IMG/VR virus record: IMGVR_UViG_3300027759_000043 | DNA from: a virus | Lineage: Duplodnaviria > Caudoviricetes | Length of the DNA: 64,000 nt | Strand: one strand, 5' to 3' | Shown: positions 1 to 64,000 of the stretch, one piece after another | How positions within the stretch are numbered: position 1 is the stretch's first letter | How the letters are laid out: every line of letters begins with the position of its first letter | Program-made: the position numbers and the translations under genes | The notes under the pieces: model-generated | Told to the model about the DNA's origin: nothing | Database searches by the model: none | What the model saw: the letters and a program-made list of their open reading frames with translations, nothing else

Positions 1-699
1 TACCGGCGGAGTTTTATCAAACGGCCAGGCTGCTGCAACTTCTTCTTCATGTTTATCAGATTCTTCGTTAAGTTCATTCTCAAAGGGCCATTTAGCTACT
101 TGTTCATTAACAAGTGCTTCTAATTGTGCTTTCATTTCTTCATCGCCGAGAGGAGTGCCTACGTTTTCATCGTCATCTTCTTCTACTTCCTCGTCCTCTA
201 TCTTAGCCCACTTTGCTTTGTTGGCAGCATCCTTTGCGGCTTCCTCAACACCCACTTCTGTTAATTCAGTAGCACTATCACACATGGGGCAAATCTTGAT
301 TGGATCATCTATCTCATTACCATCACTATCTACCCAAGACCATGCAGCATCATACTGTGTTCCAGTCCATTTACACTTAGTACACTTGTGAGTAACAGGA
401 GACACATAATCTTCATGCACTTTCCATTCTTCTACTTTATAGGTAACTTCATACCCACCTTTACGATCAGTCCACCAATCATCTTCATTGAGATAATCCC
501 ATTCAATGTCAACATCATTGTTCCATGCTTCATTGAGTACTTCTTCAACATCTTCCTCACCTGATTCTAGTTGAGCAAGTTTTGCTTCAATAGCATCTTC
601 ATCCAATTCAGGATAAATTTCAGCTAACATGTCAGCATCAATTTCAATGCCATATCGTTTCTCTACTTGATGCCATTCACTTTTAACTACTGATACCAT
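1..699 (-). CDS. Acidic hypothetical protein with Zn-ribbon (partial, runs off window)
   Basis: Manually translated open frame from ATG 699 (MVSVVKSEWHQ...) to the window edge; CTKC and CPMC pairs; very D/E rich. Not in the ORF track. Confidence 0.75.
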   Translation of the reverse strand, partial: MVSVVKSEWHQVEKRYGIEIDADMLAEIYPELDEDAIEAKLAQLESGEEDVEEVLNEAWNNDVDIEWDYLNEDDWWTDRKGGYEVTYKVEEWKVHEDYVSPVTHKCTKCKWTGTQYDAAWSWVDSDGNEIDDPIKICPMCDSATELTEVGVEEAAKDAANKAKWAKIEDEEVEEDDDENVGTPLGDEEMKAQLEALVNEQVAKWPFENELNEESDKHEEEVAAAWPFDKTPPV

Positions 700-702
700 G
701 AT

Positions 703-888
703 TTACTCCAAAGAAATTTTTAACTGACCTTCGTTATAGATGTGCAAAGCACCTGCTACTTCTGGAGTAGTACATTCTACAACAACTCTGCGTTGACCGT
801 CAAGTGTATCAAATACTGATACAACGATACCGGGCCATTTGTAACCACTAACTTTTTCTACTTTATCACCTACTGCTAATAATGCCAT
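703..888 (-). CDS. SH3-fold protein resembling type II dihydrofolate reductase (DfrB/R67 family)
   Basis: GDKVEKVSGYKWPGIVV...VVE...GALHIY...L aligns by eye with R67 GDRVRKKSGAAWQGQIV...AVE...GSVQIY...L. Confidence 0.6.
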   Translation of the reverse strand: MALLAVGDKVEKVSGYKWPGIVVSVFDTLDGQRRVVVECTTPEVAGALHIYNEGQLKISLE

Positions 889-913
889 ACTATACTCCTA
901 ATGAATCATTATA

Positions 914-2263
914 TCACTTATCGTCACGGAAACGAACGAATCTGGGAAAGCGCAAGCTATAGCTACCGTCTTGATTTTGAGTAATCACATCGCACAATAT
1001 TTCACAAGTTTTACCAATAACCAAATTACGGTCACGCCATAACTCATCTCTATCAGTATCACTAAAGCCGCTACCCACATTGACTGTGATAAACTTGGCA
1101 TCATCATCGCCGGCGCAAACAAGTGCTCCAAGTCTTCCTTTATTTCTACCAGTACCTTCTTCAACACCGATGACCTCCAAATCTACAGTAATCGTAGGTT
1201 TCCATTTCATCCAATCTGTACTACGCTTACAGATATATGGAGCATTCATTTCTTTAATCATAATGCCTTCAAATCCAGCATTAACATTATCCTTAGCATA
1301 ACGCTCAAGTTGATCCTTACCTGCCGCGGTATCAAGGTCAACCATGATATGTGGAAGTAATTCAACGTTGGGCATGTTTTCAATTACTGGACGCATAGCA
1401 TCAAGTAAATCAATACGTTTACTTAGTTGAGCATTCCAATGTCCTCTACGGAAATCTTGTAGTGGAATAATATCAAAGATATTGAATACACTATCTTCTG
1501 CTTGAACATTATCCTTACGCCGTGCCTGGCGCATTAGTTCTTGGAATGTATGTCCAATCACTTCACCGTCAAGTACAAAGCCATTAACAAGACTACGCCC
1601 CTGATCTACCTTGTTAGTAGCACGAACCATCTTGACCCAATTCTCACGAATCTGGTCTTCAATGTGAGTAAAGTTCTCAAACACTTTACCATTACGGCTG
1701 AAACACATAACAGTAGTATCGCCAAAGTCACTGAGTATTACTGTAAACAACGCACGAACGCCATCAAGTTTAGGCTCAAGGCGTTTCATACCTTTCATCT
1801 CAGGACGACCTTCACTATTAGTTGCTAGTTGACAACCAAACATTGGGACTTCATAAGCTGAACCCTTACAGATTTTATTAATTGTTTTATCTGATACACC
1901 AGCACGAAGGTCTCTGCGTAATACAGGAGCAAGGAATGTATTCCATTCATCACTATCAAAACGTTCAGCTAAACTTTGTACTGCGTCACGGGCAGCATGA
2001 CCAGTCAACCTGCGCTGACTAAGTTGTAGCATCAATTCATTAAAATCATCCCACGGATTTTCGGCATCAATAATACCAACTGTATCGGGTATTTGTTTAA
2101 CACCAAATGTCACGTAAGGATTATAACAGGCTTTAGTGAATGATAGAAAATTGATAGAATTTGTGCTACCAAGGACACTTGCCTCTAATGCTTGTTTAAT
2201 TACATCTTCTTTATGAAGGCGGCTATCACTCTCGTTTAGTTTACGAATCCAACTAGCTGACAT
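914..2263 (-). CDS. lig: ATP-dependent DNA ligase
   Basis: EPKLDGVR (KxDG adenylation motif), LDGEV, EGIMIK, WMKWK, SLRFPRF OB-fold motif. Confidence 0.96.
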   Translation of the reverse strand: MSASWIRKLNESDSRLHKEDVIKQALEASVLGSTNSINFLSFTKACYNPYVTFGVKQIPDTVGIIDAENPWDDFNELMLQLSQRRLTGHAARDAVQSLAERFDSDEWNTFLAPVLRRDLRAGVSDKTINKICKGSAYEVPMFGCQLATNSEGRPEMKGMKRLEPKLDGVRALFTVILSDFGDTTVMCFSRNGKVFENFTHIEDQIRENWVKMVRATNKVDQGRSLVNGFVLDGEVIGHTFQELMRQARRKDNVQAEDSVFNIFDIIPLQDFRRGHWNAQLSKRIDLLDAMRPVIENMPNVELLPHIMVDLDTAAGKDQLERYAKDNVNAGFEGIMIKEMNAPYICKRSTDWMKWKPTITVDLEVIGVEEGTGRNKGRLGALVCAGDDDAKFITVNVGSGFSDTDRDELWRDRNLVIGKTCEILCDVITQNQDGSYSLRFPRFVRFRDDK

Positions 2264-2271
2264 TTTATTTC

Positions 2272-2484
2272 CTATTTAAGTTTATGTTTAGTAGATTGTA
2301 CAGCACGTTCGGTGCATTCGTCAACTACTTCGGGTGGTACATTTTCGTAATCAGATAGGTCAGCACATTGGTATTCTATAATTACCGAATTAGGATCGTC
2401 AGGATTCATGCAGTCCGGATCTACTCTAATCCAAAACATTACAACAATAACTGACAACCCTACGATAATTACATTTTTCAACAT
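2272..2484 (-). CDS. Hypothetical protein with N-terminal hydrophobic anchor
   Basis: ORF in tightly packed co-oriented run; hydrophobic N-terminus. Confidence 0.7.
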   Translation of the reverse strand: MLKNVIIVGLSVIVVMFWIRVDPDCMNPDDPNSVIIEYQCADLSDYENVPPEVVDECTERAVQSTKHKLK

Positions 2485-2492
2485 AACATTAT

Positions 2493-2843
2493 TTATGTCT
2501 TTACTAAACTTAGTTTTTCTTCTTTCAAGATTTTAACCATTTGCTTATTGCGTTCATCTTGTTCTTTGCGTTCACGCTTTTTGTCAAGGTTCCGATCAAT
2601 AGCCATACGGTCGTATTCTCGTGCCCATAACACACCTTGCATAAACCTGTCGGCATGTTCTAATGAGCCAGCAAATAATATAGCATCACGGCTGTAGATA
2701 GGCAATGCGTCTTTATCTTTTGGCACTAATGCCACATGCTCGCCATACATGTCATCATGCTTGTAAGCAGTAAATTTCATGCCAAGACCATCCGCTCGTT
2801 CTTCTAACTTACGAATTTGTGTAATTGTATTCCAGCCTGCCAT
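2493..2843 (-). CDS. Hypothetical protein
   Basis: ORF track; abuts neighbours. Confidence 0.75.
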   Translation of the reverse strand: MAGWNTITQIRKLEERADGLGMKFTAYKHDDMYGEHVALVPKDKDALPIYSRDAILFAGSLEHADRFMQGVLWAREYDRMAIDRNLDKKRERKEQDERNKQMVKILKEEKLSLVKT

Positions 2844-2844
2844 A

Positions 2845-3213
2845 TTAACCTTTCAGTGTTTCCCAAATATATTCTTTTTCCATCTTCTCTACAAACTTAG
2901 TCCTGATACCACCAGTGTCACTCAACCAATTAGATACATGATCTTTGGTACCCCAACTATGTATGGGAACTATTGGATCAGTAGTTAACCATTTAACTAT
3001 CTCATAGATAGCATGACGATTTGCCGTATCCGCACTAGTCACCGCGCCGTACAAATTGTTAGTAAGGACACTCGTAAGAAAACCACCGGGTTCATAGCCC
3101 CTGAGAAAATAATCATCCAATGCTTCTTTTGTATGATCCGGGATAGAGATTTCCCCTAACCGGCGATTACCAGTACTAAACTCTAGACTTGGAAACAATG
3201 ACAGTTTAGACAT
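2845..3213 (-). CDS. Hypothetical protein
   Basis: ORF track; abuts neighbours. Confidence 0.75.
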   Translation of the reverse strand: MSKLSLFPSLEFSTGNRRLGEISIPDHTKEALDDYFLRGYEPGGFLTSVLTNNLYGAVTSADTANRHAIYEIVKWLTTDPIVPIHSWGTKDHVSNWLSDTGGIRTKFVEKMEKEYIWETLKG

Positions 3214-3215
3214 AA

Positions 3216-3305
3216 TTAATCACAAAATAAAATTAACAAGGCTAATAGTAGAGCAAGGCCAACATGCCCATATATAATCAAAACAATAACCGCTATCCAA
3301 GCCAT
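3216..3305 (-). CDS. 29-aa hydrophobic membrane peptide
   Basis: MAWIAVIVLIIYGHVGLALLLALLILFCD; fills the gap between co-oriented genes. Confidence 0.55.
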   Translation of the reverse strand: MAWIAVIVLIIYGHVGLALLLALLILFCD

Positions 3306-3307
3306 TA

Positions 3308-3436
3308 TTATTTTACCTGCTCTTGTGCTATTGATTTTACTTTGTTAACACCACTGTCAACCATTCTAATGATTCCGTTAACTCCGCTACCAGAAATAAC
3401 GATACCAAATATTAGTCCTAAAATAAAGTTTTTCAT
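3308..3436 (-). CDS. 42-aa small membrane protein
   Basis: MKNFILGLIFGIVISGSGVNG...; ATGA overlap with upstream ORF. Confidence 0.6.
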   Translation of the reverse strand: MKNFILGLIFGIVISGSGVNGIIRMVDSGVNKVKSIAQEQVK

Positions 3437-3579
3437 TTTGCGTTTGGTTTAATCCAAGTTGACATAACATCAGTACCTTGTTTGACATCTTCGCCAACAC
3501 CACGTACTGCTCCCGCTACTGTACTACATCCTGAGATAAAAGTCAATAGCAACATTCCCAATACCAATTTCATTTTCAT
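3433..3579 (-). CDS. Small lipoprotein, entericidin EcnA/B-like
   Basis: MKMKLVLGMLLLTFISG-CSTVAGAVRGVGEDVKQG...: lipobox followed by amphipathic helix; ATGA overlaps at both ends. Confidence 0.65.
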   Translation of the reverse strand: MKMKLVLGMLLLTFISGCSTVAGAVRGVGEDVKQGTDVMSTWIKPNAK

Positions 3580-4217
3580 ACGATTACCTTTACACGGTTA
3601 AGTTGAGTAGTATTATCACGGTGTGCTTTGACAGTTCCATAAATATCAAACTGCTTGCCCACTTCTAGTTGTTGTTTGTACGCAAAGAACAACACTTGGT
3701 CATCACTAGTAATACCAGTAATGTAATGTGTATTCCAAGTTTGCGAGAATACGGATTTGAGTACCTCGATAGAAGGAGACACTTTGTCACCTACACTACC
3801 GATCAATCCACCCTTAGCGAATGCTATACGCTGGTCCACTGTTTGACGTTTAACGCCGCGCTCGTAGCCTGAAGGCAGACTAGTAATTACAGCAATATCA
3901 AACCCGGTATCAATAGTATCACGATTAGCAAGTAGCATTGCGGTGTTGTCAAAATCAGACAACTTGATACCTTTAAGGATTTTGAATGTATATGCTTGAT
4001 AGAATTTGCGAACCTCTTTACCTTGTTCACGATCCTCGTCGGTGATCTTTGAAGTGTCGGCAAGATATTGCGTTACTAAATTGCGGTTTGTTTGCCCTGC
4101 GGGAGCATCTTCACTAACCTTTATATAGCCCTTATTAAGGCGTTGTGCCATACAAGCGGCAGCCCACACATCATCGGCGTTAAGATTGAGGGGAGCAGGT
4201 TTTTGATAGCGAGACAT
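3576..4217 (-). CDS. Hypothetical protein, probable C-terminal OB-fold
   Basis: C-terminus FDIYGTVKAHRDNTTQLNRVKV resembles an OB-fold beta pattern. Confidence 0.6.
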   Translation of the reverse strand: MSRYQKPAPLNLNADDVWAAACMAQRLNKGYIKVSEDAPAGQTNRNLVTQYLADTSKITDEDREQGKEVRKFYQAYTFKILKGIKLSDFDNTAMLLANRDTIDTGFDIAVITSLPSGYERGVKRQTVDQRIAFAKGGLIGSVGDKVSPSIEVLKSVFSQTWNTHYITGITSDDQVLFFAYKQQLEVGKQFDIYGTVKAHRDNTTQLNRVKVIV

Positions 4218-4232
4218 TACAATTCCTTTAGT

Positions 4233-4430
4233 TTATAGATTTTCACCAGATACTGTATCAATGGCACCAGTGTAGACAGCAATGACCCCGTGTGCTCCTG
4301 TTGAGTTAAAGAACTCCACATATTCAATAGCATCCTGATAGGTAGTAAACTCACGCTCAGTCAGGACCTTATGGTCATTGATATGACCTTCATATACAGG
4401 GTGCATTTGAACATTATATACGATTGCCAT
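4233..4430 (-). CDS. Hypothetical protein
   Basis: ORF with AGGA-like SD (AAAGGAA). Confidence 0.7.
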   Translation of the reverse strand: MAIVYNVQMHPVYEGHINDHKVLTEREFTTYQDAIEYVEFFNSTGAHGVIAVYTGAIDTVSGENL

Positions 4431-4440
4431 AATTTACTCC

Positions 4441-4668
4441 TTACACAGTTTCAGCGTTAAGTTTAGCAACACGCATTGCCTTGAGATTTGATTCAGTAGC
4501 GCAAAGTCGGACACTACATTCACGGCCGTTTTCGTGCATATATGTAACATCAATCCAGGGCACAACTTGATTAGCAGCGTTGAGATTGAGACAAATATTA
4601 TAGATATAACCTGACAGGCTGCCGGCAGCACTAGTCCAAGAAATGGGATCGTTGATATTGAGATTCAT
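4441..4668 (-). CDS. Hypothetical early protein
   Basis: Directly downstream of consensus sigma70 promoter and GGAG SD. Confidence 0.75.
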   Translation of the reverse strand: MNLNINDPISWTSAAGSLSGYIYNICLNLNAANQVVPWIDVTYMHENGRECSVRLCATESNLKAMRVAKLNAETV

Positions 4669-4701
4669 AATTAACTCCGTTTGTTTACTGTCTAAGATTC
4701 T

Positions 4702-4730
4702 ATTATATACCCAAAACCATTTATTGTCAA
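4702..4730 (-). promoter_or_regulatory. Sigma70-type early promoter
   Basis: TTGACA-17 nt-TATAAT on minus strand. Confidence 0.9.
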
Positions 4731-4739
4731 GCCTAGGCC

Positions 4740-4997
4740 TTAAGCAAACTCGTAAAATTTGACTTTGGGATCCAGTTTTTGTAGTTCTTTTGCCGCTTTT
4801 GACAGGGAATTGTACTTTGCGTTGACCTGACTACGGGACAATTCACCATCACAGGTCAAGTTTTCTGGGCTGAGGTCGCTGTCCAAACAATCGGCAATTT
4901 CCTGACGACCTTCGGCAGTTTTAATCTCATATTGCTTACCCTTAAAGATAGCGTTCCAACGATTTTTCTGGTCTATGTATTTTTGCAATGCTGACAT
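4740..4997 (-). CDS. Hypothetical early protein
   Basis: Directly downstream of consensus promoter and GGAG SD. Confidence 0.8.
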   Translation of the reverse strand: MSALQKYIDQKNRWNAIFKGKQYEIKTAEGRQEIADCLDSDLSPENLTCDGELSRSQVNAKYNSLSKAAKELQKLDPKVKFYEFA

Positions 4998-5030
4998 AAA
5001 TAACTCCGTTTGTTAACTGTTTAAGTCTCT

Positions 5031-5059
5031 ATTATAGACCCAAAACCATTTAATGTCAA
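5031..5059 (-). promoter_or_regulatory. Sigma70-type early promoter (near copy of 4702-4730)
   Basis: TTGACA-TTAAATGGTTTTGGGTC-TATAAT. Confidence 0.9.
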
Positions 5060-5076
5060 CCTTTTTTTACCCGTGG

Positions 5077-5100
5077 AAATGCCCCATTTTTGGGGCATTT
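5077..5100 (-). terminator. Probable intrinsic terminator hairpin
   Basis: AAATGCCCCA-TTTT-TGGGGCATTT perfect 10-bp hairpin just after ORF 5112-5384. Confidence 0.6.
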
Positions 5101-5111
5101 TGGGGCTAGAA

Positions 5112-5384
5112 TTACTTCTTAGTTGTATTTTGGTTTACAAAACCATACATCTTTTCAGCAGTTTCCAAAATCTTATCTAGACCTGGAAATTGTGGCATAT
5201 CAACTTTAGTAACTACTTGTCCAGTCTTCTCATCACGAGCAACTGACATTTCCCAACCTCTAAATTTAGAGTGGAATTCTTCGCTAACTAGGCCTTTGGC
5301 CATATCTAGAATTTCGGTACGGATTTCGTAACCGTTCTTGTTGAATTTTACTTCGGGTAATTTTGGTGTATCAAATTGTGACAT
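5112..5384 (-). CDS. Hypothetical protein
   Basis: ORF with GGAG SD. Confidence 0.8.
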   Translation of the reverse strand: MSQFDTPKLPEVKFNKNGYEIRTEILDMAKGLVSEEFHSKFRGWEMSVARDEKTGQVVTKVDMPQFPGLDKILETAEKMYGFVNQNTTKK

Positions 5385-5424
5385 ATTAATCTCCTTGTGT
5401 TAATGTCGGTGTGTGTGAACTAGC

Positions 5425-5670
5425 TTATTTTTTCGCAGTCTTTGCCTTGACTGTTTCGTCCTCACTATGAGGATAAATTGTTTTGCTCATGCTGTCGGCA
5501 GCATAAGACAACATCTCTATTGTATTCTTTGCTAGCATTTTAGCAAAGATTGTTTGGGCATCTATAAAGTCGTTGGCAACCTTATTTAATCTCTCGTCTT
5601 TGAAAATTTGATTAGTAGCCATCCTTTTTGAGGTCTGGAACATTTCTATATAAAAATCAGGTGTAAACAT
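5425..5670 (-). CDS. Hypothetical helical protein
   Basis: ORF preceded by TAAATA late-promoter-like motif. Confidence 0.75.
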   Translation of the reverse strand: MFTPDFYIEMFQTSKRMATNQIFKDERLNKVANDFIDAQTIFAKMLAKNTIEMLSYAADSMSKTIYPHSEDETVKAKTAKK

Positions 5671-5702
5671 AATGGATCCTTTGAATGTATGTTATTTAGT
5701 TT

Positions 5703-5837
5703 TTAGATCCAGCCCTTAAAGTCAGACATAATAAGTTTACGTGCGCCTTTATGATCTCCGTTGTGTGCTAATGTTGAGGCTGCTCTTGCCTGTCTCATAG
5801 CACCAAAAAAATTGTATATTGCTTTTAATATTTGCAT
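5703..5837 (-). CDS. 44-aa hypothetical protein
   Basis: Manual translation MQILKAIYNFFGAMRQARAAS...KGWI. Confidence 0.55.
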   Translation of the reverse strand: MQILKAIYNFFGAMRQARAASTLAHNGDHKGARKLIMSDFKGWI

Positions 5838-5839
5838 GA

Positions 5840-6013
5840 TTACCATCCTCTACCAGATTGTTGTATTTCAAATTGACGGGTGAGACGGTCTACATCACAT
5901 GCATTTTGTGGTGCATGTCTAACAATGTATTCTTCTAACGCAGAGCCATACGTCTGTGGTCTGCCAAAGTTATTGATTAGGCTACAAAAATAGCCCGCTA
6001 AGTGGTTTAACAT
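5840..6013 (-). CDS. 57-aa hypothetical protein
   Basis: Manual translation MLNHLAGYFCSL...QSGRGW; GGAG SD. Confidence 0.6.
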   Translation of the reverse strand: MLNHLAGYFCSLINNFGRPQTYGSALEEYIVRHAPQNACDVDRLTRQFEIQQSGRGW

Positions 6014-6068
6014 ATATTCTCCGTGTAAGTGTGTTAAAGAGTTTTTAAAACAGAACTCTTAACTGTAT

Positions 6069-6371
6069 TTATACAATTGTATAGGTTTCTCTATATTTTA
6101 GCAAGGCTTTTGCTCTGGAAAGGGCTAACCTAACAGTTACATAATCAGATAATGGTTGATCATCTGAATCTGTAACAGTTTCATCTACATAGTAAACCTT
6201 AGGACGACCATATGCACGATGATAGTCCAATTCTTCTGGACCACCATCGTCATCATCTTCCTCTATTATTGTATTACTTAGTTGCGGGCGCTGCTGGCTT
6301 TGCAGGCTCAACTTTAGCTGGCGCTTTTTCGTCTTTGGCAGGTGTAGCTGACTTAGCACTTTTGGTGGCAT
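6069..6371 (-). CDS. Hypothetical protein (start uncertain)
   Basis: C-terminal two thirds looks protein-like; N-terminus overlaps the neighbouring gene. Confidence 0.35.
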   Translation of the reverse strand: MPPKVLSQLHLPKTKKRQLKLSLQSQQRPQLSNTIIEEDDDDGGPEELDYHRAYGRPKVYYVDETVTDSDDQPLSDYVTVRLALSRAKALLKYRETYTIV

Positions 6372-6543
6372 CAGCTTTCTTGTCCTCCTTCTTCTTGGCT
6401 AACTTCATTTCTTCCTTAGCTGGAGCAGCAGGAGCAGAAGCAGTTACAGCGGGAGCAGCAGGCGCCGCTGGAGTCTTGGCAGGCTCAGTTGCAAAAGCAG
6501 CAGTAGTTACCAAAGTAGCGATAAGAGTAGCGATTGTTTTCAT
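6274..6543 (-). CDS. Exported Ala/Pro/Lys-rich low-complexity protein
   Basis: True start MKTIATLIATLVTTAAFA (signal peptide) at 6543 with AAGGA SD; PAAPA repeats. Confidence 0.75.
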   Translation of the reverse strand: MKTIATLIATLVTTAAFATEPAKTPAAPAAPAVTASAPAAPAKEEMKLAKKKEDKKADATKSAKSATPAKDEKAPAKVEPAKPAAPATK

Positions 6544-6786
6544 TTGAAGTTTCCTTTTAGTGTTAATGAAATTTATGCTTGACAGCATCATCTTTAAGTT
6601 TACAACGACATGTACGCCTTTCATCACAATTGGATAATCTCCAATCGTAACTAGTGGGCAAATACTGTTCCTGAAACGGTTCGGTTTTATCCTTTTTCGT
6701 GTCATCGTAGTAATCAGATTGATTATTGTCTCGCATGCATATATAACGCGGTAGCCCATGGATCCGTTGACAAGACTAAATACTAA

Positions 6787-7281
6787 ATGCGTTTACAATA
6801 TATATCTTATCAGGGCATCTACGACGGTACTAATTTTGAGGATGCTGCTACTCCAAAACAAATAACCAAATCCATGAATGCTGGGTTCAGCACAATGGTA
6901 AATGTTTGGCGTGAAAGTGGAATATTGTATTTGGGTGTAACTCAACCCATAACTCAAGTAACCGAAAAATACTTACAAGGTCCTAGATTTTGGTTAAATG
7001 CTATGAATACTGAGATGCAAGATTGGATTGTAACTCAGCCAAGTAAGTTATATCCAAATTACTTTTGGTTCCCAACTGATACAGAAAATACCCCGGTTAC
7101 AGCAAGTAATGGGAAGATCATTACTCCTGGAACAGTTGCTATAAACAATAGTAGTGTTATCTTTCTACCCGAGATACAGGATAGAGGAATGTTTAGTACA
7201 GTACACCTAAAATGTTTTGGTGTATGTAGTAATTACTTGTCTTTTATTAAACGTATGCGTAATGAAGGTGAGTGGTATTAA
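6787..7281 (+). CDS. Glycerophosphodiester-phosphodiesterase-like TIM-barrel protein, degenerate active site
   Basis: ISYQG...AGFSTMVNVW...LYLGVT pattern matches the ISHRG...GFDVEIDVW...LYLGHD family; TAAATA upstream. Confidence 0.5.
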   Translation: MRLQYISYQGIYDGTNFEDAATPKQITKSMNAGFSTMVNVWRESGILYLGVTQPITQVTEKYLQGPRFWLNAMNTEMQDWIVTQPSKLYPNYFWFPTDTENTPVTASNGKIITPGTVAINNSSVIFLPEIQDRGMFSTVHLKCFGVCSNYLSFIKRMRNEGEWY

Positions 7282-7451
7282 CCACCGCGACCTGCTCTAC
7301 GTGTAACATTTGCCCCACCAAATCCCTTAGTGTTTGCTTTAGGTCCTTGACTTTTAGGAGCCTTGCCTAATCCAGGATTTGCTGCATTTTTCTTTTTAGC
7401 TTCTTGTGCCATTGCTATGAATGGATTCTTGCTTTTCTTTTCTTCTGTCAT
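7278..7451 (-). CDS. 57-aa basic protein
   Basis: Manual translation MTEEKKSKNPFIAM...RRAGRGG; ATGA overlap with upstream gene. Confidence 0.65.
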   Translation of the reverse strand: MTEEKKSKNPFIAMAQEAKKKNAANPGLGKAPKSQGPKANTKGFGGANVTRRAGRGG

Positions 7452-7837
7452 TGTCGTGTCCTCACTGATTCTAAATAACTTTCAATATCACCATATAGTG
7501 CTAGCATCATTGCTATCTTACTATCGTATAGTCTTATGAAAGGTTCTTTTGTTTCTCCACCTTTATTTACACTAAAGTAATATGGACATTTAATTTTCCT
7601 ATTACATTCAGTTATAAACTTATACCAATTGGTTCTTTTAACTTTAACAGGTAGGTCAAAATATTCTATTTGTGCTTCTTTGAATTTTATATCCCCCTGT
7701 GGCGTCAGGCGTAGGCTGTCACCTGATTTGGTGAACCACCAATCACTTATGATTGTCTCAATTGGGATATTGTTGCTAGGCAGTTGATCCATAACTGCTC
7801 TAGTGATAGTGTATTTTAGTTTTTTTCTATCACTCAT
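7448..7837 (-). CDS. Conserved phage hypothetical protein (homolog of 45931-46290)
   Basis: WW...LRLT..G, CPYY/DPYF, IRLY/IEFY, LYGD shared; start revised to MSDRKK. Confidence 0.8.
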   Translation of the reverse strand: MSDRKKLKYTITRAVMDQLPSNNIPIETIISDWWFTKSGDSLRLTPQGDIKFKEAQIEYFDLPVKVKRTNWYKFITECNRKIKCPYYFSVNKGGETKEPFIRLYDSKIAMMLALYGDIESYLESVRTRQ

Positions 7838-8123
7838 CTGGGTACACAGTAGTACCATTATTCATAAACACTACAGTAAATTTATCTGTTTTAAATTGTG
7901 TGTTTAGTTTGCGACAAAGATTACGTGCATGTCCAGGATTACTGAAACTTGTTTTCTTGTATTTAGGAGTAGCATCTGGATCTTGATAGTGTTGTGACTT
8001 TAAGTTAATAGGTTGGCCATCATAGAATACAGCCCAAATACCCGATGCTTCCACAATTTGGTCACACTTGTACGTAACCTTATCTACAAGTTCTAACAAA
8101 ATTTTTGGTTGTGATCTACTCAT
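7830..8123 (-). CDS. Conserved phage protein (homolog of 45645-45941)
   Basis: GIWAVF, PINLK, PKYKK.SFSN.GHA.NL.RKLN.QFKTDKFTVV shared. Confidence 0.85.
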   Translation of the reverse strand: MSRSQPKILLELVDKVTYKCDQIVEASGIWAVFYDGQPINLKSQHYQDPDATPKYKKTSFSNPGHARNLCRKLNTQFKTDKFTVVFMNNGTTVYPDE

Positions 8124-8323
8124 TAAAATTTACCTCCGACTAATTCAACTTGAATAACTTCGGAAGTATTCTTCTTTCCCTCAGTACTTTCATAGTGATC
8201 TACCAATAGTTTAGCTAATTCATCACGTAGGCCGCGGGCATCACTTAATGTAATAACCACATCTTTACCCTGTCTACTCTCAATACTAGCTACCCTATCA
8301 ATAAATCGTTTGATATGAATCAT
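8123..8323 (-). CDS. Conserved phage protein (homolog of 45392-45601)
   Basis: HI.RFID......R, DA..L, KLL, I.VE.VG shared. Confidence 0.8.
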   Translation of the reverse strand: MIHIKRFIDRVASIESRQGKDVVITLSDARGLRDELAKLLVDHYESTEGKKNTSEVIQVELVGGKF

Positions 8324-8781
8324 TAGATATTTATCAGTTTTTTCGCCTCATCCTCAGTTTTGAACGGACCTAGATACTCATACCGTTGTATAAAGATGTA
8401 TTTAGGGCAAAATGTGACAGCAGGTTCGTCACCTTGAAACAGTACATACCATCCCGCGGCGTGAAAACACTTGCTTTTCTGTGTTTTTGTGAATAGGTGA
8501 ATCTTGCGTTTAATATCAAGTATAGAGTTGAATACCTTCTTTGTAGTCGGATATTCGTTGAAGGGTATTTCTTTTTTGTGCTTATCTATTTTAATTGTTT
8601 CAAACTGTATATTAGTTTGTTTCTGAATAGTGTTTGTATTTTTGAAATGAGTTTTATTACCATTGAGTTTAACCTCAAAGCCAGACCCATCAGCAATAAC
8701 ATTTCCTACTTTTTCTTTGCCGTCAGTAACAATCCAGAATTGATTTTTAACGACGGGTTTTGCGATTAGTGGTTTTGACAT
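8323..8781 (-). CDS. Conserved phage protein (homolog of 44585-45043)
   Basis: IAKPVV.NQFWI, KVGN, LFTK..KSK.F.AAGWY, PK.I...RY.Y.GPF.T.DEAK shared. Confidence 0.85.
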   Translation of the reverse strand: MSKPLIAKPVVKNQFWIVTDGKEKVGNVIADGSGFEVKLNGNKTHFKNTNTIQKQTNIQFETIKIDKHKKEIPFNEYPTTKKVFNSILDIKRKIHLFTKTQKSKCFHAAGWYVLFQGDEPAVTFCPKYIFIQRYEYLGPFKTEDEAKKLINI

Positions 8782-9052
8782 CTTCTTCCATTTCTATTAA
8801 TTTTGTAATCTTTTTAAAATTACTTTGTTTATCTACTATAACATTATAAGTAGTATTTTCAAAGCGAATCGGTAAATCCAAATGAATACTAAACTGTGGT
8901 CCAACAGTTTCATTGATTACGGTATCATTTCCGACTGTACCAACGAATGGAATCTTATTCCAGTATCCAAATATACGTTCACCAAATTCATATTTGGCTA
9001 CATGACGATTTTCTTTAAAATAATCTGCTTGATTTCTCATGGTGTTTCCCAA
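8747..9052 (-). CDS. Hypothetical protein
   Basis: ORF track; overlapping operon packing. Confidence 0.7.
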   Translation of the reverse strand: MGNTMRNQADYFKENRHVAKYEFGERIFGYWNKIPFVGTVGNDTVINETVGPQFSIHLDLPIRFENTTYNVIVDKQSNFKKITKLIEMEEDVKTTNRKTRR

Positions 9053-9306
9053 GTATTTTTTTCATAATCCCAATGACGGGTATCATAGAAGTGTAGTTCA
9101 GAAGAAAAACCAAACAGTCCAAGCATGACTCTAACACCTCCGTGATCACCTACGGGCTTGAAATGAAACTCTATATTAACGATATGGTTTGTACGATACC
9201 CGTTAAATTCCCATCCTTTGTGTTTTCCTAACAAACTGCTTTTGTTCCAAAGGATAGTCCATGTGTCGCTCCATGGATTAGCAAGGTTAAAGTTTAGATT
9301 AATCAT
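9037..9306 (-). CDS. Hypothetical protein
   Basis: ORF track; ATGA overlap. Confidence 0.7.
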   Translation of the reverse strand: MINLNFNLANPWSDTWTILWNKSSLLGKHKGWEFNGYRTNHIVNIEFHFKPVGDHGGVRVMLGLFGFSSELHFYDTRHWDYEKNTWETP

Positions 9307-9527
9307 ATTTTCTTTCCTGTATTTTCAATTTTAGTATTAATACAAGTACCTTCAAGTATAGTCATCTTTGGCTGGCCAGCTTGATTAGCAACTTCAAGCA
9401 TGTGTGTTTTTTGATTATCAATTGATAATCTGCATTGTGCTTCCGACTTATAAACATTCTGTGATTGCATAAAATTACAATTGTCATTTAGGCACATAAA
9501 CAATACAGGTATAAAAATTTCAATCAT
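9303..9527 (-). CDS. Small Cys-containing hypothetical protein
   Basis: Hydrophobic N-terminus, YKSEAQC motif; ATGA overlaps. Confidence 0.7.
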   Translation of the reverse strand: MIEIFIPVLFMCLNDNCNFMQSQNVYKSEAQCRLSIDNQKTHMLEVANQAGQPKMTILEGTCINTKIENTGKKI

Positions 9528-9706
9528 TTTTCAAAATGCATTTCAAAAAGTTTATCAATACTGCGTCCAAGAGGATTATTGGCTTTGGCTACCGCAGTAG
9601 CACATTCTTTTATAATCAACTCGGCGAACTTTTCGTAATTGAAATTAAGACCAAATTCATTGTGTTCCCAACATTGAGGTTCAAGTTCTTTGATTAGTTT
9701 TTTCAT
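9524..9706 (-). CDS. Small phage protein of the FAELI.KECA family
   Basis: Motif shared with 11570-11752 and 47889-48110. Confidence 0.75.
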   Translation of the reverse strand: MKKLIKELEPQCWEHNEFGLNFNYEKFAELIIKECATAVAKANNPLGRSIDKLFEMHFEK

Positions 9707-9822
9707 ACTACCTCCACCACAACATATTTACTATGAGGATAATTTTCAATTAGCCATTCAATCATACCTTCTTCGTAAGGAAGAAATACACTATTGAATT
9801 TGTTAGTGATATATTTACGCAT
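9703..9822 (-). CDS. 39-aa protein (homolog of 34745-34858)
   Basis: LP.E.G..EWL...YPHS.Y shared; start revised to MRKYITNK. Confidence 0.7.
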   Translation of the reverse strand: MRKYITNKFNSVFLPYEEGMIEWLIENYPHSKYVVVEVV

Positions 9823-10006
9823 TCTTTTTTGACCTATAAATTTGCATAGCAACATTAAGGGCGTCCATGTAATCTGCCATGAATTGTAGTTGAATATGAT
9901 GTAAGTACATATACAACTTAGTATCAACTGACCAGTCTTTAAACTTTTCAATTACATCGGAATCAAGTTGTACTTCTAATTCTTTAACGTATTCATCTAC
10001 TGTCAT
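9815..10006 (-). CDS. Hypothetical protein
   Basis: ORF track. Confidence 0.7.
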   Translation of the reverse strand: MTVDEYVKELEVQLDSDVIEKFKDWSVDTKLYMYLHHIQLQFMADYMDALNVAMQIYRSKKNA

Positions 10007-10008
10007 AA

Positions 10009-10479
10009 TTAATCCTTTGTCAATTCAGCAACCAATAAGAAATGTTCGTAGGCTTTCTTTACAGCAGGGTTAGTCATTAACTGATCAGCTTCTGCCATCA
10101 TAGCTTTCACCCCTGCTTCGGCAATATCGTGTGAACTGGCTCCACTCAACGTACAAAGTTCATCTCCAAACTCTTTAGCCAATTTCTTCCATGCCTTGCG
10201 TTGACCTTCTGTTATCGGAGTTCGCACAGGTTTCAGTTCACTAGCTTTATGCATAGCACGAATTATAGCCTCTTCGGCTACTCGGCTGGCTGCAATCATA
10301 GCCGCGTAGTTAGGATCAATATTAAACCTACGACTCTGCCCACCCGGATATACCATCAAAAGGTGTGTACCTTTATGAAAACTGTCCATCCAGTCGCTAT
10401 CGTATTCTGCAACAGGTACATACTTACGTCCTACTTTTTCGTAGTAAATCTTTTTCATATCATGTCCACAAACTATCAC
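10009..10479 (-). CDS. Hypothetical protein
   Basis: ORF track; likely start MKKIYYEK. Confidence 0.8.
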   Translation of the reverse strand: MIVCGHDMKKIYYEKVGRKYVPVAEYDSDWMDSFHKGTHLLMVYPGGQSRRFNIDPNYAAMIAASRVAEEAIIRAMHKASELKPVRTPITEGQRKAWKKLAKEFGDELCTLSGASSHDIAEAGVKAMMAEADQLMTNPAVKKAYEHFLLVAELTKD

Positions 10480-11305
10480 GAATTTTAATTAAACGAATCA
10501 TCATTTCAGTATCTTCTTTGTCGTAGGCTTTTTCAATCTTAGTAGTAAGTTTAAGAGCCTTATCACCTGCTTTTTTACTTGCTGTATCTTTATCGTATCT
10601 ACCAATCCAGTTTGTACCAAACTTAATGCGTAAACTTTCACAGTATTCACTCCAGCCACTTGCATCGTGCGGGTCTGGACGATTTGGATATACAGTAGTC
10701 CACCATGTGTAAAGTTCTTTAATTTCTTTAGCACGTAATGCTTGTCCAGTAGGCTTGCCATACTCTGGGTTATCTTCATCTACGCCCATATCTTTATCAA
10801 GAGTAAGTGTCATTGCCCAGTCAAGATGATCGATACCTGCTTGAGGGCAACGCCAAGTGCGCCAACGCCACCACCCAGTAGCATAAAAAGGAGCATCATA
10901 CTTCTTTCTATCTTCTTTACTTCCCCATGCGATGTGACTCCAGGCTTGCTCGACCTCGACAAAATCAACCAACTCATTAAATAAGCATGGAAGGAAGCGA
11001 TTGCCAACATCACGCCAAGAACCAGGCTTAATATCACGGCTATGAGCGGTGAGAGCATGAGTACGAGTAACGTACCTGTTATTAATGTAATATTTGACAT
11101 CATATATTTTACGAATAGGATATGTTACAAAATCTTGAATATGTCCAAGTGCTTCTTCTGCTAACCAATAACGAACAGGGTGATAACCTTTGGCTTTGTT
11201 AGTCCATTCATCCCAATCTTCACTAGTCTTGGCTCCGCCTTTTGGCGTACCGCGCACCCAATCAGCGAAAGGGGTGCATGACCAGTAATTACTGTGTTGT
11301 GCCAT
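10460..11305 (-). CDS. Trp-rich hypothetical protein
   Basis: 281-aa ORF in operon. Confidence 0.85.
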   Translation of the reverse strand: MAQHSNYWSCTPFADWVRGTPKGGAKTSEDWDEWTNKAKGYHPVRYWLAEEALGHIQDFVTYPIRKIYDVKYYINNRYVTRTHALTAHSRDIKPGSWRDVGNRFLPCLFNELVDFVEVEQAWSHIAWGSKEDRKKYDAPFYATGWWRWRTWRCPQAGIDHLDWAMTLTLDKDMGVDEDNPEYGKPTGQALRAKEIKELYTWWTTVYPNRPDPHDASGWSEYCESLRIKFGTNWIGRYDKDTASKKAGDKALKLTTKIEKAYDKEDTEMMIRLIKIRDSLWT

Positions 11306-11573
11306 TTTTAAATACTTCCGGGTTATCTTCTACCAACGCAATCAATGCATGAGTTTGAAACTTAACTTGTTCCTCAGTCATTTTAAGATTGTAAGCATGG
11401 TCTAGTATATGTAATACTTCATGCCACAAAGCAATCTTTTTAGTTTGTTCAGTAAATTGATTACCAATCCAAATCTCTTGGTCATTAAATCGTGCTAGAC
11501 CAATTGTGCCTTGCATTTCTTCCGGTGTCTTATATTTTACTTCGTAATCTATTCCGCAAATTTTAAATTTCAT
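11289..11573 (-). CDS. Putative zinc metallopeptidase-like protein (HEXXH)
   Basis: LWHEVLH motif; small IrrE/DUF955-like size. Confidence 0.55.
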   Translation of the reverse strand: MKFKICGIDYEVKYKTPEEMQGTIGLARFNDQEIWIGNQFTEQTKKIALWHEVLHILDHAYNLKMTEEQVKFQTHALIALVEDNPEVFKNGTTQ

Positions 11574-11752
11574 TCTTCTACTCCAAAATGTTGTTTAATC
11601 AAATCATTAGACTTGTATGGCTCTGCTTTATCAGCAATATCAGCACATTCCCTCACAATCAACTCGGCAATCAATTCTACCTTATCAATTGCTACCCACT
11701 TGCCACTAGAATCACTTCCGTGTTCTTTAATTAATTCTCTTACTCTATTCAT
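11570..11752 (-). CDS. Small phage protein of the AELIVRECA family
   Basis: Motif shared with 9524-9706; ends IKQHFGVEE. Confidence 0.75.
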   Translation of the reverse strand: MNRVRELIKEHGSDSSGKWVAIDKVELIAELIVRECADIADKAEPYKSNDLIKQHFGVEE

Positions 11753-12744
11753 TTCAATACTCCTACATATGGGCTGTTAAGCCATTTTGCGTATGTCTCG
11801 GCGTTATCTGCAATCTTGTTCAGTTCATACTTGCCGCAAAATTTCATCAAGTGTATGCCCACTTGAGGAATAGTAGTTGTACGAACACCTTCACGTATGT
11901 TAGTATCTACTGATAGTTTAACATCATCGGGCTGTGCTGTCAAGTCAATTAGGGTACGATTCCTATTATAAGCGTCTTTAACACGGACCTCATTTCCCTC
12001 ATGGTCGGACCAGCGGGAAAGTAGCATATTGTTCCACGCATAGCCTTGCTTATGGCGATCGGCATATGCTTCAATCAATCCGGCTTTCTTACTAGAACCT
12101 TTTTCACGTACCCCGGGAAAAGCACTGAATACATTGTCGGTTGCGTCTCCGCGCATTATTTTTCGGAATAATATATATTGTGGATCCTCTAATAGTTTCG
12201 GATTCTTTAACTTATCCAATACGGGCTTACCATTTTCTTTGAAGAATCCCTCAAGCGTAATTAGTTCACCAGTGACACCTGAAAATTGTTTTACTGTGGG
12301 GGAAATTAATTGGTAAAAATCGCTGTCTGTTGAAATTATAAAATGTTCATCTTCTGGATGAAGTGCCACAAATCTTGCTATGAGATCATCAGCCTCAGCC
12401 TTAGGATCACGCAGTACACTACAGTTTGTGCGGTCTTTAAGGTAATTTGTGAAGGACTCATACGTTTGCCAAAACATGGTGTTTTCTTCAACCTCTGCCT
12501 CTGTTTGAGACATTGTATCTACTACACGATTCTTTTTATAAGGAGCATAGAAGTCTTTGCGCCAGCTTCTGCCTTCCAAGCAAAACACTACATGATCAAT
12601 TCCAAAACGTTTAACAATTTGATTAGTACTTGCTAATGTAAGATGTAATGCCATTCCGATCTTCTCGTCAACTGTACTATTGCGTGAAGCAATGTGACGG
12701 GCACGAAAGAATGTATTAGCAGTGTCTATCAGAGCGTATTTCAT
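11749..12744 (-). CDS. rnh: RNase H / 5'-3' exonuclease (T4 Rnh, FEN-like), copy 1
   Basis: LIDTAN, EGRSWRK, YKKNR, EADD, STDSDF, GDATDN acidic motifs. Confidence 0.92.
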   Translation of the reverse strand: MKYALIDTANTFFRARHIASRNSTVDEKIGMALHLTLASTNQIVKRFGIDHVVFCLEGRSWRKDFYAPYKKNRVVDTMSQTEAEVEENTMFWQTYESFTNYLKDRTNCSVLRDPKAEADDLIARFVALHPEDEHFIISTDSDFYQLISPTVKQFSGVTGELITLEGFFKENGKPVLDKLKNPKLLEDPQYILFRKIMRGDATDNVFSAFPGVREKGSSKKAGLIEAYADRHKQGYAWNNMLLSRWSDHEGNEVRVKDAYNRNRTLIDLTAQPDDVKLSVDTNIREGVRTTTIPQVGIHLMKFCGKYELNKIADNAETYAKWLNSPYVGVLK

Positions 12745-12771
12745 AGTATACCTAAATTTTAATATACGTAT

Positions 12772-12800
12772 ATTATACTATATATTTTATTATATGTCAA
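12772..12800 (-). promoter_or_regulatory. Sigma70-type promoter for rnh
   Basis: TTGACA-17-TATAAT. Confidence 0.8.
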
Positions 12801-13249
12801 CTAACTTCGGTACGTCCATCGCCCAAATCCTTAGCACGTACCACCCTCATATCCGAAGCCTGTGACCGATTTTCTGGATCAGCTTGTTGCTGTTCATAGA
12901 GTTCAAGCGCAACGTTGCGGCATACCGATTGAAACCAGCGTTCGGCGATCATAGTATCAGTATCATCATCACGTATCTTATACCCGGCACGAATCAGATT
13001 CAAAATAAATTTATCATTCCAATCAAGTTCAAATGCCCCACTGTTAATATCATATGGATCAATCTCCATCTTTAAAATATTAACATAAGGTAAACCTAAT
13101 TCTTCAGCTTTCTGTTTGTCTGAAACAGTAGCAGGTTCTTTCTTTACTTTAGGTTTGCGAGGTTTCTTTTCCTTAACTGGCTTTGGTTCCTCTACTACAG
13201 GATCTGGCTTTTTACCAAATAGATTCTTAATTTTATCAAACATCATCAT
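12797..13249 (-). CDS. Conserved phage protein (homolog of 41831-42223)
   Basis: GAFELDWNDKFI.NLIRAGY, RWFQ.VCR, D.G.GRTEVS shared. Confidence 0.85.
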   Translation of the reverse strand: MMMFDKIKNLFGKKPDPVVEEPKPVKEKKPRKPKVKKEPATVSDKQKAEELGLPYVNILKMEIDPYDINSGAFELDWNDKFILNLIRAGYKIRDDDTDTMIAERWFQSVCRNVALELYEQQQADPENRSQASDMRVVRAKDLGDGRTEVS

Positions 13250-13763
13250 ACTCCACTATACTACTATATAGTATATTATTATCCTGTAGTAGTTTTTCTC
13301 CGGGCAAGAATGTTAGATTGATAACTGTTCCAGCTTTAACCTCACTAACAGTAAAGTTGTTTCTTAACAAGTGACTAGTTGCTTTGATAGTTCCACCGGT
13401 AGCAAGCAAATCATCAATGATGAAGGGCAAACTACCAACTGGACTATGTGTCTTAATCTGTAATGTATCTACACTATACTCTGTGTCATAATCAATTGTA
13501 TGTACATCTCCGGGTAACTTACCTTTCTTGCGAACAAGAACAAGCGGCAAATTTAGTTTAGTTGCTACTGCTCCGCCGAACGGAAATCCTCTACTTTCAA
13601 TAGCCACAATGCTAGTACATCCTTCTGCTTGTACCGCAAGCATATCAACACAATATTGAAATTGTTCTGGACTAGAAAGAATCTTAGTGATATCTAAGAA
13701 GTTGATTCCTGCTTTAGGAAAATCAGGGATTACTGGTATGTAGTTTTTTAGTGTATGTTTCAT
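13236..13763 (-). CDS. apt: Adenine phosphoribosyltransferase
   Basis: DFPKAGINFLDIT, AIESRGF, LVRKKGKLPG, IIDDLLATGGT PRPP-binding motif; start MKHTLK. Confidence 0.92.
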   Translation of the reverse strand: MKHTLKNYIPVIPDFPKAGINFLDITKILSSPEQFQYCVDMLAVQAEGCTSIVAIESRGFPFGGAVATKLNLPLVLVRKKGKLPGDVHTIDYDTEYSVDTLQIKTHSPVGSLPFIIDDLLATGGTIKATSHLLRNNFTVSEVKAGTVINLTFLPGEKLLQDNNILYSSIVEYDDV

Positions 13764-14802
13764 ATAATTTAAAGCTAGCAAGATTCTTTGCCTTTGACTC
13801 ACACATGATATCAAAGTTATCTAAGAATGTCAATGCCCATTGGTTAACTGGGTCGTTCCAATAGTAGTCACTGTGGGCACGTAATTTTTGTTTATTGTAA
13901 CCTTCAGCAATTAGCGCACCATGATCGGGTAATCGTGTTGCGGAATGACCTGTGAGTACATCTTCGCGGCTAACACTGTAATGCATAGTAGGGCGCAGGC
14001 CACGCCAGCTATCAATAACCCTCTTAACCCTGTCGTCAGAAGGGTTAATGTATTCTCCCTCACGTATCCAATTATGGTGAATGTCCATGACCGTAGGTAC
14101 GAGGTCAGATAATGATAAGCAGTCAAGTAGTCCATGTGTGTATTCCTCATTCTCTAGTGTAAGTGTGTTTCGGGCTTCGGGTGACAAACGATTGTACACA
14201 TCACGAATGCCCTGTGGACCTTTACGACCACTGATGTGTACATTGATTTTGATATCCTGAAACTTTTGACCATAACCCATCATACGGGCCATGTCAACAT
14301 GATATTCAAATTCTTCTATACTCTTATTTACTACCTCTTCACGGTCGCTTGCTAAAACTACAAATTGGTCAGGGTGAAAGCTAAGACGAACATCATTAGC
14401 CCGTGCAGTTTCACCGATGGGTGCGAACCATCGTGCTAGATTATCCTGCATTGATTTATCTTGCCAAAAGTCCTGCCAGCCATCCATTGTATAGAAAGGC
14501 AACATATCCGATGTAAGACGAACCATACGCAATGACGGTTCCAGTGATGCTACTTTTTTAACTAGATTGTGAGTATGTAGAATGTTTTGTTTTGATACCT
14601 CAAGTACCTTTTCTTCTGCGACACTTTGAGTTTGTCTATTGACCCAGGCACGAGTTGTGCCACCTGTGTTTAGTTCTTTGATAGAACAGATTTCACCCTT
14701 ACTGTTTAGTTCACTAAACTTACAAGCGAACCCGATGCGTTTGATAGATTGATTTGTCAAGGTAAAAGCCCAAAGTGATAAATAAGATATGTAGTGTAAC
14801 AT
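13723..14802 (-). CDS. uvsE: UV-damage endonuclease (UvsE/UVDE)
   Basis: RIGFACK, RLSFHPDQF, NVH, LENEE, MDIHH, HSDY, MCESKAK; real start probably near 14760. Confidence 0.9.
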   Translation of the reverse strand: MLHYISYLSLWAFTLTNQSIKRIGFACKFSELNSKGEICSIKELNTGGTTRAWVNRQTQSVAEEKVLEVSKQNILHTHNLVKKVASLEPSLRMVRLTSDMLPFYTMDGWQDFWQDKSMQDNLARWFAPIGETARANDVRLSFHPDQFVVLASDREEVVNKSIEEFEYHVDMARMMGYGQKFQDIKINVHISGRKGPQGIRDVYNRLSPEARNTLTLENEEYTHGLLDCLSLSDLVPTVMDIHHNWIREGEYINPSDDRVKRVIDSWRGLRPTMHYSVSREDVLTGHSATRLPDHGALIAEGYNKQKLRAHSDYYWNDPVNQWALTFLDNFDIMCESKAKNLASFKLYETYTKKLHTSNP

Positions 14803-14821
14803 ATTTACGCAATAAAGTCAA
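14793..14821 (-). promoter_or_regulatory. Promoter for uvsE (sigma70-like with embedded TAAATA)
   Basis: TTGACT-17-TACACT; TAAATA lies in the spacer. Confidence 0.6.
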
Positions 14822-14839
14822 CTATTTACGGACAAAAAC

Positions 14840-15514
14840 ATGAGATTTAGTGAAATTATATCCGAGGACGCTAATCCAAAGAGACAGGCAGCAATAGCCA
14901 TTGCCATGAAGAAAGCCGGGAAGAAACCAAAAAATGAAGATTTTGCTATGGAAGATGAGCAGATTGATGGAATGGCTCAGGGAGAGATTCGGGCAATTAT
15001 TAAAAACGCAATACATATTAAAAACCAATTGGATAGAGGTGTTAGTTTAGATGGCTGGATGTATAGTTATGTTACCACAAGCAATGATCATTTAAATAGT
15101 GTAGCAGAGCAAATTAATAACCCGAATATTGATGAGCAAGGTGTTGATGAGGGCTGGAGTCAAAAATATAAGAATAGTATCAACTGCTCAAATCCCAAAG
15201 GATTTAGTCAAAAGGCGCATTGTGCTGGTAAAAAAAAACAGGATGAATCTATAGAGACAGATCAAGTTGATGAAAATCTACACCAATGGTTTAAAGAGAA
15301 ATGGGTAAGATTTGGTCCAGATGGAAAGATCCGAGGTGATTGTGCTAGAGGAAGTGAATCAGAAGGAAAACCAAAATGCTTACCACAAAGTAAAGCACAT
15401 TCTTTAGGTAAAAAAGGAAGAGCATCGGCTGCTGCTAGAAAACGCCGTGAAGATCCCAATGCTAACCGTTCAGGAAAAGCAATAAATGTTAGCACTAAAG
15501 GAAAAGGAAAATGA
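14840..15514 (+). CDS. Modular putative internal head protein
   Basis: N-terminus MRFSEIISE resembles a capsid-targeting sequence; modules separated by AME, VDE, VDE. Confidence 0.65.
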   Translation: MRFSEIISEDANPKRQAAIAIAMKKAGKKPKNEDFAMEDEQIDGMAQGEIRAIIKNAIHIKNQLDRGVSLDGWMYSYVTTSNDHLNSVAEQINNPNIDEQGVDEGWSQKYKNSINCSNPKGFSQKAHCAGKKKQDESIETDQVDENLHQWFKEKWVRFGPDGKIRGDCARGSESEGKPKCLPQSKAHSLGKKGRASAAARKRREDPNANRSGKAINVSTKGKGK

Positions 15515-17034
15515 AAATATTAGATATTATAACCGAATCACATAATAGATGCCCACATTGTGGTGGTCCATTAGTTTCAGAATCTGAACTTATGGAGAAA
15601 AAAGATGCTTGCTATTATAAGATTAAATCTTCCGCTAAAGTATGGCCAAGTGCTTATGCGTCAGGTAGATTGGTACAATGTCGTAAAAAAGGTGCGGCCA
15701 ACTATGGTAACAAATCAGAAAGTATGGCGGAAGGCATCGCAGAAACTCTGCAACAACAACAAGTTCGTGCAGCAATTACTAAAGGTATGGCAAAATGGGA
15801 TCAGAGTGATTTGGCTACCTATAAAAGTCAACCTACTAATCTGCAACATTGGGATCCTAGCGGGTGGGCTAGTGGACAACTAAAAGGGATAAATTCAATA
15901 GATCCTGACGGTACCGTAGTAATAGAACTTAATGATACTACCACTGCTGGTTTGGTTAAAAAATTAGCAGCATTGGGGGGTATGCCCGGTGTTAAAACTA
16001 GACAACTTAAGATGACGTTTGATCCAGCAAAAGCAAACGCAAATGGAGTGACACAGGGCGATGTGGCGGAAGGCTTGACAGAGATAGATAATCGTACACC
16101 AAGCGGTGATCGTGAAGAACAGCGTAGAAATCGTCCAGAAGCAAAAGCAAAACAAGATAAAGAACAACAGAAACGGTTAAAAGATACAAGCCCCGAAATG
16201 CGTAAAAAGTTACGCTTACCAGAACCAAAAGAAGGTATGGCGGAAGGCTTCGAGAACAATAATACAACAGCACAAAAAATATTCTTTGCTCGTAGTAATA
16301 AAGCACCCAAAGAATGGAGTTATGACCATGTTGGATTTATAACTCAAGATGGAAAACAAATTCAAATGAGTGGGCATAAAGGCAATGATGTATATGTCAC
16401 TAACGATGTGACTGATGATCCGGAGTTTCCTAAACAAAATATCAAAATTGTATCATTATCAAAACCAGTATCGGTTCCTACAACTAACTCAGTAGGAGCA
16501 GAAAATTGTGGGACATTTGTGGCAAATGTATTACAAGCCAATGGTATAAAAGGTATTGATACACAAAAAATATATAGTGTGTTCAAAAAACCTCAACCTC
16601 AAGAGCAAGGTGTGGCGGAAGGTGTTCGGACCGAGTCTGCCGAGTTGGCAAAACAATATGGCTGGGCATACAACCAAGGTGAGTACGGAGCATCAATGAC
16701 GCATCCAAAACATGGTCGTATTTCTCTTAGTTCTCCAGTGACTAGTAGGAGCGGAGATACCGCAGTTGAACGTGAGTGGACACATAATAATGCCAGTGGT
16801 ATTGGTGACAGATCATTAGCACAGCATTTACAAAGTTTAAAAGAGCAAGGCATGACGGAAGCCAAGGACGACTATGTTCCACCTAAAGAAGCCGACTATG
16901 GTCCAGAATATCAAGCCATGGTCCGGCGTGTGGGCGAAAAAGCCCGGGCTCAAGAAAAAGCCAAGCAACAGCCGCCAAAAGCACCTGTGCGTGAAAGCCG
17001 TCTGGCGTTGTTGAAACAAATCATCCAATCATAA
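15511..17034 (+). CDS. Modular polyprotein-like putative internal head protein
   Basis: MKILDIITE N-terminus; modules joined by MAEG/VAEG/MAEG/VAEG/MTEA. Confidence 0.7.
   Translation: MKILDIITESHNRCPHCGGPLVSESELMEKKDACYYKIKSSAKVWPSAYASGRLVQCRKKGAANYGNKSESMAEGIAETLQQQQVRAAITKGMAKWDQSDLATYKSQPTNLQHWDPSGWASGQLKGINSIDPDGTVVIELNDTTTAGLVKKLAALGGMPGVKTRQLKMTFDPAKANANGVTQGDVAEGLTEIDNRTPSGDREEQRRNRPEAKAKQDKEQQKRLKDTSPEMRKKLRLPEPKEGMAEGFENNNTTAQKIFFARSNKAPKEWSYDHVGFITQDGKQIQMSGHKGNDVYVTNDVTDDPEFPKQNIKIVSLSKPVSVPTTNSVGAENCGTFVANVLQANGIKGIDTQKIYSVFKKPQPQEQGVAEGVRTESAELAKQYGWAYNQGEYGASMTHPKHGRISLSSPVTSRSGDTAVEREWTHNNASGIGDRSLAQHLQSLKEQGMTEAKDDYVPPKEADYGPEYQAMVRRVGEKARAQEKAKQQPPKAPVRESRLALLKQIIQS
15725..16862 (+). 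repeat. Dispersed 10-bp repeat TGGCGGAAGG at module joints
   Basis: Exact copies at 15725, 16064, 16238, 16613; variant TGACGGAAGC at 16853. Confidence 0.9.
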
Positions 17035-17121
17035 GAACACCCTTAGGACCGCACTAGTTGCGAGGGTGCCCGGGTGCTGGGCGTGGAAAGCGATTCGCTA
17101 CCGTGATCCACAAAGTGAGCA
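17035..17121 (+). ncRNA. Candidate structured RNA, family unknown
   Basis: CACCCU/AGGGUG, CGCA/UGCG, CCCGG/CUGGG, GUGGA/UCCAC stems; GC-rich island. Confidence 0.5.
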
Positions 17122-17651
17122 TTTTTCTTGCAATTATTATAATGGTAACGTTTCATATTGTTGTTACCTCCAGTTTTTCCACAGTGCGGACAAGTTGATT
17201 TTGAAATAGGATGTGGCTTTCCAATTTTTCCTTTTGAAATACTAGCAATCTGCTCAGCAGATCGAGGTTTACGCATTTTTTGTAAAGTTTCTTCTTTGTG
17301 TGGAATACCTTTGTTCCATGCAGATTTTCCTCTAATCTTTGATATTCTCTTTTCAATATGAGCATCACTTTGTTTCAAACCCGATATGCCGTTGCCACCA
17401 TCGGTTTTGTTTCGTAAGATTCCTGTTCCTAAATCTTTACGTCCGTACCAAAGAATCATTCTTCTTTCTAAGGCCAATGCGCCAACTTCAGACAAATTTT
17501 TTTCAAGAATCACAATACGTGATTTGTCCAGAGGGGTTATAAATTGTTCTGTTTTATTGTGTTTCCAAGCACGACGATCTTTACCTTTACCGATATAGTA
17601 AGGTGTGCCATCTTTTCTTAGATAGGCATAGACATAGAAGTGTAAATACAT
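17043..17651 (-). mobile_element. Free-standing GIY-YIG homing endonuclease with NUMOD3-like repeats and Zn knuckle
   Basis: YVYAY...[22 protein letters not shown]; HKEETLQKM; CPHCGK...C; opposite strand to neighbours. Confidence 0.85.
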
Positions 17652-17679
17652 TTGCTGATTGCTCCTTTAAAGCATTAGA

Positions 17680-17710
17680 GCCGGTGGATGTTGGTAGCAT
17701 CGCGATCGGC
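17680..17710 (-). promoter_or_regulatory. Hairpin in leader of endonuclease gene
   Basis: GCCG/CGGC and GAUG/CAUC stems upstream of SD AAAGGAG (17668-17662). Confidence 0.45.
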
Positions 17711-17730
17711 ACTTTTATTTACCAAATGAT

Positions 17731-17759
17731 TTGCATTTATCTGCAATAATGTGTACAAT
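17731..17759 (+). promoter_or_regulatory. Sigma70-type promoter for replication operon
   Basis: TTGCAT-17-TACAAT with extended TG. Confidence 0.65.
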
Positions 17760-17779
17760 TTAGTTTTAAAGGAATTTAT

Positions 17780-18049
17780 ATGAGTAGTGGATACGATAGA
17801 ACTTTCAACGGCGAAGCCAAAGCCAAACTCACACAACTGATCAACGAAGGCATGCAAGTGCTACACGAAGTTGACACTCTAAACGAAGGCCTCAATGACA
17901 CCATCAAGGCCATTGCTGAAGAATTGGAAATCAAACCTGCTACCTTAAAGAAAGCAATCAAGATTGCTCACAAGGCCAAACTGGGCGAGACCAATCGAGA
18001 TCATGACGAATTAAATCAGATATTAGAGACTGTGGGCAAGACACTTTGA
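17780..18049 (+). CDS. dsbA: dsDNA-binding protein, T4 DsbA/GapR-like
   Basis: 89-aa helical protein; DTIKAIAEELEIKPATLKKAIKIAHK pattern; upstream of polymerase. Confidence 0.65.
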   Translation: MSSGYDRTFNGEAKAKLTQLINEGMQVLHEVDTLNEGLNDTIKAIAEELEIKPATLKKAIKIAHKAKLGETNRDHDELNQILETVGKTL

Positions 18050-18357
18050 GTCAAACCTTTCGAGAATGGCGCAGTTCAGTTGCGGACTATGTTCGAGCCG
18101 ACTACCGCGAATATCCCTTTCGCTTCTGCTTGGAAATGTTAGGCTGGGCTATCTCGATTGGTTGTAGCGTGACCTATGCCATTACTGTTCCCAACTTGCC
18201 ATTCATTCCTCTGTATGCGGCATTCATCACAGGATGCTTGATCATGGCCTGGTGTGCCTACACACGCGGCAGTTTTGGTATCCTGGGCAACTACTTGATC
18301 TTGAGTATCATTGATTCAACTGGATTGATAAAACTTCTTATCCAAGGTAACGGCTAA
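18046..18357 (+). CDS. Small multi-pass membrane protein
   Basis: Three hydrophobic segments. Confidence 0.75.
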   Translation: MSQTFREWRSSVADYVRADYREYPFRFCLEMLGWAISIGCSVTYAITVPNLPFIPLYAAFITGCLIMAWCAYTRGSFGILGNYLILSIIDSTGLIKLLIQGNG

Positions 18358-19343
18358 TGGATGATCACACCTGGAATACACAATGGAGAAGTGCTGAAAA
18401 CTACTGTAATAAACAGATAAAAGATCTTGACCGTAGATTAAAACTAACACAGCCGGATTTAATCATTCAAGGATATCTTGTTGATGCAGTCCCTATTCAG
18501 AACATACAAAAACTGTGCAAACAGTACAGGCATGTGTATGTAATTTCTGAGCAGTCAGGATTTACCGTTCCGGAAAATTGCACAGTGCATACTATTCCTA
18601 AATCTTTCTATGGTACCTACTATGTAGACAATTTGAATCAGGATTGTGAAATTGTTCAAGATTATAATTGTTTCTTGCACCGTGCCGACGTCGCTCGGCA
18701 AAATTGGTTTTATATTTTGTACGATCGTGGTTGGTTAGATCTTGGACATGTATCGTTTAATATTAATTTGCGCCCAGGACTTTGGTATCCTGCTGAAACA
18801 TCTAAAGAGGTATTTGATCACTACCACAAAACTTTATTAAACAGTTATGACTATCTATATTCGTCTATAGAAAAAATTGTGCCTTACAAAAACTTTATAG
18901 ATATACACAATCAATTTGAAAGAGTGCTAGAAACAAAATTTAGCATAGTTGTAGAACCCTATTACGAACGCCCAGATTCAGTTTGTTTCAGTGAAAAAAC
19001 CATGCGTGTGCTACAGTTACCAAGACCTTGGGTACTATTTGGTGCCACTGGATCAGTTGATCGATTGAGAAACATGGGCTTTGATGTTTTTGATGACTTT
19101 GTAGATCACAGTTATGATGCTTTTGATACAGAACAATCATATGTTCAACGACAAGATGCTATGATCTCTGAAATTGAAAAATTGTTGCAATTACAAGCAA
19201 CACCTGCTATAATAGATATCTGGAAACAAAAAGCACAACACAATAGAGATATTTTAAAAACATGGTCACAGAGTTGGCAGTCGGATTTTTTGAAACTGTT
19301 AGATAAAGTTTATTGTGATGCAACACAATCACATGCTAAGTAA
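18357..19343 (+). CDS. Putative glycosyltransferase (GT10-like C-terminus), paralog of 31511-32461
   Basis: FSEKT...PWVLFG...LRNMGFDVFDDFVDHSYD. Confidence 0.55.
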   Translation: MDDHTWNTQWRSAENYCNKQIKDLDRRLKLTQPDLIIQGYLVDAVPIQNIQKLCKQYRHVYVISEQSGFTVPENCTVHTIPKSFYGTYYVDNLNQDCEIVQDYNCFLHRADVARQNWFYILYDRGWLDLGHVSFNINLRPGLWYPAETSKEVFDHYHKTLLNSYDYLYSSIEKIVPYKNFIDIHNQFERVLETKFSIVVEPYYERPDSVCFSEKTMRVLQLPRPWVLFGATGSVDRLRNMGFDVFDDFVDHSYDAFDTEQSYVQRQDAMISEIEKLLQLQATPAIIDIWKQKAQHNRDILKTWSQSWQSDFLKLLDKVYCDATQSHAK

Positions 19344-19402
19344 CAAAGAGTCGCTCGCTTAACGAGCATGAATCATGGCCAACCAGCCACAAATGGAGAC
19401 AG

Positions 19403-22063
19403 ATGAGTTATATTGACGCACTATTTGATCGTGAGCACGATCGCATTCACGTGGTAGAACGCCGCAATGGCGAACGAGTATATAGAGAGTATCCAGCCAA
19501 CTATATTTTCTACTATGATGATCCCCGAGGTAAATTCCAAAGTATCTATGGCACACCCGTCGCAAGATTTAGTACAAGAAACAACAAGGAGTTCCGCAAG
19601 GAAGTCCGCGTTCACAGCCATAAGCCGCTGTATGAAAGCGACATCAATCCAATCTTTAGATGCCTTGAAGAAAACTACAAGGACCAAGATGCGCCTGAAC
19701 TTCACACAGCGTTTTTTGACATTGAGGTGGCGTTTGATAAAGATCGCGGCTTCTCACCTGTATCAGACCCTTTTAATCCCATTACTGCGATTTCAGTCTA
19801 CCTAGACTGGTTGGATCAACTGGTAACACTTGCTGTGCCGCCCCGGAGCATGACCTGGCTCACAGCACAAGATCTTGTGGCTGACTTTGAGAACACCATA
19901 TTGTTTGAAGACGAAGCAGAAATGATCAAGACATTCTTGGACTTGATCGAAGATGCAGACATTTTAACAGGTTGGAACTCAGAAGGCTATGACATTCCTT
20001 ACACCATCAACAGAGCCACACGAGTATTAAGCAAAGACGACACACGACGTTTTTGTTTGTGGAATCAACTGCCCAAGAAGCGTATGTTTGAACGCTTTGG
20101 TGCTGAGAATGAAACTTATGACTTGATTGGTCGTGTGCATATGGACTATATGCAACTGTATCGCAAGTACACATATGAAGAGCGCCATTCATATAGTTTG
20201 GATGCCATATCAGAATACGAACTGGGTGAGCGCAAGACACAATTTGAAGGCACACTAGACTCCTTATACAACCAACACTTCCGAACGTTTATTGAATATA
20301 ATCGTCAAGATACTATGCTTATCGCCAAGATGGACAAGAAGTTACGCTTCTTGGAATTGGCTAATGAATTGGCTCACGCCAATACCGTGCTACTGCAAAC
20401 CACAATGGGTGCGGTGGCTGTAACTGAACAGGCAATTATCAATGAAGCACATGAACGTGGAATGGTTGTGCCCAACCGAAAACAAAGACTCACAGACGAA
20501 GACACACAGGCGGCAGGTGCCTATGTTGCTTATCCCAAAAAAGGCGTCCACGAATGGATTGGAAGTGTCGACATCAACAGTCTCTATCCCTCGGCTATTC
20601 GTGCGCTCAACATGGGGCCGGAAACCATTGTAGGACAACTGCGTCCTGTAATGACCGACCGGTTGATTCGAGACAACATGGCCAAGGGACAAAGTTTTGC
20701 GGCAGCATGGGAAGGCGTGTTTGCCAGTTTAGAATATACCTCAGTGTTGAATCAAGAGCGTGGCACAGAAATCACCATAGACTGGCAGAGTGGTGAGGAG
20801 ACCGTGCATTCGGGTGCTGAAATATGGCACATGATGTTTGATTCAAATCAACCTTGGATACTCAGTGCCAACGGAACTATCTTTACCTACGAAAAGAAAG
20901 GTATCATACCTGGCTTGTTAGAGCGTTGGTATCGTGAACGACAAGAACTACAGGCTCGGAAGAAGGAGGCCAAAGATGCCAAAGAAATTTCATTCTGGGA
21001 CAAGCGACAACTGGTTAAAAAGATTAACCTCAACAGTCTCTACGGCGCTATTCTTAACCCGGGCTGTAGGTTCTTTGACAAGCGTATTGGACAATCAACC
21101 ACGCTTACGGGTCGCAGTATCGCACGCCACATGGACGCTCACCTTAACGAACTCATCACAGGCGAATACGATCACCTGGGCAAAGCGGTCATCTACGGTG
21201 ACACAGATTCGTGTTATTTCTCCGCGTGGCCGGCCCTTAAAAAAGAAGTTGAGGAGGGCCGGATGGCATGGTCAAAAGAAGCGTGTATTCAACTGTATGA
21301 CAACCTTGCTGAGAAGGTCAACGAAAGTTTCCCTGGCTTCATGGAACAGGCTTTCCATTGTCCCCGAGACATGGGTGAACTGATCAAGTGTGGACGTGAG
21401 ACTGTGGCAGATCGCGGATTGTTTATCACCAAGAAACGCTATGCTGTGAATGCCATTGACATAGAAGGCAAGCGACTAGATGTGGATGGCAAAATTGGCA
21501 AAACAAAAGCCACAGGACTTGACTTAAAACGCAGTGACACACCCAAAGTAATTCAAGAGTTCTTGTTAGAAATTCTAAATAAACTACTTGCTGGTGCTGG
21601 CAAGGATGAGATTGTGGAACGTATCCGTGAGTTCAAGTATGAGTTCATGGAACGTCCGGGTTGGGAGAAAGGCAGTCCCAAGCGTGTGAACAACTTGACC
21701 AAGTATGCGGCAGAAGAAGCCAGACTGGGCAAAGCCAACATGCCAGGACATGTACGAGCCGCAATGAACTGGAACCAGATGCGAAGGATGAACGGAGACA
21801 ACTACAGTATGCAAATTGTGGATGGAATGAAAACTATTGTGTGTAAACTCAAGTCAAATGCCTTGGGCTGGACATCAATTGGTTACCCCACAGATGAGCA
21901 ACGTCTGCCCACTTGGTTTACTGAATTGCCGTTTGATGATGGGCTTATGGAAGCAACTGTGGTGGATCAAAAGGTCGACAACTTGTTGGGTGTACTGGAT
22001 TGGGACCTTGCAAGTGCAACCAACACAGAAAATACATTTACTAACTTATTTGAATTTGAATGA
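19403..22063 (+). CDS. Family B DNA polymerase (gp43-like)
   Basis: FFDIEV exo I, DINSLYPS, KINLNSLYG, YGDTDS; no obvious intein or intron. Confidence 0.97.
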   Translation: MSYIDALFDREHDRIHVVERRNGERVYREYPANYIFYYDDPRGKFQSIYGTPVARFSTRNNKEFRKEVRVHSHKPLYESDINPIFRCLEENYKDQDAPELHTAFFDIEVAFDKDRGFSPVSDPFNPITAISVYLDWLDQLVTLAVPPRSMTWLTAQDLVADFENTILFEDEAEMIKTFLDLIEDADILTGWNSEGYDIPYTINRATRVLSKDDTRRFCLWNQLPKKRMFERFGAENETYDLIGRVHMDYMQLYRKYTYEERHSYSLDAISEYELGERKTQFEGTLDSLYNQHFRTFIEYNRQDTMLIAKMDKKLRFLELANELAHANTVLLQTTMGAVAVTEQAIINEAHERGMVVPNRKQRLTDEDTQAAGAYVAYPKKGVHEWIGSVDINSLYPSAIRALNMGPETIVGQLRPVMTDRLIRDNMAKGQSFAAAWEGVFASLEYTSVLNQERGTEITIDWQSGEETVHSGAEIWHMMFDSNQPWILSANGTIFTYEKKGIIPGLLERWYRERQELQARKKEAKDAKEISFWDKRQLVKKINLNSLYGAILNPGCRFFDKRIGQSTTLTGRSIARHMDAHLNELITGEYDHLGKAVIYGDTDSCYFSAWPALKKEVEEGRMAWSKEACIQLYDNLAEKVNESFPGFMEQAFHCPRDMGELIKCGRETVADRGLFITKKRYAVNAIDIEGKRLDVDGKIGKTKATGLDLKRSDTPKVIQEFLLEILNKLLAGAGKDEIVERIREFKYEFMERPGWEKGSPKRVNNLTKYAAEEARLGKANMPGHVRAAMNWNQMRRMNGDNYSMQIVDGMKTIVCKLKSNALGWTSIGYPTDEQRLPTWFTELPFDDGLMEATVVDQKVDNLLGVLDWDLASATNTENTFTNLFEFE

Positions 22064-23229
22064 AACTTAGCGGCATAGTCAGTTATAAAAATCTTTTGGA
22101 TAGTCTCAGTGTTGAGCATGAAGCCCAGGCACTGCTACACGAGATGCTGAGCCTAACAACCACGGCAGAGGTCAGCAGTGTGCAAATGCCTGATGCTGTG
22201 GATCAATTGCACCAGGCACGTGAGCAAGTGACACAATCAGTTAAGCAATTTAATCAACAGTTTGCTCAACTAAAACAGTCGGTACAAGATCTAATAGAAC
22301 AACACGAGCCTGAATATTTTCAAAATAGTCTAGAACTTTATGACACTGGCTACCGCAACGAAACTCCTGATTATATTCGAGATCGACGTATTGATGTAGA
22401 CCCCGTGACTGCTGTGATAATACAACAGAGATTAAAATTGTATACCAGTTGGCAGCATCCTGGCATGGTCATTCGTCCTGCTCATGCACGATATGTAGAA
22501 GATCTTGTGGCTTGTGATCCTATGTACTTTGTAGACACCAGTAATCAATTATTGGAACTTACTGAATCTTGGTTCACTCCCGAATATCAACACAGATTAA
22601 GACGTTATGTAATTGAAGAATACAGTGGTCAACCCACTTTTATAAATTTGCCTGCTGATCAGTTTGGGTTAATTTATGCTTTTCATTTTTTTGAATACCG
22701 CCCTTGGTCAGTACTGCAACAGTATCTCAAAGAATGTTTCAATCTACTAAGGCCTGGGGGTGTTCTAGCATTTACTTACAACAACTGCGATATTGCCGGT
22801 CGGGTGGGCAAGGTGGAACATTATTCGGGTTGTTACACTCCTGGTAGATTGGTACGTGCGTATGCACAAGAACTAGGATATGAAATTGTATTTGATCTAG
22901 ATGATGATTCAAACACCAGTTGGTTAGAATTACGGCGGCCCGGTGACTACGCCAGTATACGAGGTGGACAGACCTTGGCCACCATACTCCAAAGATCCAA
23001 TGAATCAGATGTTACCAATATCATTGACAAGCCTCCTGAGTCTGCGTATAATGAATTGAATATACTGCTGAATATTGCCCAACGCCAAGGCATTGATCTA
23101 AAACAATGCACCACCAAAGGCCAGTACTCAGCAAAAAAACTAAGACGTTCTATTGAACAAAGTATATACCCAGAAATACTGACAGAACAGATGATAAAGA
23201 AATTATTTAACCAAAGGAAACAATCATGA
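22060..23229 (+). CDS. Protein with class I SAM-methyltransferase-like domain
   Basis: QFGLIYAFHFFEY...LLRPGGVLAF. Confidence 0.6.
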   Translation: MKLSGIVSYKNLLDSLSVEHEAQALLHEMLSLTTTAEVSSVQMPDAVDQLHQAREQVTQSVKQFNQQFAQLKQSVQDLIEQHEPEYFQNSLELYDTGYRNETPDYIRDRRIDVDPVTAVIIQQRLKLYTSWQHPGMVIRPAHARYVEDLVACDPMYFVDTSNQLLELTESWFTPEYQHRLRRYVIEEYSGQPTFINLPADQFGLIYAFHFFEYRPWSVLQQYLKECFNLLRPGGVLAFTYNNCDIAGRVGKVEHYSGCYTPGRLVRAYAQELGYEIVFDLDDDSNTSWLELRRPGDYASIRGGQTLATILQRSNESDVTNIIDKPPESAYNELNILLNIAQRQGIDLKQCTTKGQYSAKKLRRSIEQSIYPEILTEQMIKKLFNQRKQS

Positions 23230-23948
23230 GAGACCATTTATTAGACCTAGTACAACACACACACGATCTTGGCTGTATTGACTTGATCAAGATCACTGGC
23301 ACCGATGCCAGTACTGCCATCAATGGTCTAGCCGAAGACAAAAGTGTGGTGCTAGAAGCCCGATTTCACAATCCTGTGGCGGATTTTGTGGGCACGTTTG
23401 GTATGCCTAATTTGGCCAAACTCAAGATTTTGTTAAACTTGCAAGAGTACAAAGAAAATGCCAAGATTGCATTGACTAGAAACTCTGCAGGTGCTCCTGA
23501 TAATTTGAATTTTGAAAATGCCGATGGTGATTTCAAGAACAGTTACAGATTCATGGCAGATGCAATTGTGAATGAAAAACTCAAGACACTTAAATTTAAA
23601 ACGCCCACATGGCACATTGAATTTGAGCCTACAGTGGCTGCCATTCAACGACTACGCATGCAGGCACAGGCCAATGCTGAAGAGACTACATTTACTGCCA
23701 AAACAGACAACGGAGACTTGAAGTTTTTCTTTGGTGATCACTCAACACACGCAGGTAACTTTGTGTTCCAGCCCGGTGTCACCGGACAACTCAAACGAGC
23801 ATGGGCTTGGCCAGTAGCACAAGTGTTGAGCATCATGAGCCTAGTGGGAGACAAGACCATACGTATCAGCGACGATGGCGCCGCACAAATTACTGTAGAC
23901 TCTGGCCTGGCTGTGTACAACTATATTCTTCCAGCGCAAAGCAAGTGA
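23226..23948 (+). CDS. Putative DNA polymerase sliding clamp (gp45-like)
   Basis: 240 aa, two-domain beta-rich pattern ending YNYILPAQ; position beside polB. Confidence 0.6.
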   Translation: MRDHLLDLVQHTHDLGCIDLIKITGTDASTAINGLAEDKSVVLEARFHNPVADFVGTFGMPNLAKLKILLNLQEYKENAKIALTRNSAGAPDNLNFENADGDFKNSYRFMADAIVNEKLKTLKFKTPTWHIEFEPTVAAIQRLRMQAQANAEETTFTAKTDNGDLKFFFGDHSTHAGNFVFQPGVTGQLKRAWAWPVAQVLSIMSLVGDKTIRISDDGAAQITVDSGLAVYNYILPAQSK

Positions 23949-24619
23949 TAACACAACTGGCATCAAGGGGTTATGGTTATGGTTCGGGTACACTCAGTCC
24001 CAATCATGATCGTTTCTTGGTGAACATACCCAAAAATGCCAGTAGTTACATGTTGGACTGGGCCAATCGGCATGGCTGGACCAGTGCTGTGATTAACGAC
24101 ACCGTGGTCCGGAACAACGATATCAAAGAAATGATTGTTTGTGTTAGAGATCCAGTTCAGCGTTGGATTTCGGGTGTGGGACAATACTTGACCAGTTATG
24201 TGCTAAACGTAACTGGTGCCTATAGTTGGGAAACTGGCCCAGGTCTTGATGATCAACAGATATCCGGGGATGACTTTGTGGCAGACTACAATCAAGTGGT
24301 TGAACGATTGCTGTTTGATAATCTTGCTAGACTGGATGATCATGTTTGGCCGCAGATAGAATTTTTTGAAAATCTAATACCCACAGTTCCTAGAAAATTC
24401 TTCTACATAGATCAAGACTTTAATCGGCGCATTGGTGATTATCTTGGATTCTCTCCTATGAGTGATCTTGATCGCAATCGCGCAGATACCAACCCTGACA
24501 CATATAAAATTCAAACATTTATTCGACATCGTCTAAATATCAGACCCGAACTAGAGCAAAGAGTACGCAAGGCTTATACTCAAGACTATGAATTAATTAA
24601 ACAAGTATTTGATAAATGA
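23945..24619 (+). CDS. Sulfotransferase-family protein
   Basis: NIPKNASS (5'-PSB), VRDPVQRWISG (3'-PB), DDHVWPQ; start revised to GTG 23945. Confidence 0.7.
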   Translation: MITQLASRGYGYGSGTLSPNHDRFLVNIPKNASSYMLDWANRHGWTSAVINDTVVRNNDIKEMIVCVRDPVQRWISGVGQYLTSYVLNVTGAYSWETGPGLDDQQISGDDFVADYNQVVERLLFDNLARLDDHVWPQIEFFENLIPTVPRKFFYIDQDFNRRIGDYLGFSPMSDLDRNRADTNPDTYKIQTFIRHRLNIRPELEQRVRKAYTQDYELIKQVFDK

Positions 24620-26142
24620 CGCAAGACAACTTAACCTCCAAACAAAATGACTATGCAGTATTTCTTCCAGCAATATCTGGATTTTATTCTACATTCATAG
24701 GTAGACAAAGAAATGAACACTATGTGGATCCGGCTCGATTTCCTCAGGGCCTTACGGATATGGAGCAACTTAATTGGCTCAACAGTACCAAGGCCCTTTT
24801 CCCCTACAAGTGGTCGCTATACTCAGGTGGACATGCGAATCTTGACCTTGCTAAACAAGACTGGTCCGAAGACATGGTTCGAGCCCGAGAGCCTGGCACC
24901 TTTATCCTCGGTGACTCAGGTGGTTTCCAGATCGCTAAGGGTTTGTGGGAGGGTGATTGGAAGGCCAACTCAGGTTGCCCCAAGGCTCAAAAAAAGCGAG
25001 ACGGTGTACTAAAGTGGCTGGATAACATTGCTGACTATGGCATGATACTTGATATTCCAACTTGGGTTATTCACAACAAGGAAGCCAGTCGTGCATGTGG
25101 TATTACTACACTACAAGAAGCGGTAGATGCCACCAAATACAATAACGAGTACTTTATGAAACACCGCCGCGGTGTCAAAAATGGTGGTGCTAGATTCCTA
25201 AACGTGTTGCAAGGTGATAACCACACTTCAGCAGAAGATTGGTATCAACTCATGAAAGACTATTGCGATCCTGTCAAGTACCCAGACACACATTTTAACG
25301 GGTGGAGTATGGGTGGACAAAACATGTGTGACGTACACTTGGTGCTGAAACGTTTGGTAGCATTACGTTATGACAATTTGTTACAAGAGGGCAAGCATGA
25401 TTGGATGCACTTCTTGGGAACCTCCAAACTGGAGTGGGCTGTTTTATTAACTGTAATCCAGAGGGCTGTAAGAAAATATGTCAATCCAAACTTCACAATC
25501 TCGTTTGACTGCGCCAGTCCGTTCCTTGCAACAGCAAACGGACAGGTCTACTTTGAAAACGTGTTTGAACACGACTCAAAGTGGTCGTATCGCATGGCTC
25601 CTTCGGCCGATGACAAAAAATATTCCACAGACACACGCAAGTGGTCAGACGGGGTAGTTCAAGATGGCATCTATCCACGCTGGCAAGACTCGCCCATAAG
25701 CGACTTGTTAAAGATGAAGGATATTTGTCATTACCGGCCAGGCGACCTAAATAAAAATGGCAAGGAAGGCAAAACATCATGGGACAGTTTCTCATATGCT
25801 TTGCTCATGGGTCATAATGTTTGGATGCACTTGACAGCGGTACAAGAAGCCAATCGACGTTTTGATGCAGGAGAACATCCTGCCATGATGCGCCGAAGTG
25901 GGGGAGACTATGCCAAGTTTGAAGACATTGTAGAGGCTATTTTCGCCGCACCGGATAGACAAACTGCAGAAGATATCATAGAATTGTACAGCACTTACTG
26001 GATGGAGATTGTGGGCACACGAGGATTCAAAGGCAAAAAGACCATGAATGCTCGAACACAGTTCAATGCATTGTTTACGTTTGAAGAGCCAGATACTGAT
26101 CCTGAAGATCTGGATACCGATAAACTCGAAGCATTAGAATAA
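24616..26142 (+). CDS. dpdA: TGT-fold transglycosylase, DpdA-like (7-deazaguanine insertion into DNA)
   Basis: LGDSGGFQI, MILDIP, LNVLQG, MHFLG, ISFDCASP; no CxCxxC Zn motif of tRNA TGT; clustered with folE/queD/queE. Confidence 0.75.
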   Translation: MTQDNLTSKQNDYAVFLPAISGFYSTFIGRQRNEHYVDPARFPQGLTDMEQLNWLNSTKALFPYKWSLYSGGHANLDLAKQDWSEDMVRAREPGTFILGDSGGFQIAKGLWEGDWKANSGCPKAQKKRDGVLKWLDNIADYGMILDIPTWVIHNKEASRACGITTLQEAVDATKYNNEYFMKHRRGVKNGGARFLNVLQGDNHTSAEDWYQLMKDYCDPVKYPDTHFNGWSMGGQNMCDVHLVLKRLVALRYDNLLQEGKHDWMHFLGTSKLEWAVLLTVIQRAVRKYVNPNFTISFDCASPFLATANGQVYFENVFEHDSKWSYRMAPSADDKKYSTDTRKWSDGVVQDGIYPRWQDSPISDLLKMKDICHYRPGDLNKNGKEGKTSWDSFSYALLMGHNVWMHLTAVQEANRRFDAGEHPAMMRRSGGDYAKFEDIVEAIFAAPDRQTAEDIIELYSTYWMEIVGTRGFKGKKTMNARTQFNALFTFEEPDTDPEDLDTDKLEALE

Positions 26143-26143
26143 C

Positions 26144-27067
26144 ATGTCTATATTATTCACCAATGAGCAGAGACAGCAGTATATTGATCGTAATCCGGGC
26201 TCGCCTTATTGGTCAGACTACGTTAAAAGTGATGCAAATTATTTGTTAGAAAAAAAATCTAACAGATCAAAATTAGTAATTTGCTATGGTGATAGTTGGA
26301 CTTGGGGAGATAGTCTCGGAAATACTAGTGCGGCCGACGGAATAGATGATATTGAATTTAGATCCAACAACGTTTACGGCAATTGGTTAGCAAATGATAT
26401 TGATGCAGATTTTGTCAATTGTGCTATTCCTGGAATTTATAATTTTTGGATACATGATCGTTTGCAAATTTTATTAAATCATGATATACAAAGACTTAGT
26501 GAACAATATGAAAAAATAGTCATTGCGGTTACATTAACTGAACTTGGTAGAGATTTTGGATTTGACAAATATAAACAAGAATTCAATGATTTTTATAATT
26601 GGAACACCAGTGACTCGGTAGAAGAAATACTGATTCAGGCAGAACGATTTGATTTTTTAAAACTCAAAGACGTTCAATCTAAATTACCCAATAATTGTAA
26701 CATGTTGGTAGGAAGAAATTTTACAAATACATTTGACCAAAACTTAGATATCGTTGATAATCTACTACCTAAAAATTGGACACAAGTTATGTTTGAAGCA
26801 CAAGGATTTGATCATGACACTGATGTACGCATGATGAGTTTTGGTATTAAAGAGTTTGATAAATTTATTGTCAAAGAAAAATTAGATTCAAATGGATACA
26901 AACAATGGATGGATTCTGTTATTTTACCTTTGGGAAAAAAACAGATTGACCTATTAGAACAAAGCCAGTATAATTATAAAAAGGCTACCAAGCATCCTAC
27001 TCCACAAGGACATAAATTGTGGGCGGATTATTTGTTAAACTGTATTAATCAAAAGCAATTCATATGA
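26144..27067 (+). CDS. SGNH/GDSL hydrolase-like protein
   Basis: YGDSWTWG block I; KHPTPQGH block V. Confidence 0.7.
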   Translation: MSILFTNEQRQQYIDRNPGSPYWSDYVKSDANYLLEKKSNRSKLVICYGDSWTWGDSLGNTSAADGIDDIEFRSNNVYGNWLANDIDADFVNCAIPGIYNFWIHDRLQILLNHDIQRLSEQYEKIVIAVTLTELGRDFGFDKYKQEFNDFYNWNTSDSVEEILIQAERFDFLKLKDVQSKLPNNCNMLVGRNFTNTFDQNLDIVDNLLPKNWTQVMFEAQGFDHDTDVRMMSFGIKEFDKFIVKEKLDSNGYKQWMDSVILPLGKKQIDLLEQSQYNYKKATKHPTPQGHKLWADYLLNCINQKQFI

Positions 27068-27591
27068 ATCGACAAGGACACGAAGATACCAACTTCTTTG
27101 TTGGCACCGAAGTAGAACGCACTCCTGCGTTTGGCAAAAGAACTTTGTTTGTTGTGGGAGTACAACCACTGACTGAAATTGTTAGACTGCTGGCCGAACA
27201 CAACTCGACCGTCGACAACACCAAACACATCGAACACATCTTCTTTGGTGCCAATCACAGTTTTCATCCTGCCAACAGACTAGAGTGGCAACGCTGGGAA
27301 AGCATGATTGAACCGTTCTTGGGTGATGGTCACTTGTGTAGTTTGGACATTCCAATTACCCACGTGGACGAGTTTCACGATGGTCCACTTTGCGACTACA
27401 GAAACTTCGTTCCGCAAATTCGAGTAAGTCTACCCTATACAAAATTGTGGAATTACAATACAATGTTAAAAATAGATGACAAGGACTTTGACGCTACCAA
27501 TCCTGGCGTTTGGTGCCACAGTCTGCACAGCCTAATGAGCCGTGAGACATTTACTTCGTGGGATGACTACCGAGAGGATTCCGTAATCTAA
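27064..27591 (+). CDS. Hypothetical protein in deazaguanine cluster
   Basis: 175-aa ORF, overlapping packing. Confidence 0.85.
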   Translation: MNRQGHEDTNFFVGTEVERTPAFGKRTLFVVGVQPLTEIVRLLAEHNSTVDNTKHIEHIFFGANHSFHPANRLEWQRWESMIEPFLGDGHLCSLDIPITHVDEFHDGPLCDYRNFVPQIRVSLPYTKLWNYNTMLKIDDKDFDATNPGVWCHSLHSLMSRETFTSWDDYREDSVI

Positions 27592-27986
27592 TGGCAACAT
27601 ATCCCGCAATCATGGGTGCCAAGCCCAGTACTCAAAAACAAAGAATGAACAAAATCTACGGTACACCGCAAGTTGTACCAGCAAGGAAATATCAATCAAA
27701 AGGACCCAATATGTTTAAACGAATGATCAAGGGCTTGGTCACATGGAGTATGAACGATCGTCATGAAGAAGATATGAAGATTGCACATGACAGAGAAGAA
27801 TTCAGAATCAGTGCCACAGGCATCAGATTCGAAGTGTATCGTGCCAATGGTGGTACTGTGGTCGAAACTCGTCGTAATGACCGACGCACCGGTGACAGCC
27901 TTTTTGAACTGCATGTGATCTCCAGTGATCAGGATATTGGCGAAGAGATTGGCAAAATTATTACCATGGAAGCACTAAAAGCATGA
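27591..27986 (+). CDS. Hypothetical protein
   Basis: ORF track. Confidence 0.75.
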   Translation: MATYPAIMGAKPSTQKQRMNKIYGTPQVVPARKYQSKGPNMFKRMIKGLVTWSMNDRHEEDMKIAHDREEFRISATGIRFEVYRANGGTVVETRRNDRRTGDSLFELHVISSDQDIGEEIGKIITMEALKA

Positions 27987-28435
27987 ACCAACGAGAGCAA
28001 GCCCTAACCGAACAACGTGAAAGAATCATGAGCCAGGCAGAACGAAAAATCTGGGTCACATTCCGCAAAGAAGGAATACATTGCTATCCTGCGGCAGCAA
28101 CTGATCCTGCACTAAAGACCGGAGATGAATATGATGTGAGTTTCTTAGGAACTCCACATCGTCACATATTCCACTTTAGAGTGTGGATTGATGTGCTACA
28201 CAATGATCGCGACATTGAGTTTATTCAATTCAAACGCTGGTTAGAAAACTTATACAAGGATGGCATCCTGCAACTGGACTATAAAAGTTGTGAAATGATG
28301 GCTGACGACTTGTATATACAAATTGCTGGTCGATATCCTGATCGTGCAGTATGGATCGAGATTGCCGAAGACGGTGAGAACGGTGCCTTGATCAAATATG
28401 AACTCTCTCGCCCTAGTTTATCAATTAAATTTTAA
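27983..28435 (+). CDS. dpdL: QueD-paralog T-fold protein, DpdL-like (putative CDG decarboxylase)
   Basis: LGTPHRHIF = LxxxHRHxF; DIEF, SCE, EDGENGA T-fold motifs; a separate queD is present. Confidence 0.65.
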   Translation: MNQREQALTEQRERIMSQAERKIWVTFRKEGIHCYPAAATDPALKTGDEYDVSFLGTPHRHIFHFRVWIDVLHNDRDIEFIQFKRWLENLYKDGILQLDYKSCEMMADDLYIQIAGRYPDRAVWIEIAEDGENGALIKYELSRPSLSIKF

Positions 28436-28445
28436 GGAAAACAAA

Positions 28446-28667
28446 ATGGCCAAGCCACAAATCAAACACAACCCACGTACTCAACAAGTTTGGGAGGATC
28501 TGGATCGCTATCGCGAGTTCGTGCAAGACTATGGATATCGCTTCAACGAAGCGGACTTGTACAACTTCCGCAGTTATGCGTTTCAGCAGTTCAACAAACA
28601 TGTGCAAGGCAAGACTGCCAAGAACATGTGGGATGAGGACACACGTCGCTTTGCTTCAAGATTCTAA
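28446..28667 (+). CDS. Hypothetical protein
   Basis: Start MAKPQIK after AAGGA SD. Confidence 0.8.
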   Translation: MAKPQIKHNPRTQQVWEDLDRYREFVQDYGYRFNEADLYNFRSYAFQQFNKHVQGKTAKNMWDEDTRRFASRF

Positions 28668-28680
28668 CATCAGTTGAAGC

Positions 28681-29391
28681 ATGAAGCAAATGAGCATTGA
28701 GAATTTAGAATCTCAAATACAAAAATTCTATGGAGAAATCAAATTTCCCGGACTGTATACTTTAGAAGATTTTGAAATTTACAACGCTCATTTGTTCAAC
28801 CCATTTCTTACGCAAATTGAGCAAGGAATAACAAAATGTAAAAGAGTATTAGATATAGGCTGTGGTAGCGGTATGATTGTAAATCTTCTGGCATATCGCA
28901 ATCCTGACATACAGTTCGATGCCGTGGATTTTTCTGACAGTATCGATTTTGCTCTTGATTTTAGTACCAAACATAATATCCAAAATGTGAGATTTTATAA
29001 AATGAACTTTTTTGAGTTCCAATCAAAATCTACATATGATGCTGTGATATGTAATGGGGTATTGCATCATATACCAGATTATTTGAATGCAATCAAACGC
29101 ATTGATCATTTGCTGGAAAAAAATGGTAAACTTGTTGTTGGCCTATATAATCCGTATGGGAAATTAGCAAAGAAACTGTTTCCTATCAATTATGCAAATC
29201 AAATTTTGTTCTTGGATCAAGAGAAAGCACCATTCGAATACACATTCAATTATAAACAGGTCAAATCTCTTTTTAAACAATACACTCTGGAAAAAGTATA
29301 TCCTAGTGTGATTAACCGACTGGTTGACTTAACAAACATTTTCAACTATACTAATGGTGGGCTTACAATTTATACTTTTAGGAAAAATTAA
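28681..29391 (+). CDS. Class I SAM-dependent methyltransferase
   Basis: VLDIGCGSG, YDAVICNGVLHH. Confidence 0.85.
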   Translation: MKQMSIENLESQIQKFYGEIKFPGLYTLEDFEIYNAHLFNPFLTQIEQGITKCKRVLDIGCGSGMIVNLLAYRNPDIQFDAVDFSDSIDFALDFSTKHNIQNVRFYKMNFFEFQSKSTYDAVICNGVLHHIPDYLNAIKRIDHLLEKNGKLVVGLYNPYGKLAKKLFPINYANQILFLDQEKAPFEYTFNYKQVKSLFKQYTLEKVYPSVINRLVDLTNIFNYTNGGLTIYTFRKN

Positions 29392-29395
29392 TATC

Positions 29396-30574
29396 ATGAG
29401 AAAATTGTTTTACATGGGCTTGGAAAGTTATCAAGGCCGCTATACACTACAACTAACAGAGTGGAACAAGCGAGTTTTTGACCGCAGAGGTCTTGACGTG
29501 GTTTATGTTCCTGGCATCACTATTGACAACACACAGGCCATATCAGTTGGGCAGGTGTTGGATGCACATGGTCGCAGTTACTTTGGCATGAGCCAGATGA
29601 TGAATTTGGTTCAATTGATGAAGAACGGAGAAGTTACCAATGAAGATGTTATCTACTTTGAAGACATGTTTCAACCTGGAATCGAGAGCCTACCCTATAT
29701 TCTTGATCAAGTTCCTGCTAGTCAACGTCCCCGCGTATATGTTAGGTGTCTTGCTCAGTCCATTGATCCTGATGATTTCGTACATGTATGGGGTCTGGCG
29801 AAATGGATGGGACTCTACGAACAAATGGTTAATGAGTTTGCGACAGGAGTTCTCGCCACGAACGAAGAGATGGTTGCTCATATGCGTATTGCTGGATGGC
29901 GTGCTCCTATATACAATATTAGTGGCCTAGCATTTGGCAAGCAAGAAGTATTGGAACGTATTGACGGTGCCAACAACATTCGACCATTCCATGACCGTCA
30001 ACTGCGTGTGGGCTTTGCCGCAAGATTTGACCAAGAGAAACAACCGGGCTTCTTCATGGACTTGGCCGAGCAGTATCAAAAGACTGACCCCAGTGTGAAG
30101 TTTGCTATCTTTCAAGGTGGTCCACTGAGATCAAATAATCTAGACTATGTGTATCGTGCTCGGGCATTGGCAGCCGCAGGCTTGTTGGAAATACATGAGA
30201 ATCTAAACAAAAATGATTACTACGCTTTGCTTAATGATACTCGTTGTCTCTTCAATTGCGCCCTTCAGGATTGGGTCAGCAACACCGTGTCTGAGGCTGA
30301 CACTTTGGGCTGTAACGTTCTTTACCCTGCTTATCGTAGTTTCCCTGAAACCTTTGCTAATGATCCAGAACGTCTTTATGTTCCTTGGAGCATGACAGAT
30401 GCCATGAACAAGTTGGATCCGTTGTTGGTCTCTCCGCATACTAGCATGGGTCGTATCAGCGACTGGAACGATGGCACAGTCGATCGCATTGTGGATATTA
30501 TTGAAGGTTCTGGAGAGAAGTGGAATCGTTCAGGTAACAGATATCGTAATCATATAGCAGGGGCCAAATACTAA
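29396..30574 (+). CDS. GT-B fold glycosyltransferase
   Basis: GFAARFDQEK, CALQDWVSNTVSEADTLGCNVL, FPE C-terminal nucleotide-sugar-binding pattern; start MRKLFY. Confidence 0.75.
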   Translation: MRKLFYMGLESYQGRYTLQLTEWNKRVFDRRGLDVVYVPGITIDNTQAISVGQVLDAHGRSYFGMSQMMNLVQLMKNGEVTNEDVIYFEDMFQPGIESLPYILDQVPASQRPRVYVRCLAQSIDPDDFVHVWGLAKWMGLYEQMVNEFATGVLATNEEMVAHMRIAGWRAPIYNISGLAFGKQEVLERIDGANNIRPFHDRQLRVGFAARFDQEKQPGFFMDLAEQYQKTDPSVKFAIFQGGPLRSNNLDYVYRARALAAAGLLEIHENLNKNDYYALLNDTRCLFNCALQDWVSNTVSEADTLGCNVLYPAYRSFPETFANDPERLYVPWSMTDAMNKLDPLLVSPHTSMGRISDWNDGTVDRIVDIIEGSGEKWNRSGNRYRNHIAGAKY

Positions 30575-31521
30575 TGAATGTTATAGTTACCGGATCAGGC
30601 GGCTACATCGGTGGCCAAATCATGTTGCAGTTGAAGGATGCAGGACACACAGTATACGGCATTGATCGACAGCAACCTCCCAAACACTTGTTGGGTGTAT
30701 GTGACAAATTCTTGTATCAGGACTTTGCGTCAGATGTGGCCTTGAGTTGGATCATTGCCAAACAACCTGATGCTATTGTTCACTGTGCTGGTACCAGTCT
30801 TGTGGGTCCGAGCATGAAGAATCCCAGTGACTACTACAACAACAATGTGGTCAAGACTTTAAAGTTGCTAGATATTGTTAAAAACAGTCTGCCCCGAACA
30901 AGATTTATCTTTAGTTCTAGCGCAGCCACATACGGCGAACCCATTATAAATCCTTGCCAGGAGGTGGATCCTTGTGAGCCAGTTTCACCTTATGGCCAAA
31001 GCAAACTCATGGTAGAACAGATACTAGCAAGTTATCACCAAGCATACAATTTGGATTATGTGGCATTCCGTTATTTCAATGCTTGCGGTGCTGACAGTCG
31101 GGGTAGACATGGCCAAGCACCTGGCGCCACACACATCATTGCTCGTGTGCTGGAAAACATTAGAGATCAAAAAGAGTTTGTGTTAAACGGCGACGATTTT
31201 CCTACTGAGGATGGCACATGTGTGCGTGACTATGTACATGTGGAGGACATTGCAGGTGCTCATGTGTTGGCCTTGGATCGAAAAATAGAGCCAGGTGTTT
31301 ACAATCTTGGTTCCAACATGGGCACAAGCAATCGAGGCATCATCGAAGCCGCACTAGATGAAACACAACGACCTTTGAATGTTGTGGTGGGTGATCGTCG
31401 TGAGGGAGATCCTGCTGTGTTAACAGCCAGTGATGCAAAGTTTGCGTCGATTGTGGGCAAGTGGCGGCATCATATTTTAGATGACATAATCCGCCACTCG
31501 TGGGCGTGGTATGTTCGATAG
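30574..31521 (+). CDS. galE: UDP-glucose 4-epimerase
   Basis: TGSGGYIG, SSSAATYG, YGQSK, RYFNACG, RDYVHVED. Confidence 0.92.
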   Translation: MNVIVTGSGGYIGGQIMLQLKDAGHTVYGIDRQQPPKHLLGVCDKFLYQDFASDVALSWIIAKQPDAIVHCAGTSLVGPSMKNPSDYYNNNVVKTLKLLDIVKNSLPRTRFIFSSSAATYGEPIINPCQEVDPCEPVSPYGQSKLMVEQILASYHQAYNLDYVAFRYFNACGADSRGRHGQAPGATHIIARVLENIRDQKEFVLNGDDFPTEDGTCVRDYVHVEDIAGAHVLALDRKIEPGVYNLGSNMGTSNRGIIEAALDETQRPLNVVVGDRREGDPAVLTASDAKFASIVGKWRHHILDDIIRHSWAWYVR

Positions 31522-32461
31522 TCCAGAAATTTTTTATTTCAACAAACCAAAAGATGTCATATTTGATGATAATTGGGTTTTAGATTATGACAAAATTGCC
31601 AAACTCAAAGATTATAAATTAGTAATTGCTGATTTCAGTCCTGATCATTATGGAGTCGATGGTCTGGATCATGTGTACCAGGCCTTGGATCAACAGCAAG
31701 TAAACTTTTTGTTGTTGTCGCATGACCCACTGGACCATAAACGTTTTGAACGAATGTGGTTCTATCCAACTTGGTATCATTGGGCCAGGAAAAATTTAAA
31801 AACTAAAAATTCTCAGTCATTAGACAAAACCTACAAATGGAGTTGTTTAAATGCCAACCCAAGAAATCATCGTATATACAATTATTATTGCTTGCATCAA
31901 AAATCCTATTTCCATGATGCATGCTTTACTTTCTACAATGGTGGGGCAACAAGAGCGGATGATGTGCCACTGGATGATGAAGTAACACAATTCTGGAACA
32001 ATATCAAGCAAACTTTGCCCCACAGTAGTACAATATTTTCAAACGGTTATCCAATAGCAGATTGTAATCTTCCTGCTTGTTATGATTCCTATATTCAGTT
32101 GGTAGTAGAGACTACCATAATTGAAAAAATGTTTGTGAGTGAAAAAACTTGGAAGCCAATTGCCTCTGGACAACTTTTTTTAATCTTTGGCAATCCCGGA
32201 ACAGTAAGTTATCTCAGAAATCAAGGAGTGGATGTATTTGACGATTTGATAGATCACAGTTACGATCACACACTAGATTGGAAATTGAGACTACATCAAA
32301 TACATCAACAATTGGAAATTTTGATTTGTCAAGATCTGCGAAAAATCTATCAAGACACACGCGAGCGACGTGAGATCAACAGGCAAAAATTTCTTTCAGG
32401 AGCCTTTGATCAACGTAATCACTATTTAGAACAATGCATCAAGACGTACCTACAAATCTAA
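31511..32461 (+). CDS. Putative glycosyltransferase (GT10-like C-terminus)
   Basis: FVSEKTWKPI...LFLIFG...LRNQGVDVFDDLIDHSYD. Confidence 0.55.
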   Translation: MFDSPEIFYFNKPKDVIFDDNWVLDYDKIAKLKDYKLVIADFSPDHYGVDGLDHVYQALDQQQVNFLLLSHDPLDHKRFERMWFYPTWYHWARKNLKTKNSQSLDKTYKWSCLNANPRNHRIYNYYCLHQKSYFHDACFTFYNGGATRADDVPLDDEVTQFWNNIKQTLPHSSTIFSNGYPIADCNLPACYDSYIQLVVETTIIEKMFVSEKTWKPIASGQLFLIFGNPGTVSYLRNQGVDVFDDLIDHSYDHTLDWKLRLHQIHQQLEILICQDLRKIYQDTRERREINRQKFLSGAFDQRNHYLEQCIKTYLQI

Positions 32462-32502
32462 ATTGCTATTAGTTTTTATCTTAAATAAATTATCAATCAA
32501 AG

Positions 32503-33117
32503 ATGATCAAACTAGAAGATTACTCAAATCCTTTCCAAGCAATATTTGACTTTGAAACAGCAGTGGCCAAATTTACTGGCGCACCTTATTGTATCTCTAC
32601 AGATTGTTGTACTCATGCAATCGAAATAGCATTTAGACTAAGTGACTATGAAGATTGGGTCACATTCCCTGCGTATACATATCTTAGTGTTCCTATGACC
32701 ATGCACAAGTTAAATATTCCGTATCAGTTGACCGACAACAAATGGAAAGACTACTATAAGTTTGAAGGCAGTCGCGTATGGGACTGTGCTCGTTATTTTA
32801 AACCGGATATGTATGTGGCAGGAAGCATACAGTGCATTAGTTTTGGACGGAGTAAACCGTTGGAAATTGGCCAAGGTGGATGTATACTAACCGATGATGC
32901 TGAAATATATCGCAAGGCCAGCATGATGCGGTACGATGGTCGAGATCTGCGCATCGGCCCATGGATTGAACAAAAAGAATTTCAAGTAGGTTATCATTAT
33001 TACATGCGGCCTGAAGAATGTGTCACTGGACTTAACTTACTGGCAGAAAAAAAATTTACCACGCAACTGGATAAACATTTTGTTTATCCAGATGTTAGCA
33101 GTATATCCATTAAGTAG
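32503..33117 (+). CDS. Short DegT/DnrJ/EryC1-family PLP aminotransferase
   Basis: STDCCTHAI, WDCAR, ISFGRSKPLEIGQGGCILTDD. Confidence 0.75.
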   Translation: MIKLEDYSNPFQAIFDFETAVAKFTGAPYCISTDCCTHAIEIAFRLSDYEDWVTFPAYTYLSVPMTMHKLNIPYQLTDNKWKDYYKFEGSRVWDCARYFKPDMYVAGSIQCISFGRSKPLEIGQGGCILTDDAEIYRKASMMRYDGRDLRIGPWIEQKEFQVGYHYYMRPEECVTGLNLLAEKKFTTQLDKHFVYPDVSSISIK

Positions 33118-33128
33118 ACTTTGCACGT

Positions 33129-33731
33129 ATGAAAATACTATTATTAGGAGATAGTTTTGGGGCAGATTGGACTGTGAAATATCCAGATCAAGTGGGCTGG
33201 CCTAATTTGCTGTCCAGAGAGTATGAGGTGGATAATCAATGCCAGGCAGGTAGTAGTGAATTCCGAATTCAGACACAATTGGTCAAACATTCATCAGATG
33301 ATGTTACACACTGCATTGTGGTTCATACAAGTCCCTATCGATTGCCAGTGGAACACAATCCACTGCACAAAGACGACTGCTTGCATCATTCTTGCGATTT
33401 TATATATAGTGATGTGGCAGAATCCGATAACTCTCAAGTTAACTGTGTTAAAGAATATTATGAAAAATATTTTTTTGATGAGTTCTTTTTGTACATACAC
33501 AAGTTGATTGTCAGCGATATCAGTCGCACTCTCAAAGAAAAAAATATACCTAGTTTGCACATCACATTCTTTGACAATGGTGATGAGCAGATTGACATCA
33601 ACTATAATAAGTTGTTTGTTAAATCCCCGGGAGTGATAAATCATTTGTCATCTGAGGCAAATAAACAAGTATTTGATGATATAAAAAAATGGATCGACAA
33701 TGTTGATGCTATTTTACCTTTTGTCAAATAA
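33129..33731 (+). CDS. SGNH hydrolase-like protein
   Basis: LLGDSFG; G.SEFRI; NHLS..AN. Confidence 0.65.
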   Translation: MKILLLGDSFGADWTVKYPDQVGWPNLLSREYEVDNQCQAGSSEFRIQTQLVKHSSDDVTHCIVVHTSPYRLPVEHNPLHKDDCLHHSCDFIYSDVAESDNSQVNCVKEYYEKYFFDEFFLYIHKLIVSDISRTLKEKNIPSLHITFFDNGDEQIDINYNKLFVKSPGVINHLSSEANKQVFDDIKKWIDNVDAILPFVK

Positions 33732-33745
33732 GATAAAAATCTTTC

Positions 33746-33774
33746 TTGACAACACAATCTAAATACTATACAAT
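33746..33774 (+). promoter_or_regulatory. Dual early/late promoter for folE
   Basis: TTGACA-17-TACAAT with TAAATA in the spacer. Confidence 0.7.
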
Positions 33775-33812
33775 ACAACAAAGACATCTACGTTTTGTAA
33801 CTTGGAGAAAAA

Positions 33813-34550
33813 ATGACAGAACCAGTAACACTCAACAATGTTGACAACAAAGGCTACGAAGAGGCATACCTAGCAGACGCTATCCGTTGCAAAATGCAAC
33901 GTGATAACAAACGTTTTTGGGCCGGAGACAACATCAGTGATTATGTAAACGAACAAACCAAAACACAACTGATCGACGAAGCAACCAAGGCATTTGAAGG
34001 TGTTTTGGATGCATTGCTAATCGATCGTGAGAATGATCCCAACAGCAAAGGTACAGCACGACGTTTGGCCAAGATGTACTTTAATGAAATAATGGCAGGT
34101 AGATATGAACAGTCACCAAACGCTACGGCTTTCCCAAATGATACAGACGGTGCATACGAAGGCATGTTGGTCGTTCGTTCAGAACTCAAAAGCATGTGCT
34201 CGCACCATCACCAACCTGTGTCGGGTGTGGCTTATATTGGAATCATTGCTGGACCCAAACTTATCGGACTCAGCAAGTATACACGTATCGCTCAGTGGTG
34301 TGCTCGGAGAGGAACCTTACAAGAAGAACTATGCATGGATATTGCTCGAGAGATTGGAACTGCCACTGGGTCATCCGATGTTGCGGTTTATATACAGGCT
34401 ACCCACGGATGTTGTGAGAATCGCGGTATTATGGCACACAGTAGTCTCACGCAAACTACAGTACTCCATGGTGCATTCAAGACCGACCCAAGTGTGAAGA
34501 AAGAATTTTTTGACAACATCAAACTTCAACAAGAGTTTGCACCAAGGTAA
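33813..34550 (+). CDS. folE: GTP cyclohydrolase I
   Basis: SMCSHHHQP, GLSKYTRI, LQEE, HGCCENRG. Confidence 0.95.
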   Translation: MTEPVTLNNVDNKGYEEAYLADAIRCKMQRDNKRFWAGDNISDYVNEQTKTQLIDEATKAFEGVLDALLIDRENDPNSKGTARRLAKMYFNEIMAGRYEQSPNATAFPNDTDGAYEGMLVVRSELKSMCSHHHQPVSGVAYIGIIAGPKLIGLSKYTRIAQWCARRGTLQEELCMDIAREIGTATGSSDVAVYIQATHGCCENRGIMAHSSLTQTTVLHGAFKTDPSVKKEFFDNIKLQQEFAPR

Positions 34551-34553
34551 CTT

Positions 34554-34748
34554 GTGTTAGAATTAATTATTGCCGTGACAATAGGGTTTATGTTGGGCTT
34601 GACCTATCGTCAAGAACGCCTAATCCATCAATACTACAAAACACGAGACGAAATAGAACAAGAACTTTTCAAAGAGTTATCGTACTATCGAAATCTCAGT
34701 GAGAGTTTAAAACAAGATTTACACGAACTTAAAACGAGGAAAAAATGA
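34554..34748 (+). CDS. Small membrane-anchored coiled-coil protein
   Basis: Hydrophobic N-terminus. Confidence 0.65.
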   Translation: MLELIIAVTIGFMLGLTYRQERLIHQYYKTRDEIEQELFKELSYYRNLSESLKQDLHELKTRKK

Positions 34749-34858
34749 GTTGCATTTCCAATCACGACGGATCTATTCAACTGCCTGTGGAACCAGGGCT
34801 GTTGGAATGGTTACAACAACACTATCCACATTCACAATATCATTTGACTACTATATGA
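34745..34858 (+). CDS. 37-aa protein (homolog of 9703-9822)
   Basis: MSCISNHDGSIQLPVEPGLLEWLQQHYPHSQYHLTTI; ATGA overlaps at both ends. Confidence 0.7.
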   Translation: MSCISNHDGSIQLPVEPGLLEWLQQHYPHSQYHLTTI

Positions 34859-35256
34859 AATACCAAACACTAGAATCAGCACAGGCCGCTGGAGCGGCAC
34901 CTTGGGATCTAAAGATAGATGAACTGTCGGACTTTCATGTCACTGTGTTCCGAGATCGCTTCCCAGTCACTAACGGTCATTTGCTGTTTGTGCCCAACTT
35001 CAACACACCTGAAGTGATCAACGAAGCATTTTACAGTGCTCAATTGGCTGGAGAGTCAATGATTAACTTGGGTGAGTGTGATGCCTACAACATTGGTATC
35101 AATCAAGGACCAGCCGCTGGACAAACTGTAATGTATCCACATGTTCATTTGATTCCTCGCAAAACTGGTGACTGCACAGACCCTATTGGTGGTGTGCGTG
35201 GGGTCATTCCTGCACAACAAAACTATAAAACTGGTGGCTACAAACAGCCAGTATAA
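34855..35256 (+). CDS. HIT-family nucleotide hydrolase
   Basis: DRFPVTNGHLL, YNIGINQG..AGQTV..HVHLIP histidine triad. Confidence 0.88.
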   Translation: MKYQTLESAQAAGAAPWDLKIDELSDFHVTVFRDRFPVTNGHLLFVPNFNTPEVINEAFYSAQLAGESMINLGECDAYNIGINQGPAAGQTVMYPHVHLIPRKTGDCTDPIGGVRGVIPAQQNYKTGGYKQPV

Positions 35257-35325
35257 ATATTTCTTTAAGCGGTATTGACGTCACATACTCTGCCGCCTAG
35301 ACTATAATTGACATATAAGGATAAC

Positions 35326-36027
35326 ATGGTAAATCAGTTGCAACTTAATCCATATAACGAAGAAATATGTAGAGAAGTTGTTGAATTTTTTAAAGAGAAA
35401 ATCAAAAACAAATACGGAAAGTTTACAGTAAATGATTTCCGTAAATTTTATAAGTCCGACGATAATGCGCATTCTTGCGAGACTCCCAGGTACTCAGTGG
35501 TATTCGGACTTATTCCGTGTTCATCTTTTTATTATCTAAATAAATTATTAGAAATAGAACCATTGGAAATTGCAGACATCGGGTGTGGTATGAATTTTTT
35601 TAAAGATATAGTTCCCGGAATCACAGGTTTCGATGGACATGGAAAATGGCGTGATGTCAATGACGTATTTGATGATGACTTTATTACCGGACATACAGAT
35701 TTTTTCCAGTGTGCATTTTCTATCGATGCGCTACATTTTGTTCCAATAACAAATTTTTATAAACGAGTGTTAGATTTTGCAAATATTATAAAACCCAGAG
35801 GCAGAGGATATCTTGCGATGAATATGGCTCGGATGGTTGAACAGACAGATAAAAAAATTTTAAAAGAGTTGTTTAATACCGAAGACCCCAATAACAATCA
35901 ACTTTCGGACTATATAAATCAAAAAATTAAAATGTTACCTTTAAATTTTTTAGTTATTGATAATTTAATTACAGAAATATACGATGAACCTATAGATGGA
36001 AATATTAGATTAGTATTTGAAAAATAA
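35326..36027 (+). CDS. Methyltransferase-like protein
   Basis: IADIGCG, CAFSIDALHF, IKPRGRG. Confidence 0.6.
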   Translation: MVNQLQLNPYNEEICREVVEFFKEKIKNKYGKFTVNDFRKFYKSDDNAHSCETPRYSVVFGLIPCSSFYYLNKLLEIEPLEIADIGCGMNFFKDIVPGITGFDGHGKWRDVNDVFDDDFITGHTDFFQCAFSIDALHFVPITNFYKRVLDFANIIKPRGRGYLAMNMARMVEQTDKKILKELFNTEDPNNNQLSDYINQKIKMLPLNFLVIDNLITEIYDEPIDGNIRLVFEK

Positions 36028-36033
36028 ATATTC

Positions 36034-36100
36034 AGCGGTCTCGGACATCATTCCCGCTTTACAAACTCTGCTGTCTATGCTATAATTTAACATAGGAGAA
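36034..36100 (+). promoter_or_regulatory. Candidate preQ1-I-like riboswitch / structured leader of queD, overlapping a sigma70 promoter
   Basis: P1 AGCGG/CCGCU, loop U...C, A-rich tail; also TTTACA-17-TATAAT at 36058-36086. Confidence 0.5.
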
Positions 36101-36105
36101 ACAGC

Positions 36106-36603
36106 ATGACACCCGTAACTTACAAATACACTTCAACCAAAGAATACCACGATGCATTTCCGTGCGCCTACAGACAATGGAGAGCCGACAGCCATTGTAA
36201 TTTGATACACGGCTATTCGTTCTCAATGAAGTTTTACTTTGGTACAAACGACCTAGACGTTCGTAACTGGGCCGCTGATTATGGTGGTCTCAAAGAACTT
36301 AAAAACGTACTAGAAGATCAATTTGATCACACATTGTTGGTTGCTGAAGATGATCCTGAACTGGAACTCTACAAAGAAATGCAACGTCGCAACATTGCCA
36401 AACTAACTATATTACCCCGACTTGGATGCGAAGGTCTTGCTGACCAACTGTACCGGTTTGTTAATGGCGTTTACATTCCTGACTTTTGGGGGCAGGGTGA
36501 AGCAGAGCGACTCTGGTGCTATCGTGTAGAAGTACGCGAAACACAGAGTAATATGGCTTTCCGAGAAGGCCATAGAGAATGGAATGAAGATTTATTTGCA
36601 TGA
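36106..36603 (+). CDS. queD: 6-carboxy-5,6,7,8-tetrahydropterin synthase
   Basis: CNLIHGY, FDH, GCEGLA, VRET...A. Confidence 0.88.
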   Translation: MTPVTYKYTSTKEYHDAFPCAYRQWRADSHCNLIHGYSFSMKFYFGTNDLDVRNWAADYGGLKELKNVLEDQFDHTLLVAEDDPELELYKEMQRRNIAKLTILPRLGCEGLADQLYRFVNGVYIPDFWGQGEAERLWCYRVEVRETQSNMAFREGHREWNEDLFA

Positions 36604-37427
36604 GCACGGATATTTCAATTTTGTTGCCCACACGTGGTAGATCAGACATGCTCATGCGTAGTCTCTCCAGCCTACATGATTTGGCCACTGACTTTTCCAC
36701 AATCGAACTTGTACTAGGTATGGACAATAATGATACCATTGGACTTGAATATCTGTTGCATCATGTCATACCCTGGATTGAAACACATAATATATCACAC
36801 AAGATTGTGATATTTGAGCCCATGGGCTATCACAATCTGCATCGCTATCTAAACGGCCTGGCTGAAAACAGCCAAGGTGGGTGGATGTTCTTCTGGAACG
36901 ATGATGCTGTAATGACGACTCAAGGATGGGATACTTACATACGTGCCAAGATTGGCGAATTTAAATTGTTAAGTGTAATAACACACAACGAACATCCTTA
37001 TTCAATTTTTCCTATCATTCCACGTGCGTGGTTTGAAACACTGGGACACATTAGTCAACACAGCCTCAATGATGCCTGGGTCAGTTGTATTGCCTATGCT
37101 CTGGACATCTTTGAACGCTTGCCCATCTACTGTAATCATGAACGTGCTGACCTCACAGGTACCAACAATGATGCAACTTATCAGCAGAGAATAGTACTTG
37201 AAGGCGATCGGAGTAATCCTCTAGACTTTAACTATCCAAGCGTGGTTGAACTTAGAATGCAAGATGCAGCCAAACTGGCGCAATGGTTGCAGGATGTGAA
37301 GAATCAAGACATGAGTTTCTTTGCAGAGTGTTGCGAAGGCACAAGAGATCCCTGGGTCAAAATGCGGGCTAACGACCCTAATCAACAAGTTATTAGTATG
37401 ACTGTGGACCGATTAAATAAAGCATGA
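36600..37427 (+). CDS. GT-A (family 2-like) glycosyltransferase
   Basis: ISILLPTRGR, WMFFWNDDA (DxD-like). Confidence 0.8.
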   Translation: MSTDISILLPTRGRSDMLMRSLSSLHDLATDFSTIELVLGMDNNDTIGLEYLLHHVIPWIETHNISHKIVIFEPMGYHNLHRYLNGLAENSQGGWMFFWNDDAVMTTQGWDTYIRAKIGEFKLLSVITHNEHPYSIFPIIPRAWFETLGHISQHSLNDAWVSCIAYALDIFERLPIYCNHERADLTGTNNDATYQQRIVLEGDRSNPLDFNYPSVVELRMQDAAKLAQWLQDVKNQDMSFFAECCEGTRDPWVKMRANDPNQQVISMTVDRLNKA

Positions 37428-39373
37428 CCAAAAGAACTATAAGTTTTGTACAGCCTAACTTTCAACAAGGCCCCAAAGAGTTTAATGCTTATTATTTGCC
37501 CTATTCAGCAGGGGTAATATTGAGTTATGCCATGGGTTTTGAGCACATACGTGCGGCATGGGCTATAGATCAATTGATCTGGCGCAGAGAAGATATTGAA
37601 GAACTTGCACCTCGGTTGGCCAAGAATGACGTTGTGGCATTCAGTACCTATGTGTGGAATCATAGGTACAACTACAAACTGGCTAGACGCATTAAAGAAA
37701 TCAATCCTGCTGTAACGATCATATTTGGTGGACCTGAGCCTGCCATCGAAGATCCCGAATTGTTTAACAAAGAACCTTTCATGGATTTAGTCAGCAAGAT
37801 GGAAGGTGAGATCACATTCAAACGCATACTAGAAGACTTTGATACTGATTTCAGTCACATACCAGGCCTGTTGATCAACACTCCCACAGGCTTGGTCAAC
37901 ACCGGAGACTGTGCTAGAATTGACGATCTAGATCAAATTCCTAGTCCTTATCTTACAGGCATCTTTGATAAAATCATTGAAGAAAATCCTGACGTGATCT
38001 GGAATGCCACACTAGAAACCAATCGCGGATGTCCATATCAGTGTACTTTTTGCGATTGGGGTAGTCTAACTTACAATAAGGTCAAGAAGTTTGAACTTAC
38101 CCGAGTGTTCCATGAAATGGACTGGATCGGTGCCAACTGTGGCTTTGTCACAATCACTGATGCCAACTTTGGTATGTTTGTGGAACGTGACAACATGATT
38201 GTGGACAAACTGATTGAAGTACAGAAACGTTGGGGACGCCTGGCATCATTCTCCATGACCTGGGCCAAGAATCAAAAGAACGAAGTTGTGGACATTGTGA
38301 AGAAGTTGATTGAAGAAAGTCCAAACTTTGGCCAAGGTCTTACTGTTAGTGTACAAAGTATGGATCACGACGTGTTGGAAAACATCAAACGTAGAAATCT
38401 GGATCAACACAAGATTGACGAAATCTTTGCCTTGTGTGATCGCAACAACATTCCTGTGTATACTGAGTTAATTCTAGGCTTGCCCGGAGAAACTGTTCGA
38501 ACTTGGAAAGATGCATTTTGGAAAATCTTCCGTGCCGGCAATCACACAGGCATAAACATTCTCCAAGCACAGTTATTGGAAAATGCCGAAATGAATCTTC
38601 TCCAAAAGCGCATGTGGAAGATTGATTCAGTTCCAGTGTACGATTACATGAGTGGCAGTTACGGTGATGCCGACCTTAACGAATGTGTGGATGTGGTGGT
38701 GAGTACCAAGGACATTCCCAAGGAAGAAATGTTAGACACCTTGGTCTGGAATAGTTTTATTCAGACATTTCATATCAATGGCCTAACCACCTACATTGCT
38801 AGATACCTGGACAAAGCACATGGCATTGAATACAGCCAGTTTTATGATGACTTGTATCAGTGGGTGCAAAAGGACGACTGGTTCCGTGAACAGTTTGCTG
38901 ACACACGCAACTATTTTGCCAACTGGACCCGACAAGGATCCATTGATCATCCTCCTATTGGCAACATTCAAGTGTTTGGATGGAATCTAGTGCATCGTAC
39001 TACTTTGTATATGCAAAAACAAGATCGAGTGGCCTATGTGTTCGATAGTGTTGACAGATTTGTAAAAAGCCATTATAATATTGACAAGGACATATTAGAT
39101 CAACTCATGCAGTTTCAGCGGAACTATGTGATTGACTATCGTGACCTTAAATCTTTGCCGATAAAACAACAGTTTGATTATGATTTCCTTGGCTACATTT
39201 TAGACAACGAACCAATCAAGCAAAAATGTACATACATGTTTGATACTCCAGAAGATCAAGACATGAGCATGGATCGTTTTCTTGAAAACATGTATTTTGC
39301 TAGAAAGAGAAACTTTGGAAAAACAACTATCACCCGAGACAGCATCCACAACGTCGAACTTGCCCGAGCGTGA
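37424..39373 (+). CDS. Cobalamin-binding radical SAM enzyme
   Basis: N-terminal B12-domain pattern (FSTYVWN, IIFGGP, EGE); ETNRGCPYQCTFC; ELILGLPGE. Confidence 0.9.
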   Translation: MTKRTISFVQPNFQQGPKEFNAYYLPYSAGVILSYAMGFEHIRAAWAIDQLIWRREDIEELAPRLAKNDVVAFSTYVWNHRYNYKLARRIKEINPAVTIIFGGPEPAIEDPELFNKEPFMDLVSKMEGEITFKRILEDFDTDFSHIPGLLINTPTGLVNTGDCARIDDLDQIPSPYLTGIFDKIIEENPDVIWNATLETNRGCPYQCTFCDWGSLTYNKVKKFELTRVFHEMDWIGANCGFVTITDANFGMFVERDNMIVDKLIEVQKRWGRLASFSMTWAKNQKNEVVDIVKKLIEESPNFGQGLTVSVQSMDHDVLENIKRRNLDQHKIDEIFALCDRNNIPVYTELILGLPGETVRTWKDAFWKIFRAGNHTGINILQAQLLENAEMNLLQKRMWKIDSVPVYDYMSGSYGDADLNECVDVVVSTKDIPKEEMLDTLVWNSFIQTFHINGLTTYIARYLDKAHGIEYSQFYDDLYQWVQKDDWFREQFADTRNYFANWTRQGSIDHPPIGNIQVFGWNLVHRTTLYMQKQDRVAYVFDSVDRFVKSHYNIDKDILDQLMQFQRNYVIDYRDLKSLPIKQQFDYDFLGYILDNEPIKQKCTYMFDTPEDQDMSMDRFLENMYFARKRNFGKTTITRDSIHNVELARA

Positions 39374-40199
39374 CCCCACACTAGATATCAGTATTTTGTT
39401 GCCCGTACGTGGCAGGCCTGAGCCCATGGAAAAGTGTTTACACACACTTATCGATCGAGCAAAAAATCCCGAACGTATTGAAGTGTTAATTGCATTTGAT
39501 GATGATGACACAGACACTATTGAATATTTTGTGGACAATATCACACCCTACTTGGATGATATGGGTGTGCGTTACAGTGCCTTGCAATTCAAACGCCTGG
39601 GATATATCAGGCTTAATGAATATCTAAACGAATTGGCCAAACACAGTCATGGTGCTTGGATGTTCTTCTGGAACGATGATGCTGTGATGACCACGCAGGA
39701 TTGGGATCAAGCGATCATGGACCATGATGATGAATTTGCACTGTTACGGGCAGAAACCAATCATGAACATCCTTATGCAATATTTCCCATTGTGCCACGC
39801 AAGTGGGTTGAAATTACCGGACACTTGAGTCCACATCAAATCAATGATGCTTGGGTAAGTCAAGTGGCTTGGATGCTGGACATTGTTATAACTATACCGG
39901 TCATGATCAATCATGAACGCTATGACCTTACTGGCAAGAACGGCGATGATGTTTACAAAAATCGCCCCATGTTGGAAGGTAACCCATCAAATCCCAAAGA
40001 CTTCAATCACATCACATGGCGCAAGATCAGAATCGACGAGTGCATGAAGTTGGCTCAGCATATTGCGCCACTAGGGCATGACATGAATCATTTCAAGTGG
40101 GGCATCGAAGGTGTTGATGACAAAGGCAATGAATATGACATCTGGTGCAAGATGAATCTCGCAGACCCGCACAAGCGATTAAAACAATGGCGAAACTAA
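39282..40199 (+). CDS. GT-A (family 2-like) glycosyltransferase, paralog of 36600-37427
   Basis: ISILLPVRGR, WMFFWNDDAVMTTQ, HPY.IFPI.PR; start possibly TTG 39315. Confidence 0.8.
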   Translation: MKTCILLERETLEKQLSPETASTTSNLPERDPTLDISILLPVRGRPEPMEKCLHTLIDRAKNPERIEVLIAFDDDDTDTIEYFVDNITPYLDDMGVRYSALQFKRLGYIRLNEYLNELAKHSHGAWMFFWNDDAVMTTQDWDQAIMDHDDEFALLRAETNHEHPYAIFPIVPRKWVEITGHLSPHQINDAWVSQVAWMLDIVITIPVMINHERYDLTGKNGDDVYKNRPMLEGNPSNPKDFNHITWRKIRIDECMKLAQHIAPLGHDMNHFKWGIEGVDDKGNEYDIWCKMNLADPHKRLKQWRN

Positions 40200-40200
40200 C

Positions 40201-40983
40201 ATGAACAATGATCAACTGATTGACCGCATTAAAAATTACTGGAACACCCAACCCTGTAATGTCAAACACAGCCTAAGTGAACCTGGTACAGAGCAATACT
40301 GGAATGAAATAAGTGAGCGTAGATATTTTGTTGAACCGCACCTTCGCGACTTAGCCAGTTTTCATTTGTGGCGCGGCAAACGTGTGTTAGAAGTAGGTTC
40401 GGGTATTGGATCAGATGCTGTGGAGTTTGTGCGCCATGGTGCTGAGTATGTGGGCATTGATCTCTCAGCAGAATCTGTGGCCATGAGCCGTCAACGTTTT
40501 GACTTGTTTGGACTTGAAGGCGAGTTTCATGTGATGGATGCCGCTGACACCGAGGCTATGGCTGCGTTGGGACAGTTTGATTTGGTATATTCATGTGGTG
40601 TGTTACATCATTATCCGGACATGACCACTTGTCTTGACAACATTCACACAGCACTTGAACCGGATGGTGAGTTCAGAATGTTAGTGTACGCAAAGAATTC
40701 CTGGAAATATGCCATGATCCGAAAAGGTCTGGACCAGTTTGAAGCACAAGCAGGCTGTCCATATGCACAGGCTTACTCAAACGAGGACATATACAATCTC
40801 CTAAATGGCAAATTTGAGGTGCTAAGGATTAGACAATCGCATTGTTTCATGTATAATGTACCTAAGTATAGACAAGGTATCTATGAACTAGAACCTTGGT
40901 TTGCAGCCATGTCGGAAGAAATGCGCGAGGCTGTAAAAGAATATCTAGGTTGGCATTTATTGGTTAAAGCAAAGAAAATATGA
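40201..40983 (+). CDS. Class I SAM-dependent methyltransferase
   Basis: VLEVGSGIGSD, FDLVYSCGVLHH. Confidence 0.88.
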   Translation: MNNDQLIDRIKNYWNTQPCNVKHSLSEPGTEQYWNEISERRYFVEPHLRDLASFHLWRGKRVLEVGSGIGSDAVEFVRHGAEYVGIDLSAESVAMSRQRFDLFGLEGEFHVMDAADTEAMAALGQFDLVYSCGVLHHYPDMTTCLDNIHTALEPDGEFRMLVYAKNSWKYAMIRKGLDQFEAQAGCPYAQAYSNEDIYNLLNGKFEVLRIRQSHCFMYNVPKYRQGIYELEPWFAAMSEEMREAVKEYLGWHLLVKAKKI

Positions 40984-41831
40984 GCAAACTCAAAATAGCA
41001 GAACTGTTTTATAGTATTCAAGGTGAAGGCAGATATATGGGGGTGCCCAGTGTATTCCTTCGAACCTTCGGGTGTAATTTTTCTTGCAGGGGATTTGGCA
41101 TGTCTCGAGGAGAACTTAGTGATGAAGCAGAACTTATTGATCCTACTAACTATACCGACTACAATGAATTGCCTTTGGTATCAACCGGATGTGACAGTTA
41201 TGCAAGTTGGGATCCTAGATTCAAAGATTTGAGTCCCATGTTAGAAACCAATGCTATTGTTGATCGTATCATGCAAATACTTCCGCACAAGCGTTGGGAA
41301 GATGAGCATCTTGTGATCACAGGTGGTGAGCCACTGTTAGGATGGCAACGTGCTTATCCGGACTTGTTGAATCATCCAAGCATGGGCAGACTTCGAGAAA
41401 TCACATTTGAAACTAATGGCACTCAGAGGTTAGATGATCAATTCAAACAACACTTACACACCTGGACCTCTCATCATGGTCAAGACTTCTATAGAGAAGT
41501 CACATTTAGTGTGAGTGCTAAACTACCTGGATCAGGTGAGTCATGGTCGGATGCTATCTGTCCAGATGTGGTATGTGAATATGAAGAATATGGTTATACA
41601 TACTTGAAATTGGTCGTAGCAACAGAACAGGATCTAGTAGATGCAGAACAAGCAGTTGAAGAATATCGTGCGGCTGGGTTTACAGGTCCTGTGTATGTTA
41701 TGCCTGTTGGTGGTGTTGAACGGGTGTATACCCTTAACAATCGTGCAGTGGCAGAAATGGCAATGCGAAAAGGCTGGCGGTACAGTGATAGACTACAAGT
41801 GCCACTATTTAAAAACGAATGGGGGACCTGA
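40980..41831 (+). CDS. queE: 7-carboxy-7-deazaguanine synthase (radical SAM)
   Basis: YSIQGEG, FLRTFGCNFSC...GCDS, ITGGEP, ETNGT, RLQV. Confidence 0.92.
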   Translation: MSKLKIAELFYSIQGEGRYMGVPSVFLRTFGCNFSCRGFGMSRGELSDEAELIDPTNYTDYNELPLVSTGCDSYASWDPRFKDLSPMLETNAIVDRIMQILPHKRWEDEHLVITGGEPLLGWQRAYPDLLNHPSMGRLREITFETNGTQRLDDQFKQHLHTWTSHHGQDFYREVTFSVSAKLPGSGESWSDAICPDVVCEYEEYGYTYLKLVVATEQDLVDAEQAVEEYRAAGFTGPVYVMPVGGVERVYTLNNRAVAEMAMRKGWRYSDRLQVPLFKNEWGT

Positions 41832-42223
41832 TGGGGATACGTGATTGGTTTAAGAAAAAGCCCGAGCCTGCACCAAAGGTCCGGTCTGAACCCAAACCCA
41901 AAGAACCAGTCAAGACTGAAAAGCAGTTGGCTACAGAGCGTGGCGAGCCTTGGGTGGCAATCTTAAGCATGGACATTGATCCTGAAAACTTGCATCAAGG
42001 CGCATTTGAACTAGACTGGAATGACAAGTTCATATTCAATCTTATTCGTGCGGGGTACCAACTCAAGAAAGAAGACACTGACGGAGAAATTGTGGATCGC
42101 TGGTTCCAAAATGTTTGCCGACATGTTGTAATGGAAACTTGGGAACAAGAAGAAGCCATGAAGAAATCAGGCATTTATGTTCGTGCCACAGATATTGGTA
42201 ACGGACGCACGGAAGTTTCATGA
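41831..42223 (+). CDS. Conserved phage protein (homolog of 12797-13249)
   Basis: GAFELDWNDKFIFNLIRAGY...GRTEVS. Confidence 0.85.
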   Translation: MGIRDWFKKKPEPAPKVRSEPKPKEPVKTEKQLATERGEPWVAILSMDIDPENLHQGAFELDWNDKFIFNLIRAGYQLKKEDTDGEIVDRWFQNVCRHVVMETWEQEEAMKKSGIYVRATDIGNGRTEVS

Positions 42224-42909
42224 TCTCGGAAATTTTTGTTAATGGTGACAGTTTCTCTGCCCCTGCCCAGGACGTTGTGCCGTATTCCGTACATCTTGGA
42301 CAAATGTTCAATGTTCCGGTTACAAATTTTGCTGTGGCAGGCAGTTCAAATGACAGATTATTTCGTTCTACGTTAGAATATTGTCTAAATCTTTCGGATC
42401 AACAAACACCATTGATAGTGATTGGATTTAGTTTTGTTGACAGGGAAGAAACTTGGATCGATGAGCCTTCCAAATGGCATGAACAAGCGAGAGATTTTAC
42501 TGGGTCAAAATTTCTAAGCACTATGTGGTTAACCAATCAAACTGTAGATGAAACCACTATGCATCTGATCATAGATCAAAATATAAATCAACAAATGATA
42601 AATTTTTATACTAAATTGTTCATGTTTACTCAAACTTTAAAACAATTAAAGATACCGTATTTTTTATTTTCAGCGGCAAACAATCAAGATTTTAGAAAAT
42701 TAGATTGGTCATGTTTAAAAAATTTAAACATGTATAATTATGTTCAGAGTGATGCTTGTGTGCTTGATATACATGGTTTCAACATGAGAATTTGGGCCGA
42801 AACCAATCAGGTACCCATTAATACTTATCACTATTTGTATAATGACGGTCATAAAAAATTTGCCGAATTTTTACATGGTCAAATAAATGATACTTTATGT
42901 AAACGGTGA
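42220..42909 (+). CDS. SGNH hydrolase-like protein
   Basis: VNGDSFS, GSSNDRLFR, YHYLYNDGH. Confidence 0.65.
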   Translation: MISEIFVNGDSFSAPAQDVVPYSVHLGQMFNVPVTNFAVAGSSNDRLFRSTLEYCLNLSDQQTPLIVIGFSFVDREETWIDEPSKWHEQARDFTGSKFLSTMWLTNQTVDETTMHLIIDQNINQQMINFYTKLFMFTQTLKQLKIPYFLFSAANNQDFRKLDWSCLKNLNMYNYVQSDACVLDIHGFNMRIWAETNQVPINTYHYLYNDGHKKFAEFLHGQINDTLCKR

Positions 42910-43588
42910 TAGTCACACTGCGGCTGCCGAAGCAGTGAACTCTTATGCCTTTGCAGAAGATGATGGCTTGTATTACGGTCTGGGTCGTAGGCCACATCCA
43001 GACAACGAGCGTGTGAGTTGGGGTTGTGAACTGGCCAATCATCTCCGAGCCATATTGCATTGTGATGCAGAAAGTGCCTCCAGCAATGCTCGTATCATGC
43101 GCACCACACGGGCTTGGTTGCAACAGCAAGACAGTCTTGAAGATACCTTGGTCATTATACAGTGGTCAACTTGGGAACGTCAAGAATGGTTGCATGACAG
43201 TACATGGTATCAAGTGAATGCTAGTGGTCTAGATGATGTGCCCGAATCATTACAAGATCGTTATCGAAGATTCATTGTTGATGTTGATTGGGCCGAAGCA
43301 AGACAACATGCACACAGCCAAATTTGGCAGTTTCATAGAGAACTGCACCTCAACGGTGTTCGCCATGTGTTCTTTAATGGTAACTCAGATTTCTCAGGTG
43401 TACCAAATCGCCACGACTGGGGCGTCAACTACATGGCACCATATGATCCGGCCAATACCTATGACAGTGTGCTGAAAAACAACAGTTTCAAAACGGTACG
43501 CCCAGATTCCTGGCATTTTGGTGAGGCGGCCCATTGCTTTTGGGCCCAACATGTGCTAAACTACATCAAACACAACAACTTGGTTTAA
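42887..43588 (+). CDS. SGNH hydrolase-like protein
   Basis: VNGDSHT, SSNARIMR, WHFGEAAH. Confidence 0.7.
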   Translation: MILYVNGDSHTAAAEAVNSYAFAEDDGLYYGLGRRPHPDNERVSWGCELANHLRAILHCDAESASSNARIMRTTRAWLQQQDSLEDTLVIIQWSTWERQEWLHDSTWYQVNASGLDDVPESLQDRYRRFIVDVDWAEARQHAHSQIWQFHRELHLNGVRHVFFNGNSDFSGVPNRHDWGVNYMAPYDPANTYDSVLKNNSFKTVRPDSWHFGEAAHCFWAQHVLNYIKHNNLV

Positions 43589-43590
43589 AC

Positions 43591-44613
43591 ATGAAATACT
43601 TGCTGATTGATACTGCCAACACATTTTTTCGTGCCCGTCATTCGGCTTTTAGGGCCGCAGATCCCTGGGAAAAGGTAGGTTATGCGTTACACATTGTGAT
43701 GAGTAGTATCAACAAGGTACACCGCAAATTCAACGCAGATCACGTGGTGTTCGCACTAGAGGGTCGCTCATGGCGCAAAGACTATTACGAGCCCTACAAG
43801 AAAAATCGTGCTGTGGCCCGTGCCGCACTGACAGAAACTGAACGGGAAGAAGATCAGTTGTTCTGGGAGACGTTTGATGGCCTGACTAAATACTTGGGTG
43901 ACAGCACAAACTGTAGTGTTATACGTCATCCCGAAGCAGAAGCAGATGATGTTATTGCTCGCTGGATTGCATTGCATCCACTAGATGAACACTACATCAT
44001 CAGTTCAGACACAGACTTTATACAATTGCTTGCCCCCAATGTCAGCCAATACAATGGTATAACTGACGAACTTCACACCTTGGAAGGAATCTTTGATGCT
44101 AAAGGTCGACAGGTCATTGATAAAAAAACTAAACAACCAAAAACGGTTCCGGATCCAGCCTGGTTGTTATTTGAGAAGTGTATGCGTGGGGACTCCTCCG
44201 ACAATGTTTTTAGTGCATATCCGGGAGTACGTGAGAAAGGCACAAAGAATAAAGTTGGTCTCCGTGAAGCCTACGCGGATCGCGGTAATAAAGGCTACAA
44301 CTGGAACAATCTCATGTTGCAACGTTGGACCGACCACAATGGAACGGAACATCGTGTGAAAGATGATTATGAACGCAACTGTGTGCTAGTGGATCTCACA
44401 GCACAACCTGCAGAGATCAAACACAAAGTAGACACGGCCATACACGAACAAATCTCACACAAGGATATTGGTCAGGTGGGTGCAAGATTTATGAAATTTT
44501 GCGGCAAGTATGAGTTGAACAAACTTTCAGAGTCAGCAGAACAATATGCTCGCTGGCTCAATGAAACTTACAAAGGGCATTTAGATGAACATCATAGCAA
44601 AACCGGTAGTTGA
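43591..44613 (+). CDS. rnh: RNase H / 5'-3' exonuclease, copy 2
   Basis: LIDTAN, EGRSWRK, EADD, SSDTDF, GDSSDN; start MKYLLID. Confidence 0.92.
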   Translation: MKYLLIDTANTFFRARHSAFRAADPWEKVGYALHIVMSSINKVHRKFNADHVVFALEGRSWRKDYYEPYKKNRAVARAALTETEREEDQLFWETFDGLTKYLGDSTNCSVIRHPEAEADDVIARWIALHPLDEHYIISSDTDFIQLLAPNVSQYNGITDELHTLEGIFDAKGRQVIDKKTKQPKTVPDPAWLLFEKCMRGDSSDNVFSAYPGVREKGTKNKVGLREAYADRGNKGYNWNNLMLQRWTDHNGTEHRVKDDYERNCVLVDLTAQPAEIKHKVDTAIHEQISHKDIGQVGARFMKFCGKYELNKLSESAEQYARWLNETYKGHLDEHHSKTGS

Positions 44614-45043
44614 CAATCAGTTCTGGATATTAAAACAGGACGACCGTAAGGTAGGTAACATCGAAGCCACTGATGATGGCTTTGCTGTCAAGATTGACAA
44701 CAAGGTCACTAGTTTCAAAACCATCAACATGATTCGGCAACGAGTCAACATTGAGTTTGAGGCCATTGGTAACAAACCCAACCGGGAACCGGCCAGTTAT
44801 CAGGTGCAAGGGTATCCATCAAACAGTCGTGTGTACAATCCTGTTTGGGACGTACAACAAGGCTTGCCGTTGTTTACTAAAAAACGCAAATCAAAAAGTT
44901 GGTTTGCTGCCGGTTGGTATCAGGTGCGCCAACGTAAAACTTGGTCAGTGGTACAGAGCCCCAAACTAATCACCTTGGAACGCTATGCTTACCAAGGTCC
45001 TTTCCATACACAAGACGAGGCAAAAAATGAACCCCTTCCGTGA
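44585..45043 (+). CDS. Conserved phage protein (homolog of 8323-8781)
   Basis: Shared motifs listed for 8323-8781. Confidence 0.85.
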   Translation: MNIIAKPVVDNQFWILKQDDRKVGNIEATDDGFAVKIDNKVTSFKTINMIRQRVNIEFEAIGNKPNREPASYQVQGYPSNSRVYNPVWDVQQGLPLFTKKRKSKSWFAAGWYQVRQRKTWSVVQSPKLITLERYAYQGPFHTQDEAKNEPLP

Positions 45044-45395
45044 TCAGCAGAAGTTTATGATAGCCTGTGACCAATCAGTTGACGGGCCGCCAGGTGCTCA
45101 GTTTGATATGTATTGCAACCTCATTGAAGAAGAACACAAAGAACTACTAGCCGCATTGACCGCCAATGATGATGTGGAAGCACTGGATGCGTTGATTGAC
45201 ATCTTGGTTGTGACAATTGGTGCTATTCATTCAGCAGGCTTTGATGCCGAAGGTGCTTGGAAAGAAGTCATGCGCACCAACTTTGCCAAGATTGACCACG
45301 AAACAGGCAAGGTTCGTAAACGTGAAGATGGCAAGGTACTCAAGCCCTTGGGTTGGGCACCACCTGATTTGAAACCTTTCTTGAAGCGTCAATGA
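45027..45395 (+). CDS. MazG-like all-alpha NTP pyrophosphohydrolase
   Basis: IEEEHKE...EALDALID acidic helices; NFAK...REDGKVLKP. Confidence 0.8.
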   Translation: MNPFRDQQKFMIACDQSVDGPPGAQFDMYCNLIEEEHKELLAALTANDDVEALDALIDILVVTIGAIHSAGFDAEGAWKEVMRTNFAKIDHETGKVRKREDGKVLKPLGWAPPDLKPFLKRQ

Positions 45396-45601
45396 GTCTA
45401 CACATAAACCGGTTCATCGACAACATCAAAGCACATGAAAGTCGCAATGCCCGGGAATTCATGTGCCCCATGCGAGATGCCAAAGATCTGCATGCCGATA
45501 TAACCAAATTGTTGTTGATAATCACTAACTTACAGTCTCAAGTTCAGGCTCTACAACAAGAGTCTGTGATCACTGTGGAAGTGGTCGGTCAGGACTTCTA
45601 A
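45392..45601 (+). CDS. Conserved phage protein (homolog of 8123-8323)
   Basis: Shared motifs. Confidence 0.8.
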   Translation: MSLHINRFIDNIKAHESRNAREFMCPMRDAKDLHADITKLLLIITNLQSQVQALQQESVITVEVVGQDF

Positions 45602-45644
45602 AACTACGTATATTTTAAGATAAATAAATGTAGGAGTTTAATGA

Positions 45645-45941
45645 ATGAGCCGCCCCAAACCACAAATACTGATTGAGCACACCAACAAGCAGACCTACAA
45701 GACTGAACAGGTTCTTGCGGCCGAAGGCATTTGGGCGGTGTTCTTTGATAACCAACCTATCAATCTCAAAACTGCCAACTTGTTGACACAGTACCCAGGT
45801 CCCAAGTACAAAAAGGTCAGTTTCTCCAACAGCGGTCATGCCATCAACTTGGCTCGCAAACTCAACGTGCAGTTCAAGACCGACAAGTTCACTGTGGTGT
45901 TGTTAAAGAGCGGGGATAAGATCTATCCCAATGCGCGATAA
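45645..45941 (+). CDS. Conserved phage protein (homolog of 7830-8123)
   Basis: Shared motifs; TAAATA and AGGAG upstream. Confidence 0.85.
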   Translation: MSRPKPQILIEHTNKQTYKTEQVLAAEGIWAVFFDNQPINLKTANLLTQYPGPKYKKVSFSNSGHAINLARKLNVQFKTDKFTVVLLKSGDKIYPNAR

Positions 45942-46290
45942 ACTTGCTGTCACCCAAGCCTTAATTGCTCAACTCAAACCTGATGACCGGCCTGGCATTA
46001 ACTCGGCCATGCGTGACTGGTGGCAGAATCTTAGAGATGGTTCGGGACTACGATTGACTGCAGAAGGTCACTTAGTGATGAAGCAGTTGGGTGTGGAGAG
46101 TTATCACTTTGATATCCGGCCAGACCATCTCACTCCTAGACTGTTGGTGCAGTTGGACCAACGCTTGCATGATCCATATTTTCTCAAAGCCGATCGACGC
46201 CAACCTTGGATCGAGTTCTACGGCAGTCGCGAAGCATTACTTGCTAACTTGTACGGCGATTTGAGCCGATTCCTAGAAAATTATAGTTAA
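45931..46290 (+). CDS. Conserved phage protein (homolog of 7448-7837)
   Basis: Shared motifs. Confidence 0.8.
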   Translation: MRDKLAVTQALIAQLKPDDRPGINSAMRDWWQNLRDGSGLRLTAEGHLVMKQLGVESYHFDIRPDHLTPRLLVQLDQRLHDPYFLKADRRQPWIEFYGSREALLANLYGDLSRFLENYS

Positions 46291-46294
46291 ACCC

Positions 46295-46333
46295 AAAGTA
46301 TTACTTTTTGTAACCTAAAAAAGTAGTACTTTT
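46295..46333. promoter_or_regulatory. Pair of palindromic operator-like boxes
   Basis: AAAGTA-T-TACTTT (46295-46307) and AAAAGTA-G-TACTTTT (46319-46333). Confidence 0.55.
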
Positions 46334-46350
46334 GTAGCAGTAGATTTTGA

Positions 46351-46379
46351 TTGACCAAATAATGCTCTTTTGCTATAAT
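46351..46379 (+). promoter_or_regulatory. Sigma70-type early promoter
   Basis: TTGACC-17-TATAAT, extended TG. Confidence 0.88.
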
Positions 46380-46385
46380 ACTTGT

Positions 46386-46733
46386 ATGGAACTTAAAAAG
46401 CAATCACGTAAAAAACGCACAGATCGTACACACATCGTGTACATGCTCACAAGCGGCAACGATTTTTATATTGGCGTTACTGCTAAGACTGCGGGCACAA
46501 TAAAAAAGAGCGTGATGACACGATGCATGAAGCACTTGTACCGAGCACGAAGCGAAGACAAGTCGTGGTTGCTTTACGAGACCATGCGCGAGCGCGGCGT
46601 AGGCAGTTTCTCTGTTGGCGTACTAGCAGTCTTGCGCGGTAAAACTCAAGCACATACATTCGAGCGCGAATTAATACGAAAGTACGCACCTAATTTGAAC
46701 ACAGATGTACGTGCTAAAACGGTTGACCAATAA
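46386..46733 (+). CDS. Small GIY-YIG-family endonuclease
   Basis: HIVY...FYIGVT, R...H, FERELI...LN. Confidence 0.7.
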   Translation: MELKKQSRKKRTDRTHIVYMLTSGNDFYIGVTAKTAGTIKKSVMTRCMKHLYRARSEDKSWLLYETMRERGVGSFSVGVLAVLRGKTQAHTFERELIRKYAPNLNTDVRAKTVDQ

Positions 46734-46751
46734 TTGGATATTTGCTATAAT
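46723..46751 (+). promoter_or_regulatory. Sigma70-type early promoter
   Basis: AAACGG-TTGACC-17-TATAAT. Confidence 0.88.
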
Positions 46752-46781
46752 ACTTGTATAGAAACTAAAAAGGAACCCAAA

Positions 46782-47018
46782 ATGTTAAACACAATAACTT
46801 ATCGTAGTACACTTTCCAGGAATTTTGTTGCTACTAAGTCTAATAGACCCAACCAGCAGGACTTTACGCAAATTAGTGCAGAGCCCTGTTTAGTTTACAA
46901 AGACTATGTAATTCGTGCTACAGTAGAGGACACAGAAGGTAAACGTTTTGTTTGCATTTTTACTCCACAAGGTAAACTTAAACAGTACCATCAAATTCAC
47001 GCAGATGTGCTGGTTTAA
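46782..47018 (+). CDS. Hypothetical early protein
   Basis: AAGGAACCCAAAATG start behind promoter. Confidence 0.7.
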   Translation: MLNTITYRSTLSRNFVATKSNRPNQQDFTQISAEPCLVYKDYVIRATVEDTEGKRFVCIFTPQGKLKQYHQIHADVLV

Positions 47019-47022
47019 ACGG

Positions 47023-47051
47023 TTGACCAGAAATTGCCCATTTGCTATAAT
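47023..47051 (+). promoter_or_regulatory. Sigma70-type early promoter
   Basis: AAACGG-TTGACC-17-TATAAT. Confidence 0.88.
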
Positions 47052-47081
47052 ATACACATAAAGACACAAAAGGAACCCAAA

Positions 47082-47345
47082 ATGAGTTGGAACAGTTTTA
47101 TTGCACAAGTAGCCGAAGATCAAGCAAACGCACTAGTATTTGGCCACAGTCGCCGCATTACCGGTGCTGGGCAAGCCGCTTATATACGCTACGGCAAGGG
47201 CCTACGTGCATTGCATAATGCATTAGACAAAGCCCTGCCTGCCGCTATAGACCGTGCAAAAGCCAAGAAAAATGCAAGTCACATTGCCGAATTGGAACGT
47301 GCTGGTTTTACAGTAACTAAAAACACAGAAACAGTAGGAGCCTAA
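47082..47345 (+). CDS. Hypothetical early protein
   Basis: AAGGAACCCAAAATG start behind promoter. Confidence 0.75.
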   Translation: MSWNSFIAQVAEDQANALVFGHSRRITGAGQAAYIRYGKGLRALHNALDKALPAAIDRAKAKKNASHIAELERAGFTVTKNTETVGA

Positions 47346-47346
47346 T

Positions 47347-47694
47347 ATGTCAGTCACAGTCAACGGTGTCAAAGTAGACACAATCGTAGCCGAAGCCAAG
47401 TCAGCCGCTAGACAGGCCGCTGAAAAGTTTTTCCAAGAAAAACTTGGCGGACGAGATCAGTATGCTTGTGGCTTTGCTTGGGTCGACATATTTGGTGTTC
47501 GAGGCAATACCAAACTGGGTCGGGCTTTAAAAGAAGCAGGCGTGAGCAAGAGTCATACAGGTGCTTTCCAAATTTGGAATCCAGCAGACATGTACGTGCA
47601 AAACGTAGACACACTGGCGGCAGGTGCCCAAGCGGCGGCTGATGTTTTTAAGAAATACGGCTTTACTGCATACGCTGGTAGCCGATTAGATTAA
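47347..47694 (+). CDS. Hypothetical phage protein
   Basis: AGGAG SD; YACGFAWV motif. Confidence 0.85.
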   Translation: MSVTVNGVKVDTIVAEAKSAARQAAEKFFQEKLGGRDQYACGFAWVDIFGVRGNTKLGRALKEAGVSKSHTGAFQIWNPADMYVQNVDTLAAGAQAAADVFKKYGFTAYAGSRLD

Positions 47695-47703
47695 GGAAAT
47701 CGC

Positions 47704-47886
47704 ATGAGACTATCACCACTTGACGAGCGTATGAACGCAGACATTGATGCATTGATTGCCAAATTGCAAGAAGCCAAAACAAGTAGAACCTATTTACAAC
47801 GTGCCAGTCTTGTGGGCAAGGTTGCTGAGCAGTGCCAAAGTTATGAATTTTATTGGGAAGATAGACTTCTCAGTTTAATGGACTAA
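47704..47886 (+). CDS. Hypothetical protein
   Basis: AAGGA SD. Confidence 0.75.
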   Translation: MRLSPLDERMNADIDALIAKLQEAKTSRTYLQRASLVGKVAEQCQSYEFYWEDRLLSLMD

Positions 47887-47888
47887 CC

Positions 47889-48110
47889 GTGCAAAAGCGG
47901 GTCAAACAATTGATGGCACAGACGCTAGACGAAAAGTTCAGCCATACCTGGACCACCATGACGCCCGAAGACTTGGAAAAGTTCACGACCCACTTTGCTC
48001 GACTGCTAATTAAGGACTGTGCCGATACTGCCTATCGATTTGATGGGCTTACACTAGGGCAAGGCTATACCGTTGCCAAGCATCTTAGAAAACACTTTGA
48101 GGTTGAATAA
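47889..48110 (+). CDS. Small phage protein of the FA.L.I.DCA family
   Basis: Motif shared with 9524-9706 and 11570-11752; ends RKHFEVE. Confidence 0.7.
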   Translation: MQKRVKQLMAQTLDEKFSHTWTTMTPEDLEKFTTHFARLLIKDCADTAYRFDGLTLGQGYTVAKHLRKHFEVE

Positions 48111-48307
48111 TGTACGAACTAATATTTACATTTTTGGTTGTGACCAAGGCCGGGATTCCGGGCTTTCACATAGAACAAATCAGCCGCTTTCGAGAAATAG
48201 AGGACTGTGAAAAAACTCGGACTTCCATGGTCACATACATGGACCAATTGGTACGAGAGAACAAAATGTTTCCCGGCGTGTTTGAATGCCGAAAGGTACA
48301 GCGATGA
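48110..48307 (+). CDS. Small Cys-containing hypothetical protein
   Basis: Hydrophobic N-terminus; F....DC...FEC. Confidence 0.7.
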   Translation: MYELIFTFLVVTKAGIPGFHIEQISRFREIEDCEKTRTSMVTYMDQLVRENKMFPGVFECRKVQR

Positions 48308-48573
48308 ACAAAGAAATTACACTCACACCCGCAGGCGGCCGATTCTATCGTGCCATGACCTTCCACTGGATTACTGTGGCCATATGTATGCCACCCTTGG
48401 CTGTAGCCATGATTGCGGCCATACTGAATCCGTTTTGGTTTCGTGACTCAATGTTCAACTGGGTAGAACGTATAGTTAACCAATTTACTCGTTGGCGTAA
48501 CAACGTGAAATACCGCATCTATCTCAACTGTGACCCTGTAGTGTGGCACACCCTCAAAGGCGACTTGAAGTGA
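48304..48573 (+). CDS. Membrane-associated hypothetical protein
   Basis: Start MNKEIT; one TM segment. Confidence 0.7.
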   Translation: MNKEITLTPAGGRFYRAMTFHWITVAICMPPLAVAMIAAILNPFWFRDSMFNWVERIVNQFTRWRNNVKYRIYLNCDPVVWHTLKGDLK

Positions 48574-48878
48574 ACAAAGTTGTTCGGGATGGCCAAGTGG
48601 CGGTGATCTATTCGCCTAAATACGGCGGAGGCTGGAGTACATGGAATCCCAAGCATCCTGAAATCTTGTTTGACCCTGCCATTGTTGATTTTGTGGAAAA
48701 AGAACAATGGGAAGAATTGCAGGTATATGTCACGCTCCGGTACCCGGACGTTTATGTTGGTGGTATAGAAGGATTGACGATTGAATGGATTCCTGAAGGC
48801 TCTTTCTTTCGTGTGAATGAGTATGATGGTGCTGAAACTATCGAAACCAGAAACGAAATTAGGTGGGTTCAGGCCTAA
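48570..48878 (+). CDS. Hypothetical phage protein
   Basis: GTG start; AVIYSPKYGGGWSTWN...EYDGAE. Confidence 0.8.
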   Translation: MNKVVRDGQVAVIYSPKYGGGWSTWNPKHPEILFDPAIVDFVEKEQWEELQVYVTLRYPDVYVGGIEGLTIEWIPEGSFFRVNEYDGAETIETRNEIRWVQA

Positions 48879-48895
48879 TAATAAATAGGCACATC

Positions 48896-49378
48896 ATGAC
48901 CAAGGTAAATTCTAGTCCCCAACGACACACATTTCAACACTCTCGTGATGAGTTGGATGAGGTGTTGAAATCCATACGGGACCAAGATCGTAAAAACTTG
49001 GTCAACCCTGAATGGCAGAAAGACAACTTGGAATGGGATTTGCGTAGTACCAAATGGATCTGCGACAGTGCCAAAAGTACCAAGACCTACGCTCAAAACT
49101 TGTATGCGGCCTTGTGCAACAATGACTTTCAAAAGAATGAAGTATGGCCCAGGCTTGAAAATAAAATATGGAGTTGCAGTTGGCGCCATGCTGGGGGTAT
49201 TGTTGCTGACATGCGTGAAGAAGGCGACTATGTTGAGTGGTACTGCTCAGGCATACAAGGCGACCCTGATGATGATTGGGTAGATCTAGGACATGTGCCA
49301 GAAGGCACAGTAACAGATCGAATACGTGAAGACTTATTCCGCTTGGGTTGGATTATTTTAAATTTTGATTTAAAATAA
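48896..49378 (+). CDS. Hypothetical phage protein
   Basis: YAQNLYAALCNN, WSCSWR, WYCSG; TAAATA upstream. Confidence 0.8.
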   Translation: MTKVNSSPQRHTFQHSRDELDEVLKSIRDQDRKNLVNPEWQKDNLEWDLRSTKWICDSAKSTKTYAQNLYAALCNNDFQKNEVWPRLENKIWSCSWRHAGGIVADMREEGDYVEWYCSGIQGDPDDDWVDLGHVPEGTVTDRIREDLFRLGWIILNFDLK

Positions 49379-49406
49379 TAAATACAGCATAAGGGGAAAT
49401 AAAATT

Positions 49407-49655
49407 ATGTCTACATCTACAGAGGTTGTTTGGCAAGTTGGTACACCAAGTAGTACAGATCAGTCTGCCATACATGTTCAAGCAGAAACAATGGCAAGTG
49501 AGGGAAAAACTGATAATGTTGCTGTTGACCAACTGAACGTTCCAGAAGTTGGCCAACTAACAGTTACTCGTACCTGGACCACTACTGCTGATGCAGAAGA
49601 ATGGGTTGCATTTATTCTTACATACAATCCAATTTCTGCTGAGATTACTACTTAA
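49407..49655 (+). CDS. Thr-rich acidic small protein
   Basis: TAAATA upstream; clean ORF. Confidence 0.7.
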   Translation: MSTSTEVVWQVGTPSSTDQSAIHVQAETMASEGKTDNVAVDQLNVPEVGQLTVTRTWTTTADAEEWVAFILTYNPISAEITT

Positions 49656-49692
49656 ATCTGGCAGAAAACACCATACAATTAAATAGGCACCT

Positions 49693-49965
49693 TTGACAGT
49701 TAATATTGATTTTTACAAACTCAAACTTGTTCAAGATATAATTCAGTCTATAGCAGATGCACGATCAACACTACTAGACGAACTTTTGATCCATGCATCT
49801 GATCCTACAATTAAGATGCGTAGATTTCGTATGCTGAAACAACTAAGTCAATTTGAATCACAAATAATTGAAAAAATTTGGCTATTTGAAACTGATGATT
49901 GCGCAGATCTACTTCAAATAAATTTGCCAAAAGAAATTTATTCGGTAGTATCTAGAGATGCTTGA
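49693..49965 (+). CDS. Hypothetical protein
   Basis: TTG start; overlaps the next gene. Confidence 0.6.
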   Translation: MTVNIDFYKLKLVQDIIQSIADARSTLLDELLIHASDPTIKMRRFRMLKQLSQFESQIIEKIWLFETDDCADLLQINLPKEIYSVVSRDA

Positions 49966-51121
49966 TAAAAATAGTAAGGTGCTGGCAGTTAACGCAGATT
50001 ACCTGCCTCGATTATTTCAATACTATAACATCTCAACTGAGCAGGTGGGTAGAATTATCAAGATAAAAGATTTCTTAGATTACAACTATCTAATAGATAT
50101 CAACAAAATCTTTAGTCTGAATCCAGAGTGGTATCCAATTGACAGAACTGGATGTGTCCATCATCCACTAAATTGGGAACAGTTAAATATTTGGCAAGCA
50201 CCATCGATTCAACTTTCATTAGAACAAGCATTAGAATCCAGGGTTGAGGAACTTAGTAAACTTGATCAAAAAATTAATTTATACTGGAGTGGAGGGATTG
50301 ATTCAACTACAATGGTAACTGCTTTTTTAAAGCATAGTAAAAATCTTAATCAATTACGTATTATATATTCTCCTTGGTCTACATATGAACACCCGGGATA
50401 TGTTGATTTTTTAAAAAAATTTTCAAGACTTGAGTTAATAGATCAAAGTGGTGAATATTATCTCAGCAGTGATCTAGATGGAATACATGTTACCGGCGAC
50501 GGTGGAGATGAATACAATGCCAGTGTAGACGAAAGTTTTTTGAAAATGCACGGATATCAGACTCTATATCGCAATTGGATAGATTTTTTTAGAGAGCAAG
50601 GAGCCTCGGAGATTCTAATAAATTTCTGTGTTGAATATTTTGCAAAGGCACAACGTCCCATTGAATCAGTATTAGAAGCACGTTGGTGGTTTTACATGAT
50701 TTGTAAAAATCGATCAATATTAAATCAAAGCAAGTTGCCATTTTTTATCAATAAAAATAAAAATTTTGATCCATCAAGATTACAAGGTTTTTTTGATGGT
50801 GACAAATATGCATCCTATATATACTGGAACACTGATAAAATTATGCCAACCGACAAATACAGTAGTTGGAAACAAGAATTAAAAAAATACTGTTACCAAT
50901 TCGATAGTATGGAAACGTGGTATCTTGACAAGACCAAATTTGGTAGCGGCCAATTTGATAGGTATGTTTTTAAAAAAAATATTCTTAATGACACTAGATG
51001 GATTTTTATACTTAATGATGGCACTAGAATTTCTACTCCAAACTTGCCATTATTAAGTAAAAAAGAACTTGATCGCCATTACGGTGAGTCGCTTCGGATA
51101 CTGTTCAATGAACCCAAATAA
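49958..51121 (+). CDS. PP-loop adenine-nucleotide alpha-hydrolase (asparagine-synthase-like)
   Basis: LYWSGGIDS PP-loop; TGDGGDE. Confidence 0.7.
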   Translation: MLDKNSKVLAVNADYLPRLFQYYNISTEQVGRIIKIKDFLDYNYLIDINKIFSLNPEWYPIDRTGCVHHPLNWEQLNIWQAPSIQLSLEQALESRVEELSKLDQKINLYWSGGIDSTTMVTAFLKHSKNLNQLRIIYSPWSTYEHPGYVDFLKKFSRLELIDQSGEYYLSSDLDGIHVTGDGGDEYNASVDESFLKMHGYQTLYRNWIDFFREQGASEILINFCVEYFAKAQRPIESVLEARWWFYMICKNRSILNQSKLPFFINKNKNFDPSRLQGFFDGDKYASYIYWNTDKIMPTDKYSSWKQELKKYCYQFDSMETWYLDKTKFGSGQFDRYVFKKNILNDTRWIFILNDGTRISTPNLPLLSKKELDRHYGESLRILFNEPK

Positions 51122-52115
51122 ATTCTATGCCCCTTGGCACCCTCTCAAACATGTGATTCTTGGCGCTAGTTATAGTCCAGAATTTTATGATCCCATAAAA
51201 GATTCTTGTGTTAGGGACAGTTTACAAAAAATTGCACAAGAAACTGAAGAAGATTATTTAAATATCGAGATGGTACTAAAAACATTTGGCATACAGGTTG
51301 ATCGTCCTCAAATTAATCAACTTAGCACCATAATGGATTATGTTGACCTCAATGGTAAACTCACGTATAGCAGTTCAAAAAGTTATACATTGATTCCAAG
51401 ACCCCCAATGCAACCTAGAGACAGTTTGTTGATAATAGGAGAACAAGTATTACTCACCAGACAAGAGGCCAGTTGGTTTATAAATGACCTAGTAGACAAT
51501 TATCAATGTAGTGTATTAGAGTTTGACGCACCAATGATCACTGTAGTAGGCGATGCCATCGTGGTAGACTGCAAAGAACAACCGTGGTTGTATCAATATT
51601 TTGTTAAAAAATTTCCTCACTATCATATAATACCGGCTGCCATCGGCGGACACAATGATGCGGTGTATTGTTTGCCCAAACCAGGAGTTGTTGTTAGCAC
51701 ACATCATCATACCAACTATGAAGACACATTTCCTGGTTGGACAGTAAAGTTCATTGAAAATCAAAGTTGGAATGCTATTCCAAATTGGCGCAAATTAAAA
51801 CATAGCAACCAAGGTCGATGGTGGAGTCCTGAATCAAAACAAAATACGGAGTTTAGTAATTTTGTTAATACTTGGTTAACACACTGGTTAGGCTACGTTG
51901 AAGAAACTGTGTTTGACGTTAATATGTTGCAAATAGATGAAAAAACAATACTAGTCAACAACTACAACAAAGAAATGTTTGAATTTTTTAAACTTCATAA
52001 AATTGAACCCGTTATTACTCCGTTCAGACATAGATTTTTTTGGGACGGTGGGATACATTGCATTACCAATGACTTGTATCGAGAAGGCGTAAAAGAAAAC
52101 TATGTCAAATTTTAA
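51108..52115 (+). CDS. Amidinotransferase (glycine/inosamine amidinotransferase family)
   Basis: PRD, DAPM, GGHND, FDVNML, GGIHCIT catalytic Cys; start MNPNKF. Confidence 0.8.
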   Translation: MNPNKFYAPWHPLKHVILGASYSPEFYDPIKDSCVRDSLQKIAQETEEDYLNIEMVLKTFGIQVDRPQINQLSTIMDYVDLNGKLTYSSSKSYTLIPRPPMQPRDSLLIIGEQVLLTRQEASWFINDLVDNYQCSVLEFDAPMITVVGDAIVVDCKEQPWLYQYFVKKFPHYHIIPAAIGGHNDAVYCLPKPGVVVSTHHHTNYEDTFPGWTVKFIENQSWNAIPNWRKLKHSNQGRWWSPESKQNTEFSNFVNTWLTHWLGYVEETVFDVNMLQIDEKTILVNNYNKEMFEFFKLHKIEPVITPFRHRFFWDGGIHCITNDLYREGVKENYVKF

Positions 52116-52653
52116 TAATATATTTGATAATAAAATAAAATATAAAAAACAAGTTGATATCAACTTGTCCATCACCACCGGTTATACAATTAACTATGAC
52201 AATTACATAGATCGTCGAGATCAATCCAATGAATTTGATGTTCCTTGGGATCTACTCAGACTTACTATTGCAATTGATGATGTTGTGTTGTACCAAGGCA
52301 CTGTGGACCTTAATGGGGTGCAGTTGCATCATGTTATAATAGATACTGATCAATCACAACAACATCGAATAACATTTACTGTAGATGGGTTTACATCTCA
52401 ACATTCCTTTATCCACCAGGACCAAGAAATAAATGCTCAGATTCTAATAGATCAATTTGAAATTGCAAATTTAGACATAAGAGAAGTAGTGTCTGTCTAT
52501 GGAATCAGGACCTTAGACAATCAGCCAGGATCAAATTTTACAGCACACGAGATGTTACATGGTGATGGTACCCTGAGTTTGGAATTTGATACACCAATAT
52601 ATCCTTGGTTGTTAAGTAATTTTTCCAACATTCTACATTCCAAATCTCGATAA
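52102..52653 (+). CDS. Hypothetical protein
   Basis: ORF track; ends FDTPIYPWLL. Confidence 0.7.
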   Translation: MSNFNNIFDNKIKYKKQVDINLSITTGYTINYDNYIDRRDQSNEFDVPWDLLRLTIAIDDVVLYQGTVDLNGVQLHHVIIDTDQSQQHRITFTVDGFTSQHSFIHQDQEINAQILIDQFEIANLDIREVVSVYGIRTLDNQPGSNFTAHEMLHGDGTLSLEFDTPIYPWLLSNFSNILHSKSR

Positions 52654-52704
52654 AATTCCTATTATCAACATAGAAAATTACAATAGCAAAAATCTTGTTT
52701 CTGC

Positions 52705-52733
52705 TTGACTTCATTGATATATACTATTACAAT
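52705..52733 (+). promoter_or_regulatory. Sigma70-type promoter for ahpC operon
   Basis: TTGACT-17-TACAAT. Confidence 0.75.
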
Positions 52734-52779
52734 AAACACTCAGTACAAACACTGAGTTCATTTTTAATAGGAGAAAACA

Positions 52780-53319
52780 ATGAAAACTGTAGGCGATCGA
52801 TTAACACCATTTGCTGTTACTGGCGTCAAGCCCGGACAACCCGAAGATGCTTTCTATACCATTACCGACGAGTCATTCGAAGGCAAGTGGAAAGTGATTG
52901 TGTACTATCCAAAAGACTTCACATTCGTTTGTCCTACAGAAATTGTAGCATACGACAAATTGGCACAAGACTTTGCTGACCGTGACGCAGTCCTGCTTAC
53001 AGGTTCAACAGACAACGAGTTCTGCAAAGTGGCATGGCAAAAGAGCCACGATGACTTGCGCAAGATCACACATCACCAGTTTGCTGACACACAGCGTGGC
53101 GAGTTGGGCCTGATTGAACAATTAGGTGTATTTTATGCTCCAGCAGGTGCCGCACTACGTGCCACATTCATCATTGACCCAGAGAACGTTATCCAACACG
53201 TGACTGTCAACAACTTAAACGTTGGTCGTAGCCCAGAAGAAACACTTCGTGTATTAGATGCGCTACAAACTGGCGAACTATGTGCTTGTAACCGCACAGT
53301 CGGTGGCGAAACACTATAA
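52780..53319 (+). CDS. ahpC: Peroxiredoxin (alkyl hydroperoxide reductase C)
   Basis: YPKDFTFVCPTE; VGRS..E.LR.LDALQ..ELC. Confidence 0.95.
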   Translation: MKTVGDRLTPFAVTGVKPGQPEDAFYTITDESFEGKWKVIVYYPKDFTFVCPTEIVAYDKLAQDFADRDAVLLTGSTDNEFCKVAWQKSHDDLRKITHHQFADTQRGELGLIEQLGVFYAPAGAALRATFIIDPENVIQHVTVNNLNVGRSPEETLRVLDALQTGELCACNRTVGGETL

Positions 53320-53939
53320 TGTTAGAAACCATATGCGACACCTTGGTTGAAGCATATAGACGCAACTGGATTACCAGTCGTGATGGCAATGTGAGTATTC
53401 GTCATCACGACCGTGATCACTTTTATATCACACCCAGTGGCGTCCGTAAGCAAACACTACAACCAGATCAGTTTAAAAAGATTAGTATCCACGGACTGTT
53501 ATGGCAAGAAGATCACTATACTGATATCAGTGCTAATCTAAAGCCCAGTGGAGAGATTCCGTTACACTTTGGATTACAAAGATGTATGGGCCAACATAGT
53601 AAGGATGTCAGGGTAGTTGTTCACCTACATCCTACTTACTGTATTGCGGCCATGCATGCCGGTATTGACCTTAGTACCATTAGTAATGCGTTTCCAGAAC
53701 TTAATCGTTATACCAAAGTAGCACCAAATGTAGGTGATGTTGCTCCTATCAGCCAAGAACTTGCCGATCGTTGTCACGAAAATCTACAATTAGATGACCG
53801 TGGTAATATTGCGCATGACATTGTGGGCATCAAAGGACACGGTGTTGTGGCCATTGACACAAGCCCATGGAGGGCGTTTGAACACATTGAACGATTGGAA
53901 CACATTTGTCAAATCGTATTAGCATCAGGGAGATATTGA
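53319..53939 (+). CDS. Class II aldolase/adducin-family protein
   Basis: DGNVS, ITPSG, PSGE..LH, VVHLHP, HGVVA. Confidence 0.85.
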   Translation: MLETICDTLVEAYRRNWITSRDGNVSIRHHDRDHFYITPSGVRKQTLQPDQFKKISIHGLLWQEDHYTDISANLKPSGEIPLHFGLQRCMGQHSKDVRVVVHLHPTYCIAAMHAGIDLSTISNAFPELNRYTKVAPNVGDVAPISQELADRCHENLQLDDRGNIAHDIVGIKGHGVVAIDTSPWRAFEHIERLEHICQIVLASGRY

Positions 53940-53940
53940 A

Positions 53941-54447
53941 ATGAGTTTTATTGAATCAGTTAAATCAGCGTTGCCAAACTACGCAAAGGACACCAAGTTA
54001 AATCTTGATGCTGTTCTTTTGCGTAGTACATTAGATGCAGATGTGGCCATTGGTTGTGCTGTGGCCGCACTGGCCGCAACTGGTAACGGTAAAATCCTAT
54101 CAGTAATTTTGGCAGATGCACCTGTACATGCTGAATCGGCAATGACAGCGGCCAGCATCATGGCCCAAAACAACGTTTGGTACCCCTACGTTGAAATGGC
54201 TGACGACGCAAGTCTAACGGGCCTACCGGCTCAGTTACGTATGAACGCTATTGCCGGTCATGGTGGAACTACCAAGTCAAACTTTGAAGCATTCTCTTTG
54301 GCTGCCTCGATTGTGGGCAAGTGCCATTTTTGTGTGAAAGCGCACTATGAGACCTTGAAAAAGGAAGGGTACTCTGTAGAACAACTTCGTGACATTGGTC
54401 GCATTGCCGCAGTAATGAATTCGGTAGCCCGGGTCTTAAATAGTTAA
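53941..54447 (+). CDS. ahpD: Alkyl hydroperoxide reductase AhpD
   Basis: YAKDTKLNL, MAQNNVWY, LRMN, GKCHFCV..H. Confidence 0.92.
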   Translation: MSFIESVKSALPNYAKDTKLNLDAVLLRSTLDADVAIGCAVAALAATGNGKILSVILADAPVHAESAMTAASIMAQNNVWYPYVEMADDASLTGLPAQLRMNAIAGHGGTTKSNFEAFSLAASIVGKCHFCVKAHYETLKKEGYSVEQLRDIGRIAAVMNSVARVLNS

Positions 54448-54461
54448 TACAAAAGTAGCAG

Positions 54462-54490
54462 TTGACAACAATCAGTTCTTCTGCTATAAT
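54462..54490 (+). promoter_or_regulatory. Sigma70-type promoter
   Basis: TTGACA-17-TATAAT, extended TG. Confidence 0.88.
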
Positions 54491-54518
54491 ACACAATTAA
54501 CTATAAAAGGAGAAACAC

Positions 54519-55124
54519 ATGCCAGCAATATTTTTGGTCAGCGACACGCACTTTGGCCACGCCGGTGTGTGTCGCTTCACACACCCCGACGATCCTGAAG
54601 TGAAATTGCGTCCCTGGTCAGATCCAGATGAGATGGATGAAGAAATGATCCGGCGTTGGAACGACCGTGTGCGTCCTAATGACAAGGTGTATCACTTGGG
54701 CGATGTAGTTATTAACCGCAAAGCCTTGAAGACGTTGTCCAGGTTGAACGGTGACAAGGTGTTGATCCGTGGCAACCACGACATCTTCCGTGATGACGAG
54801 TACCGCGAATACTTTCGTGAGTTACGTGCATACCATGTAATGAACGGAATGATCTTGAGTCATATTCCTGTGCATGAGGCTTCATTGGGTCGCTTTGGTG
54901 TTAACATTCACGGACACTTGCATGCCAGTCGTGTGAAGAAAGCACGTGGTGTTGATGCCAAGACTGGTGCTACATTGTACAGCACTGAGATTGATCCAAG
55001 ATACCATTGCGTTTGTGTGGAACTTACAGACTTTACACCTATCTTGTTTGAAGATGTGATCCGACGCATCGAAGCAGAAGGTGGGGTAGTTGGTTTCAAA
55101 TCCGGCAACGGTCCTGCTATGTAG
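54519..55124 (+). CDS. Calcineurin-like metallophosphoesterase
   Basis: SDTHFGH, HLGD, RGNHD, LSH, HGHLH. Confidence 0.9.
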   Translation: MPAIFLVSDTHFGHAGVCRFTHPDDPEVKLRPWSDPDEMDEEMIRRWNDRVRPNDKVYHLGDVVINRKALKTLSRLNGDKVLIRGNHDIFRDDEYREYFRELRAYHVMNGMILSHIPVHEASLGRFGVNIHGHLHASRVKKARGVDAKTGATLYSTEIDPRYHCVCVELTDFTPILFEDVIRRIEAEGGVVGFKSGNGPAM

Positions 55125-55127
55125 AGG

Positions 55128-55156
55128 TTGACAGATCATAAATAAACCTGTACAAT
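55128..55156 (+). promoter_or_regulatory. Sigma70-type promoter of leader peptide
   Basis: TTGACA-17-TACAAT. Confidence 0.8.
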
Positions 55157-55165
55157 AAACACAAC

Positions 55166-55297
55166 ATGAAACATTCTGCACACAATTCAAATTATCTACC
55201 CACACTAGGTCTAGGCACCTGTGCCGCCTTGTGGTCTACGACTGAGAACAATGGCAGTGAATCAGATGAGATCAGGGTCCGAGGAGACAGGGTATAG
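55166..55297 (+). CDS. Putative attenuator leader peptide (43 aa)
   Basis: MKHSAHNSNYLPTLGLGTCAALWSTTENNGSESDEIRVRGDRV, about 10 nt after the -10 box. Confidence 0.55.
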   Translation: MKHSAHNSNYLPTLGLGTCAALWSTTENNGSESDEIRVRGDRV

Positions 55298-55324
55298 TTT
55301 AACAACTTACTCAAACTTCAAAGG

Positions 55325-55358
55325 ACCCTGGATTAAAAACCCAGGGTTTTTTGTTTTT
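55325..55358 (+). terminator. Intrinsic terminator with competing antiterminator
   Basis: ACCCTGG/CCAGGGT stem plus U-tract; GGACCCTG (55323-30) can instead pair with CAGGGTCC (55273-80). Confidence 0.8.
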
Positions 55359-55369
55359 AGGAGAAAAAT

Positions 55370-55417
55370 ATGAGCACAGAAGAATATTGGCGATGGATTC
55401 ACGATAACGTACAATAG
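55370..55417 (+). CDS. 15-aa micropeptide
   Basis: AGGAGA SD then MSTEEYWRWIHDNVQ. Confidence 0.4.
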   Translation: MSTEEYWRWIHDNVQ

Positions 55418-55455
55418 AGCGTTATCGAAGTGTAGTAGAAATACAACACATGGTG

Positions 55456-55484
55456 TTGACTAATAAATGAAAGACTGCTACAAT
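55456..55484 (+). promoter_or_regulatory. Sigma70-type promoter upstream of tRNA/ncRNA cluster
   Basis: TTGACT-17-TACAAT, extended TG. Confidence 0.75.
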
Positions 55485-55570
55485 AGAACTTAACAAAGCA
55501 ACAAAGTAGATCGATACTGGTTGCAACAGATCTTTAAAAATCTCATTCATGTAGTCCTGCATTGCAGGCA

Positions 55571-55791
55571 CTATATGAGAACACATTAGGGTTACCAGAC
55601 CCGTTAGAGGCATTGGTAGAAGTGAATCGACACCGGCGGGTGTCCGCTTGCTATCAGTCATGAGGCCGGCTCTCACCGTGAGGTGATCCAGAAAAGCGGC
55701 GGATCGTCTGGCAGTAATGACCGTGGTGACTTGGCCTCGCAAGCCAAGCAGAACGAGATCCACAACGGTTCCCAAATGTTTTTTCATATGG
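55571..55791 (+). ncRNA. About 220-nt structured RNA closed by a long terminal stem
   Basis: 55571-91 pairs with 55771-91; internal hairpins GACACC/GGTGTC, GATCC/GGATC, CTTGGC/GCCAAG. Confidence 0.6.
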
Positions 55792-55865
55792 TGGGTTCAT
55801 CTAGAGGCCTAGGATAGTGCCCTTTCACGGCATTCACACCGGTTCGAATCCGGTACCCACTACCA
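55790..55865 (+). tRNA. tRNA-Glu(UUC)
   Basis: Acceptor GGTGGGT/ACCCACT, anticodon loop CT-TTC-AC, GGTTCGAATCC, CCA. Confidence 0.93.
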
Positions 55866-55943
55866 TATAGAAACATATTGCCGAGGAGCGACGTCTTTAC
55901 CATGGGCTCCGACCATAACGAGAGGTAGTGTGTTTCTATATGG
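55863..55943 (+). ncRNA. Stem-closed RNA cassette 1
   Basis: 20-bp terminal stem CCATATAGAAACA.../...TGTTTCTATATGG; inner GGAGC/GCTCC. Confidence 0.6.
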
Positions 55944-55946
55944 TAA

Positions 55947-56067
55947 CCATATAGAAGTATTCTTGGCATAAGTCAAAGCAGGAGAAGAAGCCTAGTATCT
56001 GCAGATGCGAAAGTTTCAGTGGTGCAAATCCCCTCCTAGGCCTGCCGTCGAGAGTGCTTCTATATGG
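55947..56067 (+). ncRNA. Stem-closed RNA cassette 2 with T-loop-like motif
   Basis: 21-bp terminal stem CCATATAGAAGTA.../...TGCTTCTATATGG; GCCTAG/CTAGGC; GGTGCAAATCC. Confidence 0.6.
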
Positions 56068-56068
56068 T

Positions 56069-56227
56069 AGATGTTATAGTCAAGCATCGATAAGGTATCG
56101 TGTATGGACGCATACACTATTCGGGTCACAGCGGCCGGCGACTGATCCTAATATAACTGCATTCGGCTTTTGCACTCTTAGCGGAGGACGCATAAATTGG
56201 CATTCTCGGTGCTTGACTATAATATTT
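56069..56227 (+). ncRNA. Stem-closed RNA cassette 3
   Basis: 19-22-bp stem TGTTATAGTCAAGCATCGA/TCGGTGCTTGACTATAATA; inner GTGTATG/CATACAC, GGGTCA/TGATCC. Confidence 0.6.
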
Positions 56228-56302
56228 GGTCCGATAGTATATCGGTTAGTATTTCGCACTGTCACTGCGAGGAGACGGGTTCGATTCCCGTTCGGACCGC
56301 CA
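56228..56302 (+). tRNA. tRNA-Asp(GUC)
   Basis: GGTCCGA/TCGGACC, anticodon CT-GTC-AC, G73, CCA. Confidence 0.93.
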
Positions 56303-56309
56303 AGTTTTT

Positions 56310-56386
56310 GAGAGCCGCATCGCCCTGATACTTCCCTCGGTAACGAGACACTAGGTCTTGCAACAGCGGCTCTCCCCTTTAAGGAG
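56310..56386 (+). promoter_or_regulatory. Candidate cis-regulatory RNA upstream of feoA
   Basis: 9-bp stem GAGAGCCGC/GCGGCTCTC; CTCG-GTAA-CGAG; CTCC can pair with SD GGAG. Confidence 0.45.
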
Positions 56387-56392
56387 TTGACT

Positions 56393-56629
56393 GTGACTGA
56401 TACATTAAACAACTTGTCAGCAGGCATTACTGCTACTATTGACGACATAGTAGGCAATCACAGTTACACTGATAGATTAAAGAGCATGGGGTTCCGATCA
56501 GGACAAAGTATTCAAGTTCTTAGACGAACTCCGCATTGTATGCATGTGCGAGTGGGTTTCAGTGAGTGGGCCATACGCAACCAAGATGCAAAGTTAGTAA
56601 AAATTATTCCCCGAGAGCAATCTAGGTGA
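56393..56629 (+). CDS. feoA: FeoA-family SH3 protein
   Basis: L..G.TATI..I.G......RL..MGFRSG..I.V.R......VRV....AIR..DA..V; GTG start 6 nt after AAGGAG. Confidence 0.8.
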   Translation: MTDTLNNLSAGITATIDDIVGNHSYTDRLKSMGFRSGQSIQVLRRTPHCMHVRVGFSEWAIRNQDAKLVKIIPREQSR

Positions 56630-56683
56630 AGGCGGCGGACTGTTAATCCGTGAAGCCTGGTTCGAATCCAGGTCGGGGAGCCA
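56608..56683 (+). tRNA. tRNA-Asn(GUU)
   Basis: TCCCCGA/TCGGGGA, CT-GTT-AA, GGTTCGAATCC, CCA. Confidence 0.92.
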
Positions 56684-56703
56684 ACCTCTTAATAAGTATC
56701 GTT

Positions 56704-57366
56704 ATGACATTCGAAGATTTATGTATATTATTTTACTATCCTCCTTCTGCTGGTGGTAAGTTTATTATCAACAGTTTGAGTCTTAGTAAAAATTGTGTGT
56801 TACATTCTAATGAACTTGCGCAATGGGAACTAGATCAAACTGATATTGATTTGTTATACAAAAAAAAATTAGAAACTATCTTAAAAACTGTTCCTGAAAA
56901 TGCACTAGATGGCACTTGGCAAAAATATGAATTAGGAGACTCTTGGTTTCAAGACAAAAATCTAACGATAACACCAGATCTTCAGAAGATTATCAATAGT
57001 TCAAAACATTTTTGTTCCATATATCATAACGTTGACGAACTTCGATTAATTTTATCAATGTATCCAAGAACTCGTGTTGTAAAACTTACCAACTATGTTA
57101 ACTGGATGATTTACTGTAGTGCAAAAACAAGAATAACAGATATTGATGAAAAAAGAATCCATTGGTCGTTTATTGATAAAAATGAAATAGAATCTCCGAC
57201 AGTTGACTGGATTCTTATCGATATCGATAATTCAATAAGATCTATGGCCGTGATGCAACAGCAAATAGAAATACTTTATAACAAATTAGGATTCGACGAC
57301 TTTGACGAATCACGGTGGCGGCAGTACTATATCAAGTATGCTCAAAGTCACAAATTGGCTCCGTAG
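56704..57366 (+). CDS. Hypothetical protein (paralog of 61296-61946; possible sulfotransferase-like P-loop)
   Basis: YYPPSAGGKFI..SLSLSK vs YFPGAGGNFI..CLSLSK. Confidence 0.7.
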   Translation: MTFEDLCILFYYPPSAGGKFIINSLSLSKNCVLHSNELAQWELDQTDIDLLYKKKLETILKTVPENALDGTWQKYELGDSWFQDKNLTITPDLQKIINSSKHFCSIYHNVDELRLILSMYPRTRVVKLTNYVNWMIYCSAKTRITDIDEKRIHWSFIDKNEIESPTVDWILIDIDNSIRSMAVMQQQIEILYNKLGFDDFDESRWRQYYIKYAQSHKLAP

Positions 57367-57433
57367 TTCAGTCCGGCAGAACGTTGGTCTCCAAAACCAA
57401 ATGTCAGAGGTTCAAATCCTTTCGGGGTCGCCA
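57357..57433 (+). tRNA. tRNA-Trp(CCA)
   Basis: GGCTCCG/CGGGGTC, CT-CCA-AA, GGTTCAAATCC, CCA. Confidence 0.92.
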
Positions 57434-57438
57434 TACAT

Positions 57439-57526
57439 GGAGGTATCGCATAGCGGTCGATTGCACGGGACTGTAAATCCTGCGTCCCAAGGGACCTCGG
57501 TGGTTCAAATCCATCTACCTCCACCA
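57439..57526 (+). tRNA. tRNA-Tyr(GUA)
   Basis: GGAGGTA/TACCTCC, CT-GTA-AA, long variable arm, CCA. Confidence 0.93.
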
Positions 57527-57529
57527 TAT

Positions 57530-57603
57530 GCCTCGTTAGTTTAATGATAGAACTCCGTCTTTACACGGCGGTTACGGCAGTTCGATTTTGTCACGAGGTA
57601 TCA
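57530..57603 (+). tRNA. tRNA-Val(UAC), 3' end TCA rather than CCA
   Basis: GCCTCGT/ACGAGGT, TT-TAC-AC, TTCGATT loop. Confidence 0.8.
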
Positions 57604-57610
57604 TTGCTTA

Positions 57611-57618
57611 TATAAATA
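57611..57618 (+). promoter_or_regulatory. T4-type late promoter
   Basis: TATAAATA, the gp55 consensus. Confidence 0.7.
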
Positions 57619-57622
57619 ACTT

Positions 57623-57712
57623 GAGCAACGCCAGCAAGGGCTGACGTCGGACTTGATATTGACGCCTAGGGTAGAGAAACCCTTTTACTAGTGTGTTACA
57701 CGTAGAACGCCA
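57623..57712 (+). ncRNA. Candidate structured leader with repeated RACGYC motifs
   Basis: AACGCC, GACGTC, GACGCC, AACGCC flanking hairpins CAGC/GCTG, AGGGT/ACCCT, CTAGTG/CAC-TAG. Confidence 0.4.
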
Positions 57713-57794
57713 ATTCCCGTAAACATATTTCTATGTAAAGCCAGAAACATCAACAAACACTATAACAAAGTGTAAATTACTTTTTGGAACTATT

Positions 57795-58676
57795 ATGAAA
57801 AAACTTTACATACTCTTATGCTCTGTTCTGTATTTTTGTATTGCAAGCGCGGCACCTGTTAACATTATTTTACCAGTGCCGCCAGGCGGTGTCATGACCG
57901 ATCTTGCAATGGCTCTGAGTCAAACGTTGACCGATGAAGGCATTGAAAATTTTGTATCGTATCTGCCCGGTGCAGATGGTGACATTGCATATAATACTGT
58001 GCTAAAACAACAAGATAATGTTATCTTTGAAGTTGCAGTGGCACACTCAGTATTCAGCAACGTTCTTCGTGACCGAGACAATATCTACACCAAGAATATG
58101 ACAATGATTGCACCTGTTATCCGTTCACCACTTGGATTTGTGTCTAATAACAAAAACTTTGGCTCATTTCGCGAGTTGATTGAGTATGCAAAATTAAATC
58201 CTTTGCCTTGCGGAGTAAGTGCGCCACATGGTTCAGCAGAACTAGCACGTATAAACAAAAAGTATGGAACAAGATTTGAATCAGTTCCTTACAAAGGCAA
58301 TAGTCAGTTGCGCCCTGATCTAGTAGAAGGCACATTAAGATGTGCCCTTGACAGTGTAGGATCTCACATTCCTTTGCACAATGACGGCAAACTCAAAATC
58401 CTGTCAGTTACTCATGCCACGCGAGGACTGGATGTTCTAATGATGGATCGAGTACTGCCTGGATACACATTCGATAATTGGTTTGGATTTGCTATTCCCA
58501 AGGATAGCAACATATTAAAAGACGAGCGTGTGATGAAAGTTGTTAACAACTTACACAAGTCTAAAAAACTTGAGCCATTACTTGATGCTGGATTTTTACA
58601 TGCTGTTCCACAATCAAACATCGAAAAGATCATGGATCAACAAACTGATCAGTACCGCCAACAGTTGAAAAAGTAA
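57795..58676 (+). CDS. Bug/TctC-family extracytoplasmic solute-binding protein
   Basis: Signal peptide; PVPPGG..D; PGADG.IA; F.ELIEYAK; VPYKG....DL..G. Confidence 0.82.
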   Translation: MKKLYILLCSVLYFCIASAAPVNIILPVPPGGVMTDLAMALSQTLTDEGIENFVSYLPGADGDIAYNTVLKQQDNVIFEVAVAHSVFSNVLRDRDNIYTKNMTMIAPVIRSPLGFVSNNKNFGSFRELIEYAKLNPLPCGVSAPHGSAELARINKKYGTRFESVPYKGNSQLRPDLVEGTLRCALDSVGSHIPLHNDGKLKILSVTHATRGLDVLMMDRVLPGYTFDNWFGFAIPKDSNILKDERVMKVVNNLHKSKKLEPLLDAGFLHAVPQSNIEKIMDQQTDQYRQQLKK

Positions 58677-58677
58677 T

Positions 58678-59796
58678 ATGTACGCTTACAAGATCGACAA
58701 TCAGTTTTTTAACAATATCTATTTGGCCTTACACGAGGCAAGAAAAACTCGCAAGCAGATAGAATTTTACTGTAACGATCAAGAGTTTGACAAGTACAAC
58801 TGGACAAGCGAACCAGAAGCAACGTTAGATTTTCTCATGTCGGTCTATGCCACAAGACTGCGAAATCAACACAAACGTTTGATAATGGCATACAGTGGTG
58901 GAACAGATAGTCACACCATATACAATGTTTTTAAAAACAACAATATTCACATTGACGAGATTGTTGTCAAGACAGAGAAAAGTTCCAATCATCTTCCTAC
59001 TGCTACTGCGGATTGGTTAAGAAACAATCATTGGGATAAGACCACACTGATCACCGAGGTTGATAATTTTGATCAAGACCTCAAACTAAAAGAATCACCT
59101 GATGAAGACTGGATCTGGCGTAACGAGCGTAGCCTGTTCATGTACGGAATATCTCCAATGGGCCAAGGCATTATTGATCGGCTTGAACAGCGTTATGGAA
59201 ACACTGACTTTCGTTTGATTTGCGGGGTCGAAAAACCACGACTGATTTACAGAAACAAACATTGGTATCACCGTCAGATGGGCTTGTGTTTCCATCAAAT
59301 CATGGGCCACGAAAAAATTGTTCCGTTCTTTATGGAACCGTTGATTGCAATCAAACAAGCGCACATGTGCAAGCAAGCAGTCAAGCAATTGATTGCTGTA
59401 AACAAATTACCGTTGTATGACAACGATTGGGCTGAAGCCAAGTGGAATAAAACTCCCGAAGGATATCGTGCATGGTGCAACGGCACCGGACGTCACGATG
59501 AATTGTTTCTAGGTGTGAGTCCTGCACAAAAGGCGCTGAATGAAGTATTAGATCGAGTCGAATTTAACTTGTCTGGCAACTGGAAAAAAATGAACAATTC
59601 TAAAGATTTTAGATTATTGTATGACTTGCAAGATTCCAAACAGACTGCTGTAAACTATACCAAAGGCTTTTTGAACTTGTCAAGTGAGTTTGGATTCATT
59701 GGATGGCTTCAAGAAAACGGTTGGCTACGAAACTCTGAATCAGAATTACGTAGACTAAATTTTGTATGGTCCAAAGAATATGATTTGGGCCCGTAA
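58678..59796 (+). CDS. PP-loop alpha-hydrolase (asparagine-synthase-like)
   Basis: MAYSGGTDS PP-loop; ICGVEKPRL. Confidence 0.65.
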   Translation: MYAYKIDNQFFNNIYLALHEARKTRKQIEFYCNDQEFDKYNWTSEPEATLDFLMSVYATRLRNQHKRLIMAYSGGTDSHTIYNVFKNNNIHIDEIVVKTEKSSNHLPTATADWLRNNHWDKTTLITEVDNFDQDLKLKESPDEDWIWRNERSLFMYGISPMGQGIIDRLEQRYGNTDFRLICGVEKPRLIYRNKHWYHRQMGLCFHQIMGHEKIVPFFMEPLIAIKQAHMCKQAVKQLIAVNKLPLYDNDWAEAKWNKTPEGYRAWCNGTGRHDELFLGVSPAQKALNEVLDRVEFNLSGNWKKMNNSKDFRLLYDLQDSKQTAVNYTKGFLNLSSEFGFIGWLQENGWLRNSESELRRLNFVWSKEYDLGP

Positions 59797-59809
59797 AAAA
59801 GGATAAAAT

Positions 59810-60466
59810 ATGGACATAGGCGTTGATTATAAAAGACTAAGCGATTTTCCAGTGAAAATTCTTCAGCCACTACAAGAACTGGCATCAACAATGGATTGGT
59901 CATTACCGGACTTTGATAGGAACGGTGATTATTTGAACAACGCCATTGTTAGGGTGCCATATGGTATTCGCAAAGAACCACTGCAATCATTGACGCCAAT
60001 TATTCAACAGTTTTTAGATGCGTTTGCTCCCATTGACGCCTACATGAAAACGTTGTATCCACAACATGTATTCATCAAATGCGAAATGAACTGGCTCAAG
60101 CCTGGCGAAGTAGTGCCAATTCATAAAGATAATTGTTGGTGGCACAAACATTGTCCTCGTGTGCATGTTCCTGTAATCACAAACAAGCAATGTGGTTGGG
60201 TAGTAGAAGGACGTTTGCATCATCTACCAGTGGGCAGTTACTATGAAGTCAACAATAGAAAATTCCATTCTGCTGTTAACAATGGCAACAATGGTAGGTT
60301 GCACCTGGTGTTTGATATCATGGAACAATCGGTGTATGATAATGCTGTTGCCGCAGGAATCGACATTAGTCATCAAGACATTGTTGATCATAAACTGAGC
60401 AGTTGGGATCAATTGCCTAACGACAAAGATAACCGTCTGTTGGCTTCACTGGGGTTTGTTTTATAA
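59810..60466 (+). CDS. Aspartyl/asparaginyl beta-hydroxylase-like 2OG-Fe(II) oxygenase
   Basis: LKPG...PIHKD, RVHVPV.TN, EVNNRKFHSAVN, RLHLVFD. Confidence 0.85.
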   Translation: MDIGVDYKRLSDFPVKILQPLQELASTMDWSLPDFDRNGDYLNNAIVRVPYGIRKEPLQSLTPIIQQFLDAFAPIDAYMKTLYPQHVFIKCEMNWLKPGEVVPIHKDNCWWHKHCPRVHVPVITNKQCGWVVEGRLHHLPVGSYYEVNNRKFHSAVNNGNNGRLHLVFDIMEQSVYDNAVAAGIDISHQDIVDHKLSSWDQLPNDKDNRLLASLGFVL

Positions 60467-60480
60467 AACTCTTTGTTGTG

Positions 60481-60509
60481 TTGACAAACAACAACTAATC
60501 GTATATAAT
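60481..60509 (+). promoter_or_regulatory. Sigma70-type promoter for second tRNA block
   Basis: TTGACA-17-TATAAT. Confidence 0.88.
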
Positions 60510-60528
60510 ACATGATAATAGAAACAAC

Positions 60529-60606
60529 GCACTGGTGGCAGAGTGGTCCAATGCATGGGATTGCAAATCCCAAAAGCCGCTGGTTCAAATCCAGCCCAGT
60601 GCTCCA
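60529..60606 (+). tRNA. tRNA-Cys(GCA)
   Basis: GCACTGG/CCAGTGC, TT-GCA-AA, U73, CCA. Confidence 0.93.
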
Positions 60607-60611
60607 AACGT

Positions 60612-60840
60612 TCCAGCGTCACTGGATAGTCTGACCCAGACGATGAGAAGTACAATGACATGTACGGGTGGTTCTGAAGAGGCAAATCTTCACATGGTAA
60701 CATGCGGTCCAACCTAACCGGCGTTAGCAACACGATAGCGGTCCCTGTCGGGAAGCGGGTGGAAGGAGTACAAGTTGCGGTGTGTAGTGGAAAGACTATC
60801 ACTCAATGCTCTATAATTACCGCCGGGGGACGCAGAGCAT
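60612..60840 (+). ncRNA. About 230-nt multi-hairpin RNA between tRNA-Cys and tRNA-Met
   Basis: At least seven short hairpins (TCCAG/CTGGA, GTCTG/CAGAC, GTACA/TGTAC, TGAAGA/TCTTCA, CATG-GTAA-CATG, CTAAC/GTTAG, ATGCTCT/AGAGCAT). Confidence 0.55.
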
Positions 60841-60848
60841 CTTATTAC

Positions 60849-60923
60849 CGCGGGATGGAGAAGCGGTAACTCGTCAGGCTCATAACCTGAAGATCGGCGG
60901 TTCGATTCCGTCTCCCGCAACCA
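60849..60923 (+). tRNA. tRNA-Met(CAU), initiator-like
   Basis: C1:A72 mismatch, CT-CAT-AA; only two G-C pairs at the base of the anticodon stem. Confidence 0.9.
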
Positions 60924-60924
60924 A

Positions 60925-60998
60925 GCCCTTTTAGTTTAATGGTAAAACAGTTGATTTGTAATCATCAGACGTTAGTTCGATTCTATCAAGGGGCGCCA
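60925..60998 (+). tRNA. tRNA-Thr(UGU)
   Basis: GCCCTTT/AAGGGGC, TT-TGT-AA; one U-U mismatch each in anticodon and T stems. Confidence 0.8.
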
Positions 60999-61012
60999 TA
61001 CTAGGAAACATT

Positions 61013-61261
61013 ATGTTAGAATATGTCATCACCTTCTTTGCAGTATTTGCCACTGACTTGATCTATGTGTACTTTGTGAAATCAATTCAAGACAATCGTC
61101 CGCTGATGGCGGCTTGGTGGAGTATGGCGGTGACCTTTACTGCCAGTGTGGCAGTGATCAATTACACTGCGGATCACTGGGCCTTGATTCCGGCTTTGTT
61201 AGGTGCTTATTGCGGTACCTTGTTTGGCATGTGGATCAAGCGAAGAATCAACTCCGATTAG
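61013..61261 (+). CDS. Small membrane protein
   Basis: Three hydrophobic helices; AGGA SD. Confidence 0.8.
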   Translation: MLEYVITFFAVFATDLIYVYFVKSIQDNRPLMAAWWSMAVTFTASVAVINYTADHWALIPALLGAYCGTLFGMWIKRRINSD

Positions 61262-61295
61262 CATAACCCGGCAGCGCCTGTGATTTGAGACTAAT

Positions 61296-61946
61296 TCAAA
61301 TAAATGGGTCGACTCGTAATGATCGCCATTCCTGATAATAAAGTATACTACAATCAATTTCAGGAGTTAACTTTAATGCATCACAAACCATCAAGTATTG
61401 TTCCATGAAATAATCCACGCCTTTAAGAATTTGTGTCATTGACATTGTGACTGTAATCGGCAGCGCCTTTATTGTGATTTCTTCTGTGTATTGTTCATCG
61501 GTTATTTGATAGGAGGGTAAGAATATGCCAAACTGTTTAAAATAATTGAAAGAATTTTCTATCCAATGTCCATATTTTCCACAGTCAAGTTCAAGGAAAA
61601 CAATTTTTTCAAGATAAGATAATCTATCCTGATAAGTGTTAGTATGGTTTGTAACAATAGACCAATCAAAGCAAGAGTCCATCAATGGATTTTTATAATA
61701 AAAGTCTGGAGCAAAAAAATCATCACGATTATTATGAAATCTTTTAAAATCCTCCAAAGATTTGAAGCGCACCAGGTCTTTTCGTTGTTTTGCTGACATT
61801 GATTTTATTTGAATTATTTCTTCATCTGAACAGACACTAATTGGTTTGTGATAATATGGAACTGTTTCTTTGCTCAACGACAGACAAAATTTTATAAAAT
61901 TTCCTCCAGCGCCGGGAAAATAAATTACAGAGCAAGGTTTTATCAT
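61296..61946 (-). CDS. Hypothetical protein (paralog of 56704-57366)
   Basis: IYFPGAGGNFI motif. Confidence 0.7.
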   Translation of the reverse strand: MIKPCSVIYFPGAGGNFIKFCLSLSKETVPYYHKPISVCSDEEIIQIKSMSAKQRKDLVRFKSLEDFKRFHNNRDDFFAPDFYYKNPLMDSCFDWSIVTNHTNTYQDRLSYLEKIVFLELDCGKYGHWIENSFNYFKQFGIFLPSYQITDEQYTEEITIKALPITVTMSMTQILKGVDYFMEQYLMVCDALKLTPEIDCSILYYQEWRSLRVDPFI

Positions 61947-61969
61947 AGGATTACTTATAGAGTTACATA

Positions 61970-62053
61970 GCGAGCATGAGAGAATTGGTAGATTCCAAGA
62001 ACTTACAATTCACTGCGAGATACGTCTCAATTCGACTCCGGGTGCTTGCACCA
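61970..62053 (+). pseudogene. Degenerate tRNA, probably derived from tRNA-Leu
   Basis: Intact acceptor GCGAGCA/TGCTTGC-A-CCA and AATTGGTAGA D-loop, but broken anticodon and T stems. Confidence 0.6.
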
Positions 62054-62223
62054 GGTGGTATCTAATTTAAACTCACGTTTGGGATTTATTAGCATAGGGT
62101 CTATCACAAAATCTCTACGCACAGTAGAAAACCAGTGTTCACGATACTGGCCTTGAGCCGCTTTGTACAATTCTTCAATGCCATGTTCAGTATCAAATCT
62201 CATAGCAATATTTATTACAAGTA

Positions 62224-62898
62224 TTGCTCTCTCTAATGCTAACTAATAGCATGATCAAAAGAATTGTTGCATATGGGGACAGTATTACCTATGGATACGA
62301 CTTGCCTGACTGTGACGATTGCCCTAGCAATTTAACTTATGCCGCACTAGTGGCCAAGCATTACGGACTAGAGTATGAATGTCGTGCAGTAGGATCAAAC
62401 GCCAATCAAAGTATCACAAGAAATCTACTAGATTCAGAAATACTATCAACAGATCTAGTGATAATCATGTGGACTTTTATAGATCGTAAAGATTTTTTAT
62501 TTGATGGTGCACTAGGATGGCGCAGTATTTCCGTACACCATACATCTCAGTATCCTTTTGCAAGTGAGTATTATAGATATATCGATACCTCACTTGATTA
62601 CGAACTGTACTTGACTCATAAAGAAATTGTAATTGTGCAAAAATATTTAGAAGCAAATCACATACCTTTTTTATTTTTGTCTGCTACTGATACTATTCTC
62701 AAAAGTTTAAATTGGGATAATACAAATCTATTGCACCTAATAGACAGATCAAAATGGGTAATACCTTTCCAAGGTCAAGGATTTTACGATTGGACCAAAG
62801 ATCAACGTTTAACAGTGCCCAAAGGAGGACATCCAAACGAATCGGCCAATCGTATTCTTGCTGATTACATAATCAGTCAGGATTTAATTAGTAAGTGA
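62224..62898 (+). CDS. SGNH hydrolase-like protein
   Basis: AYGDSITYG, GSNANQSI, GHPNESAN. Confidence 0.72.
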   Translation: MLSLMLTNSMIKRIVAYGDSITYGYDLPDCDDCPSNLTYAALVAKHYGLEYECRAVGSNANQSITRNLLDSEILSTDLVIIMWTFIDRKDFLFDGALGWRSISVHHTSQYPFASEYYRYIDTSLDYELYLTHKEIVIVQKYLEANHIPFLFLSATDTILKSLNWDNTNLLHLIDRSKWVIPFQGQGFYDWTKDQRLTVPKGGHPNESANRILADYIISQDLISK

Positions 62899-62907
62899 AA
62901 ATATAAA

Positions 62908-62997
62908 GGAGACGTGGCCGAGTGGCCTATGGCACCGGATTACTAACCCGGCGAGGTAGCAATACCTCCGTGAGTTCGAATCTCACCGTCTCCGCCA
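62908..62997 (+). tRNA. tRNA-Ser with ACU anticodon
   Basis: GGAGACG/CGTCTCC, G73, long variable arm GAGGTA-GCAA-TACCTC, loop TT-ACT-AA. Confidence 0.85.
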
Positions 62998-63003
62998 GTC
63001 AAA

Positions 63004-63077
63004 GCGGGATTAGTTTAATGGTAAAACGAGATCCTTCCAAGTTCAAGTCAGCGGTTCGATTCCGCTATCCCGCTCCA
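63004..63077 (+). tRNA. tRNA-Gly(UCC)
   Basis: GCGGGAT/ATCCCGC, U73, CT-TCC-AA; anticodon stem has two mismatches. Confidence 0.85.
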
Positions 63078-63079
63078 GA

Positions 63080-63781
63080 CTATTTCACAGTGGCCAACCG
63101 CAAGGCCCTGAGGATGCAGATGTACATCCAACCTACATCAAACTCCCACCAGTTTCGACTGAGTCGGGCACTGGCCGGGTCCAGGTGATGATTGTTGTGC
63201 AATTCTTCACCGCCAACCACAATGCCCCAAGGCACAAGATTACGACTGAGATCTCGAGTTTCTCCGTTCCTGTATCCTGCCCAATGACCTAGACCATTGA
63301 TGACTCCGGCGGCCCAGAGTGGTATCCATATCATTTGAATGCCCCAGATCACAGGTCCCCACCAACCAAACATTACTGTATTGAACACAAGGACCAGGCC
63401 AATGCCAAGTCTACTGTGAGGAGTGTATATGTTGCGCTCCACCCAATCAGCAGGAGTGCCACGACCATATGTACTAACCATATCTTTATCTTTTGATGCC
63501 TCATGATATAATACTGCTCCTCGAAAAAATACTTGCACAATTCCATACACATGTGGTGAGTGTGGGTCGCCTGCTCGATCACTGTATCTGTGATGCTTGC
63601 GGTGTATGGCCACCCATTGTTTGGTGACCATGCCTGTTGTGAGCCACAGCCATGCTCGCATGAAATGTTCAATCATGGGATGAAACTCTACTGATTTGTG
63701 TGCTTGGCCACGATGTAGGTACAATGTCACACATGCTATAGTGATGTGTGTTACGATTAGGGTGTATAATAATTCAGTCAT
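63080..63781 (-). CDS. Membrane fatty acid desaturase (delta-9 type)
   Basis: His boxes LHRGQAH, HRKHH, HNNHH; WEFDVGW. Confidence 0.92.
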   Translation of the reverse strand: MTELLYTLIVTHITIACVTLYLHRGQAHKSVEFHPMIEHFMRAWLWLTTGMVTKQWVAIHRKHHRYSDRAGDPHSPHVYGIVQVFFRGAVLYHEASKDKDMVSTYGRGTPADWVERNIYTPHSRLGIGLVLVFNTVMFGWWGPVIWGIQMIWIPLWAAGVINGLGHWAGYRNGETRDLSRNLVPWGIVVGGEELHNNHHLDPASARLSRNWWEFDVGWMYICILRALRLATVK

Positions 63782-63843
63782 GTATTACTTAGCGGTTTTA
63801 CAACGCAGGTTCGGCTATAAGTACAATAGTTAGGGAATTTACC

Positions 63844-64000
63844 ATGAGCCGGACATTGATCTGGGTTTTATCGTTTAGTGTGCTAGGGCCAGTGCCTGAA
63901 CACGGCGAACAAGCCAAGTTCAAAACTCAAGCCGAATGCGAGCAGGCCCGGGATCAAAAACGCGAAGAATTCCGATCCCAAAACAAACGGATCGTGGCGT
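63844..64000 (+). CDS. Small hypothetical protein (partial)
   Basis: MSRTLIWVLSFSVLG...FKTQAECEQAR; runs off window. Confidence 0.55.
   Translation, partial: MSRTLIWVLSFSVLGPVPEHGEQAKFKTQAECEQARDQKREEFRSQNKRIVA

Follow-up and report, generated by a model that had tools for sequence, protein, structure and literature searches.

The DNA analysed here, a stretch of 64,000 nucleotides referred to below as the window, is part of the genome of an uncultured freshwater T4-like jumbo phage, and two of its adjoining genes are chains of unrelated modules. Among relatives, the homology between such genes breaks off at short in-frame joints, and at least one cassette bounded by such joints has spread horizontally. 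We think it fairly probable that the products are head-cargo polyproteins, which would be loaded by means of an N-terminal leader and cut by a protease at the joints, and whose cassettes would be swapped by general recombination at the joint DNA. A megablast search with 25 kb of the window yielded no close cultured relative, and no published description of the joint system was found in the literature.

The first gene, ORF1 (14840..15514; both genes and the features given within them are on the plus strand), encodes 224 residues comprising a leader and three modules; the second, ORF2 (15511..17034), which overlaps it in ATGA, encodes a polyprotein of 507 residues with a leader, an anchor module and five cassettes. 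The nine-residue leaders that a preliminary description of this DNA had read at the head of each frame, MRFSEIISE in ORF1 (14840..14866) and MKILDIITE in ORF2 (15511..15537), were both verified in the sequence. A Pfam search of the two products gave no match above threshold. In ORF1, the middle module is marked by WSQKYK...C..C and the last is DUF5872-like (WVRFG...KPKC); the pieces 35-105, 99-143 and 141-222 recur in another order within a single polyprotein of locus L008, and cyanophage matches span single modules only. The anchor module of ORF2 (15538..15732; phrog_38880, phrog_727, phrog_3477) combines a CPHCGG zinc-ribbon-like motif with a DACYYK...CRKKG domain. It is retained in the closest relatives and in cyanomyoviruses, with tblastn matches in 363 phage records, and the loci L032 and L036 have this same head with differing tails. 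Behind it come a cassette of 113 codons (15733..16071), common to the window and L004 only, which has no assigned function and for which an atlas search gave no usable match; a charged, low-complexity cassette of 58 codons (16072..16245); the 125 codons of cassette X (16246..16620); and a terminal cassette of 137 codons (80 + 57; 16621..17031), again without assigned function, for which atlas scores reached 0.81 at most. The joint-to-joint lengths reported previously (113, 58, 125 and 80 codons) are correct.

The modules of ORF2 meet at a recurrent DNA word. In agreement with the preliminary description, TGGCGGAAGG has exactly four copies in the 64-kb window (15725, 16064, 16238 and 16613), always on the plus strand and in the frame of ORF2; the chance expectation is 0.02 copies, and none of 100 shuffles reached four. 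The full joint is [E/Q/K]-Q-G-V-A-E-G, with CAA GGT GTG GCG GAA GGC encoding Q-G-V-A-E-G. Joint 1 (15721..15735) is S-M-A-E/G (AGT ATG GCG GAA GGC; here and below the slash stands after the Glu), and there relatives match residues 1-74 only. Joint 2 (16060..16074; D-V-A-E/G) is where identity with L004 stops, and joint 3 (16234..16248; G-M-A-E/G) where identity with L003 starts, while joint 4 (16603..16623; E-Q-G-V-A-E/G, GAG CAA GGT GTG GCG GAA GGT) has the consensus form. Joint 5 (16843..16863; E-Q-G-M-T-E/A) was never found split and is drifting, at silent and replacement sites alike, with three distinct versions (ATG ACG GAA in the window, GTG TCG GAG and ATG GCG GAG); its likeness to joint 4, first remarked for 16601-16622 and 16841-16862, is real and amounts to 86% over the 21-mers 16601-16621 and 16841-16861. 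ORF1 contains a degenerate joint, EQGVDE/G (15134..15154; GAG CAA GGT GTT GAT GAG GGC), which is 76% identical to the joint-4 21-mer and at which homology pieces end, as well as a second boundary, VDE/N (15266..15274), where the pieces 99-143 and 141-222 meet.

Hydrophobic-X-E motifs in general had been proposed as module borders. This holds for the extended joints and for the two VDE sites of ORF1, which are the only ones that homology borders in relatives match. It does not hold for LME-K, which lies inside a conserved domain and is crossed by homology without a break, nor for VRE-S, at which no supporting breakpoint was seen in relatives; the hydrophobic-x-E motif by itself is too frequent to be informative. 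An internal translation start at the ATG or GTG of the joint was also considered and rejected by eye, because AAGG stands just 1 nt upstream.

The expectation that module content changes exactly at the joint in relatives is borne out by the architectures of L003, L004, L005 and L013. Locus L003 is 99.5% identical to the window over 2772 nt starting 8 nt before joint 3, with unrelated sequence upstream, and L004 is 95% identical over 2330 nt ending at the last base of joint 2 (16074), with unrelated sequence past it. The comparisons L005/L006, L021/L022/L023 and L003/L013 also break at joints, and HSP ends cluster within 10 nt of them. One and the same joint exists in three states (C4-C1 in L013, C4-X-C1 in L003 and C4-C5-C1 in L005), and the terminal cassette is preceded by three different modules, one in the window and L003, one in L005 and one in L013. 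Where two loci are 95-99.5% identical, exchange has taken place within the 12-18 bases that they share. Metagenome contigs from four freshwater runs, belonging to four studies, have other partners at 16074, 16232, 16603/16604 and 14870, the last position being directly after leader 1, and at joint 2 a contig from run X4 carries the L004 continuation. For joint 3 of the window, there was no bridging contig (at least 31 nt on both sides) among the matches listed. Metagenome assemblers can switch strains within a shared 375-nt cassette; some of the long-range architectures, though not the junctions themselves, may therefore be chimeric.

The movement of a single module can be followed with cassette X. 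Near-identical DNA is present in 12 loci with partners that differ on both sides, and the cassette recurs, 78-100% identical, in 41 proteins that otherwise have little in common (less than 50% identity overall), lying within them at positions 11 to 663. Copies 98, 91 and 90% identical occur in the genomes G002, G001 and G003, respectively, whose DNA polymerases are 62-63% identical to that of the window, and the cassette is lacking in G005 and G004, the closest relatives, with polymerase identities of 88% and 80%. As judged from these sequence comparisons, cassette X has moved horizontally between phages, and the near-lack of silent variation across the 12 loci points to a recent spread. A tblastn search against 50,697 phage records gave no match to it, and no cultured phage with the cassette was found. 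The product is predicted to be a permuted papain-like Cys/His hydrolase, which we regard as probable: residues H28 and C88 are invariant, the predicted model has a pLDDT of 87, and the fold matches, all weak, are to PPPDE/LRAT/NlpC-P60, with Peptidase_C92 as a lead. A PDB fold search gave no match at E ≤0.001.

Beyond the window, the joint is conserved at the level of DNA. We compiled 49 non-redundant G[VM]AEG joints from loci that had been retrieved via module peptides and not via the joint. Their Ala codon is GCG in 45 cases (background 7.8%; P=2e-45 if the joints were independent samples, which they are not, their identity perhaps reflecting in part a recent common descent with spreading cassettes such as X). 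The Val codon is GTG in 40 of 44 (background 22%), the preceding Gly is GGT in 43 of 49 (background 45%) and the following Gly is GGC in 40 of 49 (background 28%). The synonymous-site conservation that the preliminary description had put forward for checking is therefore far above codon-usage expectation, and GCG, which it had noted as the Ala codon of the four joints, is rare, making up 7.8% of the Ala codons in such ORFs. At x[LIVM]AEG sites without a preceding Gly (n=17), GCG is used in 7, among them joints 1 and 2 of the window, and GCA, GCC or GCT in the other 10. At least 120 IMG/VR contigs contain the exact 18-mer of the joint; the 14-nt core of the 18-mer has 251 copies, 239 of them in open frames, flanked by about 163 upstream and about 157 downstream module families that are unrelated to one another. 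Some genes stop in a dangling joint followed by two or three codons, as in L009 (QGVAEGLK-stop).

Such identity could be a by-product, a reading we consider unlikely: the linker peptide would be selected as a protease site or as a flexible linker, its codons would come from recent common descent or from translational pausing, and breakpoints would be seen at joints because recombinants cut within a domain die. The scarcity of silent variation in cassette X is in line with this, and so is the rarity of GCG and GTG, which matches the idea of pausing at domain boundaries; diverged copies of X have degenerate joints (QNVAE, QDMVE, QGMDE) in which only hydrophobic-x-E is kept. However, about 160 unrelated contexts have identical codons, and so do phages whose polymerases are 62% identical. 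The GGT and GAA of the joint are common codons, so that the joint is a fixed string instead of a succession of rare ones. Silent sites vary freely in the leader (Phe, TTT 25 and TTC 12; Ile, 14/8/15), although its peptide is conserved to the same degree; what is kept is thus the peptide in the leader and the DNA in the joint. Exchange inside the short shared stretch of highly similar pairs is, moreover, what homology-guided exchange predicts. We infer that the identity of the joint DNA is a cause, and not merely a result, of the exchanges.

The leader itself has relatives in abundance. In related loci, 141 non-redundant genes, as many as 7 in one locus and often in tandem arrays, begin with the consensus M[RK]xx[ED][FI][IL]xE, which leader 1 fits. 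Written as M-R-A-x-E-F-I-x-E, the consensus agrees in its EFIxE core, its length and its terminal Glu with the T4 capsid-targeting sequence (CTS) MKTYQEFIAE, whose role is documented in the literature, and both observations strengthen the earlier proposal that these leaders are capsid-targeting. The N-termini of T4 gp67 and gp68, considered as models of a second leader type, MILNEFFNLPQVFE, had no obvious likeness to it and were rejected. Three joint-bearing relatives, including G005 with its 88% identical polymerase, carry T4-type genes for the gp21 protease (PF03420, Peptidase_S77) and for gp23 (PF07068); the window's own head genes are located outside it. The capsid propeptide of the relatives, when aligned with T4 gp23, ends in LLAE/S or YLKE/N. 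By analogy with T4, the proteins studied here would be packaged, cleaved and injected.

It is highly improbable, in our view, that they are instead ordinary cytoplasmic multidomain phage proteins, neither packaged nor cut, with a leader that has another role such as translation initiation. The case for such proteins is that packaging and cleavage are argued from the likeness to T4, that the locus sits in the replication region, adjoining uvdE and DNA polymerase and outside the head gene block, and that the T4-type late promoter TATAAATA is not enriched upstream of leader genes, whether as an exact match (1.4% vs 0.7%) or with one mismatch (16% vs 14%). T4 internal protein genes are, however, likewise located away from the head block. 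The shared features of the leader and the T4 CTS also argue against a cytoplasmic role, as do module sizes within the range of T4 internal proteins and the linker, which has the P3-P1 form both of gp21-type sites and of the relatives' capsid propeptide end.

In the scheme that we favour, the products of ORF1 and ORF2 would be members of an extensive family of head-cargo polyproteins that uncultured freshwater T4-like jumbo phages encode. The nine-residue leader probably loads the polyprotein onto the prohead scaffolding core; a T4-type prohead protease of the gp21 family probably cuts after the Glu of each hydrophobic-x-Glu joint, and the resulting modules of 6-15 kDa would remain in the head and then enter the host with the DNA. 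Among the modules are some small, basic proteins rich in Cys, as well as at least one that is probably a cysteine hydrolase. The joint is at the same time a DNA element of 15-21 nt (GAG CAA GGT GTG GCG GAA GGC), unchanged in more than 150 unrelated module contexts and the sole homology shared by otherwise unrelated cassettes, so that the general recombination machinery would exchange, insert, delete and duplicate cassettes in frame. Exchange may take place between co-infecting phages or between joints within one genome, and every product would retain a cleavable linker; cassettes with consensus-matching joints would spread, and joints no longer exchanged would drift. A RecA/UvsX-like recombinase is present in four of five relatives. 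Judged by what homologous recombination in T4 needs to be efficient, 15-21 nt is a short length, so that this picture may lack a helper activity.

Cassettes might also be moved in frame at the joint, perhaps via circles, by machinery dedicated to this sequence, be it a recombinase, a nuclease coupled to repair or a guide-directed system; the locus, which the preliminary description had likened to an in-frame integron, would then be a true one. We hold this to be quite unlikely, even if a joint that is letter-perfect and uses rare codons across more than 150 contexts is, at 15-21 nt, very short to serve general recombination, and even if the dangling joints at some gene ends (such as that of L009) and the mini-circles of PeSL cassettes, a precedent in T4-type phages, speak for it. 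The machinery was not found: searches of five relatives, two of them nearly complete, detected neither a tyrosine recombinase (PF00589, with positive controls) nor a serine recombinase. The joints have no inverted repeat or dyad symmetry, no attC-like structure and no RNA structure (fold z-scores of -0.74 to +1.06), and the search of the window for a complementary, guide-like copy of the joint gave one match with 3 mismatches, within chance. As no tyrosine or serine recombinase was found in these relatives, the term integron serves as an analogy only. The adjacent GIY-YIG homing endonuclease (17043-17651) was rejected as the moving agent, being present in the window and L003 only; L005, L006, L007 and L013 retain just a 28-residue remnant of it.

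If the polyprotein scheme with general recombination is correct, one short sequence would act as a protease site in the protein and as a crossover point in the DNA, a compact way for injected proteins to evolve; cassettes could be arranged in any succession without losing their packaging or their release as separate proteins. This would explain a turnover of head cargo faster than that of the rest of the genome, with repertoires that probably include anti-defence and host-takeover proteins. Were a dedicated machine at work, a phage-borne in-frame integron would be rebuilding the arsenals of injected proteins, a single sequence combining the roles of protease site, linker and recombination site. 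By means of the 18-mer and the leader, candidate injected proteins can be collected by the hundred from metagenomes of lakes; the module families already in sight number at least 150, nearly all without assigned function. The scheme also suggests a design rule by which several cleavable cargoes might be loaded into T4-type capsids.

Several known systems are reminiscent of this one. Like the T4 proteins IPI, IPII, IPIII and Alt, the polyproteins have a leader of about 10 residues with an EFIxE core and a terminal Glu, together with hydrophobic-x-Glu cleavage motifs; in both cases the cargo, putative here, is of small size, frequently basic and strongly divergent from one related phage to the next, and the joint-bearing relatives have gp21 and gp23, as T4 does. 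Whereas the T4 internal proteins are single modules from which gp21 removes the CTS by one cut, the present ones, known from sequence alone, have many unrelated modules in one frame with putatively cleavable linkers fixed at the DNA level. In T4-type phages, PeSL cassettes, which pair an early promoter with a terminator stem-loop and for which mini-circles have been shown (Arbiol et al. 2010, PMC2839356; PMC4122927), similarly provide short repeats, scattered in variable regions, as crossover points for insertion, deletion and replacement between relatives. In contrast to the PeSL as described, the joint is 15-21 nt long, lies inside a reading frame that it keeps, encodes a linker and has no stem-loop. 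The T4-type tail-fibre adhesin gp38 also has variable segments parted by short, strictly conserved in-frame motifs, which are glycine-rich and within or near which exchanges often occur (PMC3157838), but its motifs belong to one folded domain with a fixed segment order, whereas here independent modules with unrelated folds vary in number and order and the motif resembles a protease site. Integron cassettes form a comparable interchangeable array, which follows a fixed head and has a short repeat at each cassette boundary; here, however, no integrase was found in five relatives and no attC hairpin at the joints, and the cassettes are in-frame protein segments and not separate genes.

Polyvalent proteins (Iyer et al. 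2017, PMC5512222) are polypeptides, encoded by phages and conjugative elements, with 2-15 unrelated domains in highly variable architectures; their packaging in the head and delivery together with the DNA are predicted, and some of them undergo proteolytic processing. The presence of several unrelated domains per polypeptide in variable architecture is common to both groups. The polyvalent class is nevertheless defined by MuF, metallopeptidase, ParB-like and other domains, some of its members are probably self-processing, and neither a universal DNA-conserved joint nor a T4-type leader has been described for the class. In the polyproteins of our phage's relatives, Pfam recognizes only cytidine deaminase, DUF6321, DUF5872 and a weak GNAT, and inspection by eye showed ParB-like DGxHR motifs in L009 and L029.

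ORF1 (14840-15514, + strand, 224 aa) begins with MRFSEIISE and overlaps by ATGA with ORF2 (15511-17034, + strand, 507 aa), which begins with MKILDIITE. The preliminary description placed four exact copies of a 10-mer at the linkers, or joints, between the modules of ORF2; both the copies and the module lengths were confirmed on re-measurement, the four copies of TGGCGGAAGG in the 64 kb all lying within ORF2, in frame as [M/V]-A-E-G, against a chance expectation of 0.02 copies and with no shuffle reaching four. The 15-mer GGTGTGGCGGAAGGC, allowing up to two mismatches, matches only the same four sites in the window. The 10-mer recurs, invariably in the coding orientation and in frame, in most of 58 IMG/VR loci that were collected with peptides from module interiors, the joint not being used as a query; the full consensus is [E/Q/K]-Q-G-V-A-E-G, with the codons CAA GGT GTG GCG GAA GGC. 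The synonymous sites of the joint are conserved, as proposed for a DNA element: in 49 non-redundant G[VM]AEG joints, with the same ORFs as background, Ala is GCG in 45/49 (background 7.8%; binomial P 2e-45), Val is GTG in 40/44 (22%; 3e-22), the preceding Gly is GGT in 43/49 (45%; 7e-10), the following Gly is GGC in 40/49 (28%; 1.5e-14) and Glu is GAA in 48/49 (79%; 1.6e-4), these P values assuming independence and thus overstating significance, since the joints share ancestry and are not independent draws. The codon contrast with the background is large despite this shared ancestry. At 17 x[LIVM]AEG sites without the preceding Gly, GCG is found in seven, including window joints 1 and 2 (15721..15735 and 16060..16074), with GCA, GCC or GCT at the remaining ten. 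An exact 18-mer of the joint occurs in at least 120 IMG/VR contigs, about two being expected by our own arithmetic in a collection of that size. Across all collected loci, 239 of 251 copies of a 14-nt joint core lie in open frames, flanked by about 163 module families upstream and 157 downstream, and in the larger contigs the joints are concentrated in a few genes per genome. Some polyprotein genes stop 2-7 codons past a consensus joint and are immediately followed by the next leader gene (L112, L087 and, near 4376, L009, where the end reads QGVAEGLK-stop); what purpose a cleavage site so near the gene end would serve for the protein is not obvious.

Module architectures vary among relatives, and homology breaks at the joints, as the preliminary description had anticipated. 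Between locus L003 and the window, a 2772-nt stretch that begins 8 nt upstream of joint 3 (16234..16248) matches at 99.5% identity, and the sequences before it are unrelated; with L004, the match runs at 95% identity over 2330 nt, stops at the final base of joint 2 and gives way to unrelated sequence. Breaks at joints also separate L005/L006, L021/L022/L023 and L003/L013, and 45-51 of 731 HSP ends fall within 10 nt of joints, against a rough estimate of 2 expected. Gain, loss and replacement of cassettes at one joint are seen in the orders C4|C1 (L013), C4|X|C1 (L003), C4|C5|C1 (L005) and ...|X|C1 (window), where C1 is the terminal cassette, X the 125-codon cassette of ORF2, and C4 and C5 further cassettes. 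The ORF2 head (leader, zinc-ribbon-like motif, DACYYK domain and joint) is retained in the two closest relatives, with cassettes behind it wholly different from those of the window, and the three modules of ORF1 stand in a different order within a polyprotein of L008. Alternative continuations at 16074, 16232 and 16603/16604, and after the ORF1 leader at 14870, appear in contigs of four freshwater sequencing runs, which come from four studies. The relatives are metagenome assemblies throughout, in which strains may have been switched within a shared cassette, so that some long-range arrangements could be chimeric; the individual junctions are themselves observed.

The distribution of cassette X (16246-16620) shows horizontal transfer. 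Its DNA is near-identical in 12 loci, with at least nine different partners on either side, and is 98%, 91% and 90% identical to the window in relatives G002, G001 and G003, the DNA polymerases of which are just 62-63% identical; X is missing from G005 and G004, with polymerase identities of 88% and 80%. A search of 1.84 billion representative sequences (50% identity clusters) places X, at 78-100% identity, in 41 different proteins of 150-1028 residues, at positions anywhere from residue 11 to residue 663. Most of these flank it with GVAEG on the upstream side and QGVAE[G/A/D/E/K] on the downstream side; the joints of more diverged copies are degenerate (QNVAE, QDMVE, QGMDE) and retain hydrophobic-x-Glu alone. 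X is probably a permuted papain-like hydrolase: its model is confident (pLDDT 87), His28 and Cys88 are invariant, fold matches to PPPDE/DeSI, LRAT and NlpC/P60 proteins are weak but consistent, and Peptidase_C92 is a lead. Stand-alone X proteins of 119-138 residues exist at 42-58% identity (P0052-P0065), and thus the cassette form probably derives from a free-standing gene, or the free-standing gene from the cassette.

The preliminary description likened the joint to an integron recombination site. Modules do vary exactly at the joint; however, no tyrosine or serine recombinase was found in five relatives, of which two are nearly complete (control genomes were positive), and neither dyad symmetry nor a significant RNA fold was found at the joints. 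The simplest mechanism would instead be homology-guided general exchange within the 15-21 shared bases, and four of the five relatives carry a RecA/UvsX-like gene. The joint would be copied at every exchange event, and cassettes with consensus-matching joints would spread more readily. Drift of unused joints would fit the joint at 16843-16863, which is never seen split and differs among just three distinct sequences (ATG ACG GAA in the window, GTG TCG GAG and ATG GCG GAG). Directly beyond ORF2 lies a GIY-YIG/NUMOD3 homing-endonuclease gene (17043-17651, - strand), of which only the window and L003 have an intact copy; L005, L006, L007 and L013 retain just its last 28 codons, a pattern suggesting that the gene was gained or lost recently.

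The leaders resemble the T4 capsid-targeting sequence, MKTYQEFIAE, which by itself directs foreign proteins into the head and is cleaved off by gp21; the EFIxE core and terminal Glu are common to both. The pattern M-[RK]-x-x-[ED]-[FI]-[IL]-x-E starts 141 non-redundant genes in related loci (about one chance match estimated), most commonly as MRAxEFIxE and with up to seven leader genes per locus, which strengthens the original reading. Codon choice in the leaders is free (Phe TTT 25, TTC 12; Ile ATT 14, ATC 8, ATA 15), so the leader is conserved as peptide and the joint as DNA. Some genes consist only of leader, joint and cassette, e.g. MRANEFLKR-GVAEG-X. A second N-terminal type, MILNEFFNLPQVFEK, starts several polyproteins (L003:3803, L005:2372, L013:619) and resembles the start, MKLFEMFNPAVEG, of a small prohead-core-like ORF in G003 (L064:272-499). 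The joints, in turn, resemble sites of a prohead protease. Genes for gp23 (PF07068) and for the gp21 protease family (PF03420) occur in three relatives that carry joints; the capsid propeptides of these relatives, aligned with T4 gp23, end in ...QLLAE|SSAG or ...YLKE|N, and neighbouring core proteins contain AVE|G and VAE|S, forms that fit V-A-E|G of the joint as a candidate cleavage site. We infer that the cargo is packaged, cut and injected.

Precedents exist for the individual parts of such a system: T4 internal proteins (capsid-targeting sequence and gp21 processing), PeSL repeats in T4-type phages (gene shuffling and mini-circles; PMC2839356; PMC4122927), gp38 adhesins (exchanges guided by conserved in-frame motifs; PMC3157838) and polyvalent proteins (PMC5512222). 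In our literature search, no publication described an in-frame joint, fixed at the DNA level, that links many unrelated cargo modules. The modules of ORF1 and the ORF2 head are small, Lys-rich and Cys-containing, and cyanomyoviruses have them too, in hypothetical genes that sit between gp16 and gp17 and lack the QGVAEG joint. In the marine cyanomyoviruses Synechococcus phage ACG-2014d (gp086, L001, between gp16 and gp17) and P-SSM4 (PSSM4_156, L002), these small basic modules (DACYKK domain, DUF5872-like, DUF6321) are fused in hypothetical genes with neither QGVAEG joint nor leader. Pfam and atlas searches found no recognisable family for the ORF2 cassettes other than X. Polyproteins of relatives include a cytidine deaminase domain: in a 264-kb relative, a 1151-residue polyprotein (L014:3116-6568) combines a cytidine/dCMP deaminase domain (PF00383, E=9e-12) with X. 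DGNHR/DGTHR cassettes, ParB/sulfiredoxin-type nuclease-like by eye, occur in L009:3239-4396 and L029:338-2272.

The window phage is T4-like, with a gp43-type DNA polymerase, a ligase and 11 tRNAs, and the sequencing runs containing this stretch are freshwater and lake metagenomes. No close relative was found among deposited phages; the nearest record found, G005, is a 364-kb contig, complete and bounded by terminal repeats. Upstream of ORF1, on the - strand, a UvdE UV-damage endonuclease gene (13723-14802; Pfam E=1.5e-36) adjoins an ORF (13236-13814, - strand) resembling adenine phosphoribosyltransferase by eye, and the uvdE synteny is kept in L004 and L021-L023.

Follow-up and report, generated by a model that had tools for sequence, protein, structure and literature searches.

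A preQ1-I-like pseudoknot in the leader of a phage queD operon as an uncatalogued riboswitch candidate

To our knowledge, riboswitches native to phages are rare, and we know of none that governs the genes of the 7-deazaguanine pathway with which phages modify their DNA. The window, by which we mean the whole stretch of 64,000 nucleotides of phage DNA analysed here, raises the question of whether such an RNA exists: ahead of a queD-like gene lies a 78-nt intergenic leader, which an earlier note, made from the letters alone, had read as a riboswitch of class I preQ1 (preQ1-I) architecture. Does this leader form a defined structure, is that structure an aptamer, and would it turn the gene behind it on or off?

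The queD leader, its neighbourhood and its distribution

The window comes from a large phage and encodes a family B DNA polymerase at 19403-22063, assigned to the T4 type by a match to phrog_262, and 11 tRNA genes within its 64 kb. Freshwater metagenome runs contain DNA near-identical to it, and a blastn search with 35300-37500 against cultured phage records gave no match. Upstream of the leader lie FolE (33813-34550), a HIT-family gene (34750-35256) and an ORF of 233 aa with no assigned function (35326-36027; ATG at 35326, stop TAA at 36025-27). The leader separates this ORF from the queD-like gene on the + strand (36106-36603), whose product matches 6-pyruvoyl-tetrahydropterin / 6-carboxytetrahydropterin synthases (PF01242, 7e-14; phrog_2389, 1e-35). 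From the sequence and the ORF list, its ribosome site spans 36094-36108 on the + strand, with a Shine-Dalgarno (SD) sequence AGGAG at 36094-98 and the start codon at 36106-08.

queD is the first gene of an operon that continues with a GT, a B12-radical SAM protein, a GT2, a methyltransferase and a QueE-like enzyme (phrog_2076, 5e-50) and ends at 41831. The operon is compact, many of its genes having overlapping stop and start codons. The scores of both the QueD- and the QueE-like protein fall well short of the NCBIfam equivalog cut-offs. Neither the window ORFs that were scanned nor complete relatives yielded a QueC; QueC and TGT profiles gave nothing convincing in five large relatives, and QueC and TGT/DpdA profiles had no match in three near-complete ones. 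A 508-aa ORF considered as a DpdA was rejected, having no Pfam, PHROG or PDB sequence match; its homologues in cultured phages are all annotated as hypothetical, and its AlphaFold model (mean pLDDT 48) was too poor for a fold search.

Our search of viral contigs with the QueD protein returned 80 loci of 84-95% protein identity. The leader is conserved in about 70 of these, and in 7 of the 80 the upstream flank of 3 kb held no leader motif. Pooling all loci yielded 219 distinct aptamer sequences from uncultured phage contigs. Where a copy had enough downstream DNA, it was followed on the same strand by a queD homologue in 207 of 211 cases, 199 of them within 150 nt; the few exceptions have an extra ORF between leader and queD. 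The QueD proteins behind the motif are 30-100% identical to that of the window, with 45 in the 30-40% band, while the leader is almost the same throughout; its conservation therefore reaches far past that of the coding sequence. Exactly one copy is present in each of five large phage records, of which three are 98% or more complete. A scan of bacterial and archaeal genomes (one genome per species, 185,579 species) gave 27 pattern matches, of which 2 are real; both stand before queD on MAG contigs and are possibly phage DNA. The remaining 25 were dismissed as chance matches with no queD. The motif was thus found almost only in uncultured phages, and our full-text literature search returned no paper describing a queD-leader RNA in phages.

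A pseudoknot with covarying helices and conserved loops

The stretch 36034-36076 on the + strand has the form of an H-type pseudoknot, built from a helix P1 (AGCGG/CCGCU) and a helix P2 (GGACA/UGUCU), and we regard it as almost certainly a real structure. Its topology is that of preQ1-I and it stands directly before queD, as the earlier note had proposed. The letters on which that reading was built are all in place, namely AATAAATA at 36023-36030, AGCGG at 36034-38 and CCGCU at 36054-58, together with a 15-nt loop (36039-53) that begins with U and ends with C and an A-rich tail from 36059.

The P1 5' strand, AGCGG (36034-36038), is followed by L1, UCUC (36039-36042), in which positions 2 and 3 (C, U) are nearly invariant and position 1 is variable, as judged from the alignment and from a position profile partly biased by the search pattern. 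The P2 5' strand, GGACA (36043-36047), pairs with 36072-76. L2, UCAUUC (36048-36053), ends in an invariant C whose position matches that of the preQ1-I specificity cytosine. This C, to which the earlier note had drawn attention, is unchanged in 42 of 42 relatives found through the QueD protein, and the base before it is U in 83% of a set partly biased by the search pattern. After the P1 3' strand, CCGCU (36054-36058), comes L3 (36059-36071), which reads UUACAAAC and then UCUGC: its 5' half is A-rich (ACAAA) and is followed by a YUCUGC that is nearly invariant in the alignment of the relatives. L3 measures 13 nt in the copies measured, a length fixed by the search patterns. The P2 3' strand, UGUCU (36072-36076), closes the pseudoknot and is common to the two helices of the expression platform described below. 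A covariance model built from the relatives found exactly one full copy in the 64-kb window (60 bits, E 4e-16). The fold of the whole leader showed no gain in stability over shuffled sequence (z -1.6).

Covariation of P1 across phage queD leaders had been set beforehand as a test that could refute the reading, and P1 does covary. In the 42-sequence alignment every cell of P1 is paired (100% for the 5' strand), and three of its five pairs have changed on both sides; relatives have AGAGG/CCUCU, ACCGG/CCGGU, AGUGG/CCACU and UGCGG/CCGCA in place of AGCGG/CCGCU. For an unbiased test, we scanned the viral contigs three times with patterns that contained the end of L2, a 3' strand one position off the majority, and L3, without selection on the 5' strand. 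A perfect Watson-Crick 5-mer was present 10-22 nt upstream in 199 of 226 distinct copies with a non-majority P1 3' strand, while the non-cognate control, in which upstream regions were set against other 3' strands, succeeded in 2 of 4294. Eight P1 types were seen. On this comparative evidence, the P1 helix can be taken as established.

P2 varies more. Its 5' side, the part of the loop that directly precedes L2, pairs with the 4-7 nt after the conserved UCUGC, and relatives show GGCG/CGCC, GGUG/CACC, GGCU/AGCC, GACG/CGUC and GACAU/AUGUC as well as GGCAU/AUGCC, GACUU/AAGUC and GGAUG/CAUC. Bulged forms also change, as from GGC-a-UU/AAGCC to GGC-u-CU/AGGCC, and there are 79 distinct P2 helices in all. 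About a fifth of the copies have a P2 that is bulged or of 3 pairs only. A bulge-free score separated cognate from non-cognate pairings weakly, and a bulge-tolerant score was used instead, on 180 distinct loop/tail combinations. The cognate tail then ranked on average at the 80th percentile of 33 tails and above the median in 97% of cases, and the observed mean score was reached in none of 300 permutations, nor in any of 500 with a smaller set. Covariation thus appears to give P2 strong support, as measured by a test that is not event-counted and of a kind that related sequences inflate. The pairing that the earlier note had chosen for P2, CGGA with UCUG, was possible on paper and did not hold up: it is available in 76 of 219 distinct copies (35%), and we rejected it as a conserved P2 because it shows no covariation, its UCUG never varying. 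The alternative pairing of AGCGG with CUGCU can form in the window, but it is available in only 60 of the 219 copies and shows no covariation, and we likewise discarded it as a conserved anti-P1.

A shared strand, a nested promoter and a broken copy

Two alternative helices on the + strand could hide the ribosome site. The P3 hairpin (36074-36096) pairs UCUAUG (36074-79) with CAUAGG (36091-96); its loop holds a -10 hexamer, and its 3' strand overlaps the AGGAG at 36094-98, so that the SD-covering hairpin of the earlier note is indeed present. Relatives form P3 from CCUAUA/UAUAGG (L131) or CUCUAUU/AAUAGAG (L162). An outer helix (36069-36106), found in minimum-energy folds, pairs UGCUGU (36069-74) with ACAGCA (36101-06), thereby enclosing the SD and extending to the first base, A, of the queD start codon. 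Both helices use the P2 3' strand, P3 at its base.

For each of 151 distinct leaders we folded the platform by itself, beginning where L3 ends and stopping 12 nt beyond the start codon. In 91% of these folds at least half of the P2 3' strand was paired, and 509 of its 543 partner contacts fell in the SD or AUG region. Holding the strand open cost 4.6 kcal/mol on average over the 151 leaders and lowered SD pairing from 0.74 to 0.43; the window's platform folds at -11.1 kcal/mol alone and at -4.7 kcal/mol with the strand withheld. Two platform designs occur, and both use the P2 3' strand. In one, which is that of the window, CCUAUG/CAUAGG covers the SD; in the other, GYCAUC/GAUGGC covers the start codon. 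A conserved aptamer joined to interchangeable platforms through a shared strand is a hallmark of riboswitches, and the queD leaders combine just such a conserved aptamer, variable platforms and one shared strand.

Since the P2 3' strand is common to the pseudoknot and to the helix that hides the SD or AUG, a stabilised pseudoknot should open the ribosome site, which is ON logic. The earlier note had implied a feedback OFF switch; the competition between this strand and the SD/AUG-hiding helix instead reads as ON. This wiring is suggested by nearest-neighbour folding energies of the platform alone, and on that modelling we put it at an even chance that the switch is ON. Switching a biosynthetic gene on in this way would be unusual for the que pathway.

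The leader also appears to contain a promoter. The earlier note had cautioned that TTTACA and TATAAT, 17 nt apart, overlap the element, and they do: a predicted sigma-70-type promoter, TTTACA, 17 nt, TG-n-TATAAT, lies at 36058-36086 on the + strand (11/12 with an extended -10), with its -35 in L3, its -10 in the P3 loop and the TG at 36078-79. A promoter of at least 9/12 with TG is kept in 96 of 105 P3-type leaders, and the nested promoter is therefore probably real. It is found in 4 of 46 leaders of the other type, and these 46 keep the full aptamer though the promoter is mostly absent. Because L3 and the P3 loop can also be read as a -35 and an extended -10, their sequence conservation may be partly that of the promoter. 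Transcripts from the nested promoter would lack the aptamer.

Upstream, AATAAATA (36023-36030, + strand) matches the T4-type TATAAATA at 7 of 8 positions and overlaps the stop of the preceding ORF. TAAATA is the core of T4-type late promoters, and AATAAATA could serve as one. Of 151 distinct leaders, 90 have TAAATA at most 35 nt before P1, the distance being mostly 5-11 nt, and some others have TG-n-TATAAT upstream of P1. TATAAATA is not enriched in the window (3 found, 4 expected). Only 3 nt separate the late-promoter-like box of the window from P1. A start at this box would clip P1, so that the window's aptamer may be confined to read-through transcripts. Among contigs from three RNA libraries, some cover 36023-36111 and others parts of the aptamer; since such libraries can contain DNA and contigs reveal neither ends nor strand nor level, these pieces are weakly compatible with long transcripts. 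The simplest reading is that there are two nested transcripts, a long regulated one with its start at the aptamer and a short unregulated one. No terminator U-tract was found in the leader.

Of additional note, alignment, a partial match to the model and a pattern search all point to a broken leader copy on the + strand before the 233-aa ORF (35252-35325). It keeps a perfect TATAAATA, the P1 5' strand, the 3' half of L3, the P2 3' strand (CGCC), TATAAT and an SD, and its nested promoter is retained at 35275-35308. A loss of 11 nt has removed L2 and the P1 3' strand, and the two sides of its P3 can no longer pair. The closest relative (L007) is arranged as FolE-HIT-leader-queD without the 233-aa ORF, and another locus (L142) has an ORF of 42% identity placed between queD and an intact leader. 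We conclude from these arrangements that the 233-aa ORF was inserted with a duplicated leader. The newcomer kept only the promoter and SD part, and the intact aptamer remained with queD.

Proposed mechanism, rival explanations and related RNAs

Based on these findings, we propose a mechanism in which 36034-36076 would be a cis-acting RNA aptamer at the 5' end of the queD leader, made up of a 5-bp P1, a 5-bp P2 and the conserved L2 and L3. When the aptamer is open, P3 and the outer helix, both using the P2 3' strand at 36072-76, would hide the ribosome site. What locks the pseudoknot would most likely be a small ligand whose guanine-like face is read by C36053. Once it is locked, P3 and the outer helix would lose their base, the ribosome site would open, and queD and the translationally coupled operon would be translated, which would make the element an ON switch. 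From the nested sigma-70-type promoter a second, shorter RNA would arise, without the aptamer and outside its control. Regulation would then be confined to transcripts begun farther upstream, either initiated at the late-promoter-like TAAATA or reaching the leader by read-through. We lean towards the view that the element is a ligand-sensing switch, and an aptamer-based ON switch of the queD operon is, in our judgement, the best explanation and a fairly probable one.

As to the ligand, for which the earlier note had named CDG, DG or preQ0, the invariant cytosine speaks for a guanine-like face, a feature common to deazaguanines and pterins. FolE-QueD-QueE without QueC has been linked to dCDG or dDG in phage DNA (PMC10516641). 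Since the switch follows FolE, sensing of the FolE product as a feed-forward signal is as plausible as sensing of a deazaguanine. We offer, tentatively and at somewhat less than an even chance, the fuller reading of a new, phage-restricted riboswitch class that senses an intermediate between GTP and 7-deazaguanine and turns the queD operon ON in long transcripts, the nested promoter being unregulated. CDG, DG, dihydroneopterin triphosphate and 6-carboxytetrahydropterin would be candidate intermediates in such a class, and the FolE gene, upstream of the switch, would stand outside its control.

If a ligand is bound, the leader would provide a new consensus for a small pseudoknot aptamer, with an extended L3 and ON wiring, and a deazapurine or pterin sensor as compact as 45 nt. 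It would reveal the means by which a phage sets the timing or the dosage of an expensive precursor pathway, and the nested promoter and the two interchangeable platforms would make it a clean natural system for the re-wiring of aptamers. Since the motif is abundant, occurring in hundreds of lake-phage contigs, it can be tested in vitro directly from sequence alone.

Other explanations of the block must be weighed against this ligand-sensing switch. It might be mainly a DNA-level promoter, with P1 and P2 as passive structure, for example a 5' or intercistronic stabiliser or an insulator, and no switching. The near-consensus promoter with TG in the window, its retention in most P3-type leaders and the broken copy, which retains exactly the promoter part, are what one would then expect. 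However, the leaders of the other type mostly lack the promoter and yet carry the full aptamer; P1 and P2 covary and the end of L2 is invariant, the P2 3' strand is systematically common to the SD/AUG helix, and the leader has no terminator U-tract. We consider a promoter with passive helices unlikely. Much the same low probability attaches to the idea that the pseudoknot is a protein operator, like that of T4 gene 32, on which QueD itself or a RegA-like repressor sets translation. The phage does have a T4-type polymerase (phrog_262), the pseudoknot stands at the 5' end of the leader and adjoins the ribosome site, and conserved structure alone cannot separate a protein from a small ligand. On the other hand, L2 and L3 are nearly invariant across queD proteins only 30-40% identical, a constancy more readily expected with a fixed small ligand or tertiary fold than with a protein partner that co-evolves, and the size and layout match those of small-molecule aptamers.

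A small-molecule switch could also be a known one, and a canonical preQ1-I riboswitch, binding preQ1 and shutting queD translation off, is the nearest. In that class, with examples in B. subtilis queC and T. tengcongensis, the ligand turns expression off, through an SD within or beside the P2 3' strand or through a downstream terminator. We found no match at the gathering score for any Rfam 15 family in the window or in 20 diverse relatives. The best of the 4227 families on a 53-nt stretch of the leader was PreQ1 (RF00522), at 9.6 bits (E 5.3) against a gathering score of 39, and the match was partial, confined to P1, the UC that precedes the P1 3' strand and the first part of the tail. RF00522 was absent at E up to 10 on a 251-nt stretch, and the divergent variant L055 gave no sub-threshold match. 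Running the Rfam preQ1 model, as the earlier note had advised, thus speaks against membership of the preQ1-I family. Consensus models for types I-III of preQ1-I have been published, and in them the specificity cytosine, as part of a UC or AC, immediately precedes the P1 3' strand (PMC11625349). The leader resembles them in its H-type pseudoknot of similar size, its 5-bp P1 ending in GG, its cytosine immediately 5' of the P1 3' strand, mostly after U as in type I, the A-rich start of its L3, and its location before a 7-deazaguanine pathway gene. It differs in that its L3 has 13 nt with a nearly invariant YUCUGC, whereas that of preQ1-I is a short A-rich run; in that its P2 is longer, at 4-7 bp, and often bulged; and in that its first loop base is variable rather than a conserved U. 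In addition, its SD lies outside P2, 18 nt downstream, it is followed by no terminator U-tract, and its P2 3' strand competes with the SD/AUG-hiding helix, which argues for ON wiring. By the tests run, the element is preQ1-I-like in architecture and, judged from its sequence, not a family member; that it is a canonical preQ1 riboswitch seems very improbable to us.

Other known RNAs share features with the proposed aptamer. SAM-II/SAM-V, fluoride, guanidine-III and NAD+-II riboswitches are also H-type pseudoknots, and they are alike in being small pseudoknot aptamers near a ribosome site with translational control through strand sharing. None of them appeared at E up to 10 on the 251-nt or the 53-nt stretch, and their gene contexts are unrelated. 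The leader of T4 gene 32 has a 5' pseudoknot that is a protein-bound translational operator. Like the queD element, it is a pseudoknot with which a phage mRNA leader begins; it controls the initiation of translation, as the queD element would, but it is bound by a protein and regulates another gene. Taking these comparisons together, we regard the queD leader element as a real, uncatalogued riboswitch candidate, whose closest likeness in sequence and layout is to preQ1-I.

Apparent gene insertion at the queD leader

The queD leader also occurs as a broken second copy at 35252-35325, directly 5' of a 233-aa ORF (35326-36027) that belongs to no known family. This duplicate has lost 11 nt by deletion, and with them L2, the loop segment just 5' of the P1 3' strand, and that strand itself. 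Because the 233-aa ORF is absent from the closest relative and another contig carries a 42% identical ORF between leader and queD, it looks, from these sequence comparisons, like an insertion into the leader. On two further contigs (L176 and L183), an intact leader is separated from queD by a different inserted ORF, which lies directly 3' of the leader and has its own TAAATA box, the T4-type late promoter core, and its own SD. This ORF is another sign of the leader being a hot spot for gene insertion.

Leader copies on contigs of bacterial MAGs

Among 185,579 bacterial and archaeal species, each represented by one genome, just two contigs carry a genuine copy of the motif, in each case before queD: one of 183 kb from a Haliscomenobacter MAG and one of 8 kb from a Chitinophagales MAG. 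Both may be mis-binned phage contigs; alternatively, they may point to a host among the Bacteroidota.

Promoters and gene surroundings

The window holds three more near-consensus sigma-70 promoters, each matching at 11-12 of 12 positions: one in the gap immediately 5' of FolE (33746-33774) and two inside the queD operon (39051-39079 and 40830-40857). The FolE, QueD and QueE-like genes sit amid sugar-modifying and methylating genes (29354-43588), namely an epimerase/dehydratase, a DegT-type aminotransferase, two glycosyltransferases, a KedN5-like B12-radical SAM C-methyltransferase, two SAM methyltransferases and two DUF6071 proteins. These neighbours suggest a pathway product more elaborate than a plain deazaguanine.

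A candidate DpdA-like protein

Searches of the 508-aa ORF at 24616-26142 against Pfam, PHROG and PDB gave no match backing TGT/DpdA, and its AlphaFold model is of too low quality for structural searching. Its protein-language-model features lean towards TGT/DpdA clusters (0.93 and 0.88), and any DpdA-like role is putative. Metagenomic homologues number in the thousands, and PA5oct-like jumbo phages carry homologues annotated as hypothetical.

What the first reader, a model, noticed from the sequence alone, without database searches (positions are those of the whole stretch)
55863..56067. Twin RNA cassettes with the same CCATATAGAA...TTCTATATGG closing helix but different cargo
Seen: two adjacent elements 3 nt apart, each closed by a 20-21-bp helix starting CCATATAGAA; the first CCA is the tRNA-Glu 3' end. 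Inside are unrelated structured cores, one with a T-loop-like GGUGCAAAUCC. The upstream 220-nt RNA has a related end (CTATATGAGAA/TTTCATATGG). Inference: a modular array in which a shared helix acts as an RNase III-type processing signal or insertion scar, so different small RNAs can be stacked behind tRNAs. This would be an RNA-level cassette system, possibly decoys for anti-tRNA defences.
Basis: partly seen in the sequence, partly recalled or inferred. Interest (0 to 1): 0.72.

Follow-up and report, generated by a model that had tools for sequence, protein, structure and literature searches.

The report
Conserved hairpin cassettes behind phage tRNAs
Behind a tRNA gene of this large uncultured lake phage lie two small RNA hairpins that belong to a widespread, uncatalogued family with a nearly invariant stem joined to tRNA ends and an interior that differs from phage to phage; the stem most likely helps to cut tRNAs out of a long precursor, which is untested.

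Summary
Cassette A (55861-55945) and cassette B (55946-56068) are each closed by a 22-bp helix. A's helix starts with the encoded CCA of tRNA-Glu. The 220-nt RNA upstream carries a variant of the same helix.

The motif is far from unique. Capped scans of IMG/VR returned 120 and 108 distinct cassettes with this stem, about 165 distinct and 133 non-redundant interiors. Of the 120, 88 start exactly at a tRNA's CCA and 35 end exactly at nucleotide +1 of the next tRNA.

Arm variation follows RNA pairing rules, with G.U tolerated on the tRNA strand only. Related genomes hold only 1-3 copies, all in the tRNA region. So this is a selected RNA helix, not a high-copy mobile DNA repeat.

The interiors turn over and reassort. 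Close relatives lack A, and A's interior sits behind tRNA-Lys elsewhere. B is a conserved structured RNA with compensatory changes. In five near-complete relatives, 5 of 6 tRNA-Lys(UUU) genes carry such a cassette.

Best reading (0.5): a cis-acting processing stem for the tRNA polycistron, cut by host enzymes, with mostly passenger interiors. RNase III itself is untested and the decoy idea has no direct support. This scan noted similar stem-closed spacers in other phage groups before.

The parts
55456..55484 (+). Sigma-70-type promoter-like site (TTGACT, 17 nt, TACAAT, with TG before the second hexamer). It probably drives the RNA array.
   Evidence: 10 of 12 consensus positions. No terminator-like site follows on the + strand except a hit inside tRNA-Asp (56231-56245). 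Consensus match only; function not shown.
55570..55792 (+). Upstream ~220-nt structured RNA. Its closing helix (CUAUAUGAGAACACAUU / AAUGUUUUUUCAUAUGG) is a variant of the family helix, and its 3' arm runs into the first bases of tRNA-Glu.
   Evidence: MFE -82.3 kcal/mol, z -3.5. Homologues at 85-96% identity in L231, L242, L012, L226 and L238. A 165-nt contig of a lake RNA library matches 55594-55758 exactly.
55790..55865 (+). tRNA-Glu(UUC) with encoded CCA (55863-55865)
   Evidence: Rfam tRNA, 52.3 bits
55861..55945 (+). Cassette A: 22-bp closing helix (55861-55882 with 55924-55945, three G.U pairs) around a 41-nt interior. The family core is 55863-55943.
   Evidence: Interior homologues at 89-98% identity in L242 and L231 (same twin arrangement) and in L375 and L186 (behind tRNA-Lys). 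Absent in L012, L226 and L238.
55944..55946 (+). 3-nt linker (UAA) between the two core motifs. UA extends helix A by pairing with U72-A73 of tRNA-Glu.
   Evidence: Tandem cassettes elsewhere have linkers of 2-5 nt: 3 nt in 8 of 10 (TAA, TGA, TAG), otherwise 2 nt (L185) and 5 nt (L165).
55946..56068 (+). Cassette B: 22-bp closing helix (55946-55967 with 56047-56068) around a conserved branched interior. It belongs to a ~118-nt RNA family.
   Evidence: Fourteen distinct homologues, 98.8% of cells paired, 6 pairs with compensatory changes against 1.3 in shuffles (0 of 500), and 5 G.U pairs in the closing helix.
56068..56228 (+). Cassette C: a third stem-closed RNA with a different 23-26-bp helix. 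It ends at nucleotide +1 of tRNA-Asp.
   Evidence: Homologues at 71-100% identity in about 20 loci. A contig of an RNA library joins the tRNA-Glu 3' end directly to C, so that relative has neither A nor B.
56228..56302 (+). tRNA-Asp(GUC). Its 5' end defines the 3' boundary of C.
   Evidence: 59 bits

Best explanation
A and B belong to a family of RNA hairpin cassettes that large freshwater phages insert into their tRNA polycistrons. The working part is the closing helix of about 17-22 bp. Its consensus is CCAUAUAAAAACACAUU paired with AGUGUGUUUCUAUAUGG, and B carries a sister version.

The 5' arm begins with the CCA of the upstream tRNA. The 3' arm ends at nucleotide +1 of the next tRNA, or at the next cassette. 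The helix therefore folds any intervening sequence away and brings the two tRNA ends together.

Proposed pathway (inferred, not shown):
- The array is transcribed from the promoter at 55456-55484.
- Each hairpin forms as soon as its 3' arm is made.
- Host RNase P cuts at the 5' end of the downstream tRNA and so sets the cassette's 3' boundary.
- A second endonucleolytic cut frees the upstream tRNA for final trimming to CCA. This could be RNase III inside the ~20-bp duplex, or RNase P or RNase E at the A/U-rich base next to the CCA.
- The stem-closed interior is released.

Most interiors look like replaceable passengers. A few (B, the 220-nt upstream RNA, C and probably A) are conserved small RNAs that use the stem as an excision and stability frame. 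Cassettes are gained, lost and swapped by recombination within the shared arm sequence. That is how A came to lie in front of B here.
For: Shown by computation:

1. The helix recurs. A scan with the 3' arm gave 141 matches, and 131 of them had the matching 5' arm 43-344 nt upstream, making 120 distinct cassettes. A scan with the 5' arm gave 108 of 116 distinct instances with a pairing 3' arm.

2. The ends are exact. Of the 120, 88 start at the tRNA's CCA, 35 end at +1 of the next tRNA (G-1 for tRNA-His), and 30 do both.

3. Variation follows RNA pairing rules.
- With the 3' arm fixed, 5'-arm changes are C>U opposite G (48) and A>G opposite U (37). U>C opposite A occurs only 3 times.
- With the 5' arm fixed, the 3' arm varies only at position 8 (C 82, U 26) and position 16 (G 85, A 23).
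- Position 9 covaries between A-U and G-C.
- L060 has a diverged helix with compensatory changes.
- When no tRNA precedes, CCA may become UCA, CUA or UUA, which still pair with UGG.
- Helix A has three G.U pairs and helix B five, so the opposite strand would pair poorly.

4. The arms are better conserved than their surroundings. The 5' arm is 93% identical between cassettes, the upstream tRNA-Lys bodies 72%, and the interiors 46%.

5. Copy number is low: 1-3 copies per ~350-kb genome, all in the tRNA region.

6. Modules reassort. A is present in the window, L231 and L242 and absent in L012, L226 and L238. A's interior lies behind tRNA-Lys in L375 and L186. Six of 14 multi-member interior families lie behind two or more tRNA species.

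7. B has a covariation-supported structure.

8. Four complete relatives encode no RNase III, dsRBD or CCA-adding enzyme, so any processing must use host enzymes.

From the literature: E. coli RNase P removes terminator hairpins lying 2-7 nt after the CCA of tRNA transcripts (PMC4176162).
Against: No cleavage site, RNA end or enzyme dependence has been observed.

The near-invariance of the arm sequence goes beyond what a purely structural stem needs. Few compensatory double changes are seen. This points to a sequence-specific partner not yet identified, or to recent horizontal spread.

The conservation figures are partly inflated by ascertainment, because both scans required an exact arm.

Only about 10% of long (40-350 nt) inter-tRNA spacers in these loci are single stem-closed units, so such a stem is not a general requirement for spacing tRNAs.

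The strong preference for tRNA-Lys(UUU) is not explained by a generic processing role.
Confidence: 0.5

Rival explanations
1. The interiors are the point. The helix is a universal display and excision adaptor for a diversified, recombining pool of small phage RNAs, such as regulators, sponges, or decoys in conflicts over tRNAs. The interiors act in trans after release.
For: A, B, C and the upstream RNA are each conserved across contigs at 71-100% identity. B has six compensatory pairs. Contigs of lake RNA libraries cover the upstream RNA and C. T-arm words (AGGTTC, GTTCGA) are the only enriched motif among interiors, about 9 of 133 against 1.7-1.8 expected. The cassettes prefer tRNA-Lys(UUU), which from my own knowledge is a known target of anticodon nucleases.
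Against: Of 93 interior families, 79 are singletons. Interiors range from 9 to about 300 nt. They fold barely better than shuffles: mean z -0.57, and 12% below -2. No hairpin mimics the anticodon loop of the upstream tRNA (0 matches). There is no shared motif other than the T-arm, and no enrichment of SD-like words. At the same Lys-to-Met junction, different phages carry unrelated interiors while the arms stay the same.
Confidence: 0.2
2. A DNA-level element: a selfish palindromic insert, like a MITE or the mitochondrial GC clusters, or a recombination linker that shuffles tRNA genes. On this reading the RNA hairpin is only a tolerated by-product.
For: There are terminal inverted repeats. Presence/absence differences between close relatives have breakpoints inside the 10-11-nt shared sequence. 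Interiors and tRNAs reassort. Mitochondrial palindromic clusters show comparable merger and shuffling with shared terminal sequences (PMC4478555).
Against: Each genome holds only 1-3 copies, and almost never the same interior twice. The boundaries coincide with RNA ends (CCA and +1), not with DNA target duplications. Arm variation is asymmetric in the way G.U pairing on one strand predicts; double-stranded DNA recognition would not give that pattern. Pfam found no transposase or integrase among the ten ORFs scanned between 53941 and 63781.
Confidence: 0.15
3. The relevant pairing is leader with trailer around the tRNA. The 3' arm of one cassette pairs with the 5' arm of the next, so the tRNA itself sits on a processing stalk, as 16S and 23S rRNA do.
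For: In the window, tRNA-Glu is flanked by the upstream RNA's 3' arm and A's 5' arm, which are complementary at 15 of 17 positions (read from the sequence). Arms of different cassettes are interchangeable: mis-paired controls still reach 16-21 pairs.
Against: Most genomes have too few cassettes to flank a tRNA on both sides. Sixty-five of 120 cassettes have no tRNA directly downstream. The order of transcription favours the local hairpin. The register would leave the discriminator base and C74 bulged.
Confidence: 0.05

Closest known systems
RNase III processing stalks (leader-trailer helices around 16S and 23S rRNA; phage T7 early RNase III sites). From my own knowledge.
   Same: A duplex of about 20 bp is formed by the sequences flanking an RNA that is cut out of a polycistronic precursor. 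The T7 sites are also similar to one another in sequence.
   Different: Here the duplex is joined to tRNA ends (CCA and +1) and frames short, interchangeable interiors. Cleavage by RNase III has not been tested.
Phage T4 small stable RNAs rnaC (species 1) and rnaD (species 2) in the T4 tRNA cluster
   Same: Non-tRNA small RNAs of unknown function that lie directly behind a tRNA in a phage tRNA cluster (annotation).
   Different: Folding of T4 rnaC and rnaD gives short acceptor-like closing stems; rnaC has a true T-arm. They have no long conserved helix and no sequence likeness to A or B. T4 is not known to have a family of variable interiors.
RNase P removal of hairpins just downstream of tRNA CCA in E. 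coli valU and lysT operons (PMC4176162)
   Same: A stem-loop lying 2-7 nt after the CCA of a tRNA (tRNA-Lys in those operons) is removed endonucleolytically as the first processing step.
   Different: Those hairpins are Rho-independent terminators at transcript ends. The phage hairpins are internal, have no U-tract, include the CCA in the stem and carry long variable loops.
Palindromic GC clusters of fungal mitochondria, some flanking tRNA genes (Yin et al. 1981 as cited in PMC4478555)
   Same: Conserved palindromic sequences occur next to tRNA genes. Shared terminal sequences go with variable neighbours. Both show shuffling and presence/absence differences.
   Different: The mitochondrial clusters are GC-rich, high in copy number and regarded as mobile DNA. 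The phage cassettes are A/U-rich at the base, present in 1-3 copies per genome, and show RNA-strand-specific pairing constraints.
tRNA-linked pre-miRNA hairpins of murine gammaherpesvirus 68. From my own knowledge.
   Same: One or two hairpins are placed directly behind a viral tRNA-like gene and freed by tRNA-processing enzymes.
   Different: That is a eukaryotic system with tRNase Z and Dicer, and its products are microRNAs. Nothing comparable is known in bacteria.

Membership tests
RNase III processing stalk | Duplex of about two helical turns formed by the sequences flanking the excised RNA | tested here: met
   Helices of 22 bp (A, B) and 23-26 bp (C). Family-wide, end-anchored helices measure 17-22 bp.
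RNase III processing stalk | Staggered cleavage by RNase III in the duplex | not testable with these tools
   Only assembled contigs of RNA libraries were available, with no read ends.
RNase III processing stalk | Lies inside a polycistronic precursor | tested here: inconclusive
   A promoter-like site lies at 55456-55484, and the only terminator-like + strand hit before 57500 lies inside tRNA-Asp. Co-transcription is inferred, not observed.
T4 rnaC / rnaD type stable RNAs | Sequence or structural likeness to rnaC or rnaD | tested here: not met
   Folds of T4 rnaC and rnaD lack a long closing helix. A distant BLAST of 55100-56400 against cultured phages hit only tRNAs.
T4 rnaC / rnaD type stable RNAs | Non-tRNA RNA gene inside a phage tRNA cluster | tested here: met
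tRNA or tRNA-like RNA (Rfam RF00005; T-arm) | Match to a tRNA model, or a conserved T-arm | tested here: not met
   ARAGORN and Rfam (E up to 10) find nothing in A or B. B's GGUGCAAAUCC is not conserved among 14 homologues. About 7% of other interiors do contain a true T-arm motif.
Any Rfam 15 family | Covariance-model match | tested here: not met
   No non-tRNA match falls within the cassettes (55570-56228). The only other hits are chance-level ones (E 1.4-4.6) at 55305-55391 and antisense to tRNA-Asn.
MITE / palindromic mobile DNA | Many copies per genome with a shared internal sequence | tested here: not met
   There are 1-3 copies per complete ~350-kb genome. Of 93 interior families, 79 are singletons.
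MITE / palindromic mobile DNA | Terminal inverted repeats and target-site duplication | tested here: inconclusive
   Inverted repeats are present by definition. The flanking UA...UA is part of the RNA helix (tRNA positions 72-73), so it cannot be told apart from a duplication.
Integron attC site | Conserved R''/R' core sites (RYYYAAC / GTTRRRY) and a nearby integrase | tested here: not met
   The arm sequences have no such cores. Pfam found no recombinase among the ten ORFs scanned between 53941 and 63781.
Retron msr-msd RNA | Adjacent reverse transcriptase gene | tested here: not met
   Pfam scan of the ten ORFs tested between 53941 and 63781 shows no reverse transcriptase.

The most novel reading that the evidence does not exclude
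The cassette is a dedicated 3' module of phage tRNA-Lys(UUU), and less often of tRNA-Gln(UUG) and tRNA-Glu(UUC). These are the tRNAs that anticodon nucleases attack. The module would control when or in what form the phage's replacement tRNAs mature. Alternatively, it would display a fast-changing library of small RNAs used in the conflict with host defences. In that case it would be an RNA-level counterpart of integron cassettes, shuffled through a universal adaptor helix.
Probability: 0.15. Interest if true: 0.85.

Novelty: new variant of a known kind. Interest (0 to 1): 0.62.

Why it matters
Large phages carry tens of tRNA genes, yet how these long arrays are processed is hardly studied outside T4.

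This family gives a concrete, very common and uncatalogued RNA element to test. It has exact boundaries, a stem better conserved than the neighbouring tRNA, and interchangeable interiors.

If the stem proves to be a portable excision signal, it explains how phages can place arbitrary small RNAs into tRNA operons without harming tRNA supply. It would also be a compact tool for releasing designed RNAs from tRNA scaffolds in bacteria.

The near-obligate link to tRNA-Lys(UUU) connects it to current work on phage tRNAs as counter-measures to tRNA-cleaving defences.

Tried and rejected
- **Rfam.** Gathering threshold on the whole window, then E up to 10 on 54900-57400: only tRNAs and chance-level hits, none within the cassettes.
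- **Cultured phages.** Distant BLAST of 55100-56400 against INPHARED gave only tRNA matches, so no cultured relative has these RNAs.
- **A/B junction pattern.** The exact junction in IMG/VR gave 0 hits because it is too specific.
- **Whole genome.** None is held for the window.
- **Public RNA runs.** Only Logan contigs were available, so no starts, ends, strand or levels. A and B were not covered by the RNA-library contigs laid. This says nothing either way.
- **Bacterial genomes.** Of 120 pattern hits, about 7-8 had a real hairpin. Six of these lie on small (1.5-4.9 kb) contigs rich in tRNA genes, in lake or uncultured bins, and are most likely mis-binned phage DNA. The other two (L248, L314) have no tRNA nearby and were not examined. 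So the cassette is not a host feature.
- **Decoy test.** Hairpins with 7-nt anticodon-like loops carrying the upstream tRNA's anticodon: 0 matches. The CUUUUAA loops that turned up belong to genuine tRNA-Lys genes inside nested matches.
- **Shared motif in interiors.** No SD-like enrichment (23 against 25.7 expected). Only T-arm words are enriched.
- **Generality.** Only about 10% of the 705 spacers of 40-350 nt between tRNAs are single end-anchored hairpins, so not every long spacer is stem-closed.
- **Phage-encoded enzymes.** No RNase III (PF14622, PF00636), dsRBD (PF00035) or CCA-adding enzyme (PF01743) in four complete relatives.
- **Upstream gene.** The phosphoesterase upstream (54519-55124) is a calcineurin-type metallophosphatase with no evident RNA link.
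- **T4 rnaC and rnaD as structural relatives.** Rejected.
- **Promoter reading of the 3' arm.** The position relative to tRNA +1 does not fit a sigma-70 -10 element (my reading of the sequence).

Full report
**1. The observation**

The window carries a phage tRNA region with 11 tRNAs between 55790 and 63077. tRNA-Glu(UUC) ends with an encoded CCA at 55863-55865.

Three inverted repeats follow at once:
- A: arms 55861-55882 and 55924-55945
- B: arms 55946-55985 and 56029-56068
- C: arms 56071-56093 and 56203-56225

Folded as RNA, A and B each close with 22 uninterrupted pairs. A has -38.9 kcal/mol and z -6.8. B has z -4.9. C closes with 15 or more pairs. My own stem scan extends C's helix to 26 positions, ending at base 1 of tRNA-Asp.

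CCATATAGAA occurs exactly four times in the 64 kb, and these are the four arms of A and B. The RNA upstream (55570-55792) is closed by a variant of the same helix, whose 3' arm runs into tRNA-Glu.

Rfam has no family for any of these elements, even at E up to 10.

A strong sigma-70-type promoter-like site lies at 55456-55484. The only terminator-like + strand hit before 57500 lies inside tRNA-Asp.

**2. The phage**

No cultured phage matches beyond the tRNAs, and no genome is held for the window.

The neighbouring phosphoesterase gene found about 600 relatives in IMG/VR. Several lie on contigs of about 350 kb with terminal repeats. The phage is thus a large uncultured phage. The holders among public runs are mostly lake or freshwater libraries.

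The tRNA region also carries FeoA, TctC-like, hydroxylase, lipase and desaturase genes.

**3. The helix is a widespread module**

- The closest relative, L012, has the upstream RNA, tRNA-Glu, B, C and tRNA-Asp but lacks A. B starts directly at the CCA.
Of 141 matches, 131 had the matching 5' arm 43-344 nt upstream, giving 120 distinct cassettes.
- The reciprocal scan with the consensus 5' arm gave 108 of 116 distinct instances with a pairing 3' arm.
- As a control, the same 16-mer in 596 Gb of bacterial genomes gave 120 hits, of which about 7-8 had a real hairpin. Six of these lie on small (1.5-4.9 kb), tRNA-dense contigs of lake or uncultured bins, most likely mis-binned phage. The other two have no tRNA nearby and were not examined.

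**4. Anatomy of the family**

Of the 120 cassettes, 88 begin exactly at the CCA of an upstream tRNA. Thirty-five end exactly at nucleotide +1 of the next tRNA (G-1 for tRNA-His), and 30 do both. The median length is 83 nt.

The consensus helix has 17 positions, with an A.C mismatch at position 8 in about 75-80% of cases and a U.G pair at position 16. It is usually lengthened by 1-3 cassette-specific pairs inside: 1.8 on average, against 0.8 in mis-paired controls. Outside, it is often lengthened by UA pairing with tRNA positions 72-73.

Among long inter-tRNA spacers, the end-anchored helix length is sharply bimodal: 13 or fewer pairs, or 17-22.

**5. RNA or DNA?**

The variation is what an RNA helix on the tRNA strand predicts.
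- With the G/U-rich 3' arm held fixed, the 5' arm changes by C>U opposite G (48 cases) and A>G opposite U (37). U>C opposite A occurs 3 times.
- With the A/C-rich 5' arm held fixed, the 3' arm is invariant except at the two positions where both alternatives are tolerated.
- Position 9 switches between A-U and G-C together.
- A diverged cassette behind tRNA-Gln (L060) keeps the helix through compensatory changes.
- Where no tRNA precedes, the initial CCA may be UCA, CUA or UUA, which still pair with UGG. The letters CCA therefore belong to the tRNA, and the pairing belongs to the helix.
- The helices of A and B contain three and five G.U pairs, which would be A.C mismatches on the other strand.

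Complete relatives hold only 1-3 copies, all in the tRNA region. This argues against a proliferating DNA repeat.

**6. The interiors**

Interiors are extraordinarily diverse. The 113 interiors compared fall into 93 families, 79 of them singletons. Pooling both scans gives 133 non-redundant interiors.

On average they fold little better than shuffles: mean z -0.57. The only shared motif is a T-arm, in about 7%. None mimics the anticodon loop of the upstream tRNA.

Some interiors are nevertheless conserved RNAs.
- B has 14 distinct homologues of 116-121 nt. Of all cells, 98.8% are paired. Six pairs have compensatory changes, against 1.3 in shuffles (0 of 500), and slid controls pair at 39-51%. 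B occurs behind tRNA-Glu, Leu or His and in front of tRNA-Met, Phe or His.
- The 'T-loop-like' stretch of B is confined to the window's clade.
- A's interior is 89-98% identical in four other contigs. Two have the same A+B twin (L231, L242), and two have A behind tRNA-Lys(UUU) (L375, L186).
- Six of 14 multi-member interior families lie behind more than one tRNA species.
- A contig of an RNA library joins the tRNA-Glu end directly to C, so that relative has neither A nor B.

The modules therefore reassort at the shared arm sequence. In the window, A is an indel flanked by the 10-nt repeat CCATATAGAA.

**7. An unexpected preference**

tRNA-Lys(UUU), Gln(UUG) and Glu(UUC) make up 11.7% of tRNAs in the sampled loci but 83% of the tRNAs that carry this cassette.

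Two samples were not chosen for the motif.
- In the 80 phosphoesterase loci, 6 of 208 tRNAs have a helix starting at the CCA: Lys 2 of 3, Glu 2 of 5, Gln 1 of 2, Leu 1 of 8. Random start points gave 0 of 208.
- In the tRNA regions of five near-complete genomes, 7 of 144 tRNAs have one, including 5 of 6 tRNA-Lys(UUU).

The tRNA-Lys bodies in front of the cassettes are only 72% identical to one another, while the 5' arm is 93% identical and the interiors are at random level. That comparison is partly biased, because the scan required an exact 3' arm.

A generic processing role does not explain this preference. I leave it as the main open point.

**8. Mechanism**

Shown: a selected RNA helix joined to tRNA ends, interiors that are mostly unconstrained, and recombination at the arms.

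Inferred from established enzymology:
- RNase P must cut at the 5' end of the downstream tRNA.
- That cut leaves the upstream tRNA with a trailer whose 3' end is buried in a stable duplex. Exonucleases alone could not remove it, so a second endonucleolytic cut is needed.
- The candidates are RNase III, because the duplex has about the two helical turns it requires, and RNase P or RNase E at the A/U-rich, often mismatched base of the stem.
- E. coli RNase P is documented to remove hairpins 2-7 nt after the CCA of tRNA transcripts (PMC4176162).

The phages encode no RNase III, dsRBD protein or CCA-adding enzyme of their own, so host enzymes are implied.

The arm sequence is conserved beyond what pairing requires. 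This hints at a sequence-specific partner, or at recent spread.

**9. Comparison and novelty**

T4 rnaC and rnaD share the setting but not the architecture. rRNA stalks and T7 RNase III sites share the principle. Mitochondrial palindromic clusters share the shuffling behaviour.

My four literature searches found no description of this element.

Earlier notes of this scan (AI notes, unchecked) report stem-closed spacers in tRNA operons of other phage groups: Ackermannviridae, Acinetobacter phages, N4-like phages and other freshwater giants. The general phenomenon has therefore been seen before in this scan.

What is added here:
- a census for one helix family;
- its exact joining to CCA and +1;
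- the strand-specific pairing signature;
- the turnover of interiors;
- the preference for tRNA-Lys(UUU).

I rate it a new variant of a known kind (processed spacer RNAs in phage tRNA operons), of solid but not top interest, because the function is still untested.

Noticed in passing
window 55570-55792: The ~220-nt structured RNA in front of tRNA-Glu is conserved at 85-96% identity in at least five contigs. It uses a variant of the same closing helix although no tRNA precedes it. A 165-nt contig of a lake RNA library matches its core (55594-55758) exactly.
   Followed up: partly
window 56068-56228: Cassette C has a different closing helix, ends at +1 of tRNA-Asp and has homologues at 71-100% identity in about 20 loci. 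Its 3' arm contains TTGGCA, a 15-nt spacer, then TATAAT just before tRNA-Asp, which could be an internal promoter.
   Followed up: partly
L427, L428, L430, L431, L433 (five near-complete relatives): Five of six tRNA-Lys(UUU) genes are followed by a CCA-anchored cassette, against 2 of 138 other tRNAs. The reason is unknown.
   Followed up: partly
L135 627-723, L168 3712-3810, L192 513-611, L128 125-226, L130 72-188, L132 201-329: Some interiors end in a perfect T-arm (GGTTCGAATCC type) 2-3 nt before the 3' arm, but ARAGORN calls no tRNA. These are tRNA-like cassettes without an anticodon arm.
   Followed up: partly
L096 2105-2291, L180 187-383, L199 1418-1604: tRNA-Lys(CUU) is followed after 3 nt (UAU) by tRNA-Lys(UUU), which in turn carries the cassette. 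The start CCAUAU of the spacer looks like the cassette arm.
   Followed up: no
L114, L145, L157, L166, L112 (directly after the cassette behind tRNA-Gln): A conserved element starting AAGATGATGCAGCGGGGTTGGTCC follows the cassette in five loci. It is not identified.
   Followed up: no
window 55128-55417: A second strong promoter-like site (TTGACA, 17 nt, TACAAT) is followed by a short ORF. A stem followed by a T-run, visible in the sequence near 55320-55360, precedes the RNA array; the terminator scan did not report it. The unit is conserved at 87% in L012 and L007.
   Followed up: no
window 56387-56629 and L012 5693-6010: A FeoA-domain ORF ends inside tRNA-Asn. L012 has an extra ~105-codon ORF inserted between tRNA-Asp and the feoA leader.
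   Followed up: no
window 53941-63781: Host-like metabolic genes are interleaved with the tRNAs: a CMD-family protein, a TctC-like binding protein, an Asp/Arg hydroxylase-like protein, a GDSL lipase and a fatty-acid desaturase. The TctC-like gene hints at a Burkholderiales-type host.
   Followed up: no
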